From the NCBI GenBank assembly GCA_020060085.1, contig JAGVAW010000034.1, forward strand, positions 1 through 48,540: a DNA stretch of 48,540 nucleotides, given 5' to 3'. The notes under the pieces are model-generated. The model was not told the DNA's origin and did not search any database. It saw only the letters and a program-made list of their open reading frames with translations. This document shows positions 1 through 48,540 of the stretch, one piece after another (the stretch's first letter is position 1; every line of letters starts with the position of its first letter). The position numbers were made by a program, and so were the translations under genes. The DNA is from Desulfobacterales bacterium (lineage in GTDB: Bacteria; Desulfobacterota; Desulfobacteria; Desulfobacterales; Desulfatibacillaceae).

Positions 1-819
1 ATGATGGCCGTGCCCACAGGCGCAAAGGGCTTTACCTTTGGCAAGATCGAAAAAAAGATGGGCCAGAAGGCCTGCCCTGCAAGCGAGCTTGTTTTTGACA
101 ACTGCTTTGTGCCTGATGAGCATATAGCCCTTGAGTTCGACAAGGAATCAGGCCTCTCCCGCAGCGTGCGGGATACCTGTATGCAGATAATCCACTATGT
201 TGTTTCCACATCCAGGGCAGGGGTCGGGGCATTCGGCGCGGGTGCGGCAAGGGGCGCATACAACAAGGCTCTGGAGTTTGCCTCCAAAACAAGGGTCAGC
301 AACAGGCTTCTCATAAACCACGAGTGGGTGCAGTGCCTGCTGGCTGAAATGTACAAGAATGCAATGCTGGCAAGGCTTTCCTACATAGAGACAAACTATG
401 CCAACAGCCTTTGCGGCTCATTCAAAGACCTTTTCGAGCCGCCATTCTTCTACATGAACAAGCACCTGCCAAAAGGCCTTTTCGAAAAGGTTGCAGGCCC
501 CTTTCTGAACAAGCCTGCTGCCACGGCCTTACTGCGAAAGCGCTCCCTTGAAGGCCAGCAGGACTGCGAAATGCACCGGACCTCCGGCTGGGCCTCTTTG
601 TCCAAATTCGCATCAACAGATTTTGCCATGGAAAACTGCCACCTTGCCTTGGAGCTTATGGGCCAGGCAGGTCTGCGCCACGAAAACGGGGCGGAAAAAA
701 TATTGCGGGATGCAAAGCTTTTGCAGATTTACGAAGGAACAAACCAGTTGAACAGGCTTAACCTGTTTCAATGCCTCATTGCAGGTGCCTGCCCGGATGC
801 CTGCGTGTTTGACGAGTGA
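1..819 (+). CDS. Acyl-CoA dehydrogenase, C-terminal ~270 aa (5' end cut by window edge)
   Basis: The ORF runs from base 1. The translation has ACAD middle and C-terminal hallmarks (GFTFGKIEKKMGQKACPASELVFDNCFVP ... LRDAKLLQIYEGTNQLNRLN). About 100 N-terminal residues expected for the family are absent. Confidence 0.85.
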   Translation: MMAVPTGAKGFTFGKIEKKMGQKACPASELVFDNCFVPDEHIALEFDKESGLSRSVRDTCMQIIHYVVSTSRAGVGAFGAGAARGAYNKALEFASKTRVSNRLLINHEWVQCLLAEMYKNAMLARLSYIETNYANSLCGSFKDLFEPPFFYMNKHLPKGLFEKVAGPFLNKPAATALLRKRSLEGQQDCEMHRTSGWASLSKFASTDFAMENCHLALELMGQAGLRHENGAEKILRDAKLLQIYEGTNQLNRLNLFQCLIAGACPDACVFDE

Positions 820-897
820 GGGGATTGAAAAAGGGTTCCCCCGCAAAAAATGCAGCTTTTTAATTTTGCAAAAAATCATAATACGGAGAAAAGGCTC

Positions 898-2022
898 ATG
901 CCAGGCTCACGCCAAAGAGAAATAGCCCTTATGGAAAAGGCTGCAAACGACTTTTCCTCAAAAATGCTTCTTCCTGACCGCCAGGAGAATGACCGCTACC
1001 CTGATGCGCCTTTTTTTGAAAAGGCCCTGGAAAAGGCCAAGGAGCTTGACTTTTTCAATATGGCCTTAAGCGAGGAAATGGGCGGGACAGGCGGCAGCAT
1101 GGAGCTTTTGGGCGCTCTGCTTGCCGGGCTTTGCCGCACGGATGCCAGCATGGCGGCCCTTGTGCTTGTAAACGCATTCTGCCAGCACATTCTTCTTGAA
1201 ACAGGCCGGGGGGATATTCTTTTATCCCTTGCAGAAAAGGCCGGGCAATCCCCCCAAAGCCTGCTTGCCTGCCCGATTTTTGTTGATCCCTCCGAAACCG
1301 GGCTACAAGCTTCTGCAATCTCCAAGGCCGGAGGGTGGATTCTTTCGGGCAGCACGGAGTTTGTTGTGGCAGCAAATCTGGCCTCCCATGCACTTATTCC
1401 TGCAAGCACGGATGAAGATGGCTCCTGGGCCTGGTTTCTGGCAGACTGCTCCGGCAAGGGCGCAAATATCAGCGAGCCGGTTTTTTCGCTGGGCTTACAC
1501 GCCTGCCCTGCCGCAGACATTACCTTTGACAAGGCAAAGGCGGTTCTGCTTGGGGATAAAAACAGCGGGCCAGCGGTTTTTGATGCGGTTTGCAGCAGGT
1601 TTTTCGGGCTTGGGGCCTTCATGTTTGCAGGAATAATGGAAGGTGCTGCAAAGGATGCAATTGATTACGCCAAAAAGCGCGAGCAGGGCGGCAGGAAGAT
1701 AGTTCACTGGTCCCAGATGCAGATGATGCTTTCAGATTTGGCCCACAAGGCCCATGTTGCGGCAATCCTGGCCAGAGCCGCCTGTGTTGCAGTGGATGAA
1801 GACGCAAAGGATGCGCCCAGAACCGGGCTTGCGGCCTTCCTCCGGGCCGGGGCTGATGCCTGTCATGCCACCACAGACGGCATTCAGGCCCTGGGAGGGG
1901 TGGGCTACATGAAGGATTTTGGCCAGGAAAAACGCTTCCGGGACGCCAAACACCTCCAGGCCCTATGGGGCATATATCCGCTCAAAAAAATACGCTATCT
2001 GAAAATGGCCACCAAAATTTAG
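898..2022 (+). CDS. Acyl-CoA dehydrogenase family protein (second, divergent ACAD)
   Basis: ORF 850..2022. I prefer the ATG at 898, which follows GGAGAAAAGG. The layout is ACAD-like (N-terminal REIALMEKAANDF..., C-terminal GGVGYMKDFGQEKRFRDAKHLQALWG). An alternative start lies at 850. Confidence 0.75.
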   Translation: MPGSRQREIALMEKAANDFSSKMLLPDRQENDRYPDAPFFEKALEKAKELDFFNMALSEEMGGTGGSMELLGALLAGLCRTDASMAALVLVNAFCQHILLETGRGDILLSLAEKAGQSPQSLLACPIFVDPSETGLQASAISKAGGWILSGSTEFVVAANLASHALIPASTDEDGSWAWFLADCSGKGANISEPVFSLGLHACPAADITFDKAKAVLLGDKNSGPAVFDAVCSRFFGLGAFMFAGIMEGAAKDAIDYAKKREQGGRKIVHWSQMQMMLSDLAHKAHVAAILARAACVAVDEDAKDAPRTGLAAFLRAGADACHATTDGIQALGGVGYMKDFGQEKRFRDAKHLQALWGIYPLKKIRYLKMATKI

Positions 2023-2041
2023 CACACATCCTGCTTTGGTA

Positions 2042-2093
2042 AAAACGCCATAAGGGTTGCGAGCTTTTGCCCGGCAACCCTTATGGCGTTTTT
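2042..2093. terminator. Rho-independent-type hairpin between convergent ACAD genes and the NifX-like gene
   Basis: A perfect 19-bp inverted repeat, AAAACGCCATAAGGGTTGC (2042..2060) and GCAACCCTTATGGCGTTTT (2074..2092). It has an A-run on one side and a T-run on the other, so it could terminate in both directions. Confidence 0.8.
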
Positions 2094-2165
2094 GTAATCA
2101 CAGGAACTGCTACCTGATCCACCGCAGGCACAACAGGCCTCCTGAAAATATTGGAAGCGCCTTTT

Positions 2166-2501
2166 TTAATGGTCGCAGGTGTTGGGGCCAGTAACAAGGT
2201 TTTGGGAAAGATATTGCTTGACCAGGGTTTCCGGGTCCAGGGCAGGCGCGCCTGTTACAACCTTTACGCCTGCCTGGGTAAAAAGGTCTTGAGCCCTGTG
2301 GCCCATGCCGCCTGCAATTATTACATTGGCACCAATTTCGCCCAGCCATTTGGGCAGCACGCCCGGCTCGTGGGGTGGCGGAACCAGGCTCTGGCTGTTC
2401 ACGATGTTGCCGTCATTGTCCGTGTCAATCACCGCAAAGGTTTCGCAGTGTCCAAAATGCATACAGAGCTTGCCATTGGCTATGGGGATGGCGATTTTCA
2501 T
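2166..2501 (-). CDS. NifX/NifB-C-terminal-like (dinitrogenase FeMo-cofactor-binding fold) small protein
   Basis: Translation MKIAIPIANGKLCMHFGHCETFAVID...GANVIIAGGMGHRAQDLFTQAGVKVV matches the family pattern. The ATG at 2501 is preceded by GGAGAA. The ORF track extends to 2588, but that upstream part has no RBS support. Confidence 0.8.
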   Translation of the reverse strand: MKIAIPIANGKLCMHFGHCETFAVIDTDNDGNIVNSQSLVPPPHEPGVLPKWLGEIGANVIIAGGMGHRAQDLFTQAGVKVVTGAPALDPETLVKQYLSQNLVTGPNTCDH

Positions 2502-2578
2502 TTGTTTCTCCTGTTGCTCTAAAAAGTTTTTTGTTTTGCCTGCCGGAAAAAGCTCCGGCAAGATGGCGACAAGTTTTA

Positions 2579-2941
2579 TCAGGCCCAATGCCCGTCAACA
2601 TCCGCTCCCTGTGAAGCCTTCATTTTTCCCTGCTTGTAGGCCTCCACACTTTGTTTTACCGTGCCGGATGCCCCGGTATAAACCTCTATGCCTGCGGCAT
2701 TGAGCACGGCAAAGGCTTTTGGCCCGCAATGGCCTGTGAGTACGGCCTTTGCACCCGTATCCGCCACGGTTTTGCCTGCCTGAATGCCAGCCCCCTGGGG
2801 CAGGTTAAGGTTCTGGCTGTTTTCCACAGCCTGGTGCTCCATGGTTTGGGTGTCCACAACAACAAAGTAGGCAGCCCTGCCAAAACGCGGGTCCACCTGG
2901 CTTTCCAGCGTTGCGCCAGTTGCTGTTACTGCGATTTTCAT
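2579..2941 (-). CDS. NifX/NifB-C-terminal-like small protein (second copy)
   Basis: Translation MKIAVTATGATLESQVDPRFGRAAYFVVVD...AVLTGHCGPKAFAVLNAAGIEVY. The ATG at 2941 is preceded by AGGAGG. Confidence 0.8.
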   Translation of the reverse strand: MKIAVTATGATLESQVDPRFGRAAYFVVVDTQTMEHQAVENSQNLNLPQGAGIQAGKTVADTGAKAVLTGHCGPKAFAVLNAAGIEVYTGASGTVKQSVEAYKQGKMKASQGADVDGHWA

Positions 2942-2999
2942 AAATAACACCTCCTGTATGCTGCAAATTGCAGCCTGCTGAATGCGGCCCGAAAAGGGG

Positions 3000-3230
3000 T
3001 CAATGGCCGCAGCAGTGCTTGGGGTTTGCGCAAGGGGTTTTGGCCCCGCAGCAGGAAGAGCCTGCCCCGGATGATGTGCCCTGGCTGATTACAAGGCTTT
3101 GTCCCGCGCTCAAAATTTTTTCCATTACCTGGTTGCAGGCAGCACATAAAGGAGGATTCTGCTGCTCCCCCATTTCCAGCCGCTCAACTGTTGCACCGCA
3201 CTTTTTGCAACTGTATTCGTAAATAGGCAT
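3000..3230 (-). CDS. FmdB-family zinc-ribbon protein (CxxC...CxxC) with Cys-rich tail
   Basis: Translation MPIYEYSCKKCGATVERLE...PPLCAACNQ is the characteristic N-terminus. The C-terminus is SSCCGAKTPCANPKHCCGH. Confidence 0.8.
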   Translation of the reverse strand: MPIYEYSCKKCGATVERLEMGEQQNPPLCAACNQVMEKILSAGQSLVISQGTSSGAGSSCCGAKTPCANPKHCCGH

Positions 3231-3292
3231 GATTTGGTTCTCCTGTTTGCAAACCGGACTGAAATCCGTCTGGCCGTTTAAGATTACTCCGG

Positions 3293-3751
3293 CTATTTTC
3301 CCTCTGCCTTTTTGCCCAGGGTTTTGGCAAAATAATTGTCGATAGCCGCTCGCACTGTGCTTGCAGCAAGGTGAGCGCAGTGGATGTGATCTTCAGGAAG
3401 CCCGCCAAGAAGATCGAGCACGGCCTTTGAGTCCAAATCTGCTGCCTGTGTAAGAGTTCTGCCCCTTGCAAGCTCGGCAGCGGCAGAGCCTGCAACAACG
3501 CTGGCCATGCAGCCGTCCGTATTGAAAAAGGCCTCTTTCACAAGGTCATCCTTTATGGAAAGAAATATCTCTATGGTGTCTCCGCACTGGCCCGTGAGGC
3601 TGGCAGAAGCATCGGGATTTTGCAGCACTCCAAAAAAGACCGGATTCTGCCAGCGGTCAAAAACCTTTTGTCCGAACTGCTCCTTCACCTGGGCGTCAAT
3701 GCTGCTCTGCATGGATTGGGCCCAGGCATCCAGGTCGTCTTTTATGTCCAT
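3293..3751 (-). CDS. IscU/NifU-N-terminal-like Fe-S scaffold-type protein
   Basis: All three scaffold Cys contexts are present: GQCGDTIEIFL, NTDGCMASVVAGS and HIHCAHLAASTV. Confidence 0.7.
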   Translation of the reverse strand: MDIKDDLDAWAQSMQSSIDAQVKEQFGQKVFDRWQNPVFFGVLQNPDASASLTGQCGDTIEIFLSIKDDLVKEAFFNTDGCMASVVAGSAAAELARGRTLTQAADLDSKAVLDLLGGLPEDHIHCAHLAASTVRAAIDNYFAKTLGKKAEGK

Positions 3752-3863
3752 AAATATTTGCTCCTGTTAATGCTACAACTGCAAAAGCCCAGCGCCAAAA
3801 GCAGCGGTCAAACCTTTAGCTTTGGCATCAAATCCTTTTTTAGCCCAAAATCGCTGGCCAGGC

Positions 3864-4742
3864 TCAGTTAGGGTTCGGCATTGCTTCAAGATGATCAACA
3901 ACCTTTGTCCAAAGGGTTTTTATGGCTGTTGATGCCGGGCCGGAGGAAAACTCCACAACGGTTTTGCCCTCCACCATGGCGCGGGTCACATCTTTATCGT
4001 AGGGAATGCCGCCCATAAATGTCATATTGTTGTCCTTTGCATATTGGGCAATCTGCGCGGAAACCTGGGGGTTCAAGTCCTCTTTGTTAACCGCAACAAG
4101 GGCTTCAACGCCAAAGTGCCGGGCAAGTTTTGCAGTGCGTTCCATGTCGTGATTGCCGCTTACAGTAGGCTCCGTGACAATAAGCACGGCAGATGCCCCT
4201 GTTACCGCGGCAATAACCGGGCATCCGATTCCCGGAGGCCCGTCCGTTAAAAGAAGCTCTGCCCCCTGCTTTTGCGCAAGCTCCCGGCCTTTGCTGCGAA
4301 CAAGGGCCACGAGCTTACCGGAGTTTTCCTCTGCAATGCCAAGGCGCGCATGAACCATTTGTCCAAAACGGGTGTTGGAAATAAACCATCTGCCCGATAG
4401 CCTTTTAGGGAAATCAATTGCATTTTCAGGGCATATATGCACGCATACTCCGCAACCCTCGCAGCCTATTGTTTTGACTGTAAAATCATTGCTGATTGCA
4501 TCAAAGGCGCAGTGCTCAATGCAAAGGCCGCAGCCAGTGCAAAGATTTTGGTTTATTATCGCCTTTGATCCACCGAAAAAATCCTCCTCATGCAGAATTT
4601 TCGGATGGGCCAGAAGGTGCATATCCGCAGCATCAACATCCGCATCCACAACAACGGCATCATCGGCCAGGCTCGCAAAGGCTGCGGCCAAGCTTGTCTT
4701 GCCCGTGCCGCCCTTGCCGGAGATGATCACAAGCTCTTTCAT
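3864..4742 (-). CDS. MinD/ParA-superfamily P-loop ATPase with inserted 2x[4Fe-4S] ferredoxin domain (COG1149-like)
   Basis: Deviant Walker A ISGKGGTGKTS, then CTGCGLCIEHCAFDAI and CEGCGVCVHICPENAI. It overlaps the upstream gene by 4 nt. Confidence 0.85.
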   Translation of the reverse strand: MKELVIISGKGGTGKTSLAAAFASLADDAVVVDADVDAADMHLLAHPKILHEEDFFGGSKAIINQNLCTGCGLCIEHCAFDAISNDFTVKTIGCEGCGVCVHICPENAIDFPKRLSGRWFISNTRFGQMVHARLGIAEENSGKLVALVRSKGRELAQKQGAELLLTDGPPGIGCPVIAAVTGASAVLIVTEPTVSGNHDMERTAKLARHFGVEALVAVNKEDLNPQVSAQIAQYAKDNNMTFMGGIPYDKDVTRAMVEGKTVVEFSSGPASTAIKTLWTKVVDHLEAMPNPN

Positions 4743-5611
4743 GGGTTTGACTCCTTTGGCCGGACAGCCAGGATTTTTTGGATATTTGCGTAAAGGCTTT
4801 CAAAAATCTGCGGCCAGCCATCAATACCTGCAACCATAAGCTCCCCACGGGAATAGGCTTGGGCAACCTGCCTGGAGTCGGGAATTTGGGCAAGTATTTC
4901 AATGCCTTCCTGCGCTGCATAACGGTTAACCCGGTCATCGCCTATGCCCATGCGGTTTATGACAATACCCATTGGCAGGTTTATGGCCCGGACGGTTTCC
5001 ACAGCCAGGGAAAGATCGTGAAGCCCAAATGGGGTCGGCTCGGTAACCAGCACCACAAAGTCGCAGCCTTCCATTGTTGTTACCACTGGGCATGATGTTC
5101 CAGGCGGGGCATCCAGAAGGGTTATCTGCTCATCTGCCGTGTTTTTGCGAACAGCGCGGATAAGGGGAGGAGCCATTGCTTCGCCCACCCGCAGGGTTCC
5201 ATGCACAAAGGCCACACCGCCAAGCCCTGTGCCCGTTTCAAGCTCGCCTAAAAGCCGCCCTGTATAGCTTATGGCCCCAGGCTCGCAGACAAGGGCGCAG
5301 CCATTGCAGCTATGGCACATCTCCGGAAAGGTCATCACCGTGTTGCCAAGGCAGAGAATGGCTGAAAAGCGGCAGAGTTTTCCACACTCACCGCACCCGG
5401 TGCAAAGCTCTTCATCCACCTTTGGAACAGGCGCGTAAACAGCTTGGGTCTTTTCAAATTCCGGTTTAAGAAAAAAGTGTGCGTTGGGCTGCTCCACATC
5501 GCAGTCCAGATAGCGCACCGAAAGGCCTTTTTGGGCCAGAACCCAGGCCAGGCTTGTGGCAACCGTGGTCTTGCCCGTGCCGCCCTTTCCGCTGGCCACT
5601 GCAATTTTCAT
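4739..5611 (-). CDS. MinD/ParA-superfamily P-loop ATPase with inserted ferredoxin domain (paralog)
   Basis: Motifs ASGKGGTGKTT, CTGCGECGKLCRFSAI and CHSCNGCALVCEPGAI. It overlaps both neighbouring genes by 4 nt. Confidence 0.85.
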   Translation of the reverse strand: MKIAVASGKGGTGKTTVATSLAWVLAQKGLSVRYLDCDVEQPNAHFFLKPEFEKTQAVYAPVPKVDEELCTGCGECGKLCRFSAILCLGNTVMTFPEMCHSCNGCALVCEPGAISYTGRLLGELETGTGLGGVAFVHGTLRVGEAMAPPLIRAVRKNTADEQITLLDAPPGTSCPVVTTMEGCDFVVLVTEPTPFGLHDLSLAVETVRAINLPMGIVINRMGIGDDRVNRYAAQEGIEILAQIPDSRQVAQAYSRGELMVAGIDGWPQIFESLYANIQKILAVRPKESNP

Positions 5612-6048
5612 GGCTGCTCTCCTCCCATTTCGTCATCCTTGTAGCGAAAAACTTCTTCCTCTCCGCAGGAGGGGCAGACCTGTGGACGGCCTGTTCCAAA
5701 TGGCTCATCCCAGCGGCCCCCGCAGGTGCGGCATGAAAAGCGCCTCATCTCCGGCCCCGGTCTCATGGCAACAGGCCCGCCTTCCACCATAAGGGCCTTG
5801 CCGTGCACAAGGGCATCGGCAACCGTTTTTCTGGCCTTGCCCACAATGCGGCCAAAGGTTGCCCGCGAAACCGCCATCTGCTCGCCTGCCTCCTCATGGC
5901 TCAAACCCAAAAGATCAGCCAGCCGCAGAGCTTCCAGCTCATCAACAGTTATACGGACCTCCATCAGCTCCCTCATGGGAACTCCACGGGGCTTGAAATA
6001 GTTTGAAGCGGGACTGTGGCCTACTCTTCTTTGCTTTCTGGGGCGCAT
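5608..6048 (-). CDS. DUF134 (UPF0251) putative DNA-binding protein with C-terminal CxxC...CxxC extension
   Basis: Translation MRPRKQRRVGHSPASNYFKPRGVP...ITVDELEALRLADLLGLSHEEAGEQMAVSRATFGRIVGKARKTVADAL is the DUF134 sigma-70-region-4-like HTH pattern. The tail is CRTCGG...CPSCG. The ATG at 6048 is preceded by AGGAGA. Confidence 0.8.
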   Translation of the reverse strand: MRPRKQRRVGHSPASNYFKPRGVPMRELMEVRITVDELEALRLADLLGLSHEEAGEQMAVSRATFGRIVGKARKTVADALVHGKALMVEGGPVAMRPGPEMRRFSCRTCGGRWDEPFGTGRPQVCPSCGEEEVFRYKDDEMGGEQP

Positions 6049-6061
6049 GGCATCTCCTATT

Positions 6062-6107
6062 AGCATATGCTCAAAAGAATAATAGGGTTTGAAAAATCCC
6101 TTGTCAA
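6062..6107 (-). promoter_or_regulatory. Predicted sigma70 promoter of the DUF134 operon with palindrome at +1
   Basis: On the minus strand: TTGACA (6107..6102), a 17-nt spacer, then TATTAT (6084..6079), followed by the palindrome AGCATATGCT (6062..6071). Confidence 0.5.
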
Positions 6108-6314
6108 GGCAGGGGAAATATCATTTTTAAGGCTTAAGTTGCCACCTGATTATGATTAAAATTAAATTAAATCAATATTATAAATGAAAGAAAAGGTCAT
6201 GTCTGCCCGGATTTCTCCAAAAAATTTTCTCCAGAGGGGATTTTAAGCGATTTTATTGCTTTAAATCAAGTCATTGTATAGCAAATTTGTCAAGATTCTC
6301 CAAAAATATTTCCC

Positions 6315-6360
6315 TTGACAAAGGCATTTTACAGCCTTAATGTAATGAGCAAATGCTCAT
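6315..6360 (+). promoter_or_regulatory. Predicted sigma70 promoter of the DUF5320 genes with palindrome at +1
   Basis: TTGACA (6315..6320), a 17-nt spacer, then TAATGT (6338..6343), followed by the palindrome ATGAGCAAATGCTCAT (6345..6360). Confidence 0.5.
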
Positions 6361-6378
6361 AACAAAGGAGGTGAGAGC

Positions 6379-6579
6379 ATGCCAAGACAGGACGGAACAG
6401 GACCCAGCGGCAAGGGGCCGGGAACAGGCAGAGGAACAGGAAACTGCCGCAAAGGCGGCGACAACCAGAACATCAAGCCAGGTAACGGAGCAGGTCAAGG
6501 CCAGGGTCGCAAGGACGGCAACCGTGGCAGTGGTCAGGGTCAAGGCCAGGGATCGGGCCAGGGCCGCAAGGGCCGTTAG
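6379..6579 (+). CDS. DUF5320-like glycine-rich small protein (GQ-repeat tail)
   Basis: N-terminus MPRQDGTGPSGKGPGTGRGTGNC fits the DUF5320 signature MPxxDGTGPxGxGPxTGRGxGxC. A strong RBS, AAGGAGG, lies upstream. Confidence 0.7.
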   Translation: MPRQDGTGPSGKGPGTGRGTGNCRKGGDNQNIKPGNGAGQGQGRKDGNRGSGQGQGQGSGQGRKGR

Positions 6580-6631
6580 AGGCAAAAACTTTTTGCCAGC
6601 CCAAAAGCTTATTTGAAAAAGGAGGTTTGCC

Positions 6632-6952
6632 ATGCCAGGATTTGACGGAACAGGACCCAGGGGAATGGGGCCGCAGACAGGGGGCGGCTTTGGGCGCTGC
6701 AATCCTGCCAATCAACGGGGAGCAGGCTTTGCAGGGCGGGGCTTTGGCCCTAATTTTGGGCGCGGATGCGGACGGGGTTTTGGCCGAGGCCGCGGCTTAT
6801 CGGGCGGTTATATTTTTGCAGACTTTCCGCAAAGGGAAGGCTCTTTGGGAGAGCAGACCAGCCAGGACTTGCTTTTCGCCAGGCTGCGCCAGCTTGAAGA
6901 CGAGCTTGCTGCCTTAAAGCGAAGCCTGGGCAAAGAAATCGCAAAAGGGTAA
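6632..6952 (+). CDS. DUF5320-like protein with C-terminal coiled-coil segment
   Basis: Translation MPGFDGTGPRGMGPQTGGGFGRC, then GRG repeats, then LLFARLRQLEDELAALKRSL. RBS AAGGAGG lies upstream. Confidence 0.75.
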   Translation: MPGFDGTGPRGMGPQTGGGFGRCNPANQRGAGFAGRGFGPNFGRGCGRGFGRGRGLSGGYIFADFPQREGSLGEQTSQDLLFARLRQLEDELAALKRSLGKEIAKG

Positions 6953-6974
6953 GGTGTGTGAGGCAAGCCCATTA

Positions 6975-7000
6975 GGGGAAGGGGAGTCATCCCCTTCCCC
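6975..7000. terminator. GC-rich hairpin between convergent DUF5320 and PocR genes
   Basis: GGGGAAGGGGA-GTCA-TCCCCTTCCCC, an 11-bp perfect stem. There is no clear U-tract, so the terminator function is only inferred. Confidence 0.45.
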
Positions 7001-7022
7001 AGACAATACCGGGCCAAAGGGC

Positions 7023-7535
7023 TTATCCTGCCTTTTTGGCTGTACGGCAAAGAATCTCCAGGCGCTCTTCAATGAAATCCTTTATCTGAAAGGCTTCTTG
7101 TGTTGTAAGGCTTCCAATATCTTGAGCAAGGGAAGCAATCTGCCTTTCATCAAGGCCTGAAGTCTTATTTATCAGAAAGCTTTCCACCTCGCCTTCATCA
7201 GGCAGAACTCCGCAGACACCTACAGTTCCAAGAAAATCGCCATCCAGCAGAATGGGAACAGCAATTTTGACCATGCCCGCATCGCACTGGTCAATCACCG
7301 AACTTTGAGAGGCCCTGGCACGCGCCGATATGTTCTGGTTGCTTGCCATGCAGATTGCAGAAAGAGAATTGGGATTGCTCTTGATGGCCGGGCACAGGCT
7401 GTTAGCAAAAAGCTTCGCACCGGAAAGACCCTTGCCATCGGAATCAAAAATCGTGCAGTTGATGTTGAAACGGTCGTGCAAATCCCGTTCAAATGAGGTC
7501 CAGTCCTCCATGGGCAAGATGTCGGTCAGTTGCAT
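7023..7535 (-). CDS. PocR-type sensory domain protein (stand-alone)
   Basis: The pattern CTIFDSDGK...LCPAIKSN...AICMASN...DQCDAGMVKIAVPILLDGDFLGTVGVCG resembles the PocR ligand-binding domain. Confidence 0.65.
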   Translation of the reverse strand: MQLTDILPMEDWTSFERDLHDRFNINCTIFDSDGKGLSGAKLFANSLCPAIKSNPNSLSAICMASNQNISARARASQSSVIDQCDAGMVKIAVPILLDGDFLGTVGVCGVLPDEGEVESFLINKTSGLDERQIASLAQDIGSLTTQEAFQIKDFIEERLEILCRTAKKAG

Positions 7536-7635
7536 ATTTTCTCCATTAACAGGACAGACTTTTTCTGTTTTTAGCTAAAGAAAAAATGCCCATTGTCAAC
7601 AGCATGGCTTGTCTGCCTTTGGGAAACACATAAAA

Positions 7636-9099
7636 TCAGGTGTGGGCCAGAGGAAGGCGAACAGTGAATATGCTGCCTGCGCCCGGCCTGCTTTTAACGC
7701 TTATGCTGCCGTAGTGGGCCTGGACAAGGCTTTTGACAATGGAAAGCCCAAGCCCTGTGCCAATGATGTTGCGGGTCTGCTGGTTCTTGACCCTGTAAAA
7801 GCGGGTGAAGATGCTGTCCAGCTCGTCTATGGGTATACCAAAACCCGTGTCAGACACATCCATCTTGAGATATTCGTTCTCAACATCCGCAGACACAACC
7901 ACCTTGCCGCCGTCCGGCGTGTATTTTATGGCGTTGGTCACAAGGTTTGAGATTATTTCCTCCATGCTCTGCCGGCTTGCCAGGATTTTGGGCAAATCCT
8001 GCACTATTTCCAGGGTCAGTTCAATGTTTTTGGCCTTTGCGGTTTCGCTGTGGAGCAGAACCTGCTCGCGCAATATCTGCGCCATGTCAACAGTCTGCTT
8101 TTCCTGGCTTATGAGACCCGACTCAATTCTGGCAAGGTCCAACAGCTCGCTCACAAGGCAGGTGAGGCTGTGTATTCTCTGACATGCCCTTTCAAGAATT
8201 TCCTTCTGTTTGCCGGTCACATCCCCTGCCAGGCCGTCCAGTATGACTTTGAGCTGAGCCATGACAGAGGTCATAGGACTGCGAATCTCATGGGATACCA
8301 TTGAAACAAAGTCGGACTTCATCTTGTCCATCTTTTTGAGCGCAGTTATGTCGTTTAGAACTGTTATGGTTCCCATTGTGAGGCCGGTACGCGAGCGGAA
8401 GGGGGCGCAGCGGGCGGTAAAAATCCTTTCATCGCCGCCGTTCTCCTCAAGCTGGGCGGTAATTTCGCTACCTGAGCTTGCTGGCAGCTCAAGGGCTTTG
8501 TCAATGAGATCCAACATGGTCTTGTTTTCAATTATTTCGTCAGCCTTCTGGCCGATTACGCCCTTGCCGTGATAACCCATCATGTGGAGAAAGGCGGGAT
8601 TGGCAAGCACAATTTTCTTGTTGCTGTCCGTTGTCATCACCCCGTCCATGAGACGGTTTACCATTACCCTTAATCTTGACCTTGTCTCTGCAATATCTGC
8701 AAGCGCGCGGTTATGCTCAAGGGCTTTGGCCACCACGATCCTTAACTGTTCCGGCGTGAAGGGTTTGGGAATGAAGTCAAAGGCGCCGTTTTTCATTGCC
8801 TTTATGGAGTGTTCCACAGTTGCGTAGCCTGTTATGACTATGACAACCGTGTCCGGATGGCGCGCACGGATGCGTTCAAGCACATCCAGGCCTGAAAGGG
8901 CCGGAAGCATGAGATCCACCAGGACAACATCAAAGTGGCGCTCCTCAATCATTTTAAGGCCGGACTTGCCCTCTGCGGCAAGCTCCACATCAAAGCCCTG
9001 TTCCGAAAGGACAATCCGGCAGCCTTCGCGGATGCGCGGCTCGTCATCCACAACCAGGATGCTTGGCCTGCATGGCTCTCCCCTCAAATCTTCCACCAT
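7636..9099 (-). CDS. Hybrid sensor histidine kinase (REC-PAS-HisKA-HATPase)
   Basis: REC motifs ILVVDDEP...VLVDLMLP...IPKPF. H-box SHEIRSP. N, G1 and G2 boxes NLVTNAIKYT, DTGFGIP and GTGLGLSIV. Confidence 0.9.
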   Translation of the reverse strand: MVEDLRGEPCRPSILVVDDEPRIREGCRIVLSEQGFDVELAAEGKSGLKMIEERHFDVVLVDLMLPALSGLDVLERIRARHPDTVVIVITGYATVEHSIKAMKNGAFDFIPKPFTPEQLRIVVAKALEHNRALADIAETRSRLRVMVNRLMDGVMTTDSNKKIVLANPAFLHMMGYHGKGVIGQKADEIIENKTMLDLIDKALELPASSGSEITAQLEENGGDERIFTARCAPFRSRTGLTMGTITVLNDITALKKMDKMKSDFVSMVSHEIRSPMTSVMAQLKVILDGLAGDVTGKQKEILERACQRIHSLTCLVSELLDLARIESGLISQEKQTVDMAQILREQVLLHSETAKAKNIELTLEIVQDLPKILASRQSMEEIISNLVTNAIKYTPDGGKVVVSADVENEYLKMDVSDTGFGIPIDELDSIFTRFYRVKNQQTRNIIGTGLGLSIVKSLVQAHYGSISVKSRPGAGSIFTVRLPLAHT

Positions 9100-9103
9100 T
9101 TTA

Positions 9104-10645
9104 TTAAATTTCCTCTATGTTTCCATTTACGGCTTCCTGCCCTTCTGTAGGCGGGGCCTGGGGCATTTCCAGCCGGAAGGTGGTTCCTTTGGGACTGCTT
9201 TCCTTGATGTAGATACGCCCGTGGTTTTCGTTTACAATGCCATAGGCCATGCTCAAACCAAGACCGGTTCCCTTGCCTGGCTCCTTGGTCGTGAAAAGGG
9301 GGTCGAACACCTTGCTCAAGTTGACTTCCAGAATGCCGCAGCCCGTGTCGGAAATCTCTATGCAGGCCATGTTGGTTTTGGGGTCAGCAAAGGTCCGGCA
9401 GGTGAGAATCCCTTCATTGTCCATTGCATCTATGGCGTTTATTATGAGGTTGACCAGAACCTGGCTTAACTGGTTCTTGTCCGCATTGATAAAAATTGCG
9501 TCCGGACAGAGGTCTTTGACCACCTGAACATTCATGAACATCTTTTGGTCGCGGATAAGGTTGAAGCTTTCCTCCACAAGGCTGTTTACAGCAAAAACCT
9601 TTTTTGACGGACTGCTCTGGCGGCTGTAGGCCAGAAGGCCCTTTATGATGTCCCTGCACCGTTGGGCGTCTTCAAGAACATATTGCAGGCTCTTTGCCTG
9701 GGGATCATCCTTTTCAAATCTTTCCAGCATTATGTTGCCAAACAGAAGAATGCTTGTAAGGGGGTTGTTTATCTCGTGAGCAACGCCTGCGGCAAGCCTT
9801 CCTAAAGAGGCCAGCTTTTCAGACTGCATGAGCTGGGCCTGGGTCTCCTGAAGCTTTTTCTCAACAGCCAGCTTCTCCCGCAGGTCATTGAAGATGCCCA
9901 TTGAGGCAACTTCCTGGTTATCCTCATAAATTATGGCGGCTGTCATCTCCACAGGAATTTTCTCTCCGTTTTTGCGGATGATGGTTGCCTGGGTTAGATG
10001 CAGCTTGCCAGGGCCGCCAATATGTTCGTTGCGGAGCATTTTCATTATCTCCCTGGCCATGCCCGGAGGATAGACATCCCTTATGTTTATACTGTCCGCT
10101 TCCTCGGCCCAGTAGCCAAAAAGGTTTTCCGCAGCCTGGTTGAAAAGAATTATCTTCCCCTTGATATCGGCAGCCACTATGGCGCTGGCCGAGCTGTGCA
10201 CAACCTTGTGGAGCAGCTCCTGTACGCCGCTGTACATTTTTTCAAGGTTTTTGAAACGGGTTGCATCCCGAACGCTTTCCATCACATAGAGGACCTTGCC
10301 GTCCTTATCCAGAATGGGCGAAAAAACCCGATCCTCCCATTTTTCTGCGCCCTGGGCATCACGAATCCTTCTTATGACCGAGGTGCCCTTCCCGGTTTCA
10401 ATGGTCTGCTTTAAAGGGCAGCGCTCCTGGGAATAAAGGCAGGGCAGGTCATTGCTGTAAAAATATTGGGAGAAAACCTCCTGGCAGGTCCGGCCTATCA
10501 CCTGCTCGTGGGTAAGCCCTGTTTTTTTGAGAAAGCCCTCATTGGCGGATACAATGATCATGTCCGGCGTAAGCACAAGGGTAGGAAAGGAAAGGGAATC
10601 AAAGACCCTTATCCGCCAGTCTATTTCCTTTTTGATCTTTTCCAT
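9104..10645 (-). CDS. Sensor histidine kinase with tandem PAS domains (soluble)
   Basis: PAS-like N-terminal halves, H-box AHEINNPL, and NLIINAIDAM, DTGCGI, GTGLGLSMAYGIV. Confidence 0.9.
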   Translation of the reverse strand: MEKIKKEIDWRIRVFDSLSFPTLVLTPDMIIVSANEGFLKKTGLTHEQVIGRTCQEVFSQYFYSNDLPCLYSQERCPLKQTIETGKGTSVIRRIRDAQGAEKWEDRVFSPILDKDGKVLYVMESVRDATRFKNLEKMYSGVQELLHKVVHSSASAIVAADIKGKIILFNQAAENLFGYWAEEADSINIRDVYPPGMAREIMKMLRNEHIGGPGKLHLTQATIIRKNGEKIPVEMTAAIIYEDNQEVASMGIFNDLREKLAVEKKLQETQAQLMQSEKLASLGRLAAGVAHEINNPLTSILLFGNIMLERFEKDDPQAKSLQYVLEDAQRCRDIIKGLLAYSRQSSPSKKVFAVNSLVEESFNLIRDQKMFMNVQVVKDLCPDAIFINADKNQLSQVLVNLIINAIDAMDNEGILTCRTFADPKTNMACIEISDTGCGILEVNLSKVFDPLFTTKEPGKGTGLGLSMAYGIVNENHGRIYIKESSPKGTTFRLEMPQAPPTEGQEAVNGNIEEI

Positions 10646-11748
10646 TATGCCCGGTCATCCGTCTTTTTACGGGGTTGGGCCTTGGGCACCATAAAATTGA
10701 CCTCAAGCATTTTAGCTGCTTCGCAGGCCCTATTTTGCGGCACAACAAGCCCTATGGTTGTGCCTGTGCAACAGGCCCCCACAAGAATCCCCGGCTTTTG
10801 GGCAAGCAGACTTATGGCTGCATCCGCTATTCCGTAGCGATCCTCAAAATGGGGGCCAAAAAGAAAAAGTGCTTCCGCTTCGCGCATCATTTCCATGGTG
10901 CTACCAGGTCCGGAATCTATGAGAGCGGCAATTTTTGCGGCAAGCTTTTGGGCAGATGCCGACTCCATCAGCAGTAAAAGACTCTGCCTGCCTTCGGGCA
11001 TGGCCCGGCCCATTGCCAGATCAAAGGATGTACCCTGCCTGCCCACCTCCTCCAAAAGACCGCCCAGCAAGGCAAGCCTTTCCTGAAGAAAGGTAAGAAT
11101 TATAAGATACAGCCCTGTTTTTTGGCTTATTGTGTAAACGGGAATCTTGTTGTTGCGCAAAAAAGAATTGTCATCCTCCGTGACCAGGGGCGCGTTTTTG
11201 GGAGGCTGAAAACGGAAGCGCTCCATATCGAGTTCCTGGTAAAAGGGAGCGTGTCCTTCTGCCAGGTCAAGCACGGCAAGCAGGCAGGATATGGCCTCCT
11301 CAAGCTTGGCATAATCCACAATCACCGTTATTGCGGAGATGGAGGAGCCTGTTGCATGAATAAAGATTCCAGCTTGGGCCAGGGCCTTTAGCACAGCGCC
11401 CGCAAGAGCAAGGCTGCTCTTGTGGGGATAAACCATTATGGTGCCGACAGGTTTTTGCTCCAGGCACGATTCCGTTTTGCAGGAGTCGCCCAGGGCAAGA
11501 GAGGCCGGATGAAAATCTCCCAAAGCCGTGCAAAAAAAACCGTTTTGCGAAGCTCCCTGCGGGATGATGTTCAAAAAGGGCAGGTTTATCCTCTTTTGGG
11601 CAAGACTTTTCAGAAATCCGTCGGGGCCTGGATTGCCCCCGCCCTCCCAGCCTGCGTTAAGAAAAGCAAGCTTGGCGCTTATCCGAAGGCCATTTATCCG
11701 AATTTTTTCTTTTGCCAAAGCCATGTTGCTATGGTCTGTTTCCGGCAT
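10645..11748 (-). CDS. Hypothetical protein with repeated ACT-like (aspartokinase regulatory-type) segments
   Basis: The gene sits co-directionally between REC and kinase genes, with a 1-nt overlap downstream. Segments such as LAGAVLKALAQAGIFIHATGSSISAITVIVDYAKLEEAISCL and GIADAAISLLAQKPGILVGACCTGTTIGLVVPQNRACEAAKML look ACT-like. The family call is tentative. Confidence 0.45.
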   Translation of the reverse strand: MPETDHSNMALAKEKIRINGLRISAKLAFLNAGWEGGGNPGPDGFLKSLAQKRINLPFLNIIPQGASQNGFFCTALGDFHPASLALGDSCKTESCLEQKPVGTIMVYPHKSSLALAGAVLKALAQAGIFIHATGSSISAITVIVDYAKLEEAISCLLAVLDLAEGHAPFYQELDMERFRFQPPKNAPLVTEDDNSFLRNNKIPVYTISQKTGLYLIILTFLQERLALLGGLLEEVGRQGTSFDLAMGRAMPEGRQSLLLLMESASAQKLAAKIAALIDSGPGSTMEMMREAEALFLFGPHFEDRYGIADAAISLLAQKPGILVGACCTGTTIGLVVPQNRACEAAKMLEVNFMVPKAQPRKKTDDRA

Positions 11749-11805
11749 TTTCCCAACGCCGTGAAGGCAGGCCCCGGAGAGCAGTCTCCGGGGCCTTGTG
11801 CCAAG

Positions 11806-12192
11806 TTATTGCAAATTGCTTTTCACGATGTCCATAAGCTCATCCAGATCAATGGGCTTTGGAATGTAGTCATCTGCAAAGGTTGTTTTGCCGCTGTGGT
11901 GGGTGTAGTTTGTGGTGCGAACATTGTCAGCCACGGCGGTTAGCAGAATCACGACTATATCCTTGTATTCATCGGATTTCTTGATTTCATCGCAAAGCTG
12001 GTAGCCGTCTTTTCTGGGCATCATCACATCCAGGATGATAAGTTCCGGACGCTCCTCTTTTATCCTGTCCCATGCCTCAACGCCGTCATAGGCCTTGGCC
12101 ACGCGGTAATTCAAGCTCTCCAGCTTCATGGACATGGATTCCACCAGGTCCGCATCGTCATCCACCACCAGAATGAGTTTGTCCTTGCTCAT
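11806..12192 (-). CDS. Single-domain response regulator (CheY-like REC)
   Basis: Motifs LILVVDDD...LIILDVMMP...ILLTA...YIPKP. The ATG at 12192 is preceded by AAGGAGAA. The ORF track start at 12234 is a TTG. Confidence 0.85.
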   Translation of the reverse strand: MSKDKLILVVDDDADLVESMSMKLESLNYRVAKAYDGVEAWDRIKEERPELIILDVMMPRKDGYQLCDEIKKSDEYKDIVVILLTAVADNVRTTNYTHHSGKTTFADDYIPKPIDLDELMDIVKSNLQ

Positions 12193-12240
12193 GTTTGCTT
12201 CTCCTTTGTTTGACTTGTTTTGGCTTTTGACCAAAACTGT

Positions 12241-13167
12241 TTATGCGACCTGGGGCCGTGGCAGAAGTCCGGCTCTTTCCACAATTTCGGGCACTATTTT
12301 TTCCCATTCGATGGCCATGATATGGAAACCGGCCACACCTTCCACCTGACTTAGCCGCTGTATTGTCTCGATGCAGATGTCAACGCCTTCCTGGGCCTGC
12401 TCCTCTTTGGGCTTTGCAGCCATTCTGGCGACAACATCATCGGGCACATCCATGCCCGGAACCTTGTTTTTCATATAACGGGCCATGCCCGCAGACTTCA
12501 TGGGAGTAACACCTGCCAGGATGTAACATTTTTCGTGCAGGCCGCGGTTTCTCACCCCTTCCATCCACTTTTCGAACTTGGGAATATTGTAGATGCACTG
12601 GGTCTGGATGAAATCCACGCCTGCCGCCACTTTTTTGGCAAGGCGCATCACGCGCAGCTCAAAGGGGTCTGCAAAGGGGTTTGCCGCAGCTCCGATGAAC
12701 ATTTTTGGGGGGTTTTCAATTTCCGCTCCGCCCTGGAACCTGCCTTCATCTCGCATGGTCTTTACCATCTGGATGAGCTGGATGGAGTCAATATCATGCA
12801 CGCTGGCAGCCATGGGGTGGTCGCCGAAATGAGGGTGATCCCCGGAAAGGCACAGCATTGTGTCGATTCCGTGGGCGTAGGCAGACAGGATTTCCGACTG
12901 CATGGCAAGGCGGTTCCTGTCGCGGGTCACCATCTGAAGCAGGGGGTTAAGGCCCATCTGCCTCAATAAAATGGATGCGCCAAGGCTTGACATTCTTACC
13001 ATTGCAGTCTGGTTGTCTGTAACATTGACTGCATCCACGAATCCGGCAAGCAACTGGCCCTTTTCCTTCACCTTTTCCGGCACAGCACCGCGGGGCGGGC
13101 CGCATTCGGAGGTCACTGCCAGATTTCCGTTAGCCAAAACTTTTTCCAGCACGCTGTTGGTTTTCAT
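12241..13167 (-). CDS. metF: Methylenetetrahydrofolate reductase (MetF, acetogen/SRB type)
   Basis: MTHFR-family pattern (AVTSECGPPRGA..., DAVNVTDNQ..., CLSGDHP...). It overlaps the upstream MetV-like gene by 4 nt. Confidence 0.8.
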   Translation of the reverse strand: MKTNSVLEKVLANGNLAVTSECGPPRGAVPEKVKEKGQLLAGFVDAVNVTDNQTAMVRMSSLGASILLRQMGLNPLLQMVTRDRNRLAMQSEILSAYAHGIDTMLCLSGDHPHFGDHPMAASVHDIDSIQLIQMVKTMRDEGRFQGGAEIENPPKMFIGAAANPFADPFELRVMRLAKKVAAGVDFIQTQCIYNIPKFEKWMEGVRNRGLHEKCYILAGVTPMKSAGMARYMKNKVPGMDVPDDVVARMAAKPKEEQAQEGVDICIETIQRLSQVEGVAGFHIMAIEWEKIVPEIVERAGLLPRPQVA

Positions 13168-13832
13168 CCGGCCAGATCCTCTCTCACGATTTTCCGTGGT
13201 CCACCGCCGCCGGCTGTCCGCCAGTCCTTTGCGGGTATGATGTCCAAGTATCTGTCCTCCTGGCCGAGCATCTTGAGCCTGTCCCAGATGAGCTGCCAGG
13301 CGCAGTCAACTTCCTTGCTTATTTCGCATTTGCCGTTTGTGGACCCGCCGCAAGGGCCGTTCATGAGCTGCTTGGAGCAGCGGGCGATGGGGCAGATTCC
13401 GCCGGTGATTCCCAAAAGGCAGTTGCCGCAGCCCTGGCATCTTTCAGCCCAGACTCCCTGCCTCTCGGAAGCTCCCATGAACTTGGTGTTAACCGCAGGG
13501 AAAACAGGCTTGTTCTTGTAGCGGCGGGCCATCTCCTGAACCCCGCAGCCGCAGGCCATGGAGACAACCGCATCCACGCCGTCCATCATCCCCACAATCT
13601 CTTCCACATATTCCGGATCGCATTGGCGCTCCAGGGTGTGCTCCTTGATCTCAATGCTCTTGCCCGCAGAGAGAAATGCCGATTGCAGGGCGCTAGACAA
13701 AAGCCCCACCTCCTTTCGCCCTCCGGCGGAGCAGACCGTCACGCACTCATTGCAGCCAACAAGAAGAATGCGGTTAAACGGCTGGATGTAATCCATTATT
13801 TCCTTTAGAGGCTTTCGTTCTGCTGTTATCAT
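13164..13832 (-). CDS. metV: MetV-like zinc/Fe-S subunit (MTHFR C-terminal-domain family)
   Basis: Cys-rich, with the hallmark CSKQLMNGPCGGSTNGKCE. The N-terminal part is LVGCNECVTVCSAGG. Confidence 0.7.
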   Translation of the reverse strand: MITAERKPLKEIMDYIQPFNRILLVGCNECVTVCSAGGRKEVGLLSSALQSAFLSAGKSIEIKEHTLERQCDPEYVEEIVGMMDGVDAVVSMACGCGVQEMARRYKNKPVFPAVNTKFMGASERQGVWAERCQGCGNCLLGITGGICPIARCSKQLMNGPCGGSTNGKCEISKEVDCAWQLIWDRLKMLGQEDRYLDIIPAKDWRTAGGGGPRKIVREDLAG

Positions 13833-13864
13833 TATTTAAACCTTTCCCTTGTGGCCGCCCTTTG

Positions 13865-14308
13865 TCAGGACGCCTTTTGCCTTGCCTGTTGCTCCAGTTG
13901 CGTGTGCACCGGGCTTGGGCCAAGCTCCCTTATTTTTTCGGTCATTTCTTTTGCCTTGCGGGCAAAAAACTCGCCCATCCCGGCAGACATGAAAACCATC
14001 TCAAGCCTGTCGCCGCCAATGCCGATTTCATCCAAAGACTTCCTTAAATACTGAACCTGCTTTTCGGCTTTGAGGTTGCCGTTCTTGAAATGACAGTCCC
14101 CTTCAAGGCAGCCTGCCACATAGACTCCGTCAGCGCCCCTTTCAAAGGCCTTGAGAATGTGGATTGCATCCACCTTGCCGGAGCAGGGCACCCGGATGAT
14201 CTTCACATTGGGCGGATAGTCAAGCCGCTGGCTGCCTGCCATGTCCGCAGCCGTGTATGCACAGTAGTGGCAGCAGAAGGCCACTATCACGGGTTCAAAC
14301 TTTTCCAT
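13865..14308 (-). CDS. mvhD: MvhD/FlpD-like [2Fe-2S] protein
   Basis: Translation EPVIVAFCCHYCAYTAADMAGSQRLDYPPNVKIIRVPCSGKVD...GADGVYVAGCLEGDCHF. The start shares 1 nt with the hdrA stop (TGATG). Confidence 0.85.
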   Translation of the reverse strand: MEKFEPVIVAFCCHYCAYTAADMAGSQRLDYPPNVKIIRVPCSGKVDAIHILKAFERGADGVYVAGCLEGDCHFKNGNLKAEKQVQYLRKSLDEIGIGGDRLEMVFMSAGMGEFFARKAKEMTEKIRELGPSPVHTQLEQQARQKAS

Positions 14309-17300
14309 CAGGCCACCATCCTTTCAAAGAGGCTTTCCAGCTTGGCCAGAATTCTGTCGTCCTCGAACTGCATCAACTGTATGGCCTTTGCCGGGCACGC
14401 TGCCGCGCAGACTCCGCAGCCCCGGCAGCGGGCCGGGTCTATCTGGGAGTAACCTTCGGCATTGATAAAGGGCACACCAAAGGGGCAGGCGCGTACACAA
14501 ATAAGGCAGGCCGCGCATTTCTGGCCGTCCACCTTTGCCACGGCAGCGCCGGTGCTTATTTCATTAGCGGCCAGCATTGTTCTGGCCCGCGATGCTGCTG
14601 CCTGAGCCTGGGCAATGCTGTCACGGATGTTTTTGGGAGAGTGGGCCGTGCCTGCCACAAAAAAACCGGGAACCGGTAGATCCACAGGCCGCAGCTTCAC
14701 ATGATCCTCAAGGAAGAAGCCGTCCTTTGTTCTGGGCAGCTTGAAGATGAGCGCCAGGTCTTCATTGTTTTCATCATCTGCAACAAGCCCGGTGCTCAAG
14801 CAAAGGCAGTCGGCCTCCACTTCCAGGTCCGCGCCTATAACCGGCTCGTTGAACACCACCTTCACGCATCCGTCCTGGCCCTGGTCCACCTTTGGCGGGG
14901 CATCCTGGGAGTAGCGCACGAAAAACACGCCCTTTTGCCGAGCTTCCTGATAGTAATCCTCCGAAAGACCAAAGGTCCTCATGTCCCTGTAAAGCACGAA
15001 AACGCGGGCATCGGGATTAATCTCAACAATCCTCAAAGCGTTTTTGACAGCAGCCTGGCAGCATATTCTTGAGCAGTTGGGGTTTTCCGGGCTTCTGGAG
15101 CCAACGCACTGAATCATCACAACATTGGACCAGGATTTGACCTTTTCGGGCTTGTCCTCAATAAGGGAATCCATCTCAAGCTGGGTGATAACCGAATCGG
15201 ATTTGCCAAGCAGATACTGATCCGGGTGGTTGCCAAGCGCGCCCGTGGCCAGCACGGTCACGCCGTGCTCAACCTGGCGGTAGAACATTTGAGGCCCCAC
15301 CTGCATTCCTGTTTTAAACATTCCAGGTATGCCACTATGATCAACTATGATTGCGCCTGTGATTACCGATATGTTTTCACTGGCCTTGACCTTTTCAACA
15401 AGCCCGTTGACAAAGGCCCTTACATCTTCGCCCTCAAGGGTTTTGCGGAGTTTTGCCGCATTTCCCCCCAGCTTTGCGCTGCGCTCTGCCAGGTAAACCT
15501 TGTGGCCGTGCCGGGCAAGCTCCAGGGCTGTGGTCATCCCTGCAACACCGCCACCCACCACCAGGGCGTTCTTGTTCATGGGTAAAGTGCTGTCTGCCAG
15601 GGGGCGGGCCATTTTTGCCGCGCCCACAGCCATGCGGATAAGGCTTTGGGCCTTTTTGGCCGCAAGCTCCGGCTCGGCAGCATGAACCCAGGTTATCTGG
15701 TCGCGGATATTGGCCATTTCCAGCAGGTAAGGGTTTAAGCCCGCCTTTCTTATGGTGTCCTGGAAGCGCTTTTCATGGGTTCTTGGAGAGCAGCCGCCAA
15801 TGACAACCCGGTTTAACTTTTCGCTTTCCACAATGCTGGTAATGCGTTCCATGGACTGGCTGCTGCAACCATGCCCCACGCTTTGGGCCACAACCACGCC
15901 GGGAAGGCTTTGCGCATAATCGGCAAGCTTTTGCACATCAAGCACTCCGCCTATGTTCTCGCCGCAGTCGCACAAAAACACGCCCACGCGAGGCTCCTCG
16001 CCGGAAATATCCCTTTCAGGCGGAAATTCCTCTTCCTGGCCGGAGAGGATGCCCTTTGCCGAAAGGTCGCCCGCTGCCATGCAGGCTGCCGCACTACCCT
16101 GGACCATTGTTTCGGGAATATCCTTGGGACTTTCAAAAAGCCCGGCAACATAGATGCCCGGCTTTGATGTGGCGACAGGCGTAAAGCTTCCGGTTTTGGC
16201 AAAGCCGTGGCTGTCAAGATCAATGCCCAGGATGTTTGCCATTTCGCGGGTCTGCTGGCCCACCAAAAACCCGGTGGAGAGAACCACCATGTCAAATTCT
16301 TCGCAGACCTGTTGGGCCTGGCCTTCGGGCAGATATTGAATTTCAAGGCCCTGGGCACCCTGTTTGTGAACAACGCTGTGGGGGCGGCACCTTACAAGAC
16401 GGACTCCGAAGCGCTCCTTTGCCTGCTGGAGGTAAAGCTCGTAGTCTTTGCCAAAGGTGCGCATGTCCATGTAGAAGATTGTGGCCTCGATGCTGTCCTG
16501 GAAGCGCTCCTTTGTCACCATTGCCTCTTTGAGGGCAAACATGCAGCAGGCGCTTGAGCAGTAGGACTGGGCTCCCTTCTGGATGCCCCTGGACCCGATG
16601 CACTGTATCCAGGCTATCTTTTGGGGCTGTTTTTTGTCCGAGGGGCGGACAAGCTGGCCGGAAGTGGGGCCTGAAGCCGAAAGAATGCGCTCGTATTCAA
16701 GGCTTGTAACAATATCGGGCTGGCTGGAGTAGCCCAGATAATCCAGCCCCTTGGGGTCAAAAACCTCTGCCCCTGGGGCAAGCACTATGGAGCCGCATTC
16801 AATGGTGCGGGTTTTTTCCGTATCATCAGGAACAATGGCCTTTGCAGGGCAGATATCCACAAGGGCCTGCAAATCCTTGCAGGCTGCCATGTCAACGGAA
16901 TAAGCCTGGGGTATTGCCTGGGGATAGCGCATGCAGGTTGGTGCCCTGTGGTCAAGGCCGGGGGTAAAGCGCACGCAATCGGGAAAATGCTTAAAACACT
17001 CGCCGCAGGCCGTGCATTTTTCCATGTCAATGTAGCGGGGAGCTGTTTTAACGGTCACGGAGAAGGCCCCGCGCTCGCCCTCCATGCCGGTTATCTGCGT
17101 CATGGTCAAGAGTTCAATGCGCTCCTGGCGACCGCTTTGTGAAAGGTGCGGCGAAAGTGTGCACAGGTCGCAGTTGTTTGTCGGAAAGGTGCGGTCAAGC
17201 TGGGTCATAAGACCGCCGATGGAGCGGGCGCTGTCAACAAGAACAACGCTGTGCCCAGACTCGGCAAGGTCCAGCATTGTTCGTATTCCGCCCATTCCAC

Positions 17301-17358
17301 CGCCGACAACCAGCACCCTGTTGTCCGGTTTGTTATCAAGTTGATATGACATATTCAC
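14308..17358 (-). CDS. hdrA: Tandem HdrA-like FAD/Fe-S flavoprotein (1016 aa)
   Basis: Two GxGxxG FAD folds (VLVVGGGMGGIRTMLDLAESGH, ALVVGGGVAGMTTALELARHGH). An internal HdrA N-domain motif VGVFLCDCGENIGG. Blocks QCIGSR...CSSACC and QCVGSR...CSRICC. C-terminal CAACLICVRACP and CRGCGVCAAACP. Confidence 0.85.
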   Translation of the reverse strand: MNMSYQLDNKPDNRVLVVGGGMGGIRTMLDLAESGHSVVLVDSARSIGGLMTQLDRTFPTNNCDLCTLSPHLSQSGRQERIELLTMTQITGMEGERGAFSVTVKTAPRYIDMEKCTACGECFKHFPDCVRFTPGLDHRAPTCMRYPQAIPQAYSVDMAACKDLQALVDICPAKAIVPDDTEKTRTIECGSIVLAPGAEVFDPKGLDYLGYSSQPDIVTSLEYERILSASGPTSGQLVRPSDKKQPQKIAWIQCIGSRGIQKGAQSYCSSACCMFALKEAMVTKERFQDSIEATIFYMDMRTFGKDYELYLQQAKERFGVRLVRCRPHSVVHKQGAQGLEIQYLPEGQAQQVCEEFDMVVLSTGFLVGQQTREMANILGIDLDSHGFAKTGSFTPVATSKPGIYVAGLFESPKDIPETMVQGSAAACMAAGDLSAKGILSGQEEEFPPERDISGEEPRVGVFLCDCGENIGGVLDVQKLADYAQSLPGVVVAQSVGHGCSSQSMERITSIVESEKLNRVVIGGCSPRTHEKRFQDTIRKAGLNPYLLEMANIRDQITWVHAAEPELAAKKAQSLIRMAVGAAKMARPLADSTLPMNKNALVVGGGVAGMTTALELARHGHKVYLAERSAKLGGNAAKLRKTLEGEDVRAFVNGLVEKVKASENISVITGAIIVDHSGIPGMFKTGMQVGPQMFYRQVEHGVTVLATGALGNHPDQYLLGKSDSVITQLEMDSLIEDKPEKVKSWSNVVMIQCVGSRSPENPNCSRICCQAAVKNALRIVEINPDARVFVLYRDMRTFGLSEDYYQEARQKGVFFVRYSQDAPPKVDQGQDGCVKVVFNEPVIGADLEVEADCLCLSTGLVADDENNEDLALIFKLPRTKDGFFLEDHVKLRPVDLPVPGFFVAGTAHSPKNIRDSIAQAQAAASRARTMLAANEISTGAAVAKVDGQKCAACLICVRACPFGVPFINAEGYSQIDPARCRGCGVCAAACPAKAIQLMQFEDDRILAKLESLFERMVA

Positions 17359-17440
17359 CTATTAAAAGCCTTTTGGCTTAACATTGTTTGCATAGCGCCT
17401 TAATAAAACTGGCTGCTTTTTTTCAGGCGCAGGTCGTTGC

Positions 17441-18313
17441 CTACAATCCAGCCACATCCAGAATTGCCGGGATGCGATGCTCCCATCCCAGAGTCTGGAT
17501 AAGCACGCCCTGGGCAATGCCCTTTAGCGCGGCAACAGTTTCGCCTGCTATGCGGATGCCCTCGTTTTCGCGGTCAGCAGACTTGCGGATGCGGCTGATG
17601 AGGGCATCGGAGATTTTTGCAGACGGCTCGTTTGTGGCAATGTAGCGGGCAACAGCCACCGATTTCAAAAGAAACACGGTGGGAATGACCGGCACACCAA
17701 GGGCCGCGGCTTTTTTCAGAAAATCCGCGCTGGAATCCACATCAAAAACCGGCGGTGTGATTACAAAGCGGCATCCGGCATCAATCTTTCTTTTGGCAAG
17801 GGCCAGTTCTTCTTCCATTGCCTTTTGGTCTGCAAATGGAGCTATGGTGCAGCCGGTTTTAAAGCTGGGAACCCCGTCAAGCTCGAAACCGGCCATGTCC
17901 TTGCCTTCCACAAGCGAGCGGATGGCACCGATAAGCTCAATCTCGTCAATGTCATTCACGGGCCTGGCTTCGTGGTGATCGCCCACTTCCATTTCCTCGC
18001 CGTGAACAACAAGTATGTTCTCAATGCCAAGCACATGGGCGGCAAGGAGATCCCCCTGAAGGGCCATTCTGTTGCGGTCGCGGCAGTAAACATGGATTAT
18101 GGCCTCAATGCCCTGGCGGTGCATGAGCACGCCGCCTGCAAGGGCACTCATGCGCATGATTCCATTGTCCATGTCCGGGATGACAATGGCATCCACCCTG
18201 TCCTTTATGCGGCGGGCGTCAGTTACCAGCCGCGAGATATTGACGCCCTTGGGCGTGTGCATCTCGGCCAGCACGACAAATTCATCTGATTGCAATCGTC
18301 TTGAAAAACTCAT
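17441..18313 (-). CDS. MTHFR-family protein (second, divergent MetF-like paralog)
   Basis: Translation VVLAEMHTPKGVN...DAIVIPDMDNG...IHVYCRDRNRMALQGDLLAAHVLGIENILVV parallels the metF product (VTRDRNRLAMQSEILSAYAHGIDTMLCL). RBS GAAGGGAAAA lies upstream. Confidence 0.7.
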   Translation of the reverse strand: MSFSRRLQSDEFVVLAEMHTPKGVNISRLVTDARRIKDRVDAIVIPDMDNGIMRMSALAGGVLMHRQGIEAIIHVYCRDRNRMALQGDLLAAHVLGIENILVVHGEEMEVGDHHEARPVNDIDEIELIGAIRSLVEGKDMAGFELDGVPSFKTGCTIAPFADQKAMEEELALAKRKIDAGCRFVITPPVFDVDSSADFLKKAAALGVPVIPTVFLLKSVAVARYIATNEPSAKISDALISRIRKSADRENEGIRIAGETVAALKGIAQGVLIQTLGWEHRIPAILDVAGL

Positions 18314-18371
18314 GCTTTTTTCCCTTCAGCCATCAAGGTTTCAGGTTATCGTTGTTTTGCGCTCCAAAAGG

Positions 18372-19697
18372 CTACATTGCTGTTTCCGGATGGAACACAT
18401 TGACCTCTTTCAAATCATCTCCAAGGTACTCGCGCTCATTTGGGCCCAAAATGCCAAGCGAAAGGCAAATCAAGGTCCAAAGGTGTACGGTGCTGTAATT
18501 GCCGCCGAAATGGTGAGCCAGATCATGAATCTGGGCATGGCAGTTGTGGCAGGCGGCAATGCAGTAATCTGCTCCTGTTTCTATTATCTGGTCGAACTTA
18601 TACTTGCCGTAGGCCCGCCTTGCGTCCTGGTAGCCGGACTGCAAAAAGCCGCCTCCTCCACCGCAGCAGTAGTTGTTGCTTTTGTTGGGGGTCATGTCGA
18701 TGAAGTTTTCCTCGCCTACAACGCTTTTGACCACAAAGCGCAGGTCGTCTGCTGCCGAATCCCCGAAGCTCTTGCGGATTATCTGGCAGGGGTCCTGCAC
18801 CGTGAACTTTATTTTCAAATCCTTGTTCCAGTCGGAATTAACCTTGAGCTTGCCCTCGCGAATCCACCGGGCGTAGTATTGATAGATTGAAGCCACTTCA
18901 AAGTTGTGCTCGATGCCAAATTTTTTCAGTCCGGCCCGGACTGAGAATGTTATGTGCCCTCATTCGGTGTTGAGAAAGACCTTGCACCCAAGGTCATCGG
19001 CCTGCTTTGCGGATATGCGGGTGATGTGCTCCCATGCGTCATTGTCCGCCAGGAACAGGCAGTAGTTTTCGCCGCCCCAGCCCTTGCTGCCGTATGTCCA
19101 GTCCGCTCCCACAACATGGAGTATCTTCCACAGGGGCAAAAGCTCGTCAGGCTCTGTCACCGGCTCGCGGGAGTTCTGGTTGAGGAAAAAGTGCGCCCCC
19201 TGCTTGTCTATGGGCGCTTCCATTTCCGCAAATTCGGGCTGGGCCTCACGGTACTCCTCAAGCACATCGCCCACCACAAATTCAAAATCCTCCGGCGAGG
19301 TGCCCATTGCGCTGCAAGAGTCATTTCGCAGAGCCATGTCGCAGGATCCCAGAATGCCCTTGGGCCTTGTCTCGCGCGGCCATGTTGTCCGTGCGTTGTA
19401 AACAAGCTGGGGAATGTCGATCTGCATGGGGCAAACAAAAATGCAGCGCTGGCACATGGTGCACATCCACACCCAGGGCGTGCTTGTAATCTCTTCATCC
19501 ATGCCTAAAGCCGCCATGCGGAGGAACTTGCGCGGGTCCATGTTCTCCAGCCCGGTGGCCGGACAACCCGAAACGCAGGCCCCGCAGGTTAAACACAGGT
19601 TGAGATTGCCACCTTCAGGAAGAATCTCCTTTACCTTGTTTAAAAAGGTGCTTTTTTTCGGACTTTTCAGTTGAATTAAAGCAGTTGACATATCCAT
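18372..19697 (-). CDS. DsrK/HdrD-like Fe-S oxidoreductase (2x[4Fe-4S] + CCG domain), probable selenoprotein with in-frame TGA at 18960..18962
   Basis: ORFs 18960..19697 and 18372..18896 are in the same frame. They are separated only by one TGA and 21 sense codons. The N-terminal part has CLTCGACVSGCP and CTMCQRCIFVCP. The C-terminal part has a complete CCG domain (C-X39-CCG-X36-CxxC: DPC...YCCGGGGG...CHNC). A hairpin follows the TGA. Confidence 0.65.
18926..18944 (-). promoter_or_regulatory. Candidate bacterial SECIS hairpin
   Basis: The mRNA reads UGA-N15-UCAGUCCG-GGC-CGGACUGA. This gives an 8-bp perfect stem and a G-rich apical loop that starts 23 nt after the UGA. Confidence 0.5.
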
Positions 19698-19763
19698 TTC
19701 CTTTTTTTGTTTTTTTGCCTCTCTTACCCGCCTTTTAAAAAGCCAATAAACGGGCGGACAGGC

Positions 19764-20009
19764 TTAACAGGACTTTTTTATCCGCACCCGGAAGAAGTAG
19801 TCGCTGCCTTCTGTAACCTCCATGAGAACAACCTCGTAGGAGTCGGCTGGCAGCAGCTTGAAAAGATCTTTTCTCACATCCGGGTCGGATCCCAATATCT
19901 CCAGAATTTCAGCAGGCAGCATCTTGTTAAAGACCTTGGTCATCTTGAGCAGGGAAAGGGGAGAGATGCTGCCCCTAAAATCCAGTAAATGATTTGTTAT
20001 TTCGTCCAT
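19764..20009 (-). CDS. TusA/SirA-fold small protein lacking the catalytic Cys (first gene of operon A)
   Basis: Translation MDEITNHLLDFRGSISPLSLLKMTKVF...ILEILGSDPDVRKDLFKLL. The layout is TusA-like, but SP replaces the CP motif. The ATG at 20009 is preceded by GGGAGAGG. Confidence 0.6.
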   Translation of the reverse strand: MDEITNHLLDFRGSISPLSLLKMTKVFNKMLPAEILEILGSDPDVRKDLFKLLPADSYEVVLMEVTEGSDYFFRVRIKKSC

Positions 20010-20044
20010 GGTCGCCTCTCCCTTCAAAGTCTGGCCAGGGTAAA

Positions 20045-20059
20045 GCAAGACGCGGGCCA
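20045..20059 (-). promoter_or_regulatory. Sigma54 (-24/-12) promoter of operon A
   Basis: The minus strand reads TTGGCCCGCGTCTTGCT, against the consensus YTGGCACGrNNNTTGCW. GG and GC have the correct spacing. The site lies about 36 nt upstream of the ATG at 20009. Confidence 0.6.
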
Positions 20060-20216
20060 AAAATGACGCAATGCAATAAAAATTTTAATTATCCAATAAA
20101 ACCAAAATGTTGATAATGATAAAAATAATGGTTATCTTGTTATTGTTGCTAAAGGCGGATTGTTTTGTTAAAAGCAGGCGCCTTTACATGTGTAAAGGCT
20201 TAACAGGAGTTGCTTA

Positions 20217-21611
20217 ATGATTGGCAGGGAGTTGAACAGATATTGGGAGACTGTTGTTAACACCATCAGCGATGGCATAATGATAGTCAACACCAGCGGG
20301 GCCATTGTATCTGTAAACGCGGCAATGGAGCGCATTACAGGGTACAGCCGCGAGGAGCTGGTGGGCTGCAAGTGCACCATGTTAAACTGTGCAGCCTGCG
20401 AGCAGACCCTTGCAAGCGGCGGAGAGCACTGGTGCGGGCTTTTCCGCTTCGGCTCCATAACCCAGAAAAAATGCCAGATTCAGCGTAAAGACGGTTCTTA
20501 TCGCAATGTTCTCAAAAATGCGGCCATTTTGAAGGACGATGATGGTGTTGTCATAGGCGCTGTCGGCACCCTGGCCGATCTGGAGGAAATCACAAAGCGG
20601 GAGACCCAGCTTGAGGCTTTCAGGAAAGAGTTGCGCTCCGAGGACAGCTTTCATGGAATAATAGGGCATTCTCCGGCCATGCAGCAGGTTTTCAATCTTA
20701 TCGAAAACGCGGCCCGGTCGGATGCCCCTGTCATAATCTACGGCGAAAGCGGCACAGGCAAGGAGCTTGTGAGCCGGGCCATCCACGATTTAGGCGAAAG
20801 AAATGACAAGCCCTTTGTAAAGGTCAATTGTGCAAGCCTTACCGAGTCTCTACTGGAAAGCGAGCTTTTCGGCCATGTGAGGGGGGCTTACACCGGGGCT
20901 TACAAGGACAGGCTTGGCCGCTTTGAAATGGCGGACACAGGCAGCATCTTTTTAGATGAAATCGGCGAACTGCCCATTTCCACACAGGTCAAGCTTTTGC
21001 GGGTGCTTGAGGACAAGGTTGTTGAGAGGGTTGGCGCGAGCCGCCCAATTTCAACGGATGTGCGCATTGTTTCGGCCACCAACCGGGATCTGGCCAAGCT
21101 TGTGGAGAACGGCAGCTTCCGCAAGGATTTTTATTTCCGCATCAATGTAATTCCCATAGTCCTGCCGCCCTTAAGAAACAGAACCGAGGATATTCCGCTT
21201 CTGGCCGAGGCTTTTTTCCGCAAAATGCGCTTAAAAAGCGGCAAGAACATAATGGGCATAAGCCGCGACACAATGGATTTGCTCGCAAATCACGACTGGC
21301 CCGGCAATGTGCGGGAGCTTAAAAGCGCCTTTGAGTACGCCTTTGTTACCTGCTCCGGGCCAATGGTGGAGCCTCATCATATGCCTGCGGCAATTTCTGC
21401 GCCCAAAAGACCTGCTGCGGCACAGCCCAAGCCCAAGCGATCCATGGATCTCAAGGAAATCGAAAAGCAGGAGCTTCTGGAAGCCCTTGAACAGGCCGGG
21501 GGCAATCAGTCCAAAGCCGCAGAGCTTCTTGGTGTTTCGCGGGTCACTGTCTGGAACCGCATGAAGCGCCACAAAATAGACTCAAAAATTAAGATAGAGG
21601 TAAACGGATAA
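20217..21611 (+). CDS. Sigma54-dependent transcriptional activator (PAS - AAA+ - Fis-type HTH), no REC domain
   Basis: Walker A GESGTGKE, GAFTGA-type loop GHVRGAYTGA, ESELFGH, and C-terminal GGNQSKAAELLGVSRVTVWNRMKRH. Confidence 0.9.
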   Translation: MIGRELNRYWETVVNTISDGIMIVNTSGAIVSVNAAMERITGYSREELVGCKCTMLNCAACEQTLASGGEHWCGLFRFGSITQKKCQIQRKDGSYRNVLKNAAILKDDDGVVIGAVGTLADLEEITKRETQLEAFRKELRSEDSFHGIIGHSPAMQQVFNLIENAARSDAPVIIYGESGTGKELVSRAIHDLGERNDKPFVKVNCASLTESLLESELFGHVRGAYTGAYKDRLGRFEMADTGSIFLDEIGELPISTQVKLLRVLEDKVVERVGASRPISTDVRIVSATNRDLAKLVENGSFRKDFYFRINVIPIVLPPLRNRTEDIPLLAEAFFRKMRLKSGKNIMGISRDTMDLLANHDWPGNVRELKSAFEYAFVTCSGPMVEPHHMPAAISAPKRPAAAQPKPKRSMDLKEIEKQELLEALEQAGGNQSKAAELLGVSRVTVWNRMKRHKIDSKIKIEVNG

Positions 21612-21821
21612 ATCCTGCGATTTTCTTTTGTTCCTCCCCGCACCCCAGCAAGGTTGCTCCGCCACTGCCTTGCAATATAAGCAAAGGTGGCTTAAGATTT
21701 TTCATTGTTAAAAAAATGCAATGCCGTGGCAGCATGGTAAGATTGACGCGCACAAACAAGGCGGCAGCTTATAAGTTAAAAGACATCACGGATATTGAGC
21801 CAAATAAAACCGGGGGCTGAT

Positions 21822-23474
21822 ATGGCGGCAGGTGTAAACCAAAGACCAACAGGGGATTTGATGCAGGAGAATCAAGAACCTGCCGGGCAGAAATACCAAG
21901 AAAAGGCAGACAGGCCGTTTGCTTTTGATTCCAAACCCTGGAGCATTCTTCTTGCAGATGATGAGCCGGATATCCGCGATGTGATGTCCCTGGCCCTTGA
22001 GGATGCGGGATACCAAGTTCATGTTGCCCAAGACGGGGTGCAGGCTCTTAAAATCTGCGGTAGCACGGACATAAGGATAGTAATTACAGACATCCGCATG
22101 CCGGGCATGGACGGCATTGAGCTGCTTGAAAAGGTGAAGGCTGCTTTTGAAGATATTGAAGTGATTGTGATGACCGCCTTTGGCGAGATGGACCTTGCCA
22201 TAACGGCATTGAGGCTTGATGCTTCTGACTTCATAAACAAGCCGGTTAACAATGATGCCCTTTTTATGGCCATAAGCCGGGCGAAAAACCGTTATTTAAG
22301 CCGCAAAAAGCTAAAAGACCACGCCAAACTGCTGGAAAGGGAGAATGCTCTCACCGCCCTTGAGCTTACCAAAAGCCTTGATTATCAGAGAAGCCTCATC
22401 CAAAGCTCCATGGACGGCATTTTGGGCTGCGATGAAAATGGCTGCGTTGCCCTTGTGAACAAAAGCCTTGAAGCAATGCTTGGTTTTGGCCGGGAAGAGA
22501 TGATGGGCAGACCTGCCCTTGAAATGCTCTTTACCTCCCAGGATGCCAAAAAATTTGAAGAGGACAGGGCCGGCCAAAAATACGGTGGGCCGGGACGCCT
22601 TTTTATTTATGAAACCCGGATTCAGCAGAAATCCGGCAAGAGCCTGCCTGTGCAGGTTTCCTCGACAGATCTTCCTGGAGGCGGCATTGTATGCTTTTTC
22701 AGGGATTTACGCCAAATACGCCGCCTTGAGCGCGAGTTTGAAGACCAGGCTCGAATACTTTTGCAGGACAAGATGATGTCTTTGGGAAGGCTTGCTGCAA
22801 GCGTGGTTCATGAGATAAACAATCCCCTTTCAGGGGTATTGAACTATGCACGGCTCATGAAAAAGATGCTTGCCACGGGCAAAACAAGCCCTGCTGATTT
22901 GGCAGACTTTGAAAAATATCTTGAGCTTGTTGAAAGCGAAACAAGCCGCTGTACCCAGATTGTGGGAAACCTGCTGGCCTTTTCCCGCCGTTCCAAAACC
23001 GAGATGGAGCCTGTGGATGTCGCCCTGCTCGTGGATCGCTGCGTGATTTTGAGCCAGCACAAGCTTTCCCTTTCGCAAATTGACTTGAAGGTAACCGTAA
23101 AAAAGCCCCTGCCCTTGGTGATCGGAAACTTTAACCAGCTTGCCCAGTGCGTGATCAACCTCATACTTAATGCTGTGGATGCCATGCCCCAGGGAGGAGA
23201 GCTTGAGATAGGTGCGGAATACGACCCAAAATCAAACACGGTAAGGCTTAAAGTTGCAGATACGGGCACAGGCATAAAGCCCGATGACCTGGAGAGGATT
23301 TTCGAGCCTTTTTTCACAACCAAGAAGCAGGGTTACGGGGTGGGCCTTGGCCTTTCAACAGTTTACGGAATAATGGAGCGCCATAAGGGATCTGTTGCCG
23401 TTATCAGCACGCCCGGAGAAGGCTCTGTTTTCACCCTGGTTCTGCCTGCGGACAAACAATCTGCCTCACAATAG
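21822..23474 (+). CDS. Hybrid sensor histidine kinase (REC-PAS-HisKA-HATPase)
   Basis: Motifs ILLADDEPDIRD...VITDIRMPGMDG...NKP, H-box VHEINNPL, and NLILNAVDAM, DTGTGI, GVGLGLSTVYGIM. The start is uncertain. The ORF track begins at a TTG at 21795, and the ATG at 21822 is used here. Confidence 0.85.
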   Translation: MAAGVNQRPTGDLMQENQEPAGQKYQEKADRPFAFDSKPWSILLADDEPDIRDVMSLALEDAGYQVHVAQDGVQALKICGSTDIRIVITDIRMPGMDGIELLEKVKAAFEDIEVIVMTAFGEMDLAITALRLDASDFINKPVNNDALFMAISRAKNRYLSRKKLKDHAKLLERENALTALELTKSLDYQRSLIQSSMDGILGCDENGCVALVNKSLEAMLGFGREEMMGRPALEMLFTSQDAKKFEEDRAGQKYGGPGRLFIYETRIQQKSGKSLPVQVSSTDLPGGGIVCFFRDLRQIRRLEREFEDQARILLQDKMMSLGRLAASVVHEINNPLSGVLNYARLMKKMLATGKTSPADLADFEKYLELVESETSRCTQIVGNLLAFSRRSKTEMEPVDVALLVDRCVILSQHKLSLSQIDLKVTVKKPLPLVIGNFNQLAQCVINLILNAVDAMPQGGELEIGAEYDPKSNTVRLKVADTGTGIKPDDLERIFEPFFTTKKQGYGVGLGLSTVYGIMERHKGSVAVISTPGEGSVFTLVLPADKQSASQ

Positions 23475-23499
23475 GGCCTTTTTCGACAAGCAAAAAACC

Positions 23500-24900
23500 T
23501 TACAAAACCTTTTCCGCCTCATCCTCTGACACCCACTGGGGCTTTATCGCAAATTTCTTCATCCTGTTCCATACCGTAACCCGCGAAATACCCAAAAGCC
23601 TGGCTGCTTCGGACTGATTTCCCCCTGCCTGGGCAAGGGCCTCCATCAATTCCTGTTTCTGGCGCTCATCCCTGCTTGCGGGCCTGGTCTGGCTCTTTCC
23701 GGGACCTGCCGGTTTTGCTGCTGCCATTGCAGGCGGAAGGTGGCGCGGCTCGATAAGGCTTTCGTGGCAGGTCACAAATGCGTATTCAAGGGCGCTTTTA
23801 AGCTCCCGCACATTGCCCGGCCAGGGGTAGTCCATGAGTCTTGCCATTGCCTGGCTGCTTATGCCGTCAATGTGCCGTTCACTTTTTAAGGATATCTGCC
23901 GGAAAAAAGACTGGGCAAGAATTGGAATGTCTGATGCCCTTTTTCTTAAAGGCGGAACAATAATTGGAATGACATTTATCCGGTAATAGAAATCCTCCCT
24001 AAAAAGACCCTGCCGGACAAGGGAGTCAAGATCCTTGTTGGTGGCTGAGATAATGCGAACATCCACCGGTACGGGCTGATTGTCCCCAACCCTTTCCACA
24101 ACCCGCTCCTCTAAAACCCGCAAAAGTTTGACCTGAGTGGACAGGGGCAGATCCCCTATTTCATCGAGAAAAATATCCCCCTGCTTTGCTGCCTCAAAGC
24201 GGCCTATGCGGTTGCGGTAGGCCCCTGTGTAAGCCCCTTTTACATGGCCGAAAAGCTCGCTTTCCAGAAGGGTTTCATTTAAGGCCGCACAGTTAAATTT
24301 TACAAAGGGCTTGGTTTTGCGGGGGCCAAGTTCATGAATGACCTGGGCCACAAGCTCCTTGCCCGTGCCGCTTTCGCCAAGGATGATGACAGGCGCATCC
24401 GACTGGGCAGCGTTTGTGATGTGATCGTACATCTGGAGCATGACCGTTGACTGACCCGTGATGCCGTGAAAGCCATCCCGCGACTGAAGCTCCCGGCGGA
24501 ACACCTCTATCTGGTGATCCTTTTCGATGAGCTCTGAAATATCGGTCACGGTTTCCACCGCCCCCATTGCATGGCCCTGCGCATCGTAGAGCAGGGAGGC
24601 GTTTTTAAGTACATGAATACGCCTGCCGCTCTTGCGGCGCAGGGTGCATTTGCGTTCGGCCAGCGAGCCGTTGCGAAAAAGAACGCAGTAGCGGTTGCCC
24701 TTGTGGGCACGGGCGTAGTCAAAAATATCGCAGTGAAGAATGGCGCAGGAGTGCCCAAGTAGCTCATCGCGGGAAAAGCCTGTTATGCGCTCCATGCCCC
24801 GGTTCACGGAAACAATCGTCCCGCCGGAATCCACTATCATTATTCCATCCTGAATAGTGTCAACCACCTTTTTCCAATAGGTGTTCAAATCTTCAATCAT
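23500..24900 (-). CDS. Sigma54-dependent transcriptional activator (PAS - AAA+ - Fis-type HTH), paralog of 20217..21611
   Basis: Its N-terminus is near-identical in pattern to the other activator (MIEDLNTYWKKVVDTIQDGIMIVDSGGTIVSVNRGMERITGFSRDELLG). It also has GESGTGKE, GHVKGAYTGA and GGNQSEAARLLGISRVTVWNRMKKF. Confidence 0.9.
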   Translation of the reverse strand: MIEDLNTYWKKVVDTIQDGIMIVDSGGTIVSVNRGMERITGFSRDELLGHSCAILHCDIFDYARAHKGNRYCVLFRNGSLAERKCTLRRKSGRRIHVLKNASLLYDAQGHAMGAVETVTDISELIEKDHQIEVFRRELQSRDGFHGITGQSTVMLQMYDHITNAAQSDAPVIILGESGTGKELVAQVIHELGPRKTKPFVKFNCAALNETLLESELFGHVKGAYTGAYRNRIGRFEAAKQGDIFLDEIGDLPLSTQVKLLRVLEERVVERVGDNQPVPVDVRIISATNKDLDSLVRQGLFREDFYYRINVIPIIVPPLRKRASDIPILAQSFFRQISLKSERHIDGISSQAMARLMDYPWPGNVRELKSALEYAFVTCHESLIEPRHLPPAMAAAKPAGPGKSQTRPASRDERQKQELMEALAQAGGNQSEAARLLGISRVTVWNRMKKFAIKPQWVSEDEAEKVL

Positions 24901-25102
24901 TGCCTGCCCCTGTTAAAAAATTAACAATACCACATGAACAATCGTTTATATTTTTAACATGGTAAGCGCAAGTTTTTTTTGCTTTTTTGGGTCAACGCCT
25001 TTCCCCGTCTGTTCGCATGGCAAAATATTATCCCGTAATTTCAACTCTATGAGCAGTTATTGCCTTTAAAAAAAAAGTTTTTTGACACCTTCCTTCATTT
25101 TT

Positions 25103-25118
25103 GGGCACCCGGCTTGCA
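25103..25118 (+). promoter_or_regulatory. Sigma54 (-24/-12) promoter of operon B
   Basis: GGGCACCCGGCTTGCA, with GG at 25104..25105 and GC at 25116..25117, giving 12-nt spacing. It lies 36 nt upstream of the TusA-like start and divergent from the activator gene. Confidence 0.65.
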
Positions 25119-25153
25119 ATTAATAAGGGCGGAATAACTCATGGAGGTGAGCT

Positions 25154-25396
25154 TTGGGAAGACAGGCAAAACAAATTCTGGATTTGAGGCGTTACATCCC
25201 GCCCCTTTCCCTGCTCAAGCTCACCGAAACCTTTCGGCACATGCGCTCCAATGGGGTTCTGGAAATCATGGGTCAGGACCCGGACACCTGGACGGATCTG
25301 TTCAAGGTGCTTCCATCAGGCTCCTACGAGCTTGTGGGCGTACAGGGAAAAATTGAAAACGGGGACGGCTACAAGGTGACAATAAGGAAAAAGTAA
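25154..25396 (+). CDS. TusA/SirA-fold small protein lacking the catalytic Cys (first gene of operon B)
   Basis: Translation ILDLRRYIPPLSLLKLTETF...VLEIMGQDPDTWTDLFKVLP is a paralog of 19764..20009. The start is a TTG, 6 nt after GGAGG. Confidence 0.6.
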   Translation: MGRQAKQILDLRRYIPPLSLLKLTETFRHMRSNGVLEIMGQDPDTWTDLFKVLPSGSYELVGVQGKIENGDGYKVTIRKK

Positions 25397-25416
25397 TCCT
25401 TTTCAGGAGGTTATAT

Positions 25417-28400
25417 ATGTCCATCCGTATAGGCTGCTATGTCTGCCATTGCGGCATCAACATCGCCCACAAGGTAAGGGTTGCCGAGGTGGCTCAATAC
25501 GCACTTGGCCTTGAAGGCGTTGTGGTGGCAAGGGACTACAAGTTCATGTGCTCTGATCCGGGCCAGGAGATGATCGAAAAAGACATCCGTGAATTTGGTT
25601 TGAACAGGGTGGTGGTTGCCTCCTGCTCGCCCAGGCTGCACGAAAAAACCTTTCGAGGGGCCTGCGAGAGGGGCGGCATAAACCCCTATCTTTTTCAGAT
25701 GGCATCTGTGCGGGAGCAGGTTTCGTGGGTGACGGCAGACGAAAACGAAGCCACCAGCAAGGCCAAGCACCTTGTTAACGCTGCTGTGCGCCGGGTGGGG
25801 CAGCACCGGGAACTGGACAAGCGCGAGGTTGTTGTTCACCCGGATGTACTTGTGGTGGGCGGCGGAATTGCCGGAATGCAGGCGGCATTGGACATAGGGG
25901 CCTCCGGCCACAAGGCCTACCTTGTGGAAAAAAGCACAACCATCGGCGGCCACATGCTTCAGTTCGACAAAACCTTTCCAACCCTGGACTGCGCTGCCTG
26001 CATAGGCACCCCCAAAATGGTGGATGTGGCCCAGAACTCCTGCATTGAGCTTCTTTCGTACAGTCAGGTGGAGGAGGTCAGCGGCTACATCGGCAACTAC
26101 ACGGTCAAAGTCCGCCGGAATCCCCGCTTCATCAAGGAAGGCATATGCACAGGATGCGGTGAATGCACCAAGGTCTGTCCGGTCATACGGCCAAGCGAAT
26201 GGGACGAGAATCTTGCAACCCGCAAGGCCATTTACCGCTCCTTCCCCCAGGCCGTGCCCATAACCTACTGCATAGAAAAAAAGGATCGCGCCCCCTGTGT
26301 CAGCGCCTGCCCGGCAGGAATCAATGTCCAGGGCTATGTTCAGCTTATAGGCCAGGGAAAATACCGCGAAGCAATAGAGCTTATACGCCAGAGGATGCCT
26401 CTGCCGGGGATTCTGGGCCGGGTCTGCCCTCATCCCTGCGAGGAAAAATGCCGCCGCAGCGAGCTTGATTCGCCTGTGGCAATCCGCGACCTCAAACGCT
26501 TTGCCGCTGATCAGGTGGACATTAAATCCCTGCCCCGGCCTTTAATTTCCGAGCGGCCCGAAAAGGTGGCCATCATAGGTTCAGGCCCAGGCGGGCTTTC
26601 GGCTGCTTATTTTCTGCGGCTTGCAGGTTTTTCTGTAAGCATTTTTGAAAAGCTCTCCGTGCTTGGCGGAATGTTAAGGGTTGGCATTCCAGATTATCGC
26701 CTGCCAGCGTGCGTTCTGGATAAAGAGATAGAGGCCATTCTGGATCTGGGCGTGAAAGTTGAGACAAACAAGGCTCTGGGAAAAGATTACTCCTTAAAGG
26801 AGCTTGAAGAAAAAGGCTTTGCCGCGGTTCTTCTGGCAATAGGCGCCCACGGGGGTGCGGATATGGAAATCCCCGGAGAAAAGGATTGTGAAAATGTCAT
26901 CAATGCCGTGGATTTTTTGCGTGAGATAAACCTTGGTTCCCGCAAAAAGCCCGGCGATAGGGTCGCAATAATAGGCGGCGGCAATGTGGCCATTGATGCG
27001 GCCCGCATGGCCAAAAGGCTTGGCTGCAAAGAGGTGACTGTTGTTTACCGCCGCACCCGCGAGCAGATGCCTGCTTATAAAGATGAAATTGAAGGTGCCC
27101 TGGCCGAGGGCGTTAAAATGCTCTTTCTCTGCGCACCCTTACAGGTGGAAGGTGCAGGGGGGCGCGCCACGGGGCTGAAATGCCAGCGCACGGAGCTTGG
27201 CCTGCCGGACAAAAGCGGGCGCAGAAGCCCCCAGCCTGTAGAAGGCTCGGAATTTGTAATTGAGTGCGATGCAATAATTCCGGCAATCGGCCAGAAAATG
27301 GATGCCCCCTGGGCAGGGGGCGACAGCAGCCTTGCAGTTAACAGGCGTGGCTACTTTGAGGCAGACCCCAATACCATGCAGACAGGCAACGACTTTGTGT
27401 TTGCCTGCGGAGATGCGGTAACAGGCCCGGCCACGGTTATTGAAGCTGTTGCAGGGGGCCGCCGGGCAGCCCTTGCCATTGCCGATTATTTGAACAGGGG
27501 CAAAAGGGCCTCCCTTGCCGGGCAGGAGGAACAAAAAGCAGAAAAAGAGCCGGAATGGGCGGCCATTCCTCCTGGCCTTGCCCCCCAAAAGCGCGCCCAG
27601 GCCGAGCACCTTGACCCAAAAACCCGGATTTTGGGCTTTGACGAGGTTGAAGCAGCCTTTGGTGAGGATGCGGCAAGGGCAGAGGCGTCCCGTTGCCTTA
27701 ACTGCGGCGTATGTTCCGAGTGCATGGAATGCGTAAAGGTCTGCGAGGCTAAGGCCATTGATCACTCCATGAAACCGGAAATCCGCGAAATCAAGGTGGG
27801 CAGCATAATTCTGGCAACAGGCTACGATCTTTTTGACCCATCGGTTTTAAAGCCTTTGGGTTATGGCGTTTATCCTAATGTTTTCACAAGCCTGGAGTTC
27901 GAACGCCTCTCCAATGCCACAGGCCCAACAGGCGGGGAGATTTTGATTCGCGACCAAAACGGGCAACTGACCAAAAAACCCAAAAGCGTTGCAATATGCC
28001 ATTGCGTGGGCAGCCGGGATGTGAACCACCACGAATACTGCTCACGGGTGTGCTGTATGTATGCGCTCAAATACGGACACCTCATAAAAGAAAAGGTGGG
28101 GCACAACACGCAGATATATGACTTTTTTATTGATATGCGCTGCTTTGGCAAGGGCTACGAGGAGTTTTTCCGGCGCTGTCAGGAAGAGGGCAGCCAGTTT
28201 ATAAGGGGCAAGGTGGCCCAGGTTACAGACAGGGCAAAAACTCCCGAAGAAGAAGGAAAGCTAATAGCCATAGCAGAGGACACCCTGCTTGGCCGGCGCG
28301 TGCGCGTGCCTGTGGACATGGTCATCCTTTGCCCTGCAATGGAGGCCCGCAAAGATGCACCTGCTGTTGGGCGGATTTTCGGGGTAAACCAGGGCGCGGA

Positions 28401-28827
28401 CGGCTTTTTTCTGGAAGAGCATCCCAAGCTTGGGCCGCTCAACACGGCAACGGACGGCGTTTTTCTGGCCGGTGCCTGCCAGTCTCCCAAAGACATTCCC
28501 GACACTGTGGCCCAGGCCTCCGGCGCGGCGGCCAAGGCCCTTTCCCTTGCAACAAAGGGCAGGGTTCCGGTTCCTTCGGCCATTTCGTGGATTGACCCGG
28601 ATATGTGCGCGGGCTGCAAAACCTGCATAGGCCTTTGTCCTTACGGCGCAATCGAGTTTGACGAGTTTGCCCAGGTTTCGGTGGTAAACGAGGCGGTATG
28701 CAAGGGCTGCGGAAGCTGTTCGGGCTTCTGCCCCTCCGGTGCAGCCCAGGTGAAGCACTTCAACAAAAAGCAGGTCTTTGCAGAGTTCGAGGGCATGATG
28801 GAAGGCCTGTGTGCAACCAAAAACTGA
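25417..28827 (+). CDS. HdrA-like flavoprotein fused with a GltD-type NAD(P)H-binding module (HdrL-like, 1136 aa)
   Basis: HdrA N-domain IGCYVCHCGINIA, FAD fold VLVVGGGIAGMQAALDIGASGH, and ferredoxin motif CTGCGECTKVCP. It is then GltD-like (CVSACPAGINVQGY...GRVCPHPCEEKCRR, KVAIIGSGPGGLSAAYFL, VAIIGGGNVAIDAAR). It returns to HdrA-like CHCVGSR...CSRVCC, followed by CAGCKTCIGLCP and CKGCGSCSGFCP. Confidence 0.85.
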   Translation: MSIRIGCYVCHCGINIAHKVRVAEVAQYALGLEGVVVARDYKFMCSDPGQEMIEKDIREFGLNRVVVASCSPRLHEKTFRGACERGGINPYLFQMASVREQVSWVTADENEATSKAKHLVNAAVRRVGQHRELDKREVVVHPDVLVVGGGIAGMQAALDIGASGHKAYLVEKSTTIGGHMLQFDKTFPTLDCAACIGTPKMVDVAQNSCIELLSYSQVEEVSGYIGNYTVKVRRNPRFIKEGICTGCGECTKVCPVIRPSEWDENLATRKAIYRSFPQAVPITYCIEKKDRAPCVSACPAGINVQGYVQLIGQGKYREAIELIRQRMPLPGILGRVCPHPCEEKCRRSELDSPVAIRDLKRFAADQVDIKSLPRPLISERPEKVAIIGSGPGGLSAAYFLRLAGFSVSIFEKLSVLGGMLRVGIPDYRLPACVLDKEIEAILDLGVKVETNKALGKDYSLKELEEKGFAAVLLAIGAHGGADMEIPGEKDCENVINAVDFLREINLGSRKKPGDRVAIIGGGNVAIDAARMAKRLGCKEVTVVYRRTREQMPAYKDEIEGALAEGVKMLFLCAPLQVEGAGGRATGLKCQRTELGLPDKSGRRSPQPVEGSEFVIECDAIIPAIGQKMDAPWAGGDSSLAVNRRGYFEADPNTMQTGNDFVFACGDAVTGPATVIEAVAGGRRAALAIADYLNRGKRASLAGQEEQKAEKEPEWAAIPPGLAPQKRAQAEHLDPKTRILGFDEVEAAFGEDAARAEASRCLNCGVCSECMECVKVCEAKAIDHSMKPEIREIKVGSIILATGYDLFDPSVLKPLGYGVYPNVFTSLEFERLSNATGPTGGEILIRDQNGQLTKKPKSVAICHCVGSRDVNHHEYCSRVCCMYALKYGHLIKEKVGHNTQIYDFFIDMRCFGKGYEEFFRRCQEEGSQFIRGKVAQVTDRAKTPEEEGKLIAIAEDTLLGRRVRVPVDMVILCPAMEARKDAPAVGRIFGVNQGADGFFLEEHPKLGPLNTATDGVFLAGACQSPKDIPDTVAQASGAAAKALSLATKGRVPVPSAISWIDPDMCAGCKTCIGLCPYGAIEFDEFAQVSVVNEAVCKGCGSCSGFCPSGAAQVKHFNKKQVFAEFEGMMEGLCATKN

Positions 28828-28846
28828 CAAGAAAAGGAAACCCTTT

Positions 28847-29290
28847 ATGGAAAGCCAACAGGAAAACAGGCAGGATTTTGAGCCTTTCATAGTCGCCTTT
28901 GTCTGCAACTGGTGCACCTATACAGCAGCAGACCTGGCCGGAACAAGCAGGCTGCAAATTCCAAAGAATGTTCACTTAATCCGGGTAATGTGCACAGGCA
29001 TGGTGGACAGCCAGTACATAATAAAGGCACTTCTGGAAGGCGCGGACGGCGTGCTTGTGAGCGGCTGCCACCCCGGCGACTGCCATTACATAAACGGCAA
29101 TTTTAAGGCAAGGCGCCGTATGAAGCTTTTACAGGCAATGCTCGCAACAATGGGCATAGAGCCGCAAAGGCTGCGCCTTACCTGGATAGGGGCAAGTGAC
29201 GGAATACAGTTTGCCAAAACCATGCGCGAGCTTGTGGAGCAGGTGCGCCAGCTTGGCCCCAACCCCGGCGCTGCCCGCTCTGTTGCATAA
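28847..29290 (+). CDS. mvhD: MvhD/FlpD-like [2Fe-2S] protein (second copy)
   Basis: Translation EPFIVAFVCNWCTYTAADLAGTSRLQIPKNVHLIRVMCTGMVD...GADGVLVSGCHPGDCHY. The ATG at 28847 is preceded by AAAGGAAA. Confidence 0.85.
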   Translation: MESQQENRQDFEPFIVAFVCNWCTYTAADLAGTSRLQIPKNVHLIRVMCTGMVDSQYIIKALLEGADGVLVSGCHPGDCHYINGNFKARRRMKLLQAMLATMGIEPQRLRLTWIGASDGIQFAKTMRELVEQVRQLGPNPGAARSVA

Positions 29291-29341
29291 GGGAGCAGCA
29301 AGATCCTTATTGAGCAAAAAAATAAACACCCGGAGGACAAA

Positions 29342-30499
29342 ATGGCCCAAACCGCAACAATAGATGCGCCGAATAAGGATATTTCGCTGGGTATAAAAAA
29401 CTTCCTCGGCCAGCTTTTAAAATCCGGCCTTGCAGAAGCTGTGCTGCTTCCTTTGCGCCAGCCCGGATCAACAACCGTGATGCCCGGCCTTGTAACAGAC
29501 CCGGATGCCCTGGAGCAGGCAGACCTTTTGGCCCCTGTTGCTCCTTTGTCCGCAGCCCGCATGGCTGCAAGGCTCACCCGCAGGTCAACTGGCAAACCTG
29601 TGGCTGCGGTGCTGCGCCCCTGCGAGGTCCGGGCCTTTATCGAGCTTGTAAAGTTCAACCAGGCAAAAGCGGAGGACATTCTTCTTATAAGTGCGGACTG
29701 CGCTGGCGTTATGTCCAACAAGGATTACGGCACCTTTGCCGCAGCAGAGGCAAGCCCTCCCGGAGAGCGGTTCTGGAAGGCTGCGGGCAGGGGAGACGCA
29801 ACGCAGGTGGACGGCTTTTCCCTGGCCTCGGCCTGCAAGGTCTGCGAACAGCCATTCTCTTCAAGCGCTGACATAAGCCTTGGTATTCTGGGCGCAGATG
29901 GTTCTGTTGGCATTCCAGCAACTGCCAACACGCAAAAGGGCGAAGATGCCCTCAAAAAGCTTGGCCTTGACCAATCTCCACCAAATAAGGCTCACCAGAA
30001 AGTCCTTTCAATGCTTGTTGAAAGGCGCAGCCAGGCAAAACAGGCGCTGTTTGCCACAATGGAAGAAAAGGTCAACAGCCTTGGAGCTTTGAATAAATAT
30101 TTTGAAAACTGCGTCAACTGCTACAACTGCCGGGTAGCCTGCCCCATCTGCTATTGCAGGGAATGCGTTTTTTTAACCGATGCCTTTGATCATGATCCAC
30201 CCCTTTACCTTAATTGGGCTTTTAGGAACAAGGCAATCAAAATGCCTACAGACACGGCCTTTTTCCACCTCACGCGGCTTGCCCACATGAGCACTTCCTG
30301 TGTTGGCTGCGGCCAGTGCACAAACGCCTGCCCAAACGACATTCCTGTGGCAGACCTTTTCATCAGGGTATCTGCTGCAACCCAAAAGGCCTTTGAATAC
30401 CAGCCGGGGCAAAGCCTGGAGGAAAAGCCGCCCCTGGCGGTTTTTGAGGCTGACGAGTTTGGAGAGGCTGTGGGCATAAAAAGCAAGGCTGCATCCTGA
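29342..30499 (+). CDS. FrhB/FdhB-like Fe-S (flavo)protein with 2x[4Fe-4S] motifs
   Basis: Cys motifs CVNCYNCRVACPICYC and CVGCGQCTNACP. The N-terminal part (VAAVLRPCEVRAFIELVK...LLISADCAG) resembles the F420-hydrogenase beta family. The family call is tentative. Confidence 0.5.
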   Translation: MAQTATIDAPNKDISLGIKNFLGQLLKSGLAEAVLLPLRQPGSTTVMPGLVTDPDALEQADLLAPVAPLSAARMAARLTRRSTGKPVAAVLRPCEVRAFIELVKFNQAKAEDILLISADCAGVMSNKDYGTFAAAEASPPGERFWKAAGRGDATQVDGFSLASACKVCEQPFSSSADISLGILGADGSVGIPATANTQKGEDALKKLGLDQSPPNKAHQKVLSMLVERRSQAKQALFATMEEKVNSLGALNKYFENCVNCYNCRVACPICYCRECVFLTDAFDHDPPLYLNWAFRNKAIKMPTDTAFFHLTRLAHMSTSCVGCGQCTNACPNDIPVADLFIRVSAATQKAFEYQPGQSLEEKPPLAVFEADEFGEAVGIKSKAAS

Positions 30500-30556
30500 C
30501 GCCCTTGAAGGAATTTATCGGGCGGCCAAAGGCGCATTAAAACAAGGAAGGCTTTT

Positions 30557-33500
30557 ATGTCATTGACAGAGCAGAAAATAGGCAGGGCACTTGTGGTTGG
30601 GGCAGGGGTGGGCGGAATCCGCGCAGCCCTGGACTTGGCCCAGAGCGGATACAGGGTGACCCTCATTGAAAAGGAAGCCCACACAGGCGGCATTCTTGCC
30701 AAGCTGGACAGGCAGTTTCCAACAGACCGCTGCGGCATGTGCAAGATGCTGCCGACAATAAAAAGGGATGCTGTGTCCCAGCATTGCCTTCGCAGGGGCC
30801 TTTTCCACGAGAACATTGAAATAATTACCGGAGCCAGCCTGCTTGCCCTGGAAGGAACTCCGGGAAATTTTTCGGCCCGCATTCAGGAAAACCCCCGATG
30901 GGTGGATGCAGACCTATGCACAGGCTGCGGCCTTTGCGAGCAGGTTTGCCCTGTGGAAATAAAAAACCCCTTCAACCAGCACATGGGGCTTTGCAAGGCC
31001 ATTCATCTGCCCACCCCGCACTCAATTCCCAACTCCTATGTAATTGACACAACAGCCTGCACCCGCTGCGGAGAATGCGAAAAGGTCTGCCCCACAGGGG
31101 CCATCCGCATAAGCTGGCAGGACAGGGAGAGATTTCGCGTTCTGGTGGTGGATGATGAGCTTATTGTCCGAAGCTCCCTTGAAGCCTGGCTTTCAAAAGA
31201 GGCCGGTTTCAGCGCAGATACTGCCGGCTCCGGCGAGGAGGCCCTGGAACTTCTCGGCACAAACAGCTACCAGGTGATGTTTCTGGACATAAAGATGCCA
31301 GGCATGGACGGTATGGAGGTTCTGGAAAAGGCAAAGGGAATCTCCCCGGACACCGCTGTTGTAATGATGACAGCCTATGCCACGGTGGAAACCGCTGTGG
31401 AGGCCATGAAAATAGGGGCACTGGACTATCTGGTAAAGCCCTTTGATGCGGAATCGGTTCTGCCCAAAGTCAATTCCATTTACGAAGCCCTGCAGCTTTC
31501 CACAGCCCGCAAACTGGATGTGGGGGCCGTGGTTTTGTGCGGCGGAGTGAGCTATTTCGACCCTTCCACCGGCAAAGACACTTTTTGCTATGGCGCTTCC
31601 AAAAATGTGGTCACAAGCCTTGAGTTCGAGCGGATGTTAAGCTCGTGCGGCCCCTTTGAAGGCAAGCTGCTGCGGCCCGATAACTTAAAGCCCGTGCAGA
31701 AAGTGGCCTTTATCCAGTGTGTCGGGTCCCGCGATATTGGCCTGAATGCCGATTTCTGCTCAAGCGCCTGCTGCGCCTTTGCAGTAAAGGAGGCAAGGCT
31801 TGCCGTGGAGCAGTCCAACAGCCAGGTGGAGGCCGCCATTTTTTACATGGATATGCGCGCCTACCAAAAGCCCCTTGAAAGCTATTGCCAGGATGCCCGC
31901 GAGCAGTACGGCGTGCGCTTTGTAAAAAGCCGGGTGCATTCGGTTATTGCGGATAAAGACAACAACTGCATTTTGCGCTATCCATCTCCCCAGGACGGCT
32001 CCATGCAGGAGGAGAGCTTTGACATGGTGGTTCTGGCTGTGGGCCAGCGCCCGGCAAAGGCCAGCCGCGAGCTTGCAGACATGCTTGAGCTGCCTGTAAA
32101 CGAATTTGGCTTTATAAAAACCCTGCCCTTTTCCTGCTGCGAGACAGAAAAACCCGGAATCTTTGCTGGCGGCTCCTTTACGGGCTTGAAGGATATAAAC
32201 GAATCCCTCATCTGCGCGGGTGCGGCAGCCCAAGGGGCATCCCTTGCGCTTCATGGAGCAGGCGGAAGCCTTGCCCCTGTTGCAAAGGCAATTAGGCCCG
32301 ACCCGGAGCTTCTGCGCGCGCTTCCGTCAGTTTTTATTGCTCTTTGCACCTGCAACAACAAACTTGGCAGGGTTGAAGATGAAAAGGCCCTTGCCGATAA
32401 ACTCAAATATCAGCCCTGCGTAAAAAAGGTGCATGCCTTTGAGAGGCTTTGCACAAGCAGCGGGTTTGATGAGCTTGTTGAAGCTGTAAAAAAATCCGGG
32501 GCAAACCGGCTGCTGGTGGGCACCTGCCTGCCCCATCTGCACGAAAGCCGCATAATTGAGCTTGCCCGCACCCTTAAGGTGGATCGGGCCTGCGTGGAAG
32601 TGACAGATATCTTTGCGCCAGCAAACAGGGATGGGCAGCAAGGCGAACCCAAAGGCCTTTCCGGCTCATCAGAGGTTTTGAGCATCCTGCTTTCAGGCAT
32701 TGCCCGGCTTAAAAGGGTCAGGCCCCATCCCCTGCCGACAATTCCGGTCACTCAACAGGCGCTGATAATCGGCGGGGGAATTGCAGGAATAACAGCCGCC
32801 CTTGCAATTGCAGACCAGGGCTTTGAGGTGGAGCTTGTGGAAAAGGGCCAAAGGCTCGGCGGCAACCTCTCTTGGATAAAGCGCACCATAGAAGGCCTTG
32901 AAACCGCCCCCCTGCTGGAAGAAACCCTTGGCAGGCTGGAAAAGCATCCGCTTATAACCCTGCACACCCAGGCAGGTGTTTTGGCCACAACAGGGAGTAT
33001 AGGCTCCTTTGAAAGCCGCGTGGCAACCAATAACGGCGAGCACACAATTGCCCACGGAGTCTGCATTCTGGCCACCGGAGCCGATGAAGCGCCTGTGAAG
33101 GGCTTTGGCTATGGCCTTGCCGAATCGGTGATGACCCAAAAGGAGTGGGAAAGCGCTCTTGAAAAGAACAGCCAGGAGGCTTCAAACCTGGAATCAATTG
33201 TTTTCATCCAATGCGCCGGGTGCCGCAGTGAAGAAAGAAACTACTGTGCGCGGGTCTGCTGCGCCACCACCCTTAAGCAGGCCCTTTATATAAAAGTGCA
33301 AAACCCCTCTTCCGCCGTTTTCGTTCTTTATCGGGACATGATGGCCTACGGCCAGATGGAGTCCTATTACACCCAGGCCCGGAGAATGGGCGTGATTTTT
33401 ATCCCCTATAAGAAAGACTGCCCACCGTCCGTGGAAAAAAAGGATGAAGGCCTTTTTGTTACCGCCTTTGACCCGATTCTGCAAAAGGATCTCTGCATAA

Positions 33501-33994
33501 GCGCAGACAGGGTGATTTTGGCCGCAGGCCTTGCACCAGAACTGCCGGAAGACCTTGCAGCAGGCCTGGGAATACAAATTGACGAGCATGGATTCTTTAA
33601 GGAAGCCCAATTCAAGTGGCAGCCCGTGGAATCGGCCACCAGCGGCTTTTTTGCCTGCGGAGCAGTGCTTGGTCCAAGAAACATAAGCGAGTCAATAGCT
33701 TCGGCCAAAGCTGCGGCGTCAAGGGCGCTTGCCCTTCTTACAAAGGAGAGCATTACCGGGGGCCGGATAAGCGCCTCTGTGCGGCCAAGCCTTTGCAGCC
33801 TGTGCGAGCGCTGCATTGAGGCCTGCCCCTATGGCGCGCGGACATTGGATACAGAGAATGAAAAAATCCTGGTCAACCCGGCCCTGTGCCAGGGCTGCGG
33901 CTCTTGTGTGACGGCCTGCCCCAATGGAGCCTCGGTGCTGGAGGGTTTTTTAAGGGAGCAGATGCTCGAAACCATTGATGCGGCCTTTGCCTGA
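30557..33994 (+). CDS. Tandem HdrA-like flavoprotein with an inserted CheY-type receiver domain (1145 aa)
   Basis: It is collinear with 14308..17358 (ALVVGAGVGGIRAALDLAQSGY, CTGCGLCEQVCP, CTRCGECEKVCP, QCVGSRD...CSSACC, ALIIGGGIAGITAALAIADQGF, QCAGCRS...CARVCC, CSLCERCIEACP, CQGCGSCVTACP). It also carries a REC block at residues 193..312. Confidence 0.85.
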   Translation: MSLTEQKIGRALVVGAGVGGIRAALDLAQSGYRVTLIEKEAHTGGILAKLDRQFPTDRCGMCKMLPTIKRDAVSQHCLRRGLFHENIEIITGASLLALEGTPGNFSARIQENPRWVDADLCTGCGLCEQVCPVEIKNPFNQHMGLCKAIHLPTPHSIPNSYVIDTTACTRCGECEKVCPTGAIRISWQDRERFRVLVVDDELIVRSSLEAWLSKEAGFSADTAGSGEEALELLGTNSYQVMFLDIKMPGMDGMEVLEKAKGISPDTAVVMMTAYATVETAVEAMKIGALDYLVKPFDAESVLPKVNSIYEALQLSTARKLDVGAVVLCGGVSYFDPSTGKDTFCYGASKNVVTSLEFERMLSSCGPFEGKLLRPDNLKPVQKVAFIQCVGSRDIGLNADFCSSACCAFAVKEARLAVEQSNSQVEAAIFYMDMRAYQKPLESYCQDAREQYGVRFVKSRVHSVIADKDNNCILRYPSPQDGSMQEESFDMVVLAVGQRPAKASRELADMLELPVNEFGFIKTLPFSCCETEKPGIFAGGSFTGLKDINESLICAGAAAQGASLALHGAGGSLAPVAKAIRPDPELLRALPSVFIALCTCNNKLGRVEDEKALADKLKYQPCVKKVHAFERLCTSSGFDELVEAVKKSGANRLLVGTCLPHLHESRIIELARTLKVDRACVEVTDIFAPANRDGQQGEPKGLSGSSEVLSILLSGIARLKRVRPHPLPTIPVTQQALIIGGGIAGITAALAIADQGFEVELVEKGQRLGGNLSWIKRTIEGLETAPLLEETLGRLEKHPLITLHTQAGVLATTGSIGSFESRVATNNGEHTIAHGVCILATGADEAPVKGFGYGLAESVMTQKEWESALEKNSQEASNLESIVFIQCAGCRSEERNYCARVCCATTLKQALYIKVQNPSSAVFVLYRDMMAYGQMESYYTQARRMGVIFIPYKKDCPPSVEKKDEGLFVTAFDPILQKDLCISADRVILAAGLAPELPEDLAAGLGIQIDEHGFFKEAQFKWQPVESATSGFFACGAVLGPRNISESIASAKAAASRALALLTKESITGGRISASVRPSLCSLCERCIEACPYGARTLDTENEKILVNPALCQGCGSCVTACPNGASVLEGFLREQMLETIDAAFA
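31133..31492 (+). other. REC (phospho-acceptor receiver) domain embedded in the HdrA-like ORF
   Basis: Translation FRVLVVDDELIVRSSLEAWL...YQVMFLDIKMPGMDGMEVLEK...AVVMMTAYATVETAVEAMKIGALDYLVKPF. All canonical REC residues are present: D199, D200, D244, T272 and K294. Confidence 0.85.
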
Positions 33995-34023
33995 ATTTTT
34001 GCTGCCGGAAAAGGAAGCCATAA

Positions 34024-34587
34024 ATGATACCAGAAGAGCGGCCATTTGTTGCACCGGACAAATACCACGAGCTTGAAGGCGTGCAGAAGATGCTTGCCGC
34101 CTGCATTCAATGCGGCACATGTTCAGGCTCGTGCCCCAATGCCTTTGCAATGGATGTCACCCCAAGAACCCTGTGGCGCATGGTGTTAAGGGGGGAAAAA
34201 GAGGCAATTTTTGCGACAAGGACCTTCATCTTGTGCTCATCCTGCTACTCCTGCACCCTGCGCTGCCCGCGCGGCCTGCCCCTTACCGAGGCAATGGGCG
34301 CATTGAAGCAGATAGCCTCCCGTGAGGGCCTTGCTCCGTACAAGGCAAGCACCCGCTTCTATGCAAGCTTTCTGGACAGCGTGCGCCGCCACGGCAGGGT
34401 TAGGGAAGGAGAGATGATGAGCCTTTACTTTATGTCCATGAAAAACCCGCTTCTGCCCCTGCAATTTGCGTCCCTGGGCATGAAACTCATGCTTAAGGGC
34501 AAGGTGGGCGCACCCTTTCCCACAAGGGGAAAAAGACCTTTGGAAGCACTTTTCAACAAGGTCATGCAACTGGAGAAAAACCCATGA
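34024..34587 (+). CDS. hdrC: HdrC-like heterodisulfide reductase subunit C
   Basis: Motifs CIQCGTCSGSCP and CSSCYSCTLRCP, at typical HdrC size. RBS AAGGAAG lies upstream. Confidence 0.8.
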   Translation: MIPEERPFVAPDKYHELEGVQKMLAACIQCGTCSGSCPNAFAMDVTPRTLWRMVLRGEKEAIFATRTFILCSSCYSCTLRCPRGLPLTEAMGALKQIASREGLAPYKASTRFYASFLDSVRRHGRVREGEMMSLYFMSMKNPLLPLQFASLGMKLMLKGKVGAPFPTRGKRPLEALFNKVMQLEKNP

Positions 34588-35492
34588 AATACTTTTATTA
34601 TCCGGGCTGCTCCCTGGAGGGCACAGCCCAGGAATACAGCCTTTCCACAACAGCGCTTCTGGCAGCATTGGGAGGCGAGATTGAGGAGCTGCCCGACTGG
34701 AACTGCTGCGGGGCAACGGCTGCCGAGTCCGTAAGCCGCCTGCTTTGTCTGGCGCTGCCGGCCCGTAACCTTGCCCTTGCAGAAAAGGCTGTGCCCGGCC
34801 AGGACATACTGGTTCCGTGCAGTGCCTGCTATTTGAACATGAGGCGGGCCTGGGACAAGGTTCGCCACGACCCGGCCACCCGCAGTCAGATAAACCAGAC
34901 CCTTGAAGAGGAGGGGCTTGCTGTTTCCGGCTCAACAAAGGTGCGCCACCTTTTGGATGTGCTTTGCCTGGATTTTGGCGCTGATGCTGTTTTTAAAAGG
35001 CTTCAACGCTCCCTGGCAGGCCTTGTTGTGGCCCCCTACTACGGGTGCCAGTGCTTGCGGCCATATCCGGTTTTCGATGACCCCGAAGCACCATCCTGCA
35101 TGGAGCCTCTCATACAGGCCACCGGCGCAAAGGTGCATCCCTGGAGCATGGGTGCCGTGTGCTGCGGGGCATCCCACATGACCACAAAAAAGGAGGTTGG
35201 CCTTGCCCTTGTGGGGGAGATTTTGGATGACGCCAAAGGCGCGGATGTGATTGTAACCGTCTGCCCCATGTGCCAGATGAATCTTGAGGCCCACCAGAAA
35301 AAAATCTCCAGACAAAGGGGCAAAGACCTTTCCATAAGCATACTCTATCTTCCCCAGCTTCTGGGGATGGCCCTTGGCCTGCCGGAAAAGGATTTGGGGC
35401 TGAAGTTGAATCTGGGCATAGCCCCCGGCTTTATGGAAAAACTGCGCTCGCCCCTTATGGCTTCCAAAACAAAAAAGGCGGATGCAGCATGA
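34584..35492 (+). CDS. hdrB: HdrB-like heterodisulfide reductase subunit B (two CCG domains)
   Basis: Motifs YYPGCSLEG...WNCCGA...VPCSACY and YYGCQC...AVCCGA...VCPMCQ. It overlaps hdrC by 4 nt. Confidence 0.85.
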   Translation: MKYFYYPGCSLEGTAQEYSLSTTALLAALGGEIEELPDWNCCGATAAESVSRLLCLALPARNLALAEKAVPGQDILVPCSACYLNMRRAWDKVRHDPATRSQINQTLEEEGLAVSGSTKVRHLLDVLCLDFGADAVFKRLQRSLAGLVVAPYYGCQCLRPYPVFDDPEAPSCMEPLIQATGAKVHPWSMGAVCCGASHMTTKKEVGLALVGEILDDAKGADVIVTVCPMCQMNLEAHQKKISRQRGKDLSISILYLPQLLGMALGLPEKDLGLKLNLGIAPGFMEKLRSPLMASKTKKADAA

Positions 35493-35531
35493 AAACGCCC
35501 CAGGCAGGCTGACAACAAAAAGGTTATTGCC

Positions 35532-37367
35532 TTGCAAAAAGGACTGCAAAACAAGGGCTGGACCCTGGCTTTAAAGGCAGGAATTGCAGCCGGAATAATC
35601 CTGATGGCAGGCGCGGCCATCTTGTGGCAGGGCCTTATCTGTTTTGGGCCAGGTTCCGCTGCCGGGCAGGGGGGCTTTCCCCTTTGGGCTGCAATAGCTT
35701 TTTTTATCTTTGCCGTAATCGCAATGACGGGTATTTTCCGACTGTTTTTTTCCCGCCACATATTGCACCCTGCCGGATACCTGATGGAGTGGCTGGAGCA
35801 AATGACCCAGGGCCGCCCGGCCAGGCCTGTTGATGGGGCTATCAAAGGCCCCCTTGAGGAGCTTGCCGGTGCCATAAGCCGCATGGGCGATAAAACCGTG
35901 CAAAAGCAAAAGGAGGCCAACCGCCAGAGGGATGAGTACCAGTATCTTTTTGAGCAGGTTCCCTGCCTCATCACCGTGCAGGCACGGGATTTCCGGCTCA
36001 TCCGCTACAACCAGGAATTTGCGGAAAAGTTCCACCCCCAGCCCGACGACTACTGCTATCACGCCTACAAGGGCCGAAGTGAGAAATGCGAAAACTGTCC
36101 GGTGGAAAGGGCCTTTGAAGACGGACAGACCCATATAACCGAAGAAGCCGCGTTAAGGCCGGACGGCAGCGTCACTCACTGGATAGCAAAGGCCGCCCCT
36201 GTGCGGGATGCTTCTGGCCGCATAGTTGCGGCAATGGAAATGAATCTGGACATAACCCGGCAGAAGCTTCTGGAAAAAAAGCTTTCCTTTTCCGAAAAAA
36301 ACTACCGCGAGATATTCAACAACATCCCCAACCCCGTGTTTGTTCTGGACAGGGCGGACCTGACCATTCTGGACTGCAACCAGAGCGTAAAAGCTGTTTA
36401 TGGCCATGAAAAGGCAGAGGTCATTGGCAGAGACTTTCTTGAGCTTTTTGTAAATGACAGACAGGTCACAGCCCTTGAACTGCCTAAAAAATCCCTTTGG
36501 GAAAAGGTTCGCCAAACCAAAAAGGACAACAGCACCCTTTTTGCAGAGCTTTCCGTAACGCCATCAGAATACGGCGGCAGGCAGGCCCTTCTTGTAATTG
36601 CAAATGACATAACAGGAAAGCTTGAGGCTGAAAGGCAGCTTATTCAGGCAGGCAAAATGGCCACCGTGGGGCAGATGGCCACAGGGGTTGCCCATGAGCT
36701 TAATCAGCCCCTTTCGGTCATCAAGACAGGCAGCAGCTTTCTGGCCCGCAAAATTGAGCGCAACGAGCCTGTTGACGCCCAGACCATGGCCCGCCTGCTT
36801 TCAAAAATAGATTCAAATGTGGATCGGGCTACCAAGATAATCACCCACATGCGCCAGTTTGGCAGAATGAGCGATATGCAGCTTGCCCAGGTGAATGTGA
36901 ATGATGTTTTGGCAAAGGCTTCGGAAATGTTTAGCCAGCAGCTTAAAGTAAGGGGCATTGAAGTCAAATGGGAGCTTGAAAAGGACATACCCGTTGTGGA
37001 GGCAGACCCGGATCGGCTTGAGCAGGTGTTCATAAACCTTGTATTGAACGCGCGGGATGCCATTGAAAGCAAGTGGGAGGACGGGAAACCCGGCAAAAAT
37101 GGCGACTCCATCATTATAAGCACTCTGAAGGATAAAAAGTTCGTTACCATAAAGGTTGCAGACACCGGGCCTGGCATACCGGAGCACATTGCAGATAAAA
37201 TCTTCGAGCCTTTTTTCACCACCAAGGAGGTGGGCAGGGGTTCGGGGCTGGGTCTTTCCATAAGCTACGGCATAATAAAAGACTGCAAGGGGGATATCTC
37301 GGTACAATCCCGGCCCGGAAAAGGGACGGTTTTCACCATCCGGATACCCCAGAAGGAATATTCATGA
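35532..37367 (+). CDS. Membrane sensor histidine kinase (2 TM - linker - 2 PAS - HisKA - HATPase)
   Basis: Hydrophobic segments [23 protein letters not shown] and [22 protein letters not shown]-box [38 protein letters not shown]. The start is a TTG, so the exact start is uncertain. Confidence 0.85.
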
Positions 37368-38524
37368 AAAACGGCCCCATCTTAATAGTGGATGACGAGG
37401 CGGACATCCGTGAAACCCTGGAGATATTTCTCCTGGATGCTGGCTACATGGTTCTTACCGCTGAAAACGGCGAAAAGGCCCTTGAGATTTACGGCCAGTC
37501 GCCAACCCCCATAACCATTGCGGATATAAAGATGCCTGCAATGGACGGCATTGAGCTTTTAAACCGCATAAAGCGCATAAACCCGGAGGCGGAAGTCATA
37601 ATGATAACCGGCCACGGGGACATGGATCTTGCCATAAAGAGCCTTAAAAGCCAGGCCACGGATTTCATCACCAAGCCCATACGCATTGAAGCCCTGGAAG
37701 TGGCCTTAAACCGCGCCAGGGAGCGCATACTCACCCGGCAGATGCTTAAAGAGTACACCCAGAACCTGGAAAGGCTGCTTCAGGAAAAGCTTGAGCTGCA
37801 AGATCACCTCTCCCAGCTTGGCGTGATGATAGGTTCCATATCCCACAGCATAAAGGGTCTTTTAACAGGCCTGGACGGGGGCCTTTACATGCTGGAATGC
37901 GCCATCAAGGAAGGCAATGCCAAGGATGTGGACCAGAATATGGAGGTGATAAAAGGCGTGGCAGACAAAATCCGCAGGCTGGTTTTGGACATTCTGCTCT
38001 ACGCCAAAAAAAGGAGTCTGGAATGGGAGGCTGTTGATGTTGCAGGCTTTGTAAAGGATTTGGCAAGCGTTGTGGATCGCAAGATAAAGGACTCCGGCAT
38101 TCGTTTTGAATGGAACATGGACCCGGTCGTGGGAAGAGCGGAAATGGATCCGGGCCTTCTCCATTGTGCGCTTATAAATCTGATTGACAATGCAGTTGAC
38201 GCCTGCCTCAAGGATGTCAAAAAGGAGCACAGGGTAAGCCTGACTGTGAAGGAGGAAAAGGGCTTTATCGTGTTTGTGGTCTCCGACAACGGAACAGGCA
38301 TGGACATGGACACAGTGGCCCGCCTGTTTACACTCTTTTTTTCCACAAAAGGCAAAAAAGGGACAGGTTTTGGCCTTTTCATCTCAAAAAAAATTGTGGA
38401 GCAGCATGGCGGCTCAATAACTGTGGATTCCCATCCCGGAAGAGGCTCGCGTTTTTCCATAAGGCTGCCCCGAATTCTGCCCGAAGAAATAAAGCAGGAA
38501 CAACCTGAAAAATTAGATGATTAA
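37364..38524 (+). CDS. Hybrid REC - histidine kinase
   Basis: Motifs ILIVDDEADIRE...ITIADIKMPAMDG...MITGHG...ITKP. H-box-like SISHSIKG. NLIDNAVDAC, DNGTGMD, GTGFGLFISKKIV. It overlaps the upstream kinase gene by 4 nt. Confidence 0.85.
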   Translation: MKNGPILIVDDEADIRETLEIFLLDAGYMVLTAENGEKALEIYGQSPTPITIADIKMPAMDGIELLNRIKRINPEAEVIMITGHGDMDLAIKSLKSQATDFITKPIRIEALEVALNRARERILTRQMLKEYTQNLERLLQEKLELQDHLSQLGVMIGSISHSIKGLLTGLDGGLYMLECAIKEGNAKDVDQNMEVIKGVADKIRRLVLDILLYAKKRSLEWEAVDVAGFVKDLASVVDRKIKDSGIRFEWNMDPVVGRAEMDPGLLHCALINLIDNAVDACLKDVKKEHRVSLTVKEEKGFIVFVVSDNGTGMDMDTVARLFTLFFSTKGKKGTGFGLFISKKIVEQHGGSITVDSHPGRGSRFSIRLPRILPEEIKQEQPEKLDD

Positions 38525-38587
38525 AAAGCTTGAGACCAGATTGCAAATCCTCTTTTTGTGCTTGCCTGGCAACGGCAGTTTGGCCCC

Positions 38588-40771
38588 TTATTCCTGTTGC
38601 AGCCTTCGGGTAAGGCGGGTGCGGCGTAGTGAGGGGGTATTGTTGGCAATGGCAATGCTCACAGCCTTTGGGCTGCCAACCAGCACAAGCAGTTGTTTGG
38701 CGCGGGTTATGCCCGTGTAAAGCAGGTTCCGCTGAAGCATGACAAAGTGGCTGTTCGATAGGAGCAAAATGACAGCCTGGTATTCCGAACCCTGGCTCTT
38801 GTGCACGGAGATGGCGTAAGCCAGGGTGATTTCATCAAGCTCGTTAAAAGAGTATTCAACAAGCTGATTGTCAAAAGCAATGGTGAGCAGGCCCGCATCA
38901 GCCTCAATGCTTTTTATTGTGCCTATGTCTCCGTTAAAAACCTCCTTGGAGTAGTTGTTTTTAAGCTGCATCACCTTGTCGCCCACCTTCAGGCGGCGGC
39001 CCATTTTTTCTATGTAAAATGTTGCCGGGTTAAGGGCCTCCTGCAGGGCATTGTTGAGGTTTATGGTGCCTGCAGGGCCTTTGTGCATGGGGGTAAGCAC
39101 CTGGATTTGGGTCATGGGGTCCAGCCCAAAGGCCGATGGAATGCGCTCCTTGCAAAGGGCAAGAGTTTTGCTCACAAGGTTGGCTTGGTTTTCTTCGGCT
39201 ATGAAGTAAAAGTCCGGGCGGTCATTTTGGGAGTCGGCATTGGGGGGGGATGGCTGACTTGGGGCCTCCAGAAGCAAATCCATGCCCTGGTTCACCCGGT
39301 GTGCATTTTGCACAATAAGGCTTTTTGCCACCTGCCGGAAAATGCGCGAAAGTTTGAAAATCGGCACAAGGCCTGAAGCAATGATGTCCTTCAAAGCATT
39401 GCCCGGCCCAACAGGCGGAAGCTGGGACACATCCCCCACAAGTACGAGCACGGCAGTCATGGGAATGGCCCTTTGCAGGTGGAACATCAGGAAGGTGTCC
39501 ACCATGCTGGCCTCGTCAATGATCACAACCTCCGTATCAAGAGGGTCATCCTCATTTTTCAAAAAGGTGTCCCGCATAAAATCGTAGTGCAAAAGCCGGT
39601 GTATGGTTGTGGCCTCGCGGCCTGTCACCTCCCCCAGTCGCTTGGCGGCCCGGCCTGTTGGCGCGGCAAGCATCACCCTTTGGCCTGCTGCATCGTAAAT
39701 CTGCAAAATGGAGCGCACAAGGGTTGTCTTGCCTGTGCCCGGCCCGCCGGTGATAACGGAAAAGCGGTTTTGGGTAACCTTGTGGGCCACTTCAAGCTGC
39801 TGGTCCGAAAGGGCAATGGCCAGCCGGTTGTGGACCCTTTCAAGAATGTCCTTGTCTGAAAGGGAAAGGCCCGTAAACGGCACGGACAAAAAGGCCCTTA
39901 TGCGCCGTGCCAGGCCCCTTTCCACATGAAAAAAGGTGGGCAGATAAACATCCGGCTCCTTTGGGGAATCCTGCCTGTCCAGAATGACTGCATCCCGGCC
40001 TGCAAGGCGGGATATGGCTTCTTGGATGACGGATTCGTCTGCTTCAAGAAGATTGGCAGCCTGCCTGACCAGCTCGCCTTGGGGCAAGTAGAAATGCCCG
40101 TCAGATGCGGATTCGCCCAAGGCGTGAAGAACACCTGCGTCCATGCGGGCCGGAGCATCCTTGGGAATGCCAAGCTTTGCGCCTATGGCATCTGCTGTGG
40201 CAAAGCCAAAGCCGCTAACCTCAAGGGCTAGGCGGTAGGGATTTTCCCGCAATACCACCGCTGCATTTTGGCCGTATGCTTCAAAAATCTTGGCGCTGTG
40301 GCCAGGGCCTATGCCGTGGGCGGCCATAAACATCATGGTCTCTCGCTGTGTGCGCTTTTCCTGCCAGTCTTCCATTATTGTTTTGAGTGTGGATGGGCCT
40401 ATCCCATGAACATTCAAGAGCCTTTTTGGCTCCGTGTCCAGAATGAGGATGGTGTCCTGGCCAAAATAATCCACAATGCGCGAAGCAAGAGCCGGGCCGA
40501 TGCCCTTTATCATGCCTGAACCCAGGTACTCCTTTATGCCGTCAAGGGTGCCGGGCATGATGACAGAGTAAGATTCAACCCTGAACTGCTCGCCAAAGCG
40601 GTCATGGGTTTCCCATCGTCCATCAAGACGAAGGCGCTCTCCAACATTCAGGCGGCCAAGGCTGCCAAGAATTGGCACAATACCATCCTTGGTGTCCAGC
40701 CGCGCTATTACAAAGAGGTTTTCCTCATTAAAATAGGTGATGCTGCAAACCCGGCCTTCAATCTGGGGCAT
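38588..40771 (-). CDS. recD2: RecD2-type SF1B ATP-dependent DNA helicase
   Basis: An HhH-rich N-terminal half (IKGIGPALASRIV, VHGIGPSTLKTI, AHGIGPGHSAKI). Walker A ITGGPGTGKTT, Walker B VIIDEASMVD, and C-terminal AYAISVHKSQGSEY...LLYTGITRAK. Confidence 0.85.
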   Translation of the reverse strand: MPQIEGRVCSITYFNEENLFVIARLDTKDGIVPILGSLGRLNVGERLRLDGRWETHDRFGEQFRVESYSVIMPGTLDGIKEYLGSGMIKGIGPALASRIVDYFGQDTILILDTEPKRLLNVHGIGPSTLKTIMEDWQEKRTQRETMMFMAAHGIGPGHSAKIFEAYGQNAAVVLRENPYRLALEVSGFGFATADAIGAKLGIPKDAPARMDAGVLHALGESASDGHFYLPQGELVRQAANLLEADESVIQEAISRLAGRDAVILDRQDSPKEPDVYLPTFFHVERGLARRIRAFLSVPFTGLSLSDKDILERVHNRLAIALSDQQLEVAHKVTQNRFSVITGGPGTGKTTLVRSILQIYDAAGQRVMLAAPTGRAAKRLGEVTGREATTIHRLLHYDFMRDTFLKNEDDPLDTEVVIIDEASMVDTFLMFHLQRAIPMTAVLVLVGDVSQLPPVGPGNALKDIIASGLVPIFKLSRIFRQVAKSLIVQNAHRVNQGMDLLLEAPSQPSPPNADSQNDRPDFYFIAEENQANLVSKTLALCKERIPSAFGLDPMTQIQVLTPMHKGPAGTINLNNALQEALNPATFYIEKMGRRLKVGDKVMQLKNNYSKEVFNGDIGTIKSIEADAGLLTIAFDNQLVEYSFNELDEITLAYAISVHKSQGSEYQAVILLLSNSHFVMLQRNLLYTGITRAKQLLVLVGSPKAVSIAIANNTPSLRRTRLTRRLQQE

Positions 40772-40774
40772 AAT

Positions 40775-41332
40775 TCACCCTTGCCTGCCCTTGCCGCATA
40801 TAAAATGGGCGGCTTCCAAAAGGTCATTGGCAACAAAATCCACCTTAATGCCAAGCTCTGCATACTGGTGCTGGGCCTTCAAACCATTGCCAGTCCTCAC
40901 AAGAACAGCCCTTGCAAGGCTCGCCCGGTTGGCTGCCTCCATGTCCTTTAGGCTGTCGCCCACCATTACGGCATCAGAGGGCATTATGCCATGCTTTGCC
41001 ATTGCCTGCAAAATAAGCCCCGGCGCAGGCTTGCGGCAGTTGCAGGCTTCTTCGGGCCTGTGGGGGCAATAAAATATTTCCTTTATGCACCCTCCGGCCT
41101 CTTCTATGCCGCTTGCCATGCGTCTGTGCATATCCTCCAGGGTTTTAACGCTCACCATGCCCCTGTTGATTACAGACTGGTTTGTCACCACAAAAACATC
41201 AAGGCCCACATTGCACAGCAAAGCAATGGCCTGCCTGCTGGAAGGCAAAAACTCAAACTCTTCCCAACTTTTTATGTAGTCGGGCGAGTCACGGTTAATC
41301 ACCCCATCCCTGTCCAAAAAAACAGCTTTCAT
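40775..41332 (-). CDS. gmhB: HAD-IIIA phosphatase, D,D-heptose 1,7-bisphosphate phosphatase (GmhB)-like
   Basis: Motifs AVFLDRDGVIN, VVTNQS, CxC motif CNCRKPAPG, and MVGDSLKDMEAA. The ATG at 41332 is preferred. The ORF track start at 41374 is a TTG. Confidence 0.7.
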   Translation of the reverse strand: MKAVFLDRDGVINRDSPDYIKSWEEFEFLPSSRQAIALLCNVGLDVFVVTNQSVINRGMVSVKTLEDMHRRMASGIEEAGGCIKEIFYCPHRPEEACNCRKPAPGLILQAMAKHGIMPSDAVMVGDSLKDMEAANRASLARAVLVRTGNGLKAQHQYAELGIKVDFVANDLLEAAHFICGKGRQG

Positions 41333-41650
41333 GTCTGCCTGCTTCAATGGTTGTTTGAAAAAACCCGGGTTCAAAAAGCCAAATAGCGCGCTCTTTATAT
41401 TTTATCAAGCCAAATCAGCATATTAAATGGCGATGGGCACTTTTTTTACAACCAATCCCTTATTTTGTCCCGGCAAATAAATTTTTTCGGCTTCCTTGCC
41501 GGGCGCTCCTTATTATGTTATTGCAAATTACATCAATTGTTGGAATAAGCTGATGGAAAAGTCAGCGGCATGATATTGAAAGCTCCAAAACAGGTTATTC
41601 ATCCATATTCAGGTTGTTTTTTCTAACCCCCAGGCAGGAAGGTGAAAGCC

Positions 41651-43789
41651 ATGCCCGAAAGCCCAAGGCCGGACGCGGAAAAGAATCTTTTTTCCGAGTT
41701 TGGGCCCACAGACTACGAAACCTGGAAAGAGGCGGCCATTGAAAGCCTCAAGGGTGCGCCCTTTGAGAAAAAGGTGTTCACGCCCACCTATGAAGGAATA
41801 ACCCTTTCCCCCATGTACTGGCCAAAGGATGTCGAGGCCCTTGTTCATGCGGCCTCCATGCCCGGCCTTACACCCTTTGTGCGCCACGGGCGGCCCGCAG
41901 GGTACCTGGATAAGCCCTGGGGCATTGCCCAGAAGCTTGACGAGCCTCTGCCCGAAGCCTTTAACGAGGTTCTTCTCCATGACCTTACAAAAGGCCAGAC
42001 AGCCCTCACCCTTGGGCTGGACAGCACCACCGCAAAAGGCCTGGATGCAGACGCCGCGCCGGACAAGGCCCCTGACGGACTGGCCCTATGCACCCCAAAA
42101 GATTTTGCCGCTGCCTTTGACAGCGTGGATTTTGCCAATCTGCCCCTTATCTGCCATGCAGGGGCAAACAGCCTGGGGCTTCTGGCCTTTTTTGCAGAAT
42201 TTGTGCAGAGCCAGGGCCGCCCAACAGCCGACCTTAACGGCATTGTGGGCGCAGACCCCCTTGGCGTGCTTGCTGTTGAAGGCAGCCTGCCCGTCAACCT
42301 GGAGGATGCCTGCAACCTGCTTGCTGCTGCTGCTGCCTGGGCAGGCAAAAACGCACCCAACCTTCGCACCGTGTTTGTAAACGCCTCAAATTACCACAAT
42401 GCAGGCGCAAGTGCGGTGGAGGAGCTTGGCTTTGCCCTTGCCACAGGCGTTTTTTACGCAAGGCAGCTTGTGGAAAGAGGCCTCTCTGCTGATGATGCTG
42501 CCATGACAATAGGCTTTGAATTTAGCCTGGGCCGCAACTTTTTTATGGAAATAGCAAAGCTGCGGGCTGCGCGCCTTGTGTGGAGCCAGGTAATGGAGGC
42601 CATAGGCGCAGGCAAGACAGCTCAACGCATGGTCATTCATGGCCGCACCTCTTGGTGGACAAAGACAAAGTACGACCCATTTGTGAATATGCTGCGAAAC
42701 ACAACTGAAGTCTTTGCAGGGGCAATGGGCGGGGCAGATACCATTGAGGCCGCGCCCTTTGATGAGCCTGTGCGGCCAGCAGGCGAGTTTAGCCGCAGGG
42801 TTTCCCGCAATCTGCAAATACTTCTCCAGCAGGAAAGCCACTTTGTGCAGCCCATTGACCCGTCCGGCGGGTCCTGGGCTGTGGAAAGCCTTACCCATGA
42901 GCTTGCCAGCAAGGCATGGGAGCTTTTCCGGCAGGTCGAGGGCATGGGCAGCATGGCAAAGGCAATTTTGCAGGGCTTTTGCTCCCAGACAGCCCAGGCC
43001 ACTGCCCTTGCCCGCAAAAAGGATCTTTACAAGCGCAAGGAATCATTCATCGGCACCAACCTGCACCCCAACCCCGGCGAAAAGCCCCTTTCCCCCACGG
43101 GCAGCGACCCGGCTGCTGTGCAGGAAAGGCGGGCAGGGGCATTGAAAGCTTTTCGGACAGGCCAGGATGCTGCAAAGGTAAATGCCGCCCTTGCAGCCCT
43201 TGGCCAGGCACCGGACATGGAAAAGGCCCTTGATGCCGTGAAGGCAGGGGCAACCCTGGGCCAGGTGACAGCCGCACTTTACCAGAAGGCAGCGCCCGGC
43301 CAAAAAACCCAGGCCCTTGTCTGCGAGCGGGGGGCTGTTCCCTTTGAAAAACTGCGCGAAAGCATGGATGCCTTTGTGGCAGCAGGCAACAGCAGGCCCA
43401 AAATCTTTCTTGCCAACATCGGCCCCATTCCCCAGCACAAGGCCCGTGCGGATTTTTCCACCGGCTTTTTTGCATCCGGCGGATTTGAAATGGTCCGCAA
43501 CAAGGGCTTTGAAGACCCGTCAGCAGCAGCCCAGGCCTTTGCCCAGTCGGGAGCCGCCATTGCTGTCATCTGCTCAACAGACAAGGTTTACCCTGAAGTT
43601 GTGCCTGCCCTTGTGCCGCTTCTCAAACAGGCTGTGGGCAATTCCACGGTGCTGCTTGCAGGCAGGCCTGCCAAGGAGCTTGAGCAGGCCTACAAGGATG
43701 CGGGCCTGGACGGGGCAATCTATTTGGGGGCAGACTGCTACACAACTGTGAAAAACATCCAGCAAAAATGCGGAGTGAGCCATGAGTAA
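41651..43789 (+). CDS. mutA: Methylmalonyl-CoA mutase small (beta, non-catalytic) subunit
   Basis: It is MCM-fold-like throughout. The C-terminal Rossmann part ([24 protein letters not shown]) lacks the DxHxxG cobalamin motif. It overlaps the large subunit gene by 8 nt. The ATG at 41651 follows AGGAAGG, and a GTG alternative lies at 41642. Confidence 0.8.
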
Positions 43790-45956
43790 TTTTCCGGATT
43801 TTTCATCCATTGCATATAAGCACCCGGACAGCGTGCCGGATAAATTGGCCTGGGAAAAGGCTTTGGACGAAAAGGCCAAAAAGGCCGTTGAAACAAGCTG
43901 GCTTACAAACGAGCAGATTCCCGTAAAGGCTCTCTACACGGCGGATGACACCAAGGATTTGGGGCATCTTGGCTTTGTTTCGGGCATTGCGCCCTTTCTG
44001 CGCGGGCCTTATCCCACAATGTATGTTGTGAGGCCCTGGACTGTGCGCCAGTACGCTGGCTTTTCCACGGCAGAGGAATCCAACGCCTTTTACCGCAGAA
44101 ACCTTGAGGCCGGGCAGATGGGCCTTTCCATTGCCTTTGATCTGGCAACCCACAGGGGATACGACTCGGACCACGAGCGGGTGCTTGGCGATGTGGGCAA
44201 GGCAGGCGTTGCTGTTGACTCCATTCTGGATGCCAAAATCCTCTTTGACGGCATTCCGCTGGATAAAATGTCAGTCTCCATGACCATGAACGGCGCGGTT
44301 CTGCCCATAATGGCCTTTTACATAGTGGCTGCCGAGGAGCAGGGCGTTTCCCACGAAAAACTCACAGGCACCATACAAAACGACATCCTTAAAGAGTACA
44401 TGGTCCGCAACACCTACATATATCCGCCCGAACCGAGCATGCGGATAATCTCCGACATATTCAGATACACCTCCCAGGAGATGCCCAAGTTCAACAGCAT
44501 AAGCATTTCCGGCTACCACATGCAGGAGGCCGGGGCCACGGCGGACATAGAGCTTGGCTACACCTTGGCAGACGGCTACCAGTATGTGAAAACCGGCGTG
44601 GAGTCGGGCCTTGGCATAGATGTTTTCGCGCCCAGGCTCTCCTTTTTCTGGGGCACGGGCATGAACTACTTCATGGAGGTGGCAAAGCTGCGGGCTGGGC
44701 GGCTCCTCTGGGCAAAGCTCATAAAGCGCTTTGATCCCAAAAACGAAAAGTCCATGGCGCTTCGCACCCACACCCAGACTTCGGGCTGGAGCCTCACCGA
44801 GCAGGACCCCTACAACAATGTGGCCCGCACCTGCATTGAGGCAATGGCCGCGGTCATGGGCCACACCCAGAGCCTGCACACCAACTCGCTTGATGAGGCA
44901 ATAGCCCTGCCCACGGACTTTTCCGCTCGAATCGCCCGCAACACGCAGCTCTTCCTCCAGGAGGAGACCGGCATCTGCAAAATAGTTGACCCCTGGGGCG
45001 GCTCATACTTTGTGGAGGCCCTCACAGACCAGCTTGCACGCAAGGCCTGGGCGCACATTGAGGAAATAGAGTCTCTTGGCGGCATGGCAAAGGCCATTGA
45101 AACGGGCCTGCCCAAAATGCGCATCGAGGAGGCCGCGGCCCGCCGCCAGGCCTGGATTGATTCGGGCAAGGAAATTATTGTGGGCGTCAACAAGTACAGG
45201 CCCGATTCAGAAGACCCTGTGGAGGTGCTTGAGGTTGACAACTCGGCAGTGCGCGACCAGCAGCTTGCCCGCCTTGCAAAGCTGCGCAGCCAGCGCGATG
45301 AAGCAAAGGTGCGCCAGACCCTTGACGCAATCACAAATGCAGCCCAAACTGGTACAGGAAACCTTTTGGAATTGGCTGTGGACGCAGCCCGCGCAAGGGC
45401 CTCGCTGGGTGAAATATCCCTTGCCATAGAAAATGTGGTGGGCCGCCACAAGGCTCTTGTGCAAAGCGTTTCCGGCGTTTACTCCAGCGAATTTGTGGAG
45501 GAGAGGGAAGTGGAAAACGTGCGCAAAATGACCGATGCCTTTGCAAAGCGCGAAGGCAGGCGGCCCCGCATAATGGTGGCCAAAATAGGCCAGGACGGCC
45601 ACGACCGGGGCTACAAAGTCATCTCCACAGCCTTTGCAGACATGGGCTTTGATGTGGACATCGGCCCCCTTTTCCAAACCCCGGAGGAAGCTGCCGCCCA
45701 GGCTGTTGAAAACGATGTGGACATTTTAGGCATGAGCTCGCTTGCAGCAGGCCACAAGACCTTTCTGCCTCTCATTGTGGAAGGCCTCAAAAAACGGGGC
45801 CGCGAGGACATAATGGTGGTGGTGGGCGGCGTCATCCCTGCCCAGGACTACGAGTTTTTGCGCGAAAACGGCGCAGCCCTCATCTTTGGCCCAGGCACGG
45901 TAATTCCGGTTGCCGCGGCCAAAATCATGGAAGAGCTTGAAAGAAGAATGGGCTGA
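43782..45956 (+). CDS. mutB: Methylmalonyl-CoA mutase large (alpha) subunit with B12-binding domain
   Basis: Motifs [47 protein letters not shown], and the cobalamin motif [13 protein letters not shown]...GMSSLAAGH. Confidence 0.92.
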
Positions 45957-46014
45957 AAAAAGCTGCGGACAGCCAGCAGAAAAGAAACTGCATCAGCAGC
46001 ATGAGTTAAAAAAG

Positions 46015-46054
46015 CGGGGGAAGGGCCTTTGTTGAAAAAAGCCCTTCCCCCGCA
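46015..46054. terminator. Bidirectional rho-independent-type terminator between convergent mutB and epimerase genes
   Basis: GCGGGGGAAGGGC (46015..46027) and GCCCTTCCCCCGC (46042..46054) form a 13-bp perfect stem. An A-run lies upstream and a T-rich stretch lies downstream. Confidence 0.75.
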
Positions 46055-46083
46055 TTGATTTAATGCTTTTTGCCCAGCCTGCC

Positions 46084-47010
46084 CTACCCCTTGTACTCCA
46101 GCATCCGCGCGATTCCAGAAGCAATATCAAGTTTGGGCGTGAAGTTTAAAAGCTCTTTGGCAAGGCTGTTATCTGCAAGGCTGTGGCGCACCTCGCCGGG
46201 CCGGGCCGGGGCAAATTCGGGCTGCACCTTGCAGTTTAGGGCTTTTGCCAGGATTTCAATAAGCTCAAGAATGCTTGTGGCCCTGCCTGTGCCTATGTTT
46301 ATAATCTCTCCGGCTCCGGCTTTTTTGCTTTCCATTGCCGCAAGGTTTGCAGCCACCACATCATCCACATGAACAAAGTCCCTTGTCTGGCCTCCATCCC
46401 CATAGACTGTGGGCGGCTTTTGCTGGCCCATACGCATCACAAAACGGCTTATTACGCCGGAATACACTGATGAGGGGTCCTGGCGAGGGCCGTAAACATT
46501 GAAATAACGCAGACTGATGGCTTTTATGCCGGAAACGCGGGCAAAAACCCTCATATACTGCTCTGAAGCAGACTTGCTCACAGCATAGGGGGATTCCGGG
46601 GAAGGGTTGAGAGTCTCAACCTGGGGAGAGATTGTTGTCTCGCCGTAAACCGCACAGGAGCTGGCAAAAATTATCCGGCCTGCGCCTGCTTTTTGGGCGG
46701 CGCGCAGCACATTGACGGTTCCGGTAAGGTTTATGTCGTGCACCTTGCCAGGATTAATTACAGACTCCACCACAGAGACAAGGGCTGCCATGTGAAATAT
46801 GCAGTCAACGCCGCTGGCAACTTCCGCCACGCTTTCAAAATCGCGTATATCCCCCACAACAAGCTCAACGGAGTTTTTTATGGCTGCAATGTTTTCCCTG
46901 CAACCAGTGGAAAGGTCGTCAAAAATGACCACCTTATGACCAGCAGCGCAAAGGGCCTCGCACAAATGCGAGCCGATAAAACCGCAACCCCCTGTGACCA
47001 GACAGCGCAT
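46084..47010 (-). CDS. NAD-dependent sugar-nucleotide epimerase/dehydratase (extended SDR, GalE/WbpP-like)
   Basis: Translation MRCLVTGGCGFIGSHLCEAL, catalytic YAVSK, RYFNVYGPRQ and QTRDFVHVDDVV. The ATG at 47010 is preferred over the TTG at 47019. Confidence 0.85.
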   Translation of the reverse strand: MRCLVTGGCGFIGSHLCEALCAAGHKVVIFDDLSTGCRENIAAIKNSVELVVGDIRDFESVAEVASGVDCIFHMAALVSVVESVINPGKVHDINLTGTVNVLRAAQKAGAGRIIFASSCAVYGETTISPQVETLNPSPESPYAVSKSASEQYMRVFARVSGIKAISLRYFNVYGPRQDPSSVYSGVISRFVMRMGQQKPPTVYGDGGQTRDFVHVDDVVAANLAAMESKKAGAGEIINIGTGRATSILELIEILAKALNCKVQPEFAPARPGEVRHSLADNSLAKELLNFTPKLDIASGIARMLEYKG

Positions 47011-47109
47011 AACAGGCAAAACCTTTCAAAAAAACGATTTTTGCGGGGGATAATTTTGCAAAAAAAGCCCAGTCCCCAACAAATTTTTAATCTTCCCAAC
47101 AAAGCGTTT

Positions 47110-48030
47110 TCACCCATTGCCCTGCCACAGGGGGCGCGGGTAAAGGCCCTGGCGGGCAAGCCTGGCAAGGTGTTCTGATACAGTCTTGGAATCCTGCTTG
47201 TATGTAACGCCCACCCAGCGATCCGGGCTTTTAAGGACAGTAACCCTTGCCTGGCCTTGTTTTATCATGGAGTCAACTGCAAAGGGCAGATAAAACTCTG
47301 CCGAGGAATTGCTCGCGTTTTTTAAAAGGAAGGCGGCAAAGTTTTTATTCAACCCTTCAAAGACATCCGGCATAAAGCCCCAGAAATTGAGCGAAACAAC
47401 AGCATCTTTTGAAAGGCTTTTGGGATTGCCGGAGCAGTCCTCACAAAGAATTTGCCCGTCATTGCGGGCAGCAATTTTCTCGTGCTCCTCAATGGAGGCA
47501 AGGCAGCCGGACCCATCGGCCACGCACACGCCCCTGGAAACAGCGCCGTTTTCTGATAAGGTGTTTATAAGGTCAAAGCCCACCATTGCATAGGGGGAGG
47601 GACTTGCTCCAGAATCTGCACCGGCAAGAAAATCCGCCATCTTTTTATAGGCGGCCTGTCCATAGTAGTCATCTGCATTTATTACGCAAAAAGGCCCCTT
47701 TACAAAGTTTCTGGCAGCAAGCACGGCATGGCCCGTGCCCCAGGGTTTTTTGCGGTTTGCCGGGGCAGCAAAACCCTGGGGAAGGTCATCCATTTTCTGG
47801 ACAGCAAGGGATACGGCAAGGCGGCCCTTGTAGCGGCCTTTGACGCTCTGGCCAAACGAGTTTTCCATGCCGGGGGCAATTACAAGCACTAGCGAATCAA
47901 AGCCTGCGGCCAGGGCATCATAAACCGCGTAATCAAGCAGAATCTCGCCATCAGGCCCCATTGCATCCGACTGCTTGGAGCCTCCGTAGCGGCTGCCAAT
48001 TCCTGCGGCCATAACCACAAGTGAGAGCAT
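47110..48030 (-). CDS. Sugar-phosphate nucleotidyltransferase family protein
   Basis: The N-terminal motif MLSLVVMAAGIGSRYGGSKQ resembles the GxGxR nucleotidyltransferase signature. Substrate specificity cannot be read from the sequence. Confidence 0.65.
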   Translation of the reverse strand: MLSLVVMAAGIGSRYGGSKQSDAMGPDGEILLDYAVYDALAAGFDSLVLVIAPGMENSFGQSVKGRYKGRLAVSLAVQKMDDLPQGFAAPANRKKPWGTGHAVLAARNFVKGPFCVINADDYYGQAAYKKMADFLAGADSGASPSPYAMVGFDLINTLSENGAVSRGVCVADGSGCLASIEEHEKIAARNDGQILCEDCSGNPKSLSKDAVVSLNFWGFMPDVFEGLNKNFAAFLLKNASNSSAEFYLPFAVDSMIKQGQARVTVLKSPDRWVGVTYKQDSKTVSEHLARLARQGLYPRPLWQGNG

Positions 48031-48075
48031 TTTACTTCCTTACAGGTTAAATGGGTACAGACAAAAAGGGCAAGG

Positions 48076-48540
48076 TCAGCCTTTTTCCACGGCCCGCACC
48101 ACATTCAAGTTTTTCATGGTTTTAACTGCGTATTCAAGAATATCCTTTGCCGCATCCTGCTCGCAGAGCCATTGGGCATAATCTGCAACGGATTTTTCCG
48201 GCGAAAAGCGCGGCTCCCAATTTAGAGCCTTAATCTTTTCAATGCTGCTCACCGCATGGCGGGTATCGCCAAAGCGATATTGGCCTGGGATTATCGGGGC
48301 CAAAAGCTCCTTACCATGCCGGGTCTCCATCTGCTCTTTAACGATTTTAGCAAATTGAGCCACAGTAAAAGCCCTGCCCCCGCCCACATTGAATACCTGC
48401 CCAACTGCCTTTGGCTCAACAAGGGCAAGCATATTGGCCCTAACAACATCTTCTATGTTCACAAAATCGCGGCACTGGGCACCGTCCTCGTAAATAACCG
48501 GTGCCTGGCCAAAGTGGTAGTGCAGGCAGAAAATGCGGCA
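48076..48540 (-). CDS. NAD-dependent epimerase/dehydratase, C-terminal part (5' end beyond window)
   Basis: Manual translation upstream of the listed ORF stays open to the window edge (CRIFCLHYHFGQAPVIYEDGAQCRDFVNIEDVVRANMLAL). The G-x-Q-x-RDF-V motif is typical of extended SDRs. Confidence 0.8.
   Translation of the reverse strand, partial: CRIFCLHYHFGQAPVIYEDGAQCRDFVNIEDVVRANMLALVEPKAVGQVFNVGGGRAFTVAQFAKIVKEQMETRHGKELLAPIIPGQYRFGDTRHAVSSIEKIKALNWEPRFSPEKSVADYAQWLCEQDAAKDILEYAVKTMKNLNVVRAVEKG

Follow-up and report, generated by a model that had tools for sequence, protein, structure and literature searches.

Here we report that an interrupted reading frame on the minus strand of a 48,540-nt stretch of DNA (hereafter the window) is, with high confidence, one selenoprotein gene whose in-frame UGA is recoded by way of a SECIS hairpin, rather than two genes (Table 1). 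The two gene calls that it currently yields should therefore be merged into one selenoprotein annotation. As the original prediction held, the ORFs at 18960..19697 and 18372..18896 share one frame and are separated by a single TGA; the joined frame runs to 441 codons with the TGA at codon 246, where the translation reads ...NTE-U-GH. Translation also bore out the 21 sense codons expected directly 3' of the TGA (GHITFSVRAGLKKFGIEHNFE), after which a GTG follows. The bases 5' of that GTG (...GCACAACTTTGAA) contain no Shine-Dalgarno-like sequence, in agreement with the earlier view that a separate downstream protein would have to start without a convincing ribosome-binding site.

Table 1. Features of the selenoprotein locus and its surroundings (window coordinates).
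Feature	Position	Strand	Basis or remarks
Proposed complete selenoprotein gene	18372..19697	-	441 sense codons and stop; reading-frame analysis, Pfam, NCBIfam
In-frame UGA (codon 246), probably read as Sec, motif T-E-U-G-H	18960..18962	-	Cys/Sec alignment, recurrence in other genomes
Putative bSECIS hairpin	18926..18944	-	5' arm 18937-18944, loop GGC 18934-18936, 3' arm 18926-18933
Covariance model R1 span, 57 nt (UGA, conserved spacer, hairpin, A-rich 3' flank)	18909..18965	-	R1 match
TusA-like gene lacking the CPxP cysteine, upstream of the Sec gene	19764..20060	-	Syntenic in 19 of the retrieved loci
MTHFR-family (MetF-like) gene, directly downstream, same operon	17441..18313	-	Pfam/NCBIfam annotation, synteny
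HdrA-like flavoprotein, 1016 aa, no internal stop	14308..17358	-	Annotation, frame check
MvhD (FlpD), Cys form (CCHYC)	13865..14308	-	Annotation, motif
MetV (13164-13832) and MetF (12241-13167), end of conserved module	12241..13832	-	Annotation, synteny

Comparison with homologs carries much of this conclusion. Cysteine, and no other residue, occupies the TGA column in all 120 of the closest full-length homologs, and it recurs in 35 of 35 distant homologs (27-38% identity) within a T/G-E-C-G-H motif, matching the E-C-G-H-type context that had been proposed for Cys-containing relatives. Consistent division of homologs into two genes at this point, named beforehand as an observation that would count against a single protein, did not appear: more than 2,000 homologs are single polypeptides of ~435 aa. 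The TGA itself is also widespread. A search with a site-specific sequence pattern that did not cover the hairpin region recovered at least 120 genome contigs in which this TGA interrupts the same open frame, versus ~0.07 expected by chance (our own estimate), and none of the first 120 matches was identical to the window. Among the matches listed, all TGA-bearing contigs belong to the Desulfobacterales or Desulfobulbales, and nearly all TGA loci not cut by a contig end have an in-frame stretch of ~245 aa before the TGA and one of ~195 aa after it. Against the window protein, the two halves show 62-86% identity. Cultured organisms with this TGA include Desulfoluna limicola ASN36, Desulfocicer vacuolatum DSM 3385 and Desulfoprunum benzoelyticum. 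It is common for database gene calls to stop at ...LNTE or to start just past the TGA site. Two loci, L121 and L122, carry a tandem Cys paralog beside the TGA paralog.

Downstream of the UGA, the hairpin anticipated by the original prediction is present as described, with the sequence UCAGUCCG-GGC-CGGACUGA, eight perfect pairs, a folding energy of -11.0 kcal/mol when folded alone, and distances of 15 nt from the UGA to the stem and 23 nt to the loop. The published bSECIS model specifies a loop of 3-9 nt closed by a stem of 4-16 bp, with G at loop positions 1 and 2 (Fig. 2 legend, PMC13188914), together with 16-37 nt between UGA and loop and a minimum free energy of at most -7.5 kcal/mol (PMC13188914); on all four counts (GGC loop on an 8-bp stem, GG start, 23 nt, -11.0 kcal/mol) the window hairpin lies within these limits, in keeping with the bacterial SECIS geometry claimed for it. 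The same properties extend to its relatives, in that 117 of 121 TGA loci among the matches listed fold at or below -7.5 kcal/mol and the loop, again among the matches listed, starts with GG in 106 of 112 cases and with GU in the other 6. Like the E. coli fdhF-type SECIS and the bSECISearch consensus (PMC13188914), the element is a stem-loop placed in the coding sequence after the UGA, with a small G-G loop at 23 nt; unlike the fdhF-type element, to which its sequence is unrelated, it has no bulged U in its perfect 8-bp stem, and no Rfam model describes it. Rfam returned no SECIS family, either at gathering thresholds across the whole window or in a permissive scan of the site, a null result that carries no information, given the family-specific nature of bacterial SECIS elements. 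An extra helix pairing the UGA region (GAAUG/CAUUC) appeared in the single-sequence fold and was discarded, being absent from the consensus structure.

By itself the hairpin is weak evidence and is not statistically unusual, given that, of the TGA triplets across the window, 3.7% precede a hairpin of 8 bp or longer whose geometry is SECIS-like and that the local fold z-score at the site is only -1.35; its significance comes from comparative data. Across 117 distinct sequences, 97.9% of pair cells are paired, compared with 18-45% in slid controls, and compensatory double changes are seen at four pairs of the hairpin. At the top pair, 57 sequences have G-C and 50 have U-A, a switch that couples a nonsynonymous Arg/Leu change with a synonymous change at an Ala third position. 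None of 500 shuffles reaches the observed covariation score, a significance that is inflated since the sequences are mutually related. The hairpin is furthermore specific to the TGA forms: four Cys-codon forms lack it, and the TGA paralogs beside two of those four retain it. A covariance model of the region, R1, recovers the window site at 77.9 bits as the sole forward-strand match in the window with E <1, the window sequence being part of its training set, and gives 67 and 64.8 bits to the independent TGA paralogs in L121 and L122. Overall, TGA forms score 65-78 bits, adjacent Cys forms 34-38 bits and one distant Cys form 14 bits.

The domain organization of the joined protein bears directly on whether the TGA might be a genuine stop. 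Pfam detects Fer4_8/Fer4_17 and a single CCG stretch, NCBIfam matches are to HmcF, TmcB, DsrK and GlpC, and PDB sequence matches are to HdrC and HdrB. Residues ~20-104 form an HdrC-like 2x[4Fe-4S] domain, followed by a degenerate first CCG-type domain that carries U246 and by a complete second one (C304, C344, C345, C383, C386). That the only complete CCG motif lies 3' of the TGA had been foreseen; its reported spacing of X36 before the final CxxC was off by one, a trivial difference, as the motif reads C304-X39-C344C345-X37-C383-X2-C386. HdrB and HdrD proper have two complete five-cysteine CCG motifs, of which Pfam found one in the window protein. In the AlphaFold2 (AF2) model of the closest Cys form (pLDDT 84.4), Foldseek matched EtfD and HdrB, with TM scores of 0.61-0.67 to HdrB (normalized to target) and 0.66 to EtfD (normalized to query). 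Conceivably, translation could terminate at the TGA and yield two proteins, one ferredoxin-like (245 aa) and one with the CCG motif (174 aa, from the GTG at 18896), that assemble in the manner of HdrC and HdrB. Gene callers do produce both halves, many such calls stand in public databases, and methanogens have HdrC and HdrB as separate subunits. However, PDB matches and the AF2 model place the HdrC/HdrB boundary at about residue 105, and the TGA break falls elsewhere, inside the first HdrB-like domain; the 21 codons between TGA and GTG are conserved as protein among homologs, and the GTG lacks a ribosome-binding site. With Cys at the TGA position in every full-length homolog examined and a conserved, covarying hairpin accompanying the TGA forms only, we regard two polypeptides as very improbable.

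A second alternative accepts read-through and questions selenium: the UGA might be read, wholly or in part, by a near-cognate Cys or Trp tRNA, or serve as a stop under selenium limitation, with the hairpin acting chiefly as a regulatory pause site or attenuator. Neither selA, selB, selC (tRNA-Sec) nor selD lies within the 48,540-nt window, and the tandem Cys paralogs in L121 and L122 suggest hedging against selenium shortage. Against this, the hairpin fits the SelB-type consensus down to its G-G loop start, and this family has been catalogued as a selenoprotein, in organisms that possess all the sel genes (PMC1794560, PMC2702500); related lineages do carry the Sec machinery (PMC2702500, PMC1794560). 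We hold decoding other than as Sec to be just as improbable as a split into two proteins. The last alternative, that a nonsense mutation (leaving a pseudogene) or a sequencing or assembly error converted a TGC or TGT codon into the TGA one base away, deserves almost no credence and appears effectively refuted by comparative data, as the identical TGA recurs in at least 120 other, independent assemblies, with both halves conserved as protein at the identities given above and with the SECIS accompanying the TGA only.

Among the retrieved loci, HdrA was found in 56 and MvhD in 36. The earlier observation that the HdrA and MvhD copies in the window are Cys forms holds, as its MvhD copies carry CCHYC and CNWC and its three HdrA/HdrL-like ORFs have no internal stop. 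A scan of TGA-joined same-frame segments combined with Pfam annotation found no other selenoprotein gene in the window, the remaining same-frame TGA-joined pairs being ordinary neighboring genes or non-coding frames. The neighbors of the Sec gene (TusA-like, MetF-like, HdrA, MvhD, MetV, MetF) have Pfam matches typical of soluble proteins, and no gene for a membrane quinone-interacting subunit (DsrM, HmcE or TmcC), a cytochrome b or an NrfD-type protein adjoins it. The TusA-like neighbor was considered as a thiol substrate and rejected, since every copy lacks the CPxP cysteine and the C-terminal Cys present in the window is not conserved.

The gene belongs to an already known selenoprotein family. 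In deltaproteobacteria, HdrA, FrhD/MvhD and the COG0247 'GlpC' Fe-S oxidoreductase have been described in Sec forms (PMC1794560), in agreement with the forms named in the original prediction; the 'Fe-S oxidoreductase-like (GlpC)' selenoprotein is listed with the Sec motif UGH (table of PMC13188914), and its gene is found there in clusters with hdrA and frhD/mvhD (PMC13188914, PMC1794560), likewise among deltaproteobacteria. The window gene shares with this family its U-G-H motif, its COG0247/HdrD-like Fe-S type with di-cluster ferredoxin and CCG architecture, its taxonomic range and its hdrA and frhD/mvhD clustering, with HdrA and MvhD encoded downstream; the assignment to the family, whose reference sequence is WP_174406253.1, draws on motif, architecture and clustering. 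The two differ in operon content, in that the described glpC-hdrA-frhD-frhG-frhA operon includes hydrogenase subunits, whereas the window has MetF-like, HdrA, MvhD, MetV and MetF genes and no hydrogenase genes. The 2009 annotation of the Desulfobacterium autotrophicum HRM2 genome, which has Sec and non-Sec paralogs of each Hdr type, includes an HdrD that contains Sec (hdrD4; PMC2702500). Like HdrD4, the window protein is a soluble HdrD-type protein (HdrC and HdrB homology, no transmembrane part) with Sec, from the Desulfobacterales; the genes are likely orthologous, the Sec position in hdrD4 being absent from the text of PMC2702500. The selenoprotein call is thus very probably correct, but it rediscovers a family catalogued ~20 years ago.

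DsrK, HmcF and TmcB are single-CCG HdrD-like catalytic subunits of membrane complexes in sulfate reducers (PMC10861901), and the window protein resembles them in its two cubane clusters, its one CCG motif and the invariant T/G-E-C-G-H position (PMC10861901), and they are its best NCBIfam matches. The description 'DsrK/HdrD-like' is apt as a statement of resemblance and fails as one of membership: the scores lie far under the equivalog cut-offs (HmcF 159 vs 750, TmcB 156 vs 735, DsrK 107 vs 400), and the protein is a paralog, not a member, of these equivalogs, from which it also differs in having Sec in place of Cys. Its two-domain fold is that of methanogen HdrB/HdrD and mycobacterial EtfD (PDB 5ODC, 7BKB, 8RVU, 9OJN). 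HdrB has both CCG motifs intact, along with two noncubane clusters, whereas all that is conserved of the first motif in the window protein is a single residue, the Sec. In an alignment including the 35 distant homologs, this residue alone is conserved superfamily-wide in the first domain. Profile alignment of domain 1 with domain 2, made to place U246 against the CCG motif, gave an hhalign probability of 2.7% and no usable alignment, and in profile comparison with PDB sequences the second CCG domain alone aligned to HdrB, residue for residue. We infer the counterpart of U246 in HdrB and EtfD from spacing (58 residues from U246 to C304; 56 from C581 to C637 in EtfD), predicted secondary structure and a statement in PMC10861901.

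On the SECIS consensus and the comparative data, codon 246 would be recoded during translation, with the hairpin 15 nt downstream recruiting SelB-GTP-Sec-tRNA(Sec), whereby the ribosome would insert Sec at the UGA in its A site and not terminate; the decoding machinery of the host is assumed from its lineage. The product would be a soluble HdrD-type Fe-S protein of ~49 kDa, predicted to hold two cubane [4Fe-4S] clusters in its HdrC-like domain and, as in homologs, a noncubane [4Fe-4S] cluster at the single CCG motif. Its Sec would sit at the T/G-E-C-G-H cysteine, the one residue kept when the first CCG site was lost and one that does not vary across the superfamily. Barbosa et al. (2024) proposed this cysteine as catalytic in DsrK, HmcF and TmcB, with selenium unmentioned, and our literature search found no paper joining the 'UGH' selenoprotein site with the GECGH motif. 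Since the Sec falls on a proposed catalytic residue, it would most likely act as a redox-active nucleophile next to the noncubane cluster, perhaps attacking a disulfide or polysulfide substrate to form a selenenyl-sulfide that is then resolved by electrons from the clusters. Conserved synteny suggests the MetF-like, HdrA, MvhD and MetV-MetF module directly downstream as partners. We give even chances to the fuller proposal that the Sec on the GECGH residue is a nucleophile, not a structural ligand, and that the enzyme forms the end of an electron-bifurcating MetF/HdrA/MvhD module at which disulfide or polysulfide is reduced.

The value of this finding for biology is modest, and no new kind of system is revealed. 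The same mis-split of the Sec gene is widespread in public protein databases, and the locus provides an unusually clean comparative set for one bacterial SECIS, comprising the 117 distinct sequences, compensation between synonymous and nonsynonymous positions, and matched Cys-form controls. A further modest addition is that Sec marks the proposed catalytic cysteine of DsrK-type single-CCG reductases, which is usable for mechanism studies. If the fuller proposal is true, the natural Cys-to-Sec swap in well over a hundred species would be independent evolutionary evidence for the nucleophile and would bear on the question of substrate cleavage by reductases that have just one noncubane cluster, and the module would operate in sulfate reducers that use the Wood-Ljungdahl pathway.

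Re-examination of the window reproduced the frame, TGA and hairpin of the original prediction, and all of its coordinates proved right: codon 246 of 441 is a TGA, followed by 21 sense codons and then by a GTG at 18896, and the bases upstream of that GTG show, as had been claimed, no Shine-Dalgarno-like sequence. Within the 48.5-kb window we found no other interrupted gene, no sel genes and no tRNA-Sec. We scanned the GTDB representatives, a single genome for each species, with the degenerate pattern [F/Y]-L-N-T-E-TGA-G-H-x-T-[F/Y], for which chance would give ~0.07 matches by our own estimate (44 bits over 1.2e12 positions), and at least 120 contigs carry it; among the matches listed, all are Desulfobacterales, Desulfobulbales or unclassified 'delta proteobacterium' MAGs. 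Where no contig end cuts the gene short, nearly all contigs keep ~245 codons open 5' and ~195 codons open 3' of the TGA, and both protein halves are 62-86% identical to those of the window. Together, the conserved TGA, open frame and conserved halves thereby exclude a sequencing error, a pseudogene or a split gene.

Coordinates of the probable selenocysteine gene, its hairpin, the surrounding operon and the second Hdr cluster
Feature	Position	Strand	Remarks
Sec gene	ATG 19697 to stop 18372	minus	one frame, 441 codons, sole interruption TGA 18960-18962
Hairpin	18926-18944	minus	UCAGUCCG-GGC-CGGACUGA; begins 15 nt 3' of UGA
TusA-like	19764-20060	minus	first in operon order
MetF-like	17441-18313	minus	after Sec gene
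HdrA-like	14308-17358	minus	after MetF-like
MvhD	13865-14308	minus	after HdrA-like
MetV	13164-13832	minus	after MvhD
MetF	12241-13167	minus	last in operon order
Second Hdr cluster, HdrL-like	25417-28827	plus	
Second Hdr cluster, MvhD	28811-29290	plus	
Second Hdr cluster, FrhB-like	29342-30499	plus	
Second Hdr cluster, HdrA-like with receiver domain	30557-33994	plus	
Second Hdr cluster, HdrC	34024-34587	plus	
Second Hdr cluster, HdrB	34584-35492	plus	

The expectation that Cys or Sec would align with residue 246 held throughout. A search of 5.8 billion proteins (E <= 1e-10) found 2,310 homologues, the best 120 of which are single polypeptides rather than pairs split at the TGA (57-79% identity, nearly all 412-460 aa), and every one of the 120 carries Cys at the TGA column, in the context ...LNTE-C-GH.... 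HMMER, run exhaustively against 1.84 billion cluster representatives, added 35 full-length distant relatives (27-38% identity), again with Cys in 35/35, within the motif [T/S/G/P]-E-C-G-H; the first-domain residues C119, C213 and C238 are not conserved among these 35.

Taken alone, the hairpin is unremarkable: 3.7% of the window's TGA triplets have a hairpin of 8 bp or more in SECIS-like geometry after them, and the local fold beats shuffles by only 1.35 sd. The hairpin's conservation across loci was not built in, because the scan pattern reached only to the base next to it. Across 117 distinct sequences, standard pairs fill 97.9% of pair cells, against 18-45% in a control with the 3' partners slid by 1-3 columns; both-sided changes occur in four of the eight pairs (72 cells in total), and 0/500 shuffles reached the observed pairing or covariation score, a count that is not a probability because the sequences are related. 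RNAalifold independently yields the same helix. The compensations link different codon positions. The top pair is formed as G-C by 57 sequences and as U-A by 50, and joins position 2 of an Arg/Leu codon, either CGG or CUG, to position 3, a synonymous one, of the Ala codon that follows (GCC or GCA); a Leu-to-Gln change (CUG to CAG) in the stem is matched by a synonymous Ser-codon change. The SECIS test proposed with the original prediction also came out in its favor, as the hairpin agrees with all four criteria of the bSECIS model (Fig. 2 legend of PMC13188914): loop size and stem (3 nt, 8 bp), G-G start (GG in 106/112 sequences, GU in 6/112), UGA-to-loop distance (23 nt) and energy (-11.0 kcal/mol in the window, -7.5 or lower in 117/121 loci). 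Conservation runs on 3' of the stem as AAAAAAUU (window 18915-18925, minus strand; columns 41-47 of A1, the alignment of TGA loci, at least 90% identical), and two Lys codons there are AAA, not AAG, in ~90% or more of sequences; this stretch may belong to the recoding signal or may reflect codon preference only.

In four homologues with a Cys codon (TGT or TGC) the hairpin is absent or decayed, and two of these four loci also hold, a few hundred bases off, a TGA paralogue with a canonical hairpin. R1, a covariance model trained on the alignment including the window sequence, has a single forward-strand match with E < 1 in the 48.5-kb window. Two independent TGA paralogues reach 65-67 bits with this model, the Cys copies next to them reach 34-38 bits, and a distant Cys form reaches 14 bits. 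The adjacent TGA and Cys copies lie at L121:3924-7023 and L122:6001-9200, fetched loci from a Magnetomoraceae MAG (GCA_965250315.1) and an ENA contig; these tandem Cys copies retain a decayed hairpin remnant, which suggests recent duplication and then Sec-to-Cys conversion, the Cys copy being perhaps a backup for selenium shortage. The Desulfonema magnum Cys-form homologue (L123:1687-7308) adjoins EtfAB genes, not Hdr/MetF, so family members at ~70% identity occur in different electron-transfer contexts.

Reading the stop as Cys gives a joined product in which Pfam places di-cluster ferredoxin domains at residues 32-94 and a single CCG domain at residues 299-390; in PDB sequences, residues 20-104 match HdrC and residues 257-416 HdrB of methanogen heterodisulfide reductases, and the top NCBIfam matches (HmcF, TmcB and DsrK) each fall far under the equivalog cut-off. 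These matches and scores make it a soluble HdrD-type fusion that is a paralogue of the DsrK group, not a member. The closest Cys form, at 79% identity, has a confident AF2 model (pLDDT 84.4, pTM 0.85) that superposes on EtfD with TM 0.66 and on complete HdrB subunits with TM 0.61-0.67 (normalised to target), which places the TGA inside a degenerate first domain also of predicted HdrB fold, and not at a domain boundary.

The operon order recurs in many TGA loci; in others HdrA-MvhD-(MetV-MetF) lies upstream of the Sec gene. The window's HdrA and MvhD copies are indeed Cys forms. In every locus examined the TusA-family protein, whose position upstream of the Sec gene is conserved, is without the canonical CPxP Cys (GSISPLS in the window), and it cannot be a classical persulfide carrier. 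Of the two MTHFR-family genes or gene pairs, the divergent MetF-like gene sits beside the Sec gene and MetV-MetF (12241-13832) past HdrA-MvhD, and they are mutually only ~30% identical (tblastn, each against the other's homologues in fetched loci). Elsewhere in the window, a second Hdr cluster is flanked by PAS histidine kinases and sigma-54 activators, and within its HdrA-like flavoprotein of 1145 aa, residues 195-304 form an embedded response-regulator receiver domain.

At the level of sequence, a conserved UGA, a SECIS-fitting structure and a Cys/Sec relation to all homologues are established. Following known bacterial Sec insertion, SelB carrying Sec-tRNA(Sec) would bind the hairpin and would then deliver Sec at the UGA. 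As for its role, DsrK, HmcF and TmcB have a single CCG motif and keep one strictly conserved Cys of the missing second motif, T/GECGH, proposed to be the catalytic residue (Barbosa et al., PMC10861901). In the AF2 model the U246-equivalent residue lies between a beta-strand (238-241) and a helix (246-257), the same local geometry as in the complete domain's C381-x-x-C384 pair. In EtfD the first CCG domain carries C581-x-H583-C584 at the equivalent place, and His583 of this stretch is a ligand of the second domain's noncubane cluster (PMC13083937). Counted to the first Cys of the following domain, the spacing is 56 residues in EtfD and 58 in the window protein, and by this spacing, not by alignment, U-G-H may correspond to C581-x-H583. 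Sec is most likely a redox-active nucleophile beside the noncubane cluster, and less probably a cluster ligand.

The main reading of the original prediction, an in-frame TGA serving as a selenocysteine codon, was right in observation and interpretation alike, and the gene encodes a predicted selenoprotein. On every feature tested it fits the 'Fe-S oxidoreductase (GlpC)' family, one of 25 bacterial selenoprotein families listed in 2006; it was recorded there from Syntrophobacter fumaroxidans, Desulfotalea psychrophila and Desulfovibrio vulgaris, its genes lying in clusters with hdrA and frhD (PMC1794560). It turned up once more in Olavius symbionts (PMC1976440), and current reviews list UGH as its Sec motif and rate the family 'predicted with high confidence', function uncharacterised (PMC9312934, PMC13188914). 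In Desulfobacterium autotrophicum HRM2, a Sec-containing soluble HdrD (hdrD4) is annotated; each Hdr group there has paralogues with and without Sec, and selABCD is complete (PMC2702500). The original prediction thus rediscovers a family already in the catalogues. What may be new is the link of the selenoprotein site to the proposed catalytic T/GECGH Cys: the DsrK paper (PMC10861901) does not mention selenium, and in the literature searched we found no other paper tying the UGH site to that Cys.

Many database 'proteins' in the HMMER results stop exactly at ...LNTE or start a few residues later, and these half-length entries are gene calls truncated at the TGA codon. Such halves include the database entries P0123, P0137, P0146, P0155, P0183, P0130, P0132 and P0190, among others; P0183 represents a form with just 38% identity across the N-terminal half. 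Mis-annotation of the selenoprotein as halves is widespread in public protein databases, and the Sec site reaches more distant branches of the family.

Follow-up and report, generated by a model that had tools for sequence, protein, structure and literature searches.

What controls the two Hdr-type operons at this locus, and why does each begin with a small gene for a Cys-less TusA-fold protein? The window, that is, the whole 48,540-nt stretch of DNA analyzed, comes from a sulfate-reducer-like bacterium, and all the open reading frames listed for it were present. A sequence-only reading had described paired paralogous PAS-sigma-54 activators, each facing a promoter, a Cys-less TusA gene, and an Hdr operon, a description with which the comparative evidence below agrees. 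As judged from its sequence, the region contains a widely conserved switch twice, the copies lying back to back and each being predicted to drive an electron-bifurcating Hdr-type operon. The switch is a cassette of four parts (a sigma-54 activator, a half-site array, a sigma-54 promoter, and the Cys-less TusA-fold first gene); it appears to be an old regulatory cassette, widespread in Desulfobacterota, of which the region holds two members.

Sigma-54 promoters and predicted enhancers

The window was scanned with the pattern TGGCAC-N5-TTGCW, allowing at most one mismatch and keeping both the GG and the GC. Only two sites in the 48.5 kb passed, namely, TGGCCCGCGTCTTGCT before operon A (minus strand, 20044..20059; one mismatch, GG and GC intact) and GGGCACCCGGCTTGCA before operon B (plus strand, 25103..25118), the latter identical in the orthologous locus L006. 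Orthologs of the promoter A element, with the distance unchanged, were found in L001, L007, L008, L014, and others. Transcription is predicted to start at about position 20033 for operon A and 25129 for operon B. The gap between element and start codon, given earlier as 36 nt, is actually 34 nt (A) or 35 nt (B), and the 17-nt string quoted for promoter A starts one base further out (20043..20059).

We then determined how often such an element recurs in loci from other organisms (41 clusters at 90% identity), requiring a score of at least 9 of 11 and a location 55 to 83 nt before the conserved Leu-Asp codon. An equivalent −24/−12 element preceded the homologous small gene in about 47 of the 53 loci, the background being 0.07 sites per 500 nt. 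Its position turned out to be conserved, yet the N5 spacer varied among the loci. This recurrence, together with the uniqueness of the two sites in the window, bears out the earlier placement of −24/−12 elements before both operons.

Upstream of each promoter, both lineages have a composite array of TGTTAA/TTAACA half-sites beside the point where the activator gene begins; we propose TGTTAA-N3-TTAACA as the core of a new predicted enhancer motif. The predicted enhancer of cassette A (20166..20205; TGTTAA-N11-TTTACA-tg-TGTAAA-ggc-TTAACA on the plus strand) abuts the start of activator A; its 15-bp palindrome (20191..20205) is at −146 from the −24 element, and the palindrome falls at −144 to −149 in 22 A-type loci, a fixed distance of about −145 in the operon A lineage. 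The predicted enhancer of cassette B (24911..24959) is composed of TGTTAA-aaaa-TTAACA (24911..24926), TGAACA (24935..24940), and TTAACA (24954..24959), and thus has an N4 rather than an N3 spacer and degenerate outer half-sites. Only 0.01 such arrays are expected by chance in the window, and the same array is found beside the activator start in the B-type loci L009, L012, L017, and L038. The distance from array to promoter is about 145 bp in A and about 190 bp in B.

Could the −24/−12 matches and the palindromes be fortuitous, with sigma-70 promoters reading the operons and the activators acting elsewhere? Sigma-70-like hexamers are indeed present in both AT-rich spacers, and the number of cassette A palindromes in the window alone (2, with 0.97 expected) is not significant. 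Against this, 20 of the 21 perfect palindromes in the 466 kb of loci searched lie inside the 14 kb of promoter-upstream sequence, the position of the promoter element is held despite the variable spacer, and almost every locus has a paired activator (see below), which makes a chance origin very improbable. An exact IHF consensus, TATCAACATTTTG (minus strand, 20103..20115), is located between the enhancer and promoter A; it occurs only in the window and in its closest relatives, L007 and L008, and is weak evidence.

Activators and their pairing with the small genes

Activator A (plus strand, 20217..21611) and activator B (minus strand, 23500..24900) share the architecture PAS, Sigma54_activat, AAA_lid, and HTH_8. 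As had been proposed, they are paralogs with a common recognition helix (60% identity; SRVTVWNRMK in both), and since the half-site is common to both as well, cross-activation is possible. The GAYTGA loop of activator A, or its variant GAFTGA, was present in all 33 activators inspected. The N-terminal PAS domain is the sole sensor domain. It is Cys rich, with three to four conserved cysteines (Cys52, Cys57, Cys73, and usually Cys60; C-x4-C-x2-C-x12-C) that fall in the same PAS loop as in an OrpR-like activator encoded beside orp-type genes. Between the activators, the domain search identified the expected REC-PAS hybrid kinase (REC-PAS-HisKA-HATPase; plus strand, 21795..23474), homologs of which converge on the B-type activator genes of L009 and L013.

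Among the nearest characterized systems is OrpR (DVU2106) of Desulfovibrio vulgaris Hildenborough, likewise a PAS, AAA+, and HTH protein without a receiver, whose PAS cysteines hold a redox-sensitive [4Fe-4S] cluster and which binds palindromes upstream of adjacent divergent sigma-54 operons in an anaerobic member of the Desulfobacterota, as is predicted here (PMC8359166). The activators are about 42 to 44% identical to the OrpR-like protein of L057. By this analogy, they are probably redox sensing and probably have an Fe-S cluster as their sensor; the cluster is not assured, because the B-type activators have three PAS cysteines only and the spacing is also unlike that of OrpR (C52, C61, and C65, i.e., C-x8-C-x3-C, versus 52, 57, [60], and 73). 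The two systems differ further in binding motif (GGGCGYRTTTTGCGCCC for OrpR versus the predicted TGTTAA-N3-TTAACA), in targets (orp genes versus Hdr/MetF operons), and in layout: in the orp system one regulator serves two operons and there is no TusA-like first gene, whereas here each operon has its own regulator.

Of 38 informative loci, 36 had an activator from this family, divergently oriented and less than 1 kb from the small gene, and the pairing extends to the distant members L056, L057, L059, L060, and L063. The trees of the activators and of the small proteins, compared as the sequence-only reading had suggested for co-duplication, are congruent (Mantel r = 0.84, a value reached in 0 of 2,000 permutations). 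Congruent trees are expected for any tightly linked gene pair and do not prove physical contact. The regulatory part of the earlier reading thus holds, by virtue of the conserved promoter element, the enhancer palindrome, the divergent activator, and the congruent trees, and the front end of the cassette recurs in related genomes. The regulatory circuit itself we infer from sequence conservation alone.

The history of the arrangement needs revision. The front ends are paralogous, as a duplicated and diverged cassette would have them, but the A and B pairs fall into separate ancient lineages, each with orthologs in many other organisms, and are not the product of a local duplication. The mirror image is likewise present here, but the adjacency of its halves is not conserved: in a relative with 89% identity, synteny ends where activator A ends.

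Content of the two operons

The HdrA-family, MvhD, and CCG-domain proteins noted before in both operons, with kinase and REC genes at their ends, were all seen in the domain search. By its gene content, operon A, on the minus strand, is a MetF-MetV-HdrABC-MvhD methylene-tetrahydrofolate reductase cluster. The small gene is followed by genes for an HdrC-like di-cluster ferredoxin matching the N-terminal half of HdrD/HmcF-type proteins (18960..19697), an HdrB-like protein of 174 amino acids with a single CCG domain (18372..18896), a first MetF paralog of the MTHFR family (17441..18313), an HdrA-family flavoprotein of 1,016 amino acids (14308..17358), MvhD (FlpD; 13865..14308), MetV (DUF5981, MTHFR C-terminal-like; 13164..13832), and a second MetF (MTHFR) paralog (12241..13167). 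A signaling tail (7636..12234), kept in A-type loci, comprises a stand-alone REC (11806..12234), an ACT protein (10645..11748), a PAS histidine kinase (9104..10645), and a REC-PAS kinase (7636..9099). All six subunit families of the Moorella thermoacetica MetFV-HdrABC-MvhD complex (MetF, MetV, HdrA, HdrB, HdrC, and MvhD; cited in PMC10553843) recur in operon A, which differs in its second MetF paralog, in an HdrC and an HdrB that resemble the two halves of HdrD, and in the added Cys-less TusA first gene, REC-ACT-kinase tail, and sigma-54 control; in the parts of the literature available to us, we found no report of these extras for the acetogen cluster.

Operon B, on the plus strand, is by the same token an HdrL-type cluster (HdrL/FrhB-like/HdrA[REC]/HdrCB). 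It encodes an HdrL-type protein, in the sense of PMC2702500, that combines HdrA and a GltD-like NAD(P)H module in one chain (Fer4_20 plus Pyr_redox_2; 25417..28827), MvhD (FlpD; 28811..29290), an FrhB/FdhB-like Fe-S protein (29342..30499), an HdrA-family protein with a receiver inserted at residues 195 to 304 (30557..33994), HdrC (34024..34587), HdrB with two CCG domains (34584..35492), a PAS histidine kinase (35532..37367), and a REC-kinase (37364..38524). Operon B resembles the HdrL-MvhD loci of Desulfobacterium autotrophicum HRM2 in its first enzyme gene, a fusion of the HdrA/glutamate-synthase type that has an NAD(P)H site and precedes MvhD; the FrhB-like protein, the HdrA with REC, and HdrCB go beyond these loci, for which neither a TusA-like gene nor a sigma-54 regulator was described (PMC2702500).

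Across the loci, the downstream enzyme genes were HdrC in 20, MetF in 7, HdrL in 3, canonical TusA in 2, and others in 5, and no enzyme subunit is constant, HdrCB being missing in some loci and MetF in the B type. Of the proposed shared regulatory and enzymatic cassette, the front end and the HdrA, MvhD, and HdrBC families stand, while the remaining operon content differs.

The Cys-less TusA-fold proteins

The first genes of operon A (minus strand, 19764..20009; 81 amino acids, ATG start) and operon B (plus strand, 25154..25396; 80 amino acids, TTG start 5 nt after GGAGG) encode proteins that both score above the Pfam TusA gathering cutoff of 28.6 bits (35.5 and 32.1 bits, respectively), so that their relatedness is evident at the profile level. 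They are clear paralogs, as previously described, with 44% identity (E = 1e-21) and the quoted motifs in common. A model of protein A (AlphaFold2, pLDDT 82) had YhhP/TusA as its best PDB match (TM-score, 0.74), which confirms the TusA fold at the level of a predicted structure. Neither protein has the CPxP cysteine, just as the first reading had it; the position is taken by Ser in A and Pro in B, and B contains no cysteine at all. The cysteine is missing in 145 of the best 150 representatives of the family, and persulfide transfer is therefore impossible; TusA Cys-to-Ser mutants bind no sulfur (PMC11094781). The Cys-less protein defines a distinct, unnamed subfamily. Its database label is sulfurtransferase.

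The small proteins share the fold, the Pfam family, and a neighborhood beside Hdr-like complexes with the TusA and TusA/DsrE relay of sulfur-oxidizing sHdr systems but lack its defining cysteine, and LbpA and rhodanese are absent (PMC11094781). In L003 and L005, a canonical TusA gene follows the small gene, L003 having a DsrE gene as well. In DsrEFH, TusA does not persulfidate the DsrF and DsrH subunits in vitro, and such non-sulfur-accepting members persist as obligatory partners (PMC13293266), a pattern that P0049, a fusion of a Cys-less and a canonical TusA domain, fits. On the model of DsrF and DsrH, we tentatively favor a role for the small protein as a noncatalytic docking or adaptor subunit for the HdrA/MvhD complexes or their sulfur-relay partner. 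The complex is only putative, and the window encodes no canonical TusA or DsrE, hence no nearby catalytic partner, which counts against the adaptor role.

The constancy of the activator as a neighbor, when the enzyme genes vary, and its co-evolution with the small protein would also suit a regulator partner that binds the PAS or AAA+ domain and feeds back on the activator or relays a signal to it. In L060, the small gene is the only gene after a sigma-54 promoter of its own, with the activator diverging from it. In L061, an activator of this family is opposed by another kind of small gene, a STAS-like one with a sigma-54-like promoter, as if there were a slot for small partner proteins. A precedent is PspA, encoded first in the sigma-54 psp operon, divergent from pspF, and controlling that activator. 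The likeness is positional only: PspA has an unrelated, coiled-coil fold, and PspF has no sensor domain, whereas the activators here own a PAS sensor. First position in an operon also makes adjacency trivial, some remote members have no divergent activator beside them (L062, and L061, where the nearest is 3.6 kb off), and fusion or tandem arrangement with canonical TusA suggests partners in sulfur relay or among the enzymes. The isoelectric points of the family range from 4.7 to 10.5, and there is therefore no common charge signature. On balance, we regard a regulator partner as rather unlikely. It is improbable that the small protein helps to build Fe-S clusters as a TusA-like decoy, docking on a cysteine desulfurase (IscS/NifS) or on a scaffold and directing sulfur into cluster assembly for the Hdr/Mvh proteins, which are very rich in Fe-S. 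E. coli TusA docks on IscS, a complex (3lvj) found among the fold matches, and NifU_N scaffold genes recur nearby (3293..3751 in the window, and in L057, L060, and L061), but these lie several kilobases away, outside the operon, no desulfurase gene is linked, and the connection is circumstantial throughout.

Model for the switch

With the small protein provisionally taken as an adaptor, the cassettes, their mechanism, and their targets can be joined in one explanation, which we consider likely as a whole. The activator would occupy the half-site array, and when the Cys-rich PAS domain is in its permissive, reduced state, the AAA+ ring would contact sigma-54 RNA polymerase at the −24/−12 element. 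This contact would open the promoter and so switch on flavin-based electron-bifurcation machinery. The target of cassette A would be the Wood-Ljungdahl pathway's methylene-tetrahydrofolate reductase (MetF-MetV-HdrABC-MvhD), and that of cassette B an NAD(P)H-linked complex of HdrL-MvhD, the FrhB-like protein, HdrA(REC), and HdrCB.

Conserved promoters and paired activators of the two cassettes

We scanned the window for elements near TGGCAC-N5-TTGCW in which GG at -24 and GC at -12 stand ten bases apart, the score being a plain count of matches to the consensus and not a trained matrix. Three sites had at most one mismatch, and GG and GC were both intact in two only; these two, with one mismatch each, are correctly oriented and precede the start codons of the small TusA-fold genes by 34 and 35 nt. 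The sequence-only reading had placed -24/-12 elements at these sites, and they are indeed the sole good matches in the window, but the 36-nt gap it gave for both did not hold. Transcription from sigma-54 promoters starts about 12 nt past the GC.

Homologous loci were drawn from a genome scan (6 loci) and a metagenome scan (49 loci), and more distant members were looked up in addition. At 90% identity, the small proteins from the 55 loci of the two scans, together with the two of the window, form 41 clusters, the metagenome loci including near-duplicates. An element matching at least 9 of the 11 consensus positions, with GG and GC intact, turned out to be present at the orthologous position in about 47 of the 53 analysable loci (best element per locus), against a background of 0.07 such elements per 500 nt with the true sites counted in. 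It lies 55 to 83 nt ahead of the conserved Leu-Asp codon of the small gene, its N5 spacer varies freely among loci, and it also occurs in the distant members L056, L057, L059, and L060. Scored in this way by consensus count, the promoters of the small genes are conserved and not a product of chance, and their use by sigma-54 is predicted.

In 36 of the 38 loci whose upstream sequence exceeds 700 nt, a divergent activator of the same family was found at most 1 kb away, and the activator is, judging by its conservation, part of the unit with the small gene. Neighbor-joining trees of 33 activator/small-protein pairs showed the same clades for both proteins (Mantel r = 0.84, a value reached in 0 of 2000 permutations), a congruence that is expected for any linked genes.

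The two cassettes had been read as a duplicated and diverged unit, and the paralogy is borne out for both genes. Activators A (20217..21611, plus strand) and B (24900..23500, minus strand) are 60% identical, with the same recognition-helix sequence, while small proteins A and B are 44% identical (E = 1e-21) and are related at the profile level, both exceeding the gathering score of Pfam TusA (PF01206). The proposed lack of the persulfide cysteine is equally clear, the CPxP cysteine position being occupied by Ser in A and Pro in B, and the suggested co-duplication of the two genes agrees with the congruent trees. The A pair clustered with loci of MetF/Hdr operons and the B pair with most of the HdrL-type loci (L013, L027, and L052); the cassettes are therefore old paralogous lineages, and a recent local duplication is ruled out by the trees and by the missing synteny in L007. 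In this locus, whose DNA is 89% identical, the 3' end of activator A is precisely where synteny stops, and thus the mirror-image juxtaposition is specific to the window's genome or its close kin.

A candidate enhancer upstream of the promoters

When the regions upstream of the promoters were searched for dyads, TGTTAA-N3-TTAACA came out as the dominant palindrome, with a perfect copy in 20 of 47 regions. Across 466 kb of loci there were 21 perfect palindromes, and 20 of them fell in the 14 kb of sequence made up by the upstream regions of these promoters. In 22 A-type loci, i.e., those grouping with cassette A, a copy with at most two mismatches is placed at -144 to -149 relative to the -24 element. 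The full array, TGTTAA-N3-TTAACA-N2-TGTTAA-N10/11-TTAACA-N3-TTAACA, abuts the activator start codon in both the A and the B lineages. The palindrome of cassette A is TGTAAAggcTTAACA (20191..20205) and that of cassette B is TGTTAAaaaaTTAACA (24911..24926), the latter followed by more half-sites as far as 24959; the cassette B array is expected 0.01 times by chance in the window. The arrays are found at -145 to -270, compared with the 80 to 200 bp expected for upstream activator sites. We propose them as a candidate enhancer, to which the activators would bind. Since activators A and B have a common recognition helix and half-site, cross-talk between the two window cassettes is plausible.

One clade, with L004 and L005, carries TGTAAA-N3-TTTACA twice, 24 bp apart. 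L004 has two TGTAAAC-N-GTTTACA palindromes upstream with a 24-nt period (2195..2246), and its leader, which runs from the sigma-54 element to the small gene, contains a 116-nt array of AAGAGC/AAGATA hexamers (2506..2621). In cassette A, the inner half-sites of the enhancer form a perfect 9+9 inverted repeat, GCCTTTACA-tg-TGTAAAGGC (20180..20199), 17 nt ahead of the activator A start codon, which could be an operator for autoregulation. The stretch from enhancer to promoter was also examined for a conserved IHF site, which was rejected, as the exact consensus occurs in the window, L007, and L008 only and is therefore not a family feature. An attenuator after gene A was likewise not supported, the spacer having an unremarkable fold (z = -1.6), and no Rfam match was obtained in 19000-26000.

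Domains and probable redox sensing of the activators

The AAA+ domain (PF00158) was detected by Pfam in activators A and B with E = 1e-69 and 3e-70, respectively, and a Fis-type HTH (HTH_8) lies at both C-termini. Both proteins contain GESGTGKE (Walker A) and the GAYTGA loop (GAYTGA or GAFTGA in 33 of 33 relatives), which bears out their earlier description as paralogous PAS-sigma-54 activators; by domain content they are predicted bacterial enhancer-binding proteins of the NtrC/Fis-type AAA+ kind. Their sole sensor is a PAS domain with three conserved cysteines, Cys52, Cys57, and Cys73, and, in most cases, a fourth, Cys60. Between the two activator genes lies a REC-PAS hybrid kinase (21795..23474, plus strand).

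Among relatives, only OrpR of Desulfovibrio vulgaris has been characterized with regard to its sensor. It is a PAS sigma-54 activator with three fully conserved PAS cysteines (C52, C61, and C65), which hold a redox-sensitive [4Fe-4S] cluster, and it drives two divergent sigma-54 operons under reducing conditions only (PMC8359166). By analogy, the system described here probably works like OrpR, by redox sensing via the PAS cysteines. In L057, an OrpR-like activator is encoded next to orp-type genes. Its cysteines are spaced as in OrpR (C-x8-C-x3-C) and fall, in the alignment, in the PAS loop that also contains the cysteines of activators A and B, but these two proteins have an insertion in this loop and another cysteine spacing. 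The OrpR motif is GGGCGYRTTTTGCGCCC, whereas that of the window is TGTTAA-N3-TTAACA, and OrpR targets the orp operons, whereas the window activators face Hdr/MetF operons. Because motif, targets, and cysteine spacing all differ, activators A and B were not filed as OrpR family members.

The genes beside the L057 activator are of the Nitro_FeMo-Co and CbiA-Fer4 types. In L026, L029, L031, L032, L056, L057, and L060, HdrA - MvhD - (small MarR-like) - HdrA genes lie downstream of the activator gene on the same strand; some of these genes appear split in the ORF calls, a possible sign of selenocysteine codons.

The operons headed by the small genes

The ORF listing and Pfam scans from which the gene inventory was made showed two divergent units flanking the regulatory core. 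Operon A, on the minus strand, begins with the TusA-fold gene (20009..19764) and continues with HdrC-like (19697..18960), single-CCG-domain HdrB-like (18896..18372), MetF paralog 1 (18313..17441), HdrA (17358..14308), MvhD (14308..13865), MetV (DUF5981; 13832..13164), and MetF paralog 2 (13167..12241) genes, followed by a stand-alone REC (12234..11806), an ACT protein (11748..10645), and a PAS kinase plus REC-PAS kinase (10645..7636). All of metF, metV, hdrA, hdrB, hdrC, and mvhD are co-clustered here, and the synteny is retained in more than 20 loci. Since its gene list holds all six families, operon A has the complete subunit set of the Moorella-type MetFV-HdrABC-MvhD methylene-tetrahydrofolate reductase, an enzyme cited in PMC10553843, and is predicted to encode this enzyme.

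Operon B, on the plus strand, consists of the TusA-fold gene, with a TTG start downstream of GGAGG (25154..25396), an HdrL-type HdrA/GltD fusion (25417..28827), MvhD (28811..29290), an FrhB-like Fe-S protein (29342..30499), HdrA with an inserted REC domain (30557..33994), HdrC (34024..34587), HdrB (34584..35492), and two kinases (35532..38524). The HdrL-MvhD pair was first defined in Desulfobacterium autotrophicum, HdrL being HdrA plus a glutamate-synthase-type NAD(P)H module, with MvhD following (PMC2702500). In operon B, Pfam placed Fer4_20 and Pyr_redox_2 within an HdrA-like protein of 1136 aa, with an FlpD gene next, and this first enzyme gene fits the HdrL definition as judged from its domains.

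In operon A, the HdrC-like and HdrB-like proteins (18372..19697, minus strand) align to the N- and C-terminal halves, respectively, of HdrD-type proteins (HmcF, TmcB, and DsrK), and they resemble a split HdrD more than they do a classical HdrC with a two-CCG HdrB; copies of this pair with 77% identity occur in L013, within a B-type operon. The REC insert of the operon B HdrA-family flavoprotein (30557..33994, plus strand) comprises residues 195-304, has an intact DD / D / T / K signature, and is kept in L006 (85%) and L013 (61%). The two kinases ending operon B could therefore phosphorylate the enzyme itself, which would place a bifurcating flavoprotein under post-translational control. Downstream of MetF2, almost every A-type operon has a stand-alone REC, an ACT-domain protein, and a PAS histidine kinase (7636..12234, minus strand, in the window; also L011, L018, L023, L033, L034, L039, L041, and L055), a phosphorelay for which the activators, having no receiver domain, are no obvious target. 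An orp-like gene set adjoins operon A (3293..6066 and 7023..7535, both minus strand), with NifU_N, two CbiA/ParA + Fer4 proteins, and DUF134, plus a PocR sensory protein; NifU_N genes are again near the small gene in L057, L060, and L061.

A TusA-fold subfamily lacking the active-site cysteine

A word-indexed search with small protein A alone found only 2 relatives. The closest protein matches, 83% and 94% identical, carry names that suggest a Desulfatibacillaceae-like source, and no record matched activator A by exact sequence. A profile search of 1.84 billion representatives gave 354 clusters at 50% identity with E <= 1e-3, 125 of them with E <= 1e-10. No Cys occupied the CPxP position in 145 of the best 150 of the 354 clusters, and no other Cys was conserved; the consensus of these profile relatives is LDLRG-I-P-sLLK...F..M..gE.LEI.g.DPdtr.DLfKvLP..sYe. 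The AlphaFold2 model was confident (pLDDT 82), with the order beta-alpha-beta-alpha-beta-beta, and its best Foldseek match in the PDB was YhhP/TusA (1dcj; TM-score 0.74). By sequence, the PDB matches were canonical Cys-bearing TusA proteins and a single weak unrelated one (interferon 3piv, E = 0.0055), and NCBIfam held no model matching the subfamily.

Public databases name the small proteins "sulfurtransferase TusA family protein." They share the fold and the PF01206 match with the TusA sulfur carrier but lack its active-site cysteine; CPxP is the active-site motif of TusA, and Cys-to-Ser variants bind no sulfur (PMC11094781), for which reason the name is misleading. What emerges is a coherent, mislabelled subfamily, a "sulfurtransferase" without the sulfur-binding cysteine. 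Nucleic-acid binding was not supported as a function, Alba-like folds matching with TM-scores of 0.5-0.6 only and the isoelectric points ranging from 4.7 to 10.5.

Possible roles of the small protein

We tentatively favor, at somewhat less than an even chance, a role as non-catalytic adaptor, either of complexes of the HdrA/MvhD type or of their sulfur-relay partner. Several observations point this way: an HdrA-MvhD pair is nearby in most of the longer loci examined; in L003 (132..8754) and L005 (9986..12308) the small gene is followed by a canonical TusA with CPGP, and in L003 then by MvhD, split HdrA, HdrC, HdrB, DUF1638, and DsrE; the family protein P0049 is a natural fusion of a cysteine-less and a canonical TusA domain; and remote members occur in loci with no adjacent divergent activator. 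A precedent for subunits of a sulfur-relay complex that accept no sulfur is given by DsrF and DsrH, which are not persulfidated by TusA (PMC13293266). No canonical TusA partner was found across the window, and the Pfam scans of its main ORFs gave no DsrE-family domain. A role as a helper of Fe-S assembly seems to us very improbable.

The small protein may instead be a partner of the activator, which we regard as rather unlikely. The activator is the most constant neighbor of the small gene, while the downstream gene varies (HdrC in 20 loci, MetF in 7, HdrL in 3, canonical TusA in 2, other in 5), and in L060 the small gene is monocistronic with its own sigma-54 promoter. In the PspA/PspF pair, a small protein binds and inhibits an activator that has no sensor of its own. 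The likeness is positional only, the small gene being the first of a sigma-54 operon and divergent from the activator gene, and the window activators differ in carrying their own PAS sensor. In its fullest form, to which we give a similarly low probability, the small protein would signal specifically to PAS sigma-54 activators that form a new, Fe-S/thiol-based class, as a pseudo-sulfur-carrier reporting the state of the Hdr/Mvh machinery or cellular sulfane sulfur back to them; activator, enhancer, promoter, and small protein would then be a self-contained mobile feedback module placed before different bifurcating enzyme sets across the Desulfobacterota. Whether adaptor or regulatory subunit, the small proteins, with their predicted co-expression with Hdr-type complexes, are candidates for such a missing component.

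Precedents exist for sigma-54 activators with divergent target operons, for OrpR-type Fe-S PAS sensing, for MetFV-HdrABC-MvhD, and for HdrL. In the full-text literature, whose coverage is incomplete so that an earlier mention is possible, we found no cysteine-less TusA gene leading sigma-54-controlled Hdr/MetF operons. As far as our searches could tell, the four-part cassette, its TGTTAA-N3-TTAACA enhancer, and the cysteine-less TusA subfamily as obligatory first gene are undescribed. To our knowledge, very little has been established on how flavin-based electron-bifurcating Hdr complexes are regulated in anaerobes, and we know of little more on the MetFV-HdrABC-MvhD step of the Wood-Ljungdahl pathway, a step for which the identity of the physiological electron partner continues to be disputed. 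The regulatory conclusions for both cassettes, all of which rest on sequence conservation, outline a concrete, testable circuit with a defined activator family, a probable redox-sensing PAS domain, a DNA motif, and a promoter, conserved in sulfate-reducer-type bacteria in at least 41 distinct lineages (clusters at 90% identity). Genomes and metagenome bins of Desulfobacterota could be annotated better by direct use of the enhancer motif together with the profile of the subfamily.

Related arrangement in L061

At 10893..12850 of L061, an activator of the same family (60-65% identical, with the full Cys motif) faces a gene for a 101-aa STAS-like protein and no TusA-like gene. The spacer between them holds TGGCATgctttCTGCT together with TGTTAA/TTAAC half-sites. 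The remote small-gene member of the same locus is, as in L003, followed by DUF1638.

Follow-up and report, generated by a model that had tools for sequence, protein, structure and literature searches.

A CheY-type receiver domain inserted in a tandem HdrA-like flavoprotein of Desulfobacterales: a candidate for kinase-driven control of an Hdr-type complex

The locus described here lies in a 48,540-nucleotide stretch of DNA from a Desulfobacterales bacterium (GCA_020060085.1, JAGVAW010000034.1:1-48540), the whole of which was analysed and is referred to as the window. It contains a plus-strand operon in which a TusA-like ORF without the catalytic Cys ('YIPPLS'; 25154..25396; Pfam score for TusA 32.1 bits, cut-off 28.6) precedes the gene set that the initial annotation had proposed and that Pfam assignments bear out. 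These genes encode an HdrL-like protein (HdrA with a GltD/NfnB-like insert; 25417..28827; NCBIfam PRK12771, 547 bits against a cut-off of 516), MvhD (28811..29290), an FrhB-like Fe-S protein (29342..30499), a fused tandem HdrA-like flavoprotein of 1145 aa with an internal receiver domain (REC), here called HdrA-REC (30557..33994), an HdrC-like protein (34024..34587; Pfam Fer4_8, Fer4_9 and Fer4_17), an HdrB-like protein with two CCG domains (34584..35492) and two kinases, HK1 (35532..37367) and HK2 (37364..38524). The HdrC-like and HdrB-like proteins stay below the cut-offs of the NCBIfam HdrC and HdrB models. Intergenic gaps among the upstream operon genes range from -17 to 57 nt, and the order HdrL-like, MvhD, FrhB-like is kept in related loci. 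With the HdrA, HdrB, HdrC and MvhD subunit types all encoded, the resulting complex may be electron-bifurcating.

Just upstream of the operon there are two PAS-sigma54 activators, for one of which (23500..24900, minus strand) Pfam gives PAS without a REC, and a third kinase of REC-PAS-HisKA-HATPase composition by Pfam (21795..23474, plus strand). In several related loci, e.g. L003, L007 and L024, the kinase and activator at 21795..24900 have orthologues in the corresponding place. A sigma-54-type promoter-like site, GGGCACCCGGCTTGCA (25103..25118, plus strand), was found by pattern matching with one mismatch; such matches number 31 in the window against 51 expected by chance, and it is the position upstream of the operon alone that is suggestive of a promoter. 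Transcription of the operon would probably be controlled by the adjacent PAS-sigma54 activator, separately from any action of the receiver.

The protein that hosts the receiver, in which Pfam recognises Pyr_redox_2, Fer4 and Response_reg, matches solved HdrA in sequence (E 3.5e-117), and its Foldseek matches are dominated by HdrA chains (TMt 0.72-0.90). It consists of two HdrA-like units, in both of which a FAD domain with GxGxxG and a [4Fe-4S] Cys motif is matched (Foldseek TMt up to 0.90). In the first unit, the thioredoxin-reductase-like FAD domain is divided into a first part (aa 1-115; 30557..30901) and a second part carrying the QCVGSR...CSSACC motif (aa 318-570; 31508..32266), which align with the solved HdrA 8rvu as residues 10-188 to 153-321 and 319-507 to 326-512, respectively. 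Between them lies an inserted ferredoxin domain (aa 116-190; 30902..31126) with two complete CxxCxxCxxxCP motifs (Fer4 at 115-133 and 161-184), whose cysteines C121/124/127/131 and C168/171/174/178 are invariant in the alignment of homologues. In solved HdrA, low-potential electrons leave through this inserted domain, towards ferredoxin or polyferredoxin (PMC9012536; PMC13518236). In the 8rvu alignment 'DRCGMC' is paired with 'LDCSMC', which makes C59 the equivalent of Cys197 of M. wolfeii HdrA, the residue by which HdrA completes the N-terminal cluster of its partner; both C59 and C62 are invariant. Between the units lies a homologue of the HdrA N-terminal domain (aa 590-730; 32324..32746; query 590-771 aligned with 8rvu 12-190), with C597, C599, C632 and C657 invariant. 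[quoted passage not shown] The cluster-motif cysteines are invariant in both units (C388/401/405/406 in the first, C886/897/901/902 in the second).

Neither an inserted ferredoxin domain nor a Cys197 equivalent was found in the second unit by Pfam, structure alignments and reading of the Cys motif from the sequence, so that each polypeptide has only one low-potential exit. The remaining HdrA elements each occur once per polypeptide and are split, with the inserted ferredoxin domain and C59 in the first unit and the N-terminal domain and C-terminal ferredoxin domain in the second; this complementary distribution suggests an intramolecular, pseudo-heterodimeric arrangement of the two units. No NCBIfam model reaches its cut-off for a dedicated curated family of the 1145-aa protein: the HdrA models NF041778, NF040770 and NF041891, whose cut-offs are 1100, 1400 and 1300 bits, give it 658, 527 and 469 bits. 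Judged by its sequence, the protein is HdrA-like and not a bona fide HdrA of the methanogen CoB-CoM heterodisulfide reductase.

From the perspective of its architecture, HdrA-REC shares with the HdrA of the methanogen complexes HdrABC-MvhAGD, Fdh-Hdr-Fmd and Elp-Hdr (5ODC, 7BKB, 8RVU) the FAD fold, the QC(V/I)GSR...CC motif, the inserted ferredoxin domain for two [4Fe-4S] clusters, the N-terminal cluster and the C-terminal ferredoxin domains, and HdrB, HdrC and MvhD partners are likewise encoded alongside it. Unlike methanogen HdrA, it is made of two fused units between which the domains are distributed, and it contains in addition a REC of 120 aa; moreover, the host is apparently a bacterial sulfate reducer, in which use of CoM-S-S-CoB is not expected. 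Comparable in plan are the fused or tandem HdrA proteins of ANME archaea, some HdrA of which carry an NfnB-like insert (Chadwick et al. 2022, PMC9012536). There, too, Cys197 equivalent and N-terminal domain are distributed over the units in a complementary manner, although the order of the units is reversed, the unit without the N-terminal domain coming first in HdrA-REC. That the inserted ferredoxin domain can take up a foreign domain, inside it or at its edge, also has a precedent in the ANME proteins, the ANME insert being a second flavoprotein and the present one a receiver.

The receiver occupies residues 193-312 (31133..31492, plus strand), and the claim of the initial annotation that this block is a complete REC with D199/D200, D244, T272 and K294 holds by Pfam, by alignment with CheY and by its modelled fold. 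Response_reg (PF00072) scores 101 bits (gathering cut-off 30.2; E 5.4e-29) over residues 195-304 and spans HMM positions 1-109 of 111, nearly the whole model. In a computed BLASTP alignment with E. coli CheY, the two receivers are 37% identical (E 2e-20), and D199/D200 correspond to CheY D12/D13, D244 to the acceptor D57, T272 to T87, Y291 to Y106 and K294 to K109. An AlphaFold2 model of the protein (pLDDT 80.1, pTM 0.80) gives residues 194-313 a canonical (beta-alpha)5 fold with five strand-helix repeats (block-mean pLDDT about 71-92). The block is a whole receiver of the CheY type, apparently phosphorylatable, in which none of the phospho-acceptor residues is lost. All six residues (D199, D200, D244, T272, Y291 and K294) are invariant in 120/120 homologues, a sign of purifying selection, and among these homologues the conservation of the REC (0.83) compares with 0.76-0.86 for the catalytic domains. 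Among receivers of known structure, it comes closest to NtrC1 and RECs of the NtrC family (E 2.5e-21), and the best NCBIfam match is AtoC (E 8.4e-29).

The point of insertion is defined by a REC-less paralogous tandem HdrA of 1016 aa, encoded in a MetF/MetV-Hdr operon of the same window (14308..17358, start codon GTG); this ORF lies on the minus strand, which the initial annotation had omitted to say. In BLASTP, residues 18-196 of HdrA-REC align with paralog residues 22-186 and residues 318-1144 with 184-1011, leaving the REC block unmatched, and in the alignment with 8rvu the REC interrupts an otherwise continuous HdrA sequence. Both alignments leave the REC without a counterpart, in agreement with the single-block insertion originally described, and place it exactly at the hinge on the C-terminal side of the inserted ferredoxin domain, between the residues matching HdrA 321 and 326. 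In the first unit the receiver thus separates the inserted ferredoxin domain from the FAD domain; in the AlphaFold2 model, about 10 residues link the ferredoxin domain to the REC and only 3 residues link the REC to the FAD domain. The general collinearity of the two proteins likewise stands for the flanking regions, but the CxxCxxCxxxCP block is only partly common to both, as the ferredoxin insert of the paralog is degenerate, with no Fer4 Pfam match in the N-terminal half of that protein. By eye, the second CxxCxxCxxxCP motif has been lost there.

In the paralog operon the receiver is separate and not fused to HdrA, a stand-alone single-domain REC protein of 142 aa (11806..12234, minus strand) having been found by tblastn, ORF search and Pfam (86.9 bits). 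The idea that a recent fission or fusion links it to the HdrA REC was considered and rejected, the two being only 28% identical. With its tandem HdrA, MetF, MetV, HdrB-like and HdrC-like proteins, the paralog operon resembles the MetFV-HdrABC-MvhD methylene-THF reductase operon of Moorella (cited within PMC6295475); the REC operon has HdrL, FrhB-like and TusA-like proteins instead of MetFV.

The fusion is not confined to this genome. The same in-frame insert at the same site is present in the top 120 homologue clusters (90% identity clustering; 51-55% identity), drawn from NCBI, JGI, ENA and Logan and including the complete Desulfonema magnum chromosome, and also in about 33 species-representative genomes, mostly of Desulfobacterales. 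These proteins form one small clade inside a much larger family of REC-less tandem HdrA. A response-regulator gene joined to an HdrA gene by faulty assembly or gene calling, the chimera against which the initial annotation had warned, is practically ruled out by this conservation of the site in independent sources, together with a uniform GC content and a junction that shows no frame break in the alignment of homologues.

Within the clade, one 50%-identity cluster (P0125) retains at the same site a degenerate REC, in which the Thr is replaced by Gly and the Lys by His and the Pfam score (24.7 bits) falls below the cut-off, and another (P0123) has no REC. Both indicate that the enzyme can exist without phospho-control. 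The P0125 lineage is also what a mainly structural role would predict, with the REC as a kind of pseudo-receiver that serves to stabilise the ferredoxin domain or to space it and for which phosphorylation is irrelevant; such a role would further agree with the D. magnum locus, which has no adjacent kinases, and with other insertions at the site, e.g. that of an NfnB-like domain in HdrL and ANME-1 HdrA (PMC9012536). Yet without phospho-chemistry it is difficult to account for six residues that are invariant in 120/120 homologues at 51-55% identity; the synteny of the kinases is strong, and the REC-less P0123 shows that the fold can do without the receiver, all of which makes a mainly structural REC quite unlikely.

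HK1 (35532..37367, plus strand) contains two PAS domains followed by HisKA and HATPase, and is membrane-anchored through two TM helices predicted from hydropathy. Its first PAS domain carries an invariant C-x10-C-x2-C motif, and its best NCBIfam match is AtoS. HK2 (37364..38524, plus strand) begins 4 nt before HK1 ends. The kinases are tightly linked to the operon, with genes that overlap or are at most 39 nt apart, the gaps before the two kinase genes being 39 and -4 nt. Two histidine kinases had been proposed at this end of the operon; two kinases are indeed present, but the second is a REC-HisKA-HATPase hybrid (Pfam Response_reg 99.7 bits, plus HATPase_c) and not a plain kinase. The pair is syntenic in 22-23 of 30 loci and is missing beside the REC-HdrA in Desulfonema magnum (L001) and in L016. 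Orthologues of HK1 are 41-58% identical in their sensor regions, whereas unrelated kinases share about 25-30%, and the syntenic orthologues of HK2 are 42-57% identical. In other genomes, kinases whose PAS carries the same C-x10-C-x2-C motif have NtrC-type REC-AAA+ regulators as partners beside HdrL genes, and the RECs of those regulators are 43-60% identical to the HdrA REC. Kinase adjacency is not specific to the fused REC, as the paralog operon, with its REC-less HdrA, also ends in a kinase and a REC-kinase. The possibility that HK1 and HK2 are duplicates of those kinases was rejected, the identity being 25-27%, against about 50% for cross-genome orthologues.

A six-frame tblastn search returned five RECs in the window, at about 31133, 37379, 21945, 9060 (minus strand) and 12186 (minus strand), none of which is fused to a DNA-binding domain, and the claimed absence of a DNA-binding response regulator from the window is thereby upheld. 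The signal could also run in the reverse direction, with HdrA-REC acting as sensor or sink in a phosphorelay of several kinases, through which the enzyme would report the cellular redox state instead of being regulated by it: the redox state or conformation of the flavoprotein would set the gain or loss of phosphate by the REC and so tune the flux through the upstream REC-PAS kinase as well as HK1 and HK2. A locus with three kinase cores and three RECs but without a classical output domain is typical of branched relays with phosphate sinks, and the stand-alone REC, kinase and REC-kinase of the paralog operon fit the same pattern. Such a relay, however, would have no output besides the enzyme and hence nothing to report to, the nearby sigma54 activators having PAS and not REC, and a sink role fails to explain the invariant Y291 and T272 or the insertion at the hinge of a catalytic domain; a reversal of the signal is unlikely.

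Response regulators with an enzymatic output are a known concept, represented by the CheB methylesterase, the diguanylate cyclases PleD and WspR, and RpfG, in which a flexible linker attaches an N-terminal REC to the output domain. HdrA-REC resembles them in joining a REC with the full Asp/Thr/Tyr/Lys set to an enzyme, with a linked kinase of cognate type and no DNA-binding domain. Unlike in CheB or PleD, the REC is internal (193-312 of 1145), interrupts a multi-cofactor redox fold and is itself part of a subunit of a larger complex. Its nearest relatives are the receivers of the sigma54 activators NtrC, AtoC and NtrC1, and HK1 is AtoS-like, but no AAA+ or HTH domain follows the REC, and the local sigma54 activators have PAS instead. 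A receiver adjoining the low-potential electron exit suggests that the kinases switch the enzyme itself. On balance, with a modest lean in its favour, HdrA-REC would be a response regulator whose output is the enzyme, placing the Hdr-type complex under post-translational, kinase-driven control.

The mechanism envisaged is that HK1 and the REC-kinase HK2 would phosphorylate D244, directly or as a relay, and that phosphorylation would rearrange the alpha4-beta5-alpha5 face of the receiver. The change would then be passed on through helix alpha5, which meets a strand of the FAD domain after only 3 residues, while the ferredoxin side has the linker of about 10 residues, and would alter where the two [4Fe-4S] clusters of the low-potential branch lie or how accessible they are. 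The HdrL-MvhD-FrhB-like-HdrA-HdrCB complex could thereby be switched or throttled after translation. A more specific version, in which a two-component phosphorelay turns the low-potential (ferredoxin) branch of a bifurcating complex on or off via the hinged REC, can be offered only tentatively; its members would be the membrane-anchored Cys-rich-PAS kinase, possibly the REC-kinase as intermediate, and D244 of HdrA as acceptor.

Phosphorylation could instead govern assembly, by driving or breaking HdrA-HdrA dimerisation or by controlling docking to partners such as HdrL/MvhD or to HK1, and not act within the molecule. In receivers of the NtrC1 type, the dimer interface switches on phosphorylation, and the HdrA REC has its nearest solved and curated matches in that family. 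Solved Hdr complexes are obligate dimers with a cluster common to the protomers (PMC9012536), two different HdrA-type proteins in the operon, HdrL and HdrA-REC, may need combining, and HK1 is membrane-anchored. Nevertheless, the fused tandem has its own pseudo-dimer partner, with C59 in the first unit and the N-terminal domain in the second, and the very short linkers favour tight coupling to the host domain over a freely dimerising module, which leaves control of assembly as a fairly unlikely alternative.

The proposal of the initial annotation that phosphorylation may directly gate an electron-transfer complex gains strength from the invariance of the catalytic and Y/T switch residues, from the synteny of the kinase pair, from the closeness of both the REC and HK1 to the AtoC/AtoS (NtrC-type) family, from the position of the insert at the hinge of the ferredoxin domain that forms the low-potential exit (PMC9012536), and from the absence of a DNA-binding response regulator from the window. 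It is tempered by the kinases of the paralog operon, by the D. magnum locus without kinases and by the lineages with a degenerate or lost REC.

A REC inside HdrA is described nowhere in the literature searched, nor is a response-regulator output of the redox or electron-bifurcation type. It is mentioned neither in PMC9012536 nor in PMC2702500, and none of the 11 architectures in a preprint on HdrA domain architecture has a REC (10.1101/2024.09.26.615249). The statement that no characterised example is known agrees with this literature, but the architecture itself is already abundant in public databases, under generic names. Locus VIII of Desulfobacterium autotrophicum, with hdrL/mvhD/fdhB/hdrA4/hdrCB and neighbours named 'histidine kinase' and 'response regulator' (PMC2702500), has the gene order of the REC operon.

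As for its meaning, if the preferred reading of an enzyme switched by its kinases is true, a conserved, phosphorylatable REC at the low-potential hinge would add an external, signal-dependent layer of control to Hdr-type complexes, which are central to the energy conservation of anaerobes and whose control is thought to be conformational gating intrinsic to the enzyme. The known outputs of two-component systems would then extend to electron routing. In the more tentative version with a bifurcating complex, it would be the first kinase-driven post-translational control of electron bifurcation, and electron routing would form a new class of response-regulator output. The system also offers an experimental way into an Hdr gene cluster that is widespread in complete-oxidising sulfate reducers but poorly understood.

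From nucleotide 30557 to 33994 (plus strand), the window encodes a 1145-residue tandem HdrA-like flavoprotein, here called HdrA-REC, in which nucleotides 31133..31492 specify a CheY-type receiver (REC) domain at residues 193-312. The Pfam Response_reg model (PF00072) matches residues 195-304 over 109 of its 111 positions (E 5.4e-29, 101 bits, with a gathering cut-off of 30.2 bits), and a computed pairwise alignment against the E. coli CheY sequence gives 37% identity (E 2e-20) and equates D199/D200, D244, T272, Y291 and K294 with CheY D12/D13, D57, T87, Y106 and K109, respectively. According to an AlphaFold2 model with 64 homologues as input (mean pLDDT 80.1, pTM 0.80), the domain is predicted to fold into five strand-helix repeats: b1 (194-198), a1 (202-215), b2 (219-223), a2 (226-235), b3 (240-244), a3 (252-262), b4 (267-272), a4 (277-286), b5 (288-293) and a5 (298-313). 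As the Pfam match, the CheY alignment and the modelled fold agree, the receiver recognised in the initial annotation is confirmed, together with every residue named there.

This receiver splits a stretch that is unbroken in HdrA, since its flanks match the solved HdrA structure 8rvu up to position 321 and again from position 326 (HdrA-REC 10-188 corresponds to 8rvu 153-321, and 319-507 to 326-512). The REC-less tandem HdrA of the other operon in the window (14308..17358, GTG start, 1016 residues) had been proposed as a collinear paralog, and BLASTP shows that this paralog is real and the receiver a clean insertion: residues 18-196 of HdrA-REC align to 22-186 and residues 318-1144 to 184-1011 (36% identity), leaving the REC block unmatched. 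The paralog lies, however, on the minus strand, and the CxxCxxCxxxCP block described as shared is so only in part, as its inserted ferredoxin region has no Fer4 match in the N-terminal half (Pfam) and has, by eye, lost its second Cys motif. HdrA-REC keeps both motifs, which are invariant across the REC-bearing family.

The HdrA alignment, Pfam and the invariant cysteines define the layout of HdrA-REC as a first part of the FAD domain (1-115, with C59/C62), the inserted ferredoxin domain (116-190), REC (193-312), the second part of the FAD domain (318-570), a domain homologous to the N-terminal cluster domain of HdrA (590-730; C597, C599, C632 and C657), a second FAD domain (735-1060) that lacks both an inserted ferredoxin domain and a C59 equivalent, and, at the C terminus, another ferredoxin domain (1073-1145). 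The cysteine with which C59 aligns is equivalent to Cys197 of M. wolfeii HdrA, a residue that completes the partner protomer's N-terminal cluster (PMC9012536). Unit 1 has this equivalent and no N-terminal domain, and unit 2 has the N-terminal domain and no Cys197 equivalent. The same complementary split occurs in the ANME fused HdrA, where its authors read it as an intramolecular heterodimer (PMC9012536), although the order of the units is reversed in HdrA-REC. The HdrA fold is confirmed by Foldseek (TMt 0.72 to 8rvy_A and 0.90 to 8rvu_a); none of the NCBIfam HdrA models reaches its cut-off, and the protein is therefore HdrA-like rather than the methanogen enzyme.

An artefactual origin of the junction can be practically discounted, as the same insert is found in the best 120 homologue clusters, drawn from NCBI, JGI, ENA and Logan assemblies (51-55% identity, one at 90%; 1129-1175 residues), and the GC content is uniform over it. 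All 120 clusters contain PF00072, and they include the complete Desulfonema magnum chromosome and an Olavius Delta-1 symbiont. In a scan of species-representative genomes, around 33 loci carry the full junction, mostly labelled Desulfobacterales, Desulfosarcinaceae, Desulfococcaceae or Desulfobacula, with several carrying no label beyond Deltaproteobacteria or Pseudomonadota and a further two titled Syntrophobacterales or Syntrophobacteraceae. In the alignment of the 120 sequences, none of the six functional REC residues varies and the mean column conservation of REC (0.83) is on a par with that of the catalytic domains (0.76-0.86), as expected of a domain under selection; that the receiver should be mainly a structural domain is quite improbable.

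An exhaustive profile search of 50%-identity cluster representatives detects REC in only 15 of the best 150 matches (8 of them full-length), the remainder being REC-less tandem HdrAs of ~1000 residues or forms of ~1500 residues. When the REC columns are removed beforehand, a neighbour-joining tree of tandem HdrA groups the REC-bearing proteins in one clade of 11. Two cluster representatives within it depart from the pattern: P0123 (1021 residues) is REC-less with an intact junction, and P0125 has a degenerate REC (T272 to G, K294 to H; 24.7 bits in Pfam, under the cut-off). On the basis of this quick distance tree, the simplest reading would be that REC was gained once and later lost in one lineage and degraded in another.

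The REC-HdrA operon is tightly packed (intergenic gaps of -17 to 57 nt) and runs on the plus strand. It is headed by a TusA-like ORF (25154..25396) without the catalytic Cys, in which 'YIPPLS' replaces 'CP', and continues with an HdrL-like protein, that is, an HdrA with a GltD/NfnB-like insert (25417..28827), MvhD (28811..29290), an FrhB-like Fe-S protein (29342..30499), HdrA-REC, HdrC-like and HdrB-like subunits, and the kinases HK1 (35532..37367; two PAS domains, HisKA and HATPase, preceded by two predicted transmembrane helices at the N terminus) and HK2 (37364..38524), which was first taken for a plain second kinase and is, by Pfam, a REC-HisKA-HATPase hybrid. HdrL is one 1136-residue ORF in the window and two gene calls (301 + 810 residues) in a 90%-identical relative (L003:4853-8262), where the reading frame changes near position 5700, pointing to a frameshift or assembly error there. 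A sigma54-type -24/-12 promoter-like element, GGGCACCCGGCTTGCA, with one mismatch, occupies 25103..25118, ending 36 nt 5' of the TusA-like ORF, and a second one, likewise with one mismatch, lies upstream of the paralog operon (20044..20059, minus strand); matches to the pattern across the window show no excess over chance. A REC-PAS kinase (21795..23474, plus strand) is encoded upstream of the REC-HdrA operon, and two PAS-sigma54 activators without REC (20217..21611, plus strand; 23500..24900, minus strand) lie between the two Hdr operons. The initial claim that the window encodes no DNA-binding response regulator stands: a six-frame search finds five REC domains, none of them fused to a DNA-binding domain. 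The flanks (38588..48030 and 1..6066) contain genes apparently unrelated to REC-HdrA, namely a RecD2-type helicase (38588-40771, minus strand), two methylmalonyl-CoA mutase genes (41642-45956), acyl-CoA dehydrogenases (1-2022), a HAD hydrolase, an NAD-dependent epimerase, a NifU-like protein, two MinD/ParA-type Fe-S ATPases and a DUF134 protein.

In favour of the kinases as partners of the HdrA REC, tblastn synteny places an HK1 orthologue next to REC-HdrA in 22-23 of 30 full REC-HdrA loci, usually followed by an HK2 orthologue. The sensor regions of these HK1 orthologues share 41-58% identity and their catalytic cores 50-62%, compared with 25-32% for HK1 and the remaining kinases encoded in the window. 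The best NCBIfam matches of HK1 and the HdrA REC, both below cut-off, are AtoS and AtoC, a cognate pair of the NtrC family. The first PAS domain of HK1 (residues 172-190) contains a C-x10-C-x2-C motif, invariant in all syntenic orthologues, that is a candidate site for redox sensing through a metal, an Fe-S cluster or thiols. In other genomes, the motif also occurs in kinases beside NtrC-type REC-AAA+ regulators adjoining HdrL/MvhD genes (e.g., L039, L040 and L054); the loci covered are L002-L034, L039, L040, L043, L045 and L054. In three REC-HdrA loci the HK1/HK2 pair is absent and is replaced by an NtrC-type REC-AAA+ regulator with an adjacent kinase (L041 and L047) or by a REC beside a kinase core (L016), the substitute receivers being 56-60% identical to the HdrA REC. 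A single kinase may serve both a transcriptional and an enzyme-embedded receiver in these loci. The shared Cys motif, the regulators beside HdrL/MvhD and the 56-60% REC identity suggest that the NtrC-type regulator of HK1's sensor family was the source of the HdrA REC. Against kinase specificity, the Desulfonema magnum REC-HdrA has no adjacent kinases, and the REC-less paralog operon likewise ends in a PAS-PAS kinase and a REC-PAS kinase.

This paralog operon (7023..19697, minus strand) looks like a methylene-THF reductase cluster of the MetFV-Hdr type. It encodes, in order, HdrC-like (18960-19697), HdrB-like CCG (18372-18896) and MTHFR-like (17441-18313) proteins, the tandem HdrA, MetV/DUF5981 (13164-13832), MetF (12241-13167), a stand-alone REC protein (11806-12234; 86.9 bits in Pfam), a 367-residue protein with a weak ACT match (10645-11748), the PAS-PAS kinase (9104-10645), the REC-PAS kinase (7636-9099) and a PocR sensory protein (7023-7535). 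It too has a two-component set with no DNA-binding output, and can be read as an unfused form of the same idea, a receiver without DNA-binding output tied to an Hdr operon; identity between its stand-alone REC and that of HdrA is only 28%. A Dehalococcoidia MAG (L042:7976-12135) contains a second fusion of REC to a flavoprotein, independent of the first; its receiver is again NtrC-like, and two further REC-containing ORFs follow it.

In methanogen complexes, the inserted ferredoxin domain forms the low-potential branch, along which electrons leave the bifurcating FAD for ferredoxin or polyferredoxin (PMC9012536, PMC13518236). HdrA-REC has one such domain per polypeptide, and REC is joined to its C-terminal end, with ~10 residues from the last ferredoxin-domain Cys-Pro to strand b1 and 3 residues from helix a5 to the next FAD-domain strand (317-322) in the AlphaFold2 model. 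The locus presents a conserved canonical receiver at the hinge of the low-potential ferredoxin domain, with genetically linked kinases and no transcriptional output domain. Phosphorylation is known to alter the a4-b5-a5 face of receivers, and this switch face, the short linkers and the position of REC at the end of the sole inserted ferredoxin domain are the grounds for proposing gating: HK1, directly or via HK2, would phosphorylate D244, and the resulting conformational change would alter electron flow or complex assembly. The initial interpretation is thereby supported in part, and the balance tips slightly towards phosphorylation regulating the enzyme, gating within the polypeptide being the favoured mechanism. 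That the receiver instead controls assembly or oligomerisation is unlikely, and a role as redox-dependent phosphate sink or sensor is improbable.

Both enzymatic-output response regulators and HdrA proteins that have acquired domains by insertion or fusion are well established, and REC-in-HdrA is not categorically new; it differs from both in that the receiver is spliced inside the fold of a multi-cluster, bifurcating-type flavoprotein. The initial annotation knew of no characterised example, and a full-text literature search agrees, returning no description of REC inside HdrA, while the architecture itself is common in sequence databases, under the labels 'response regulator', 'FAD-dependent oxidoreductase' or 'heterodisulfide reductase subunit A'. 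A catalogue of HdrA architectures includes none with REC (preprint 10.1101/2024.09.26.615249), and the D. autotrophicum genome paper draws a locus of the same type (locus VIII) next to a kinase and a regulator, and makes no mention of a REC in HdrA4 (PMC2702500). REC-in-HdrA is common in sequence space yet uncharacterised, and its regulatory role is a proposal; it is directly testable and would be of note to specialists in electron bifurcation and two-component signalling.
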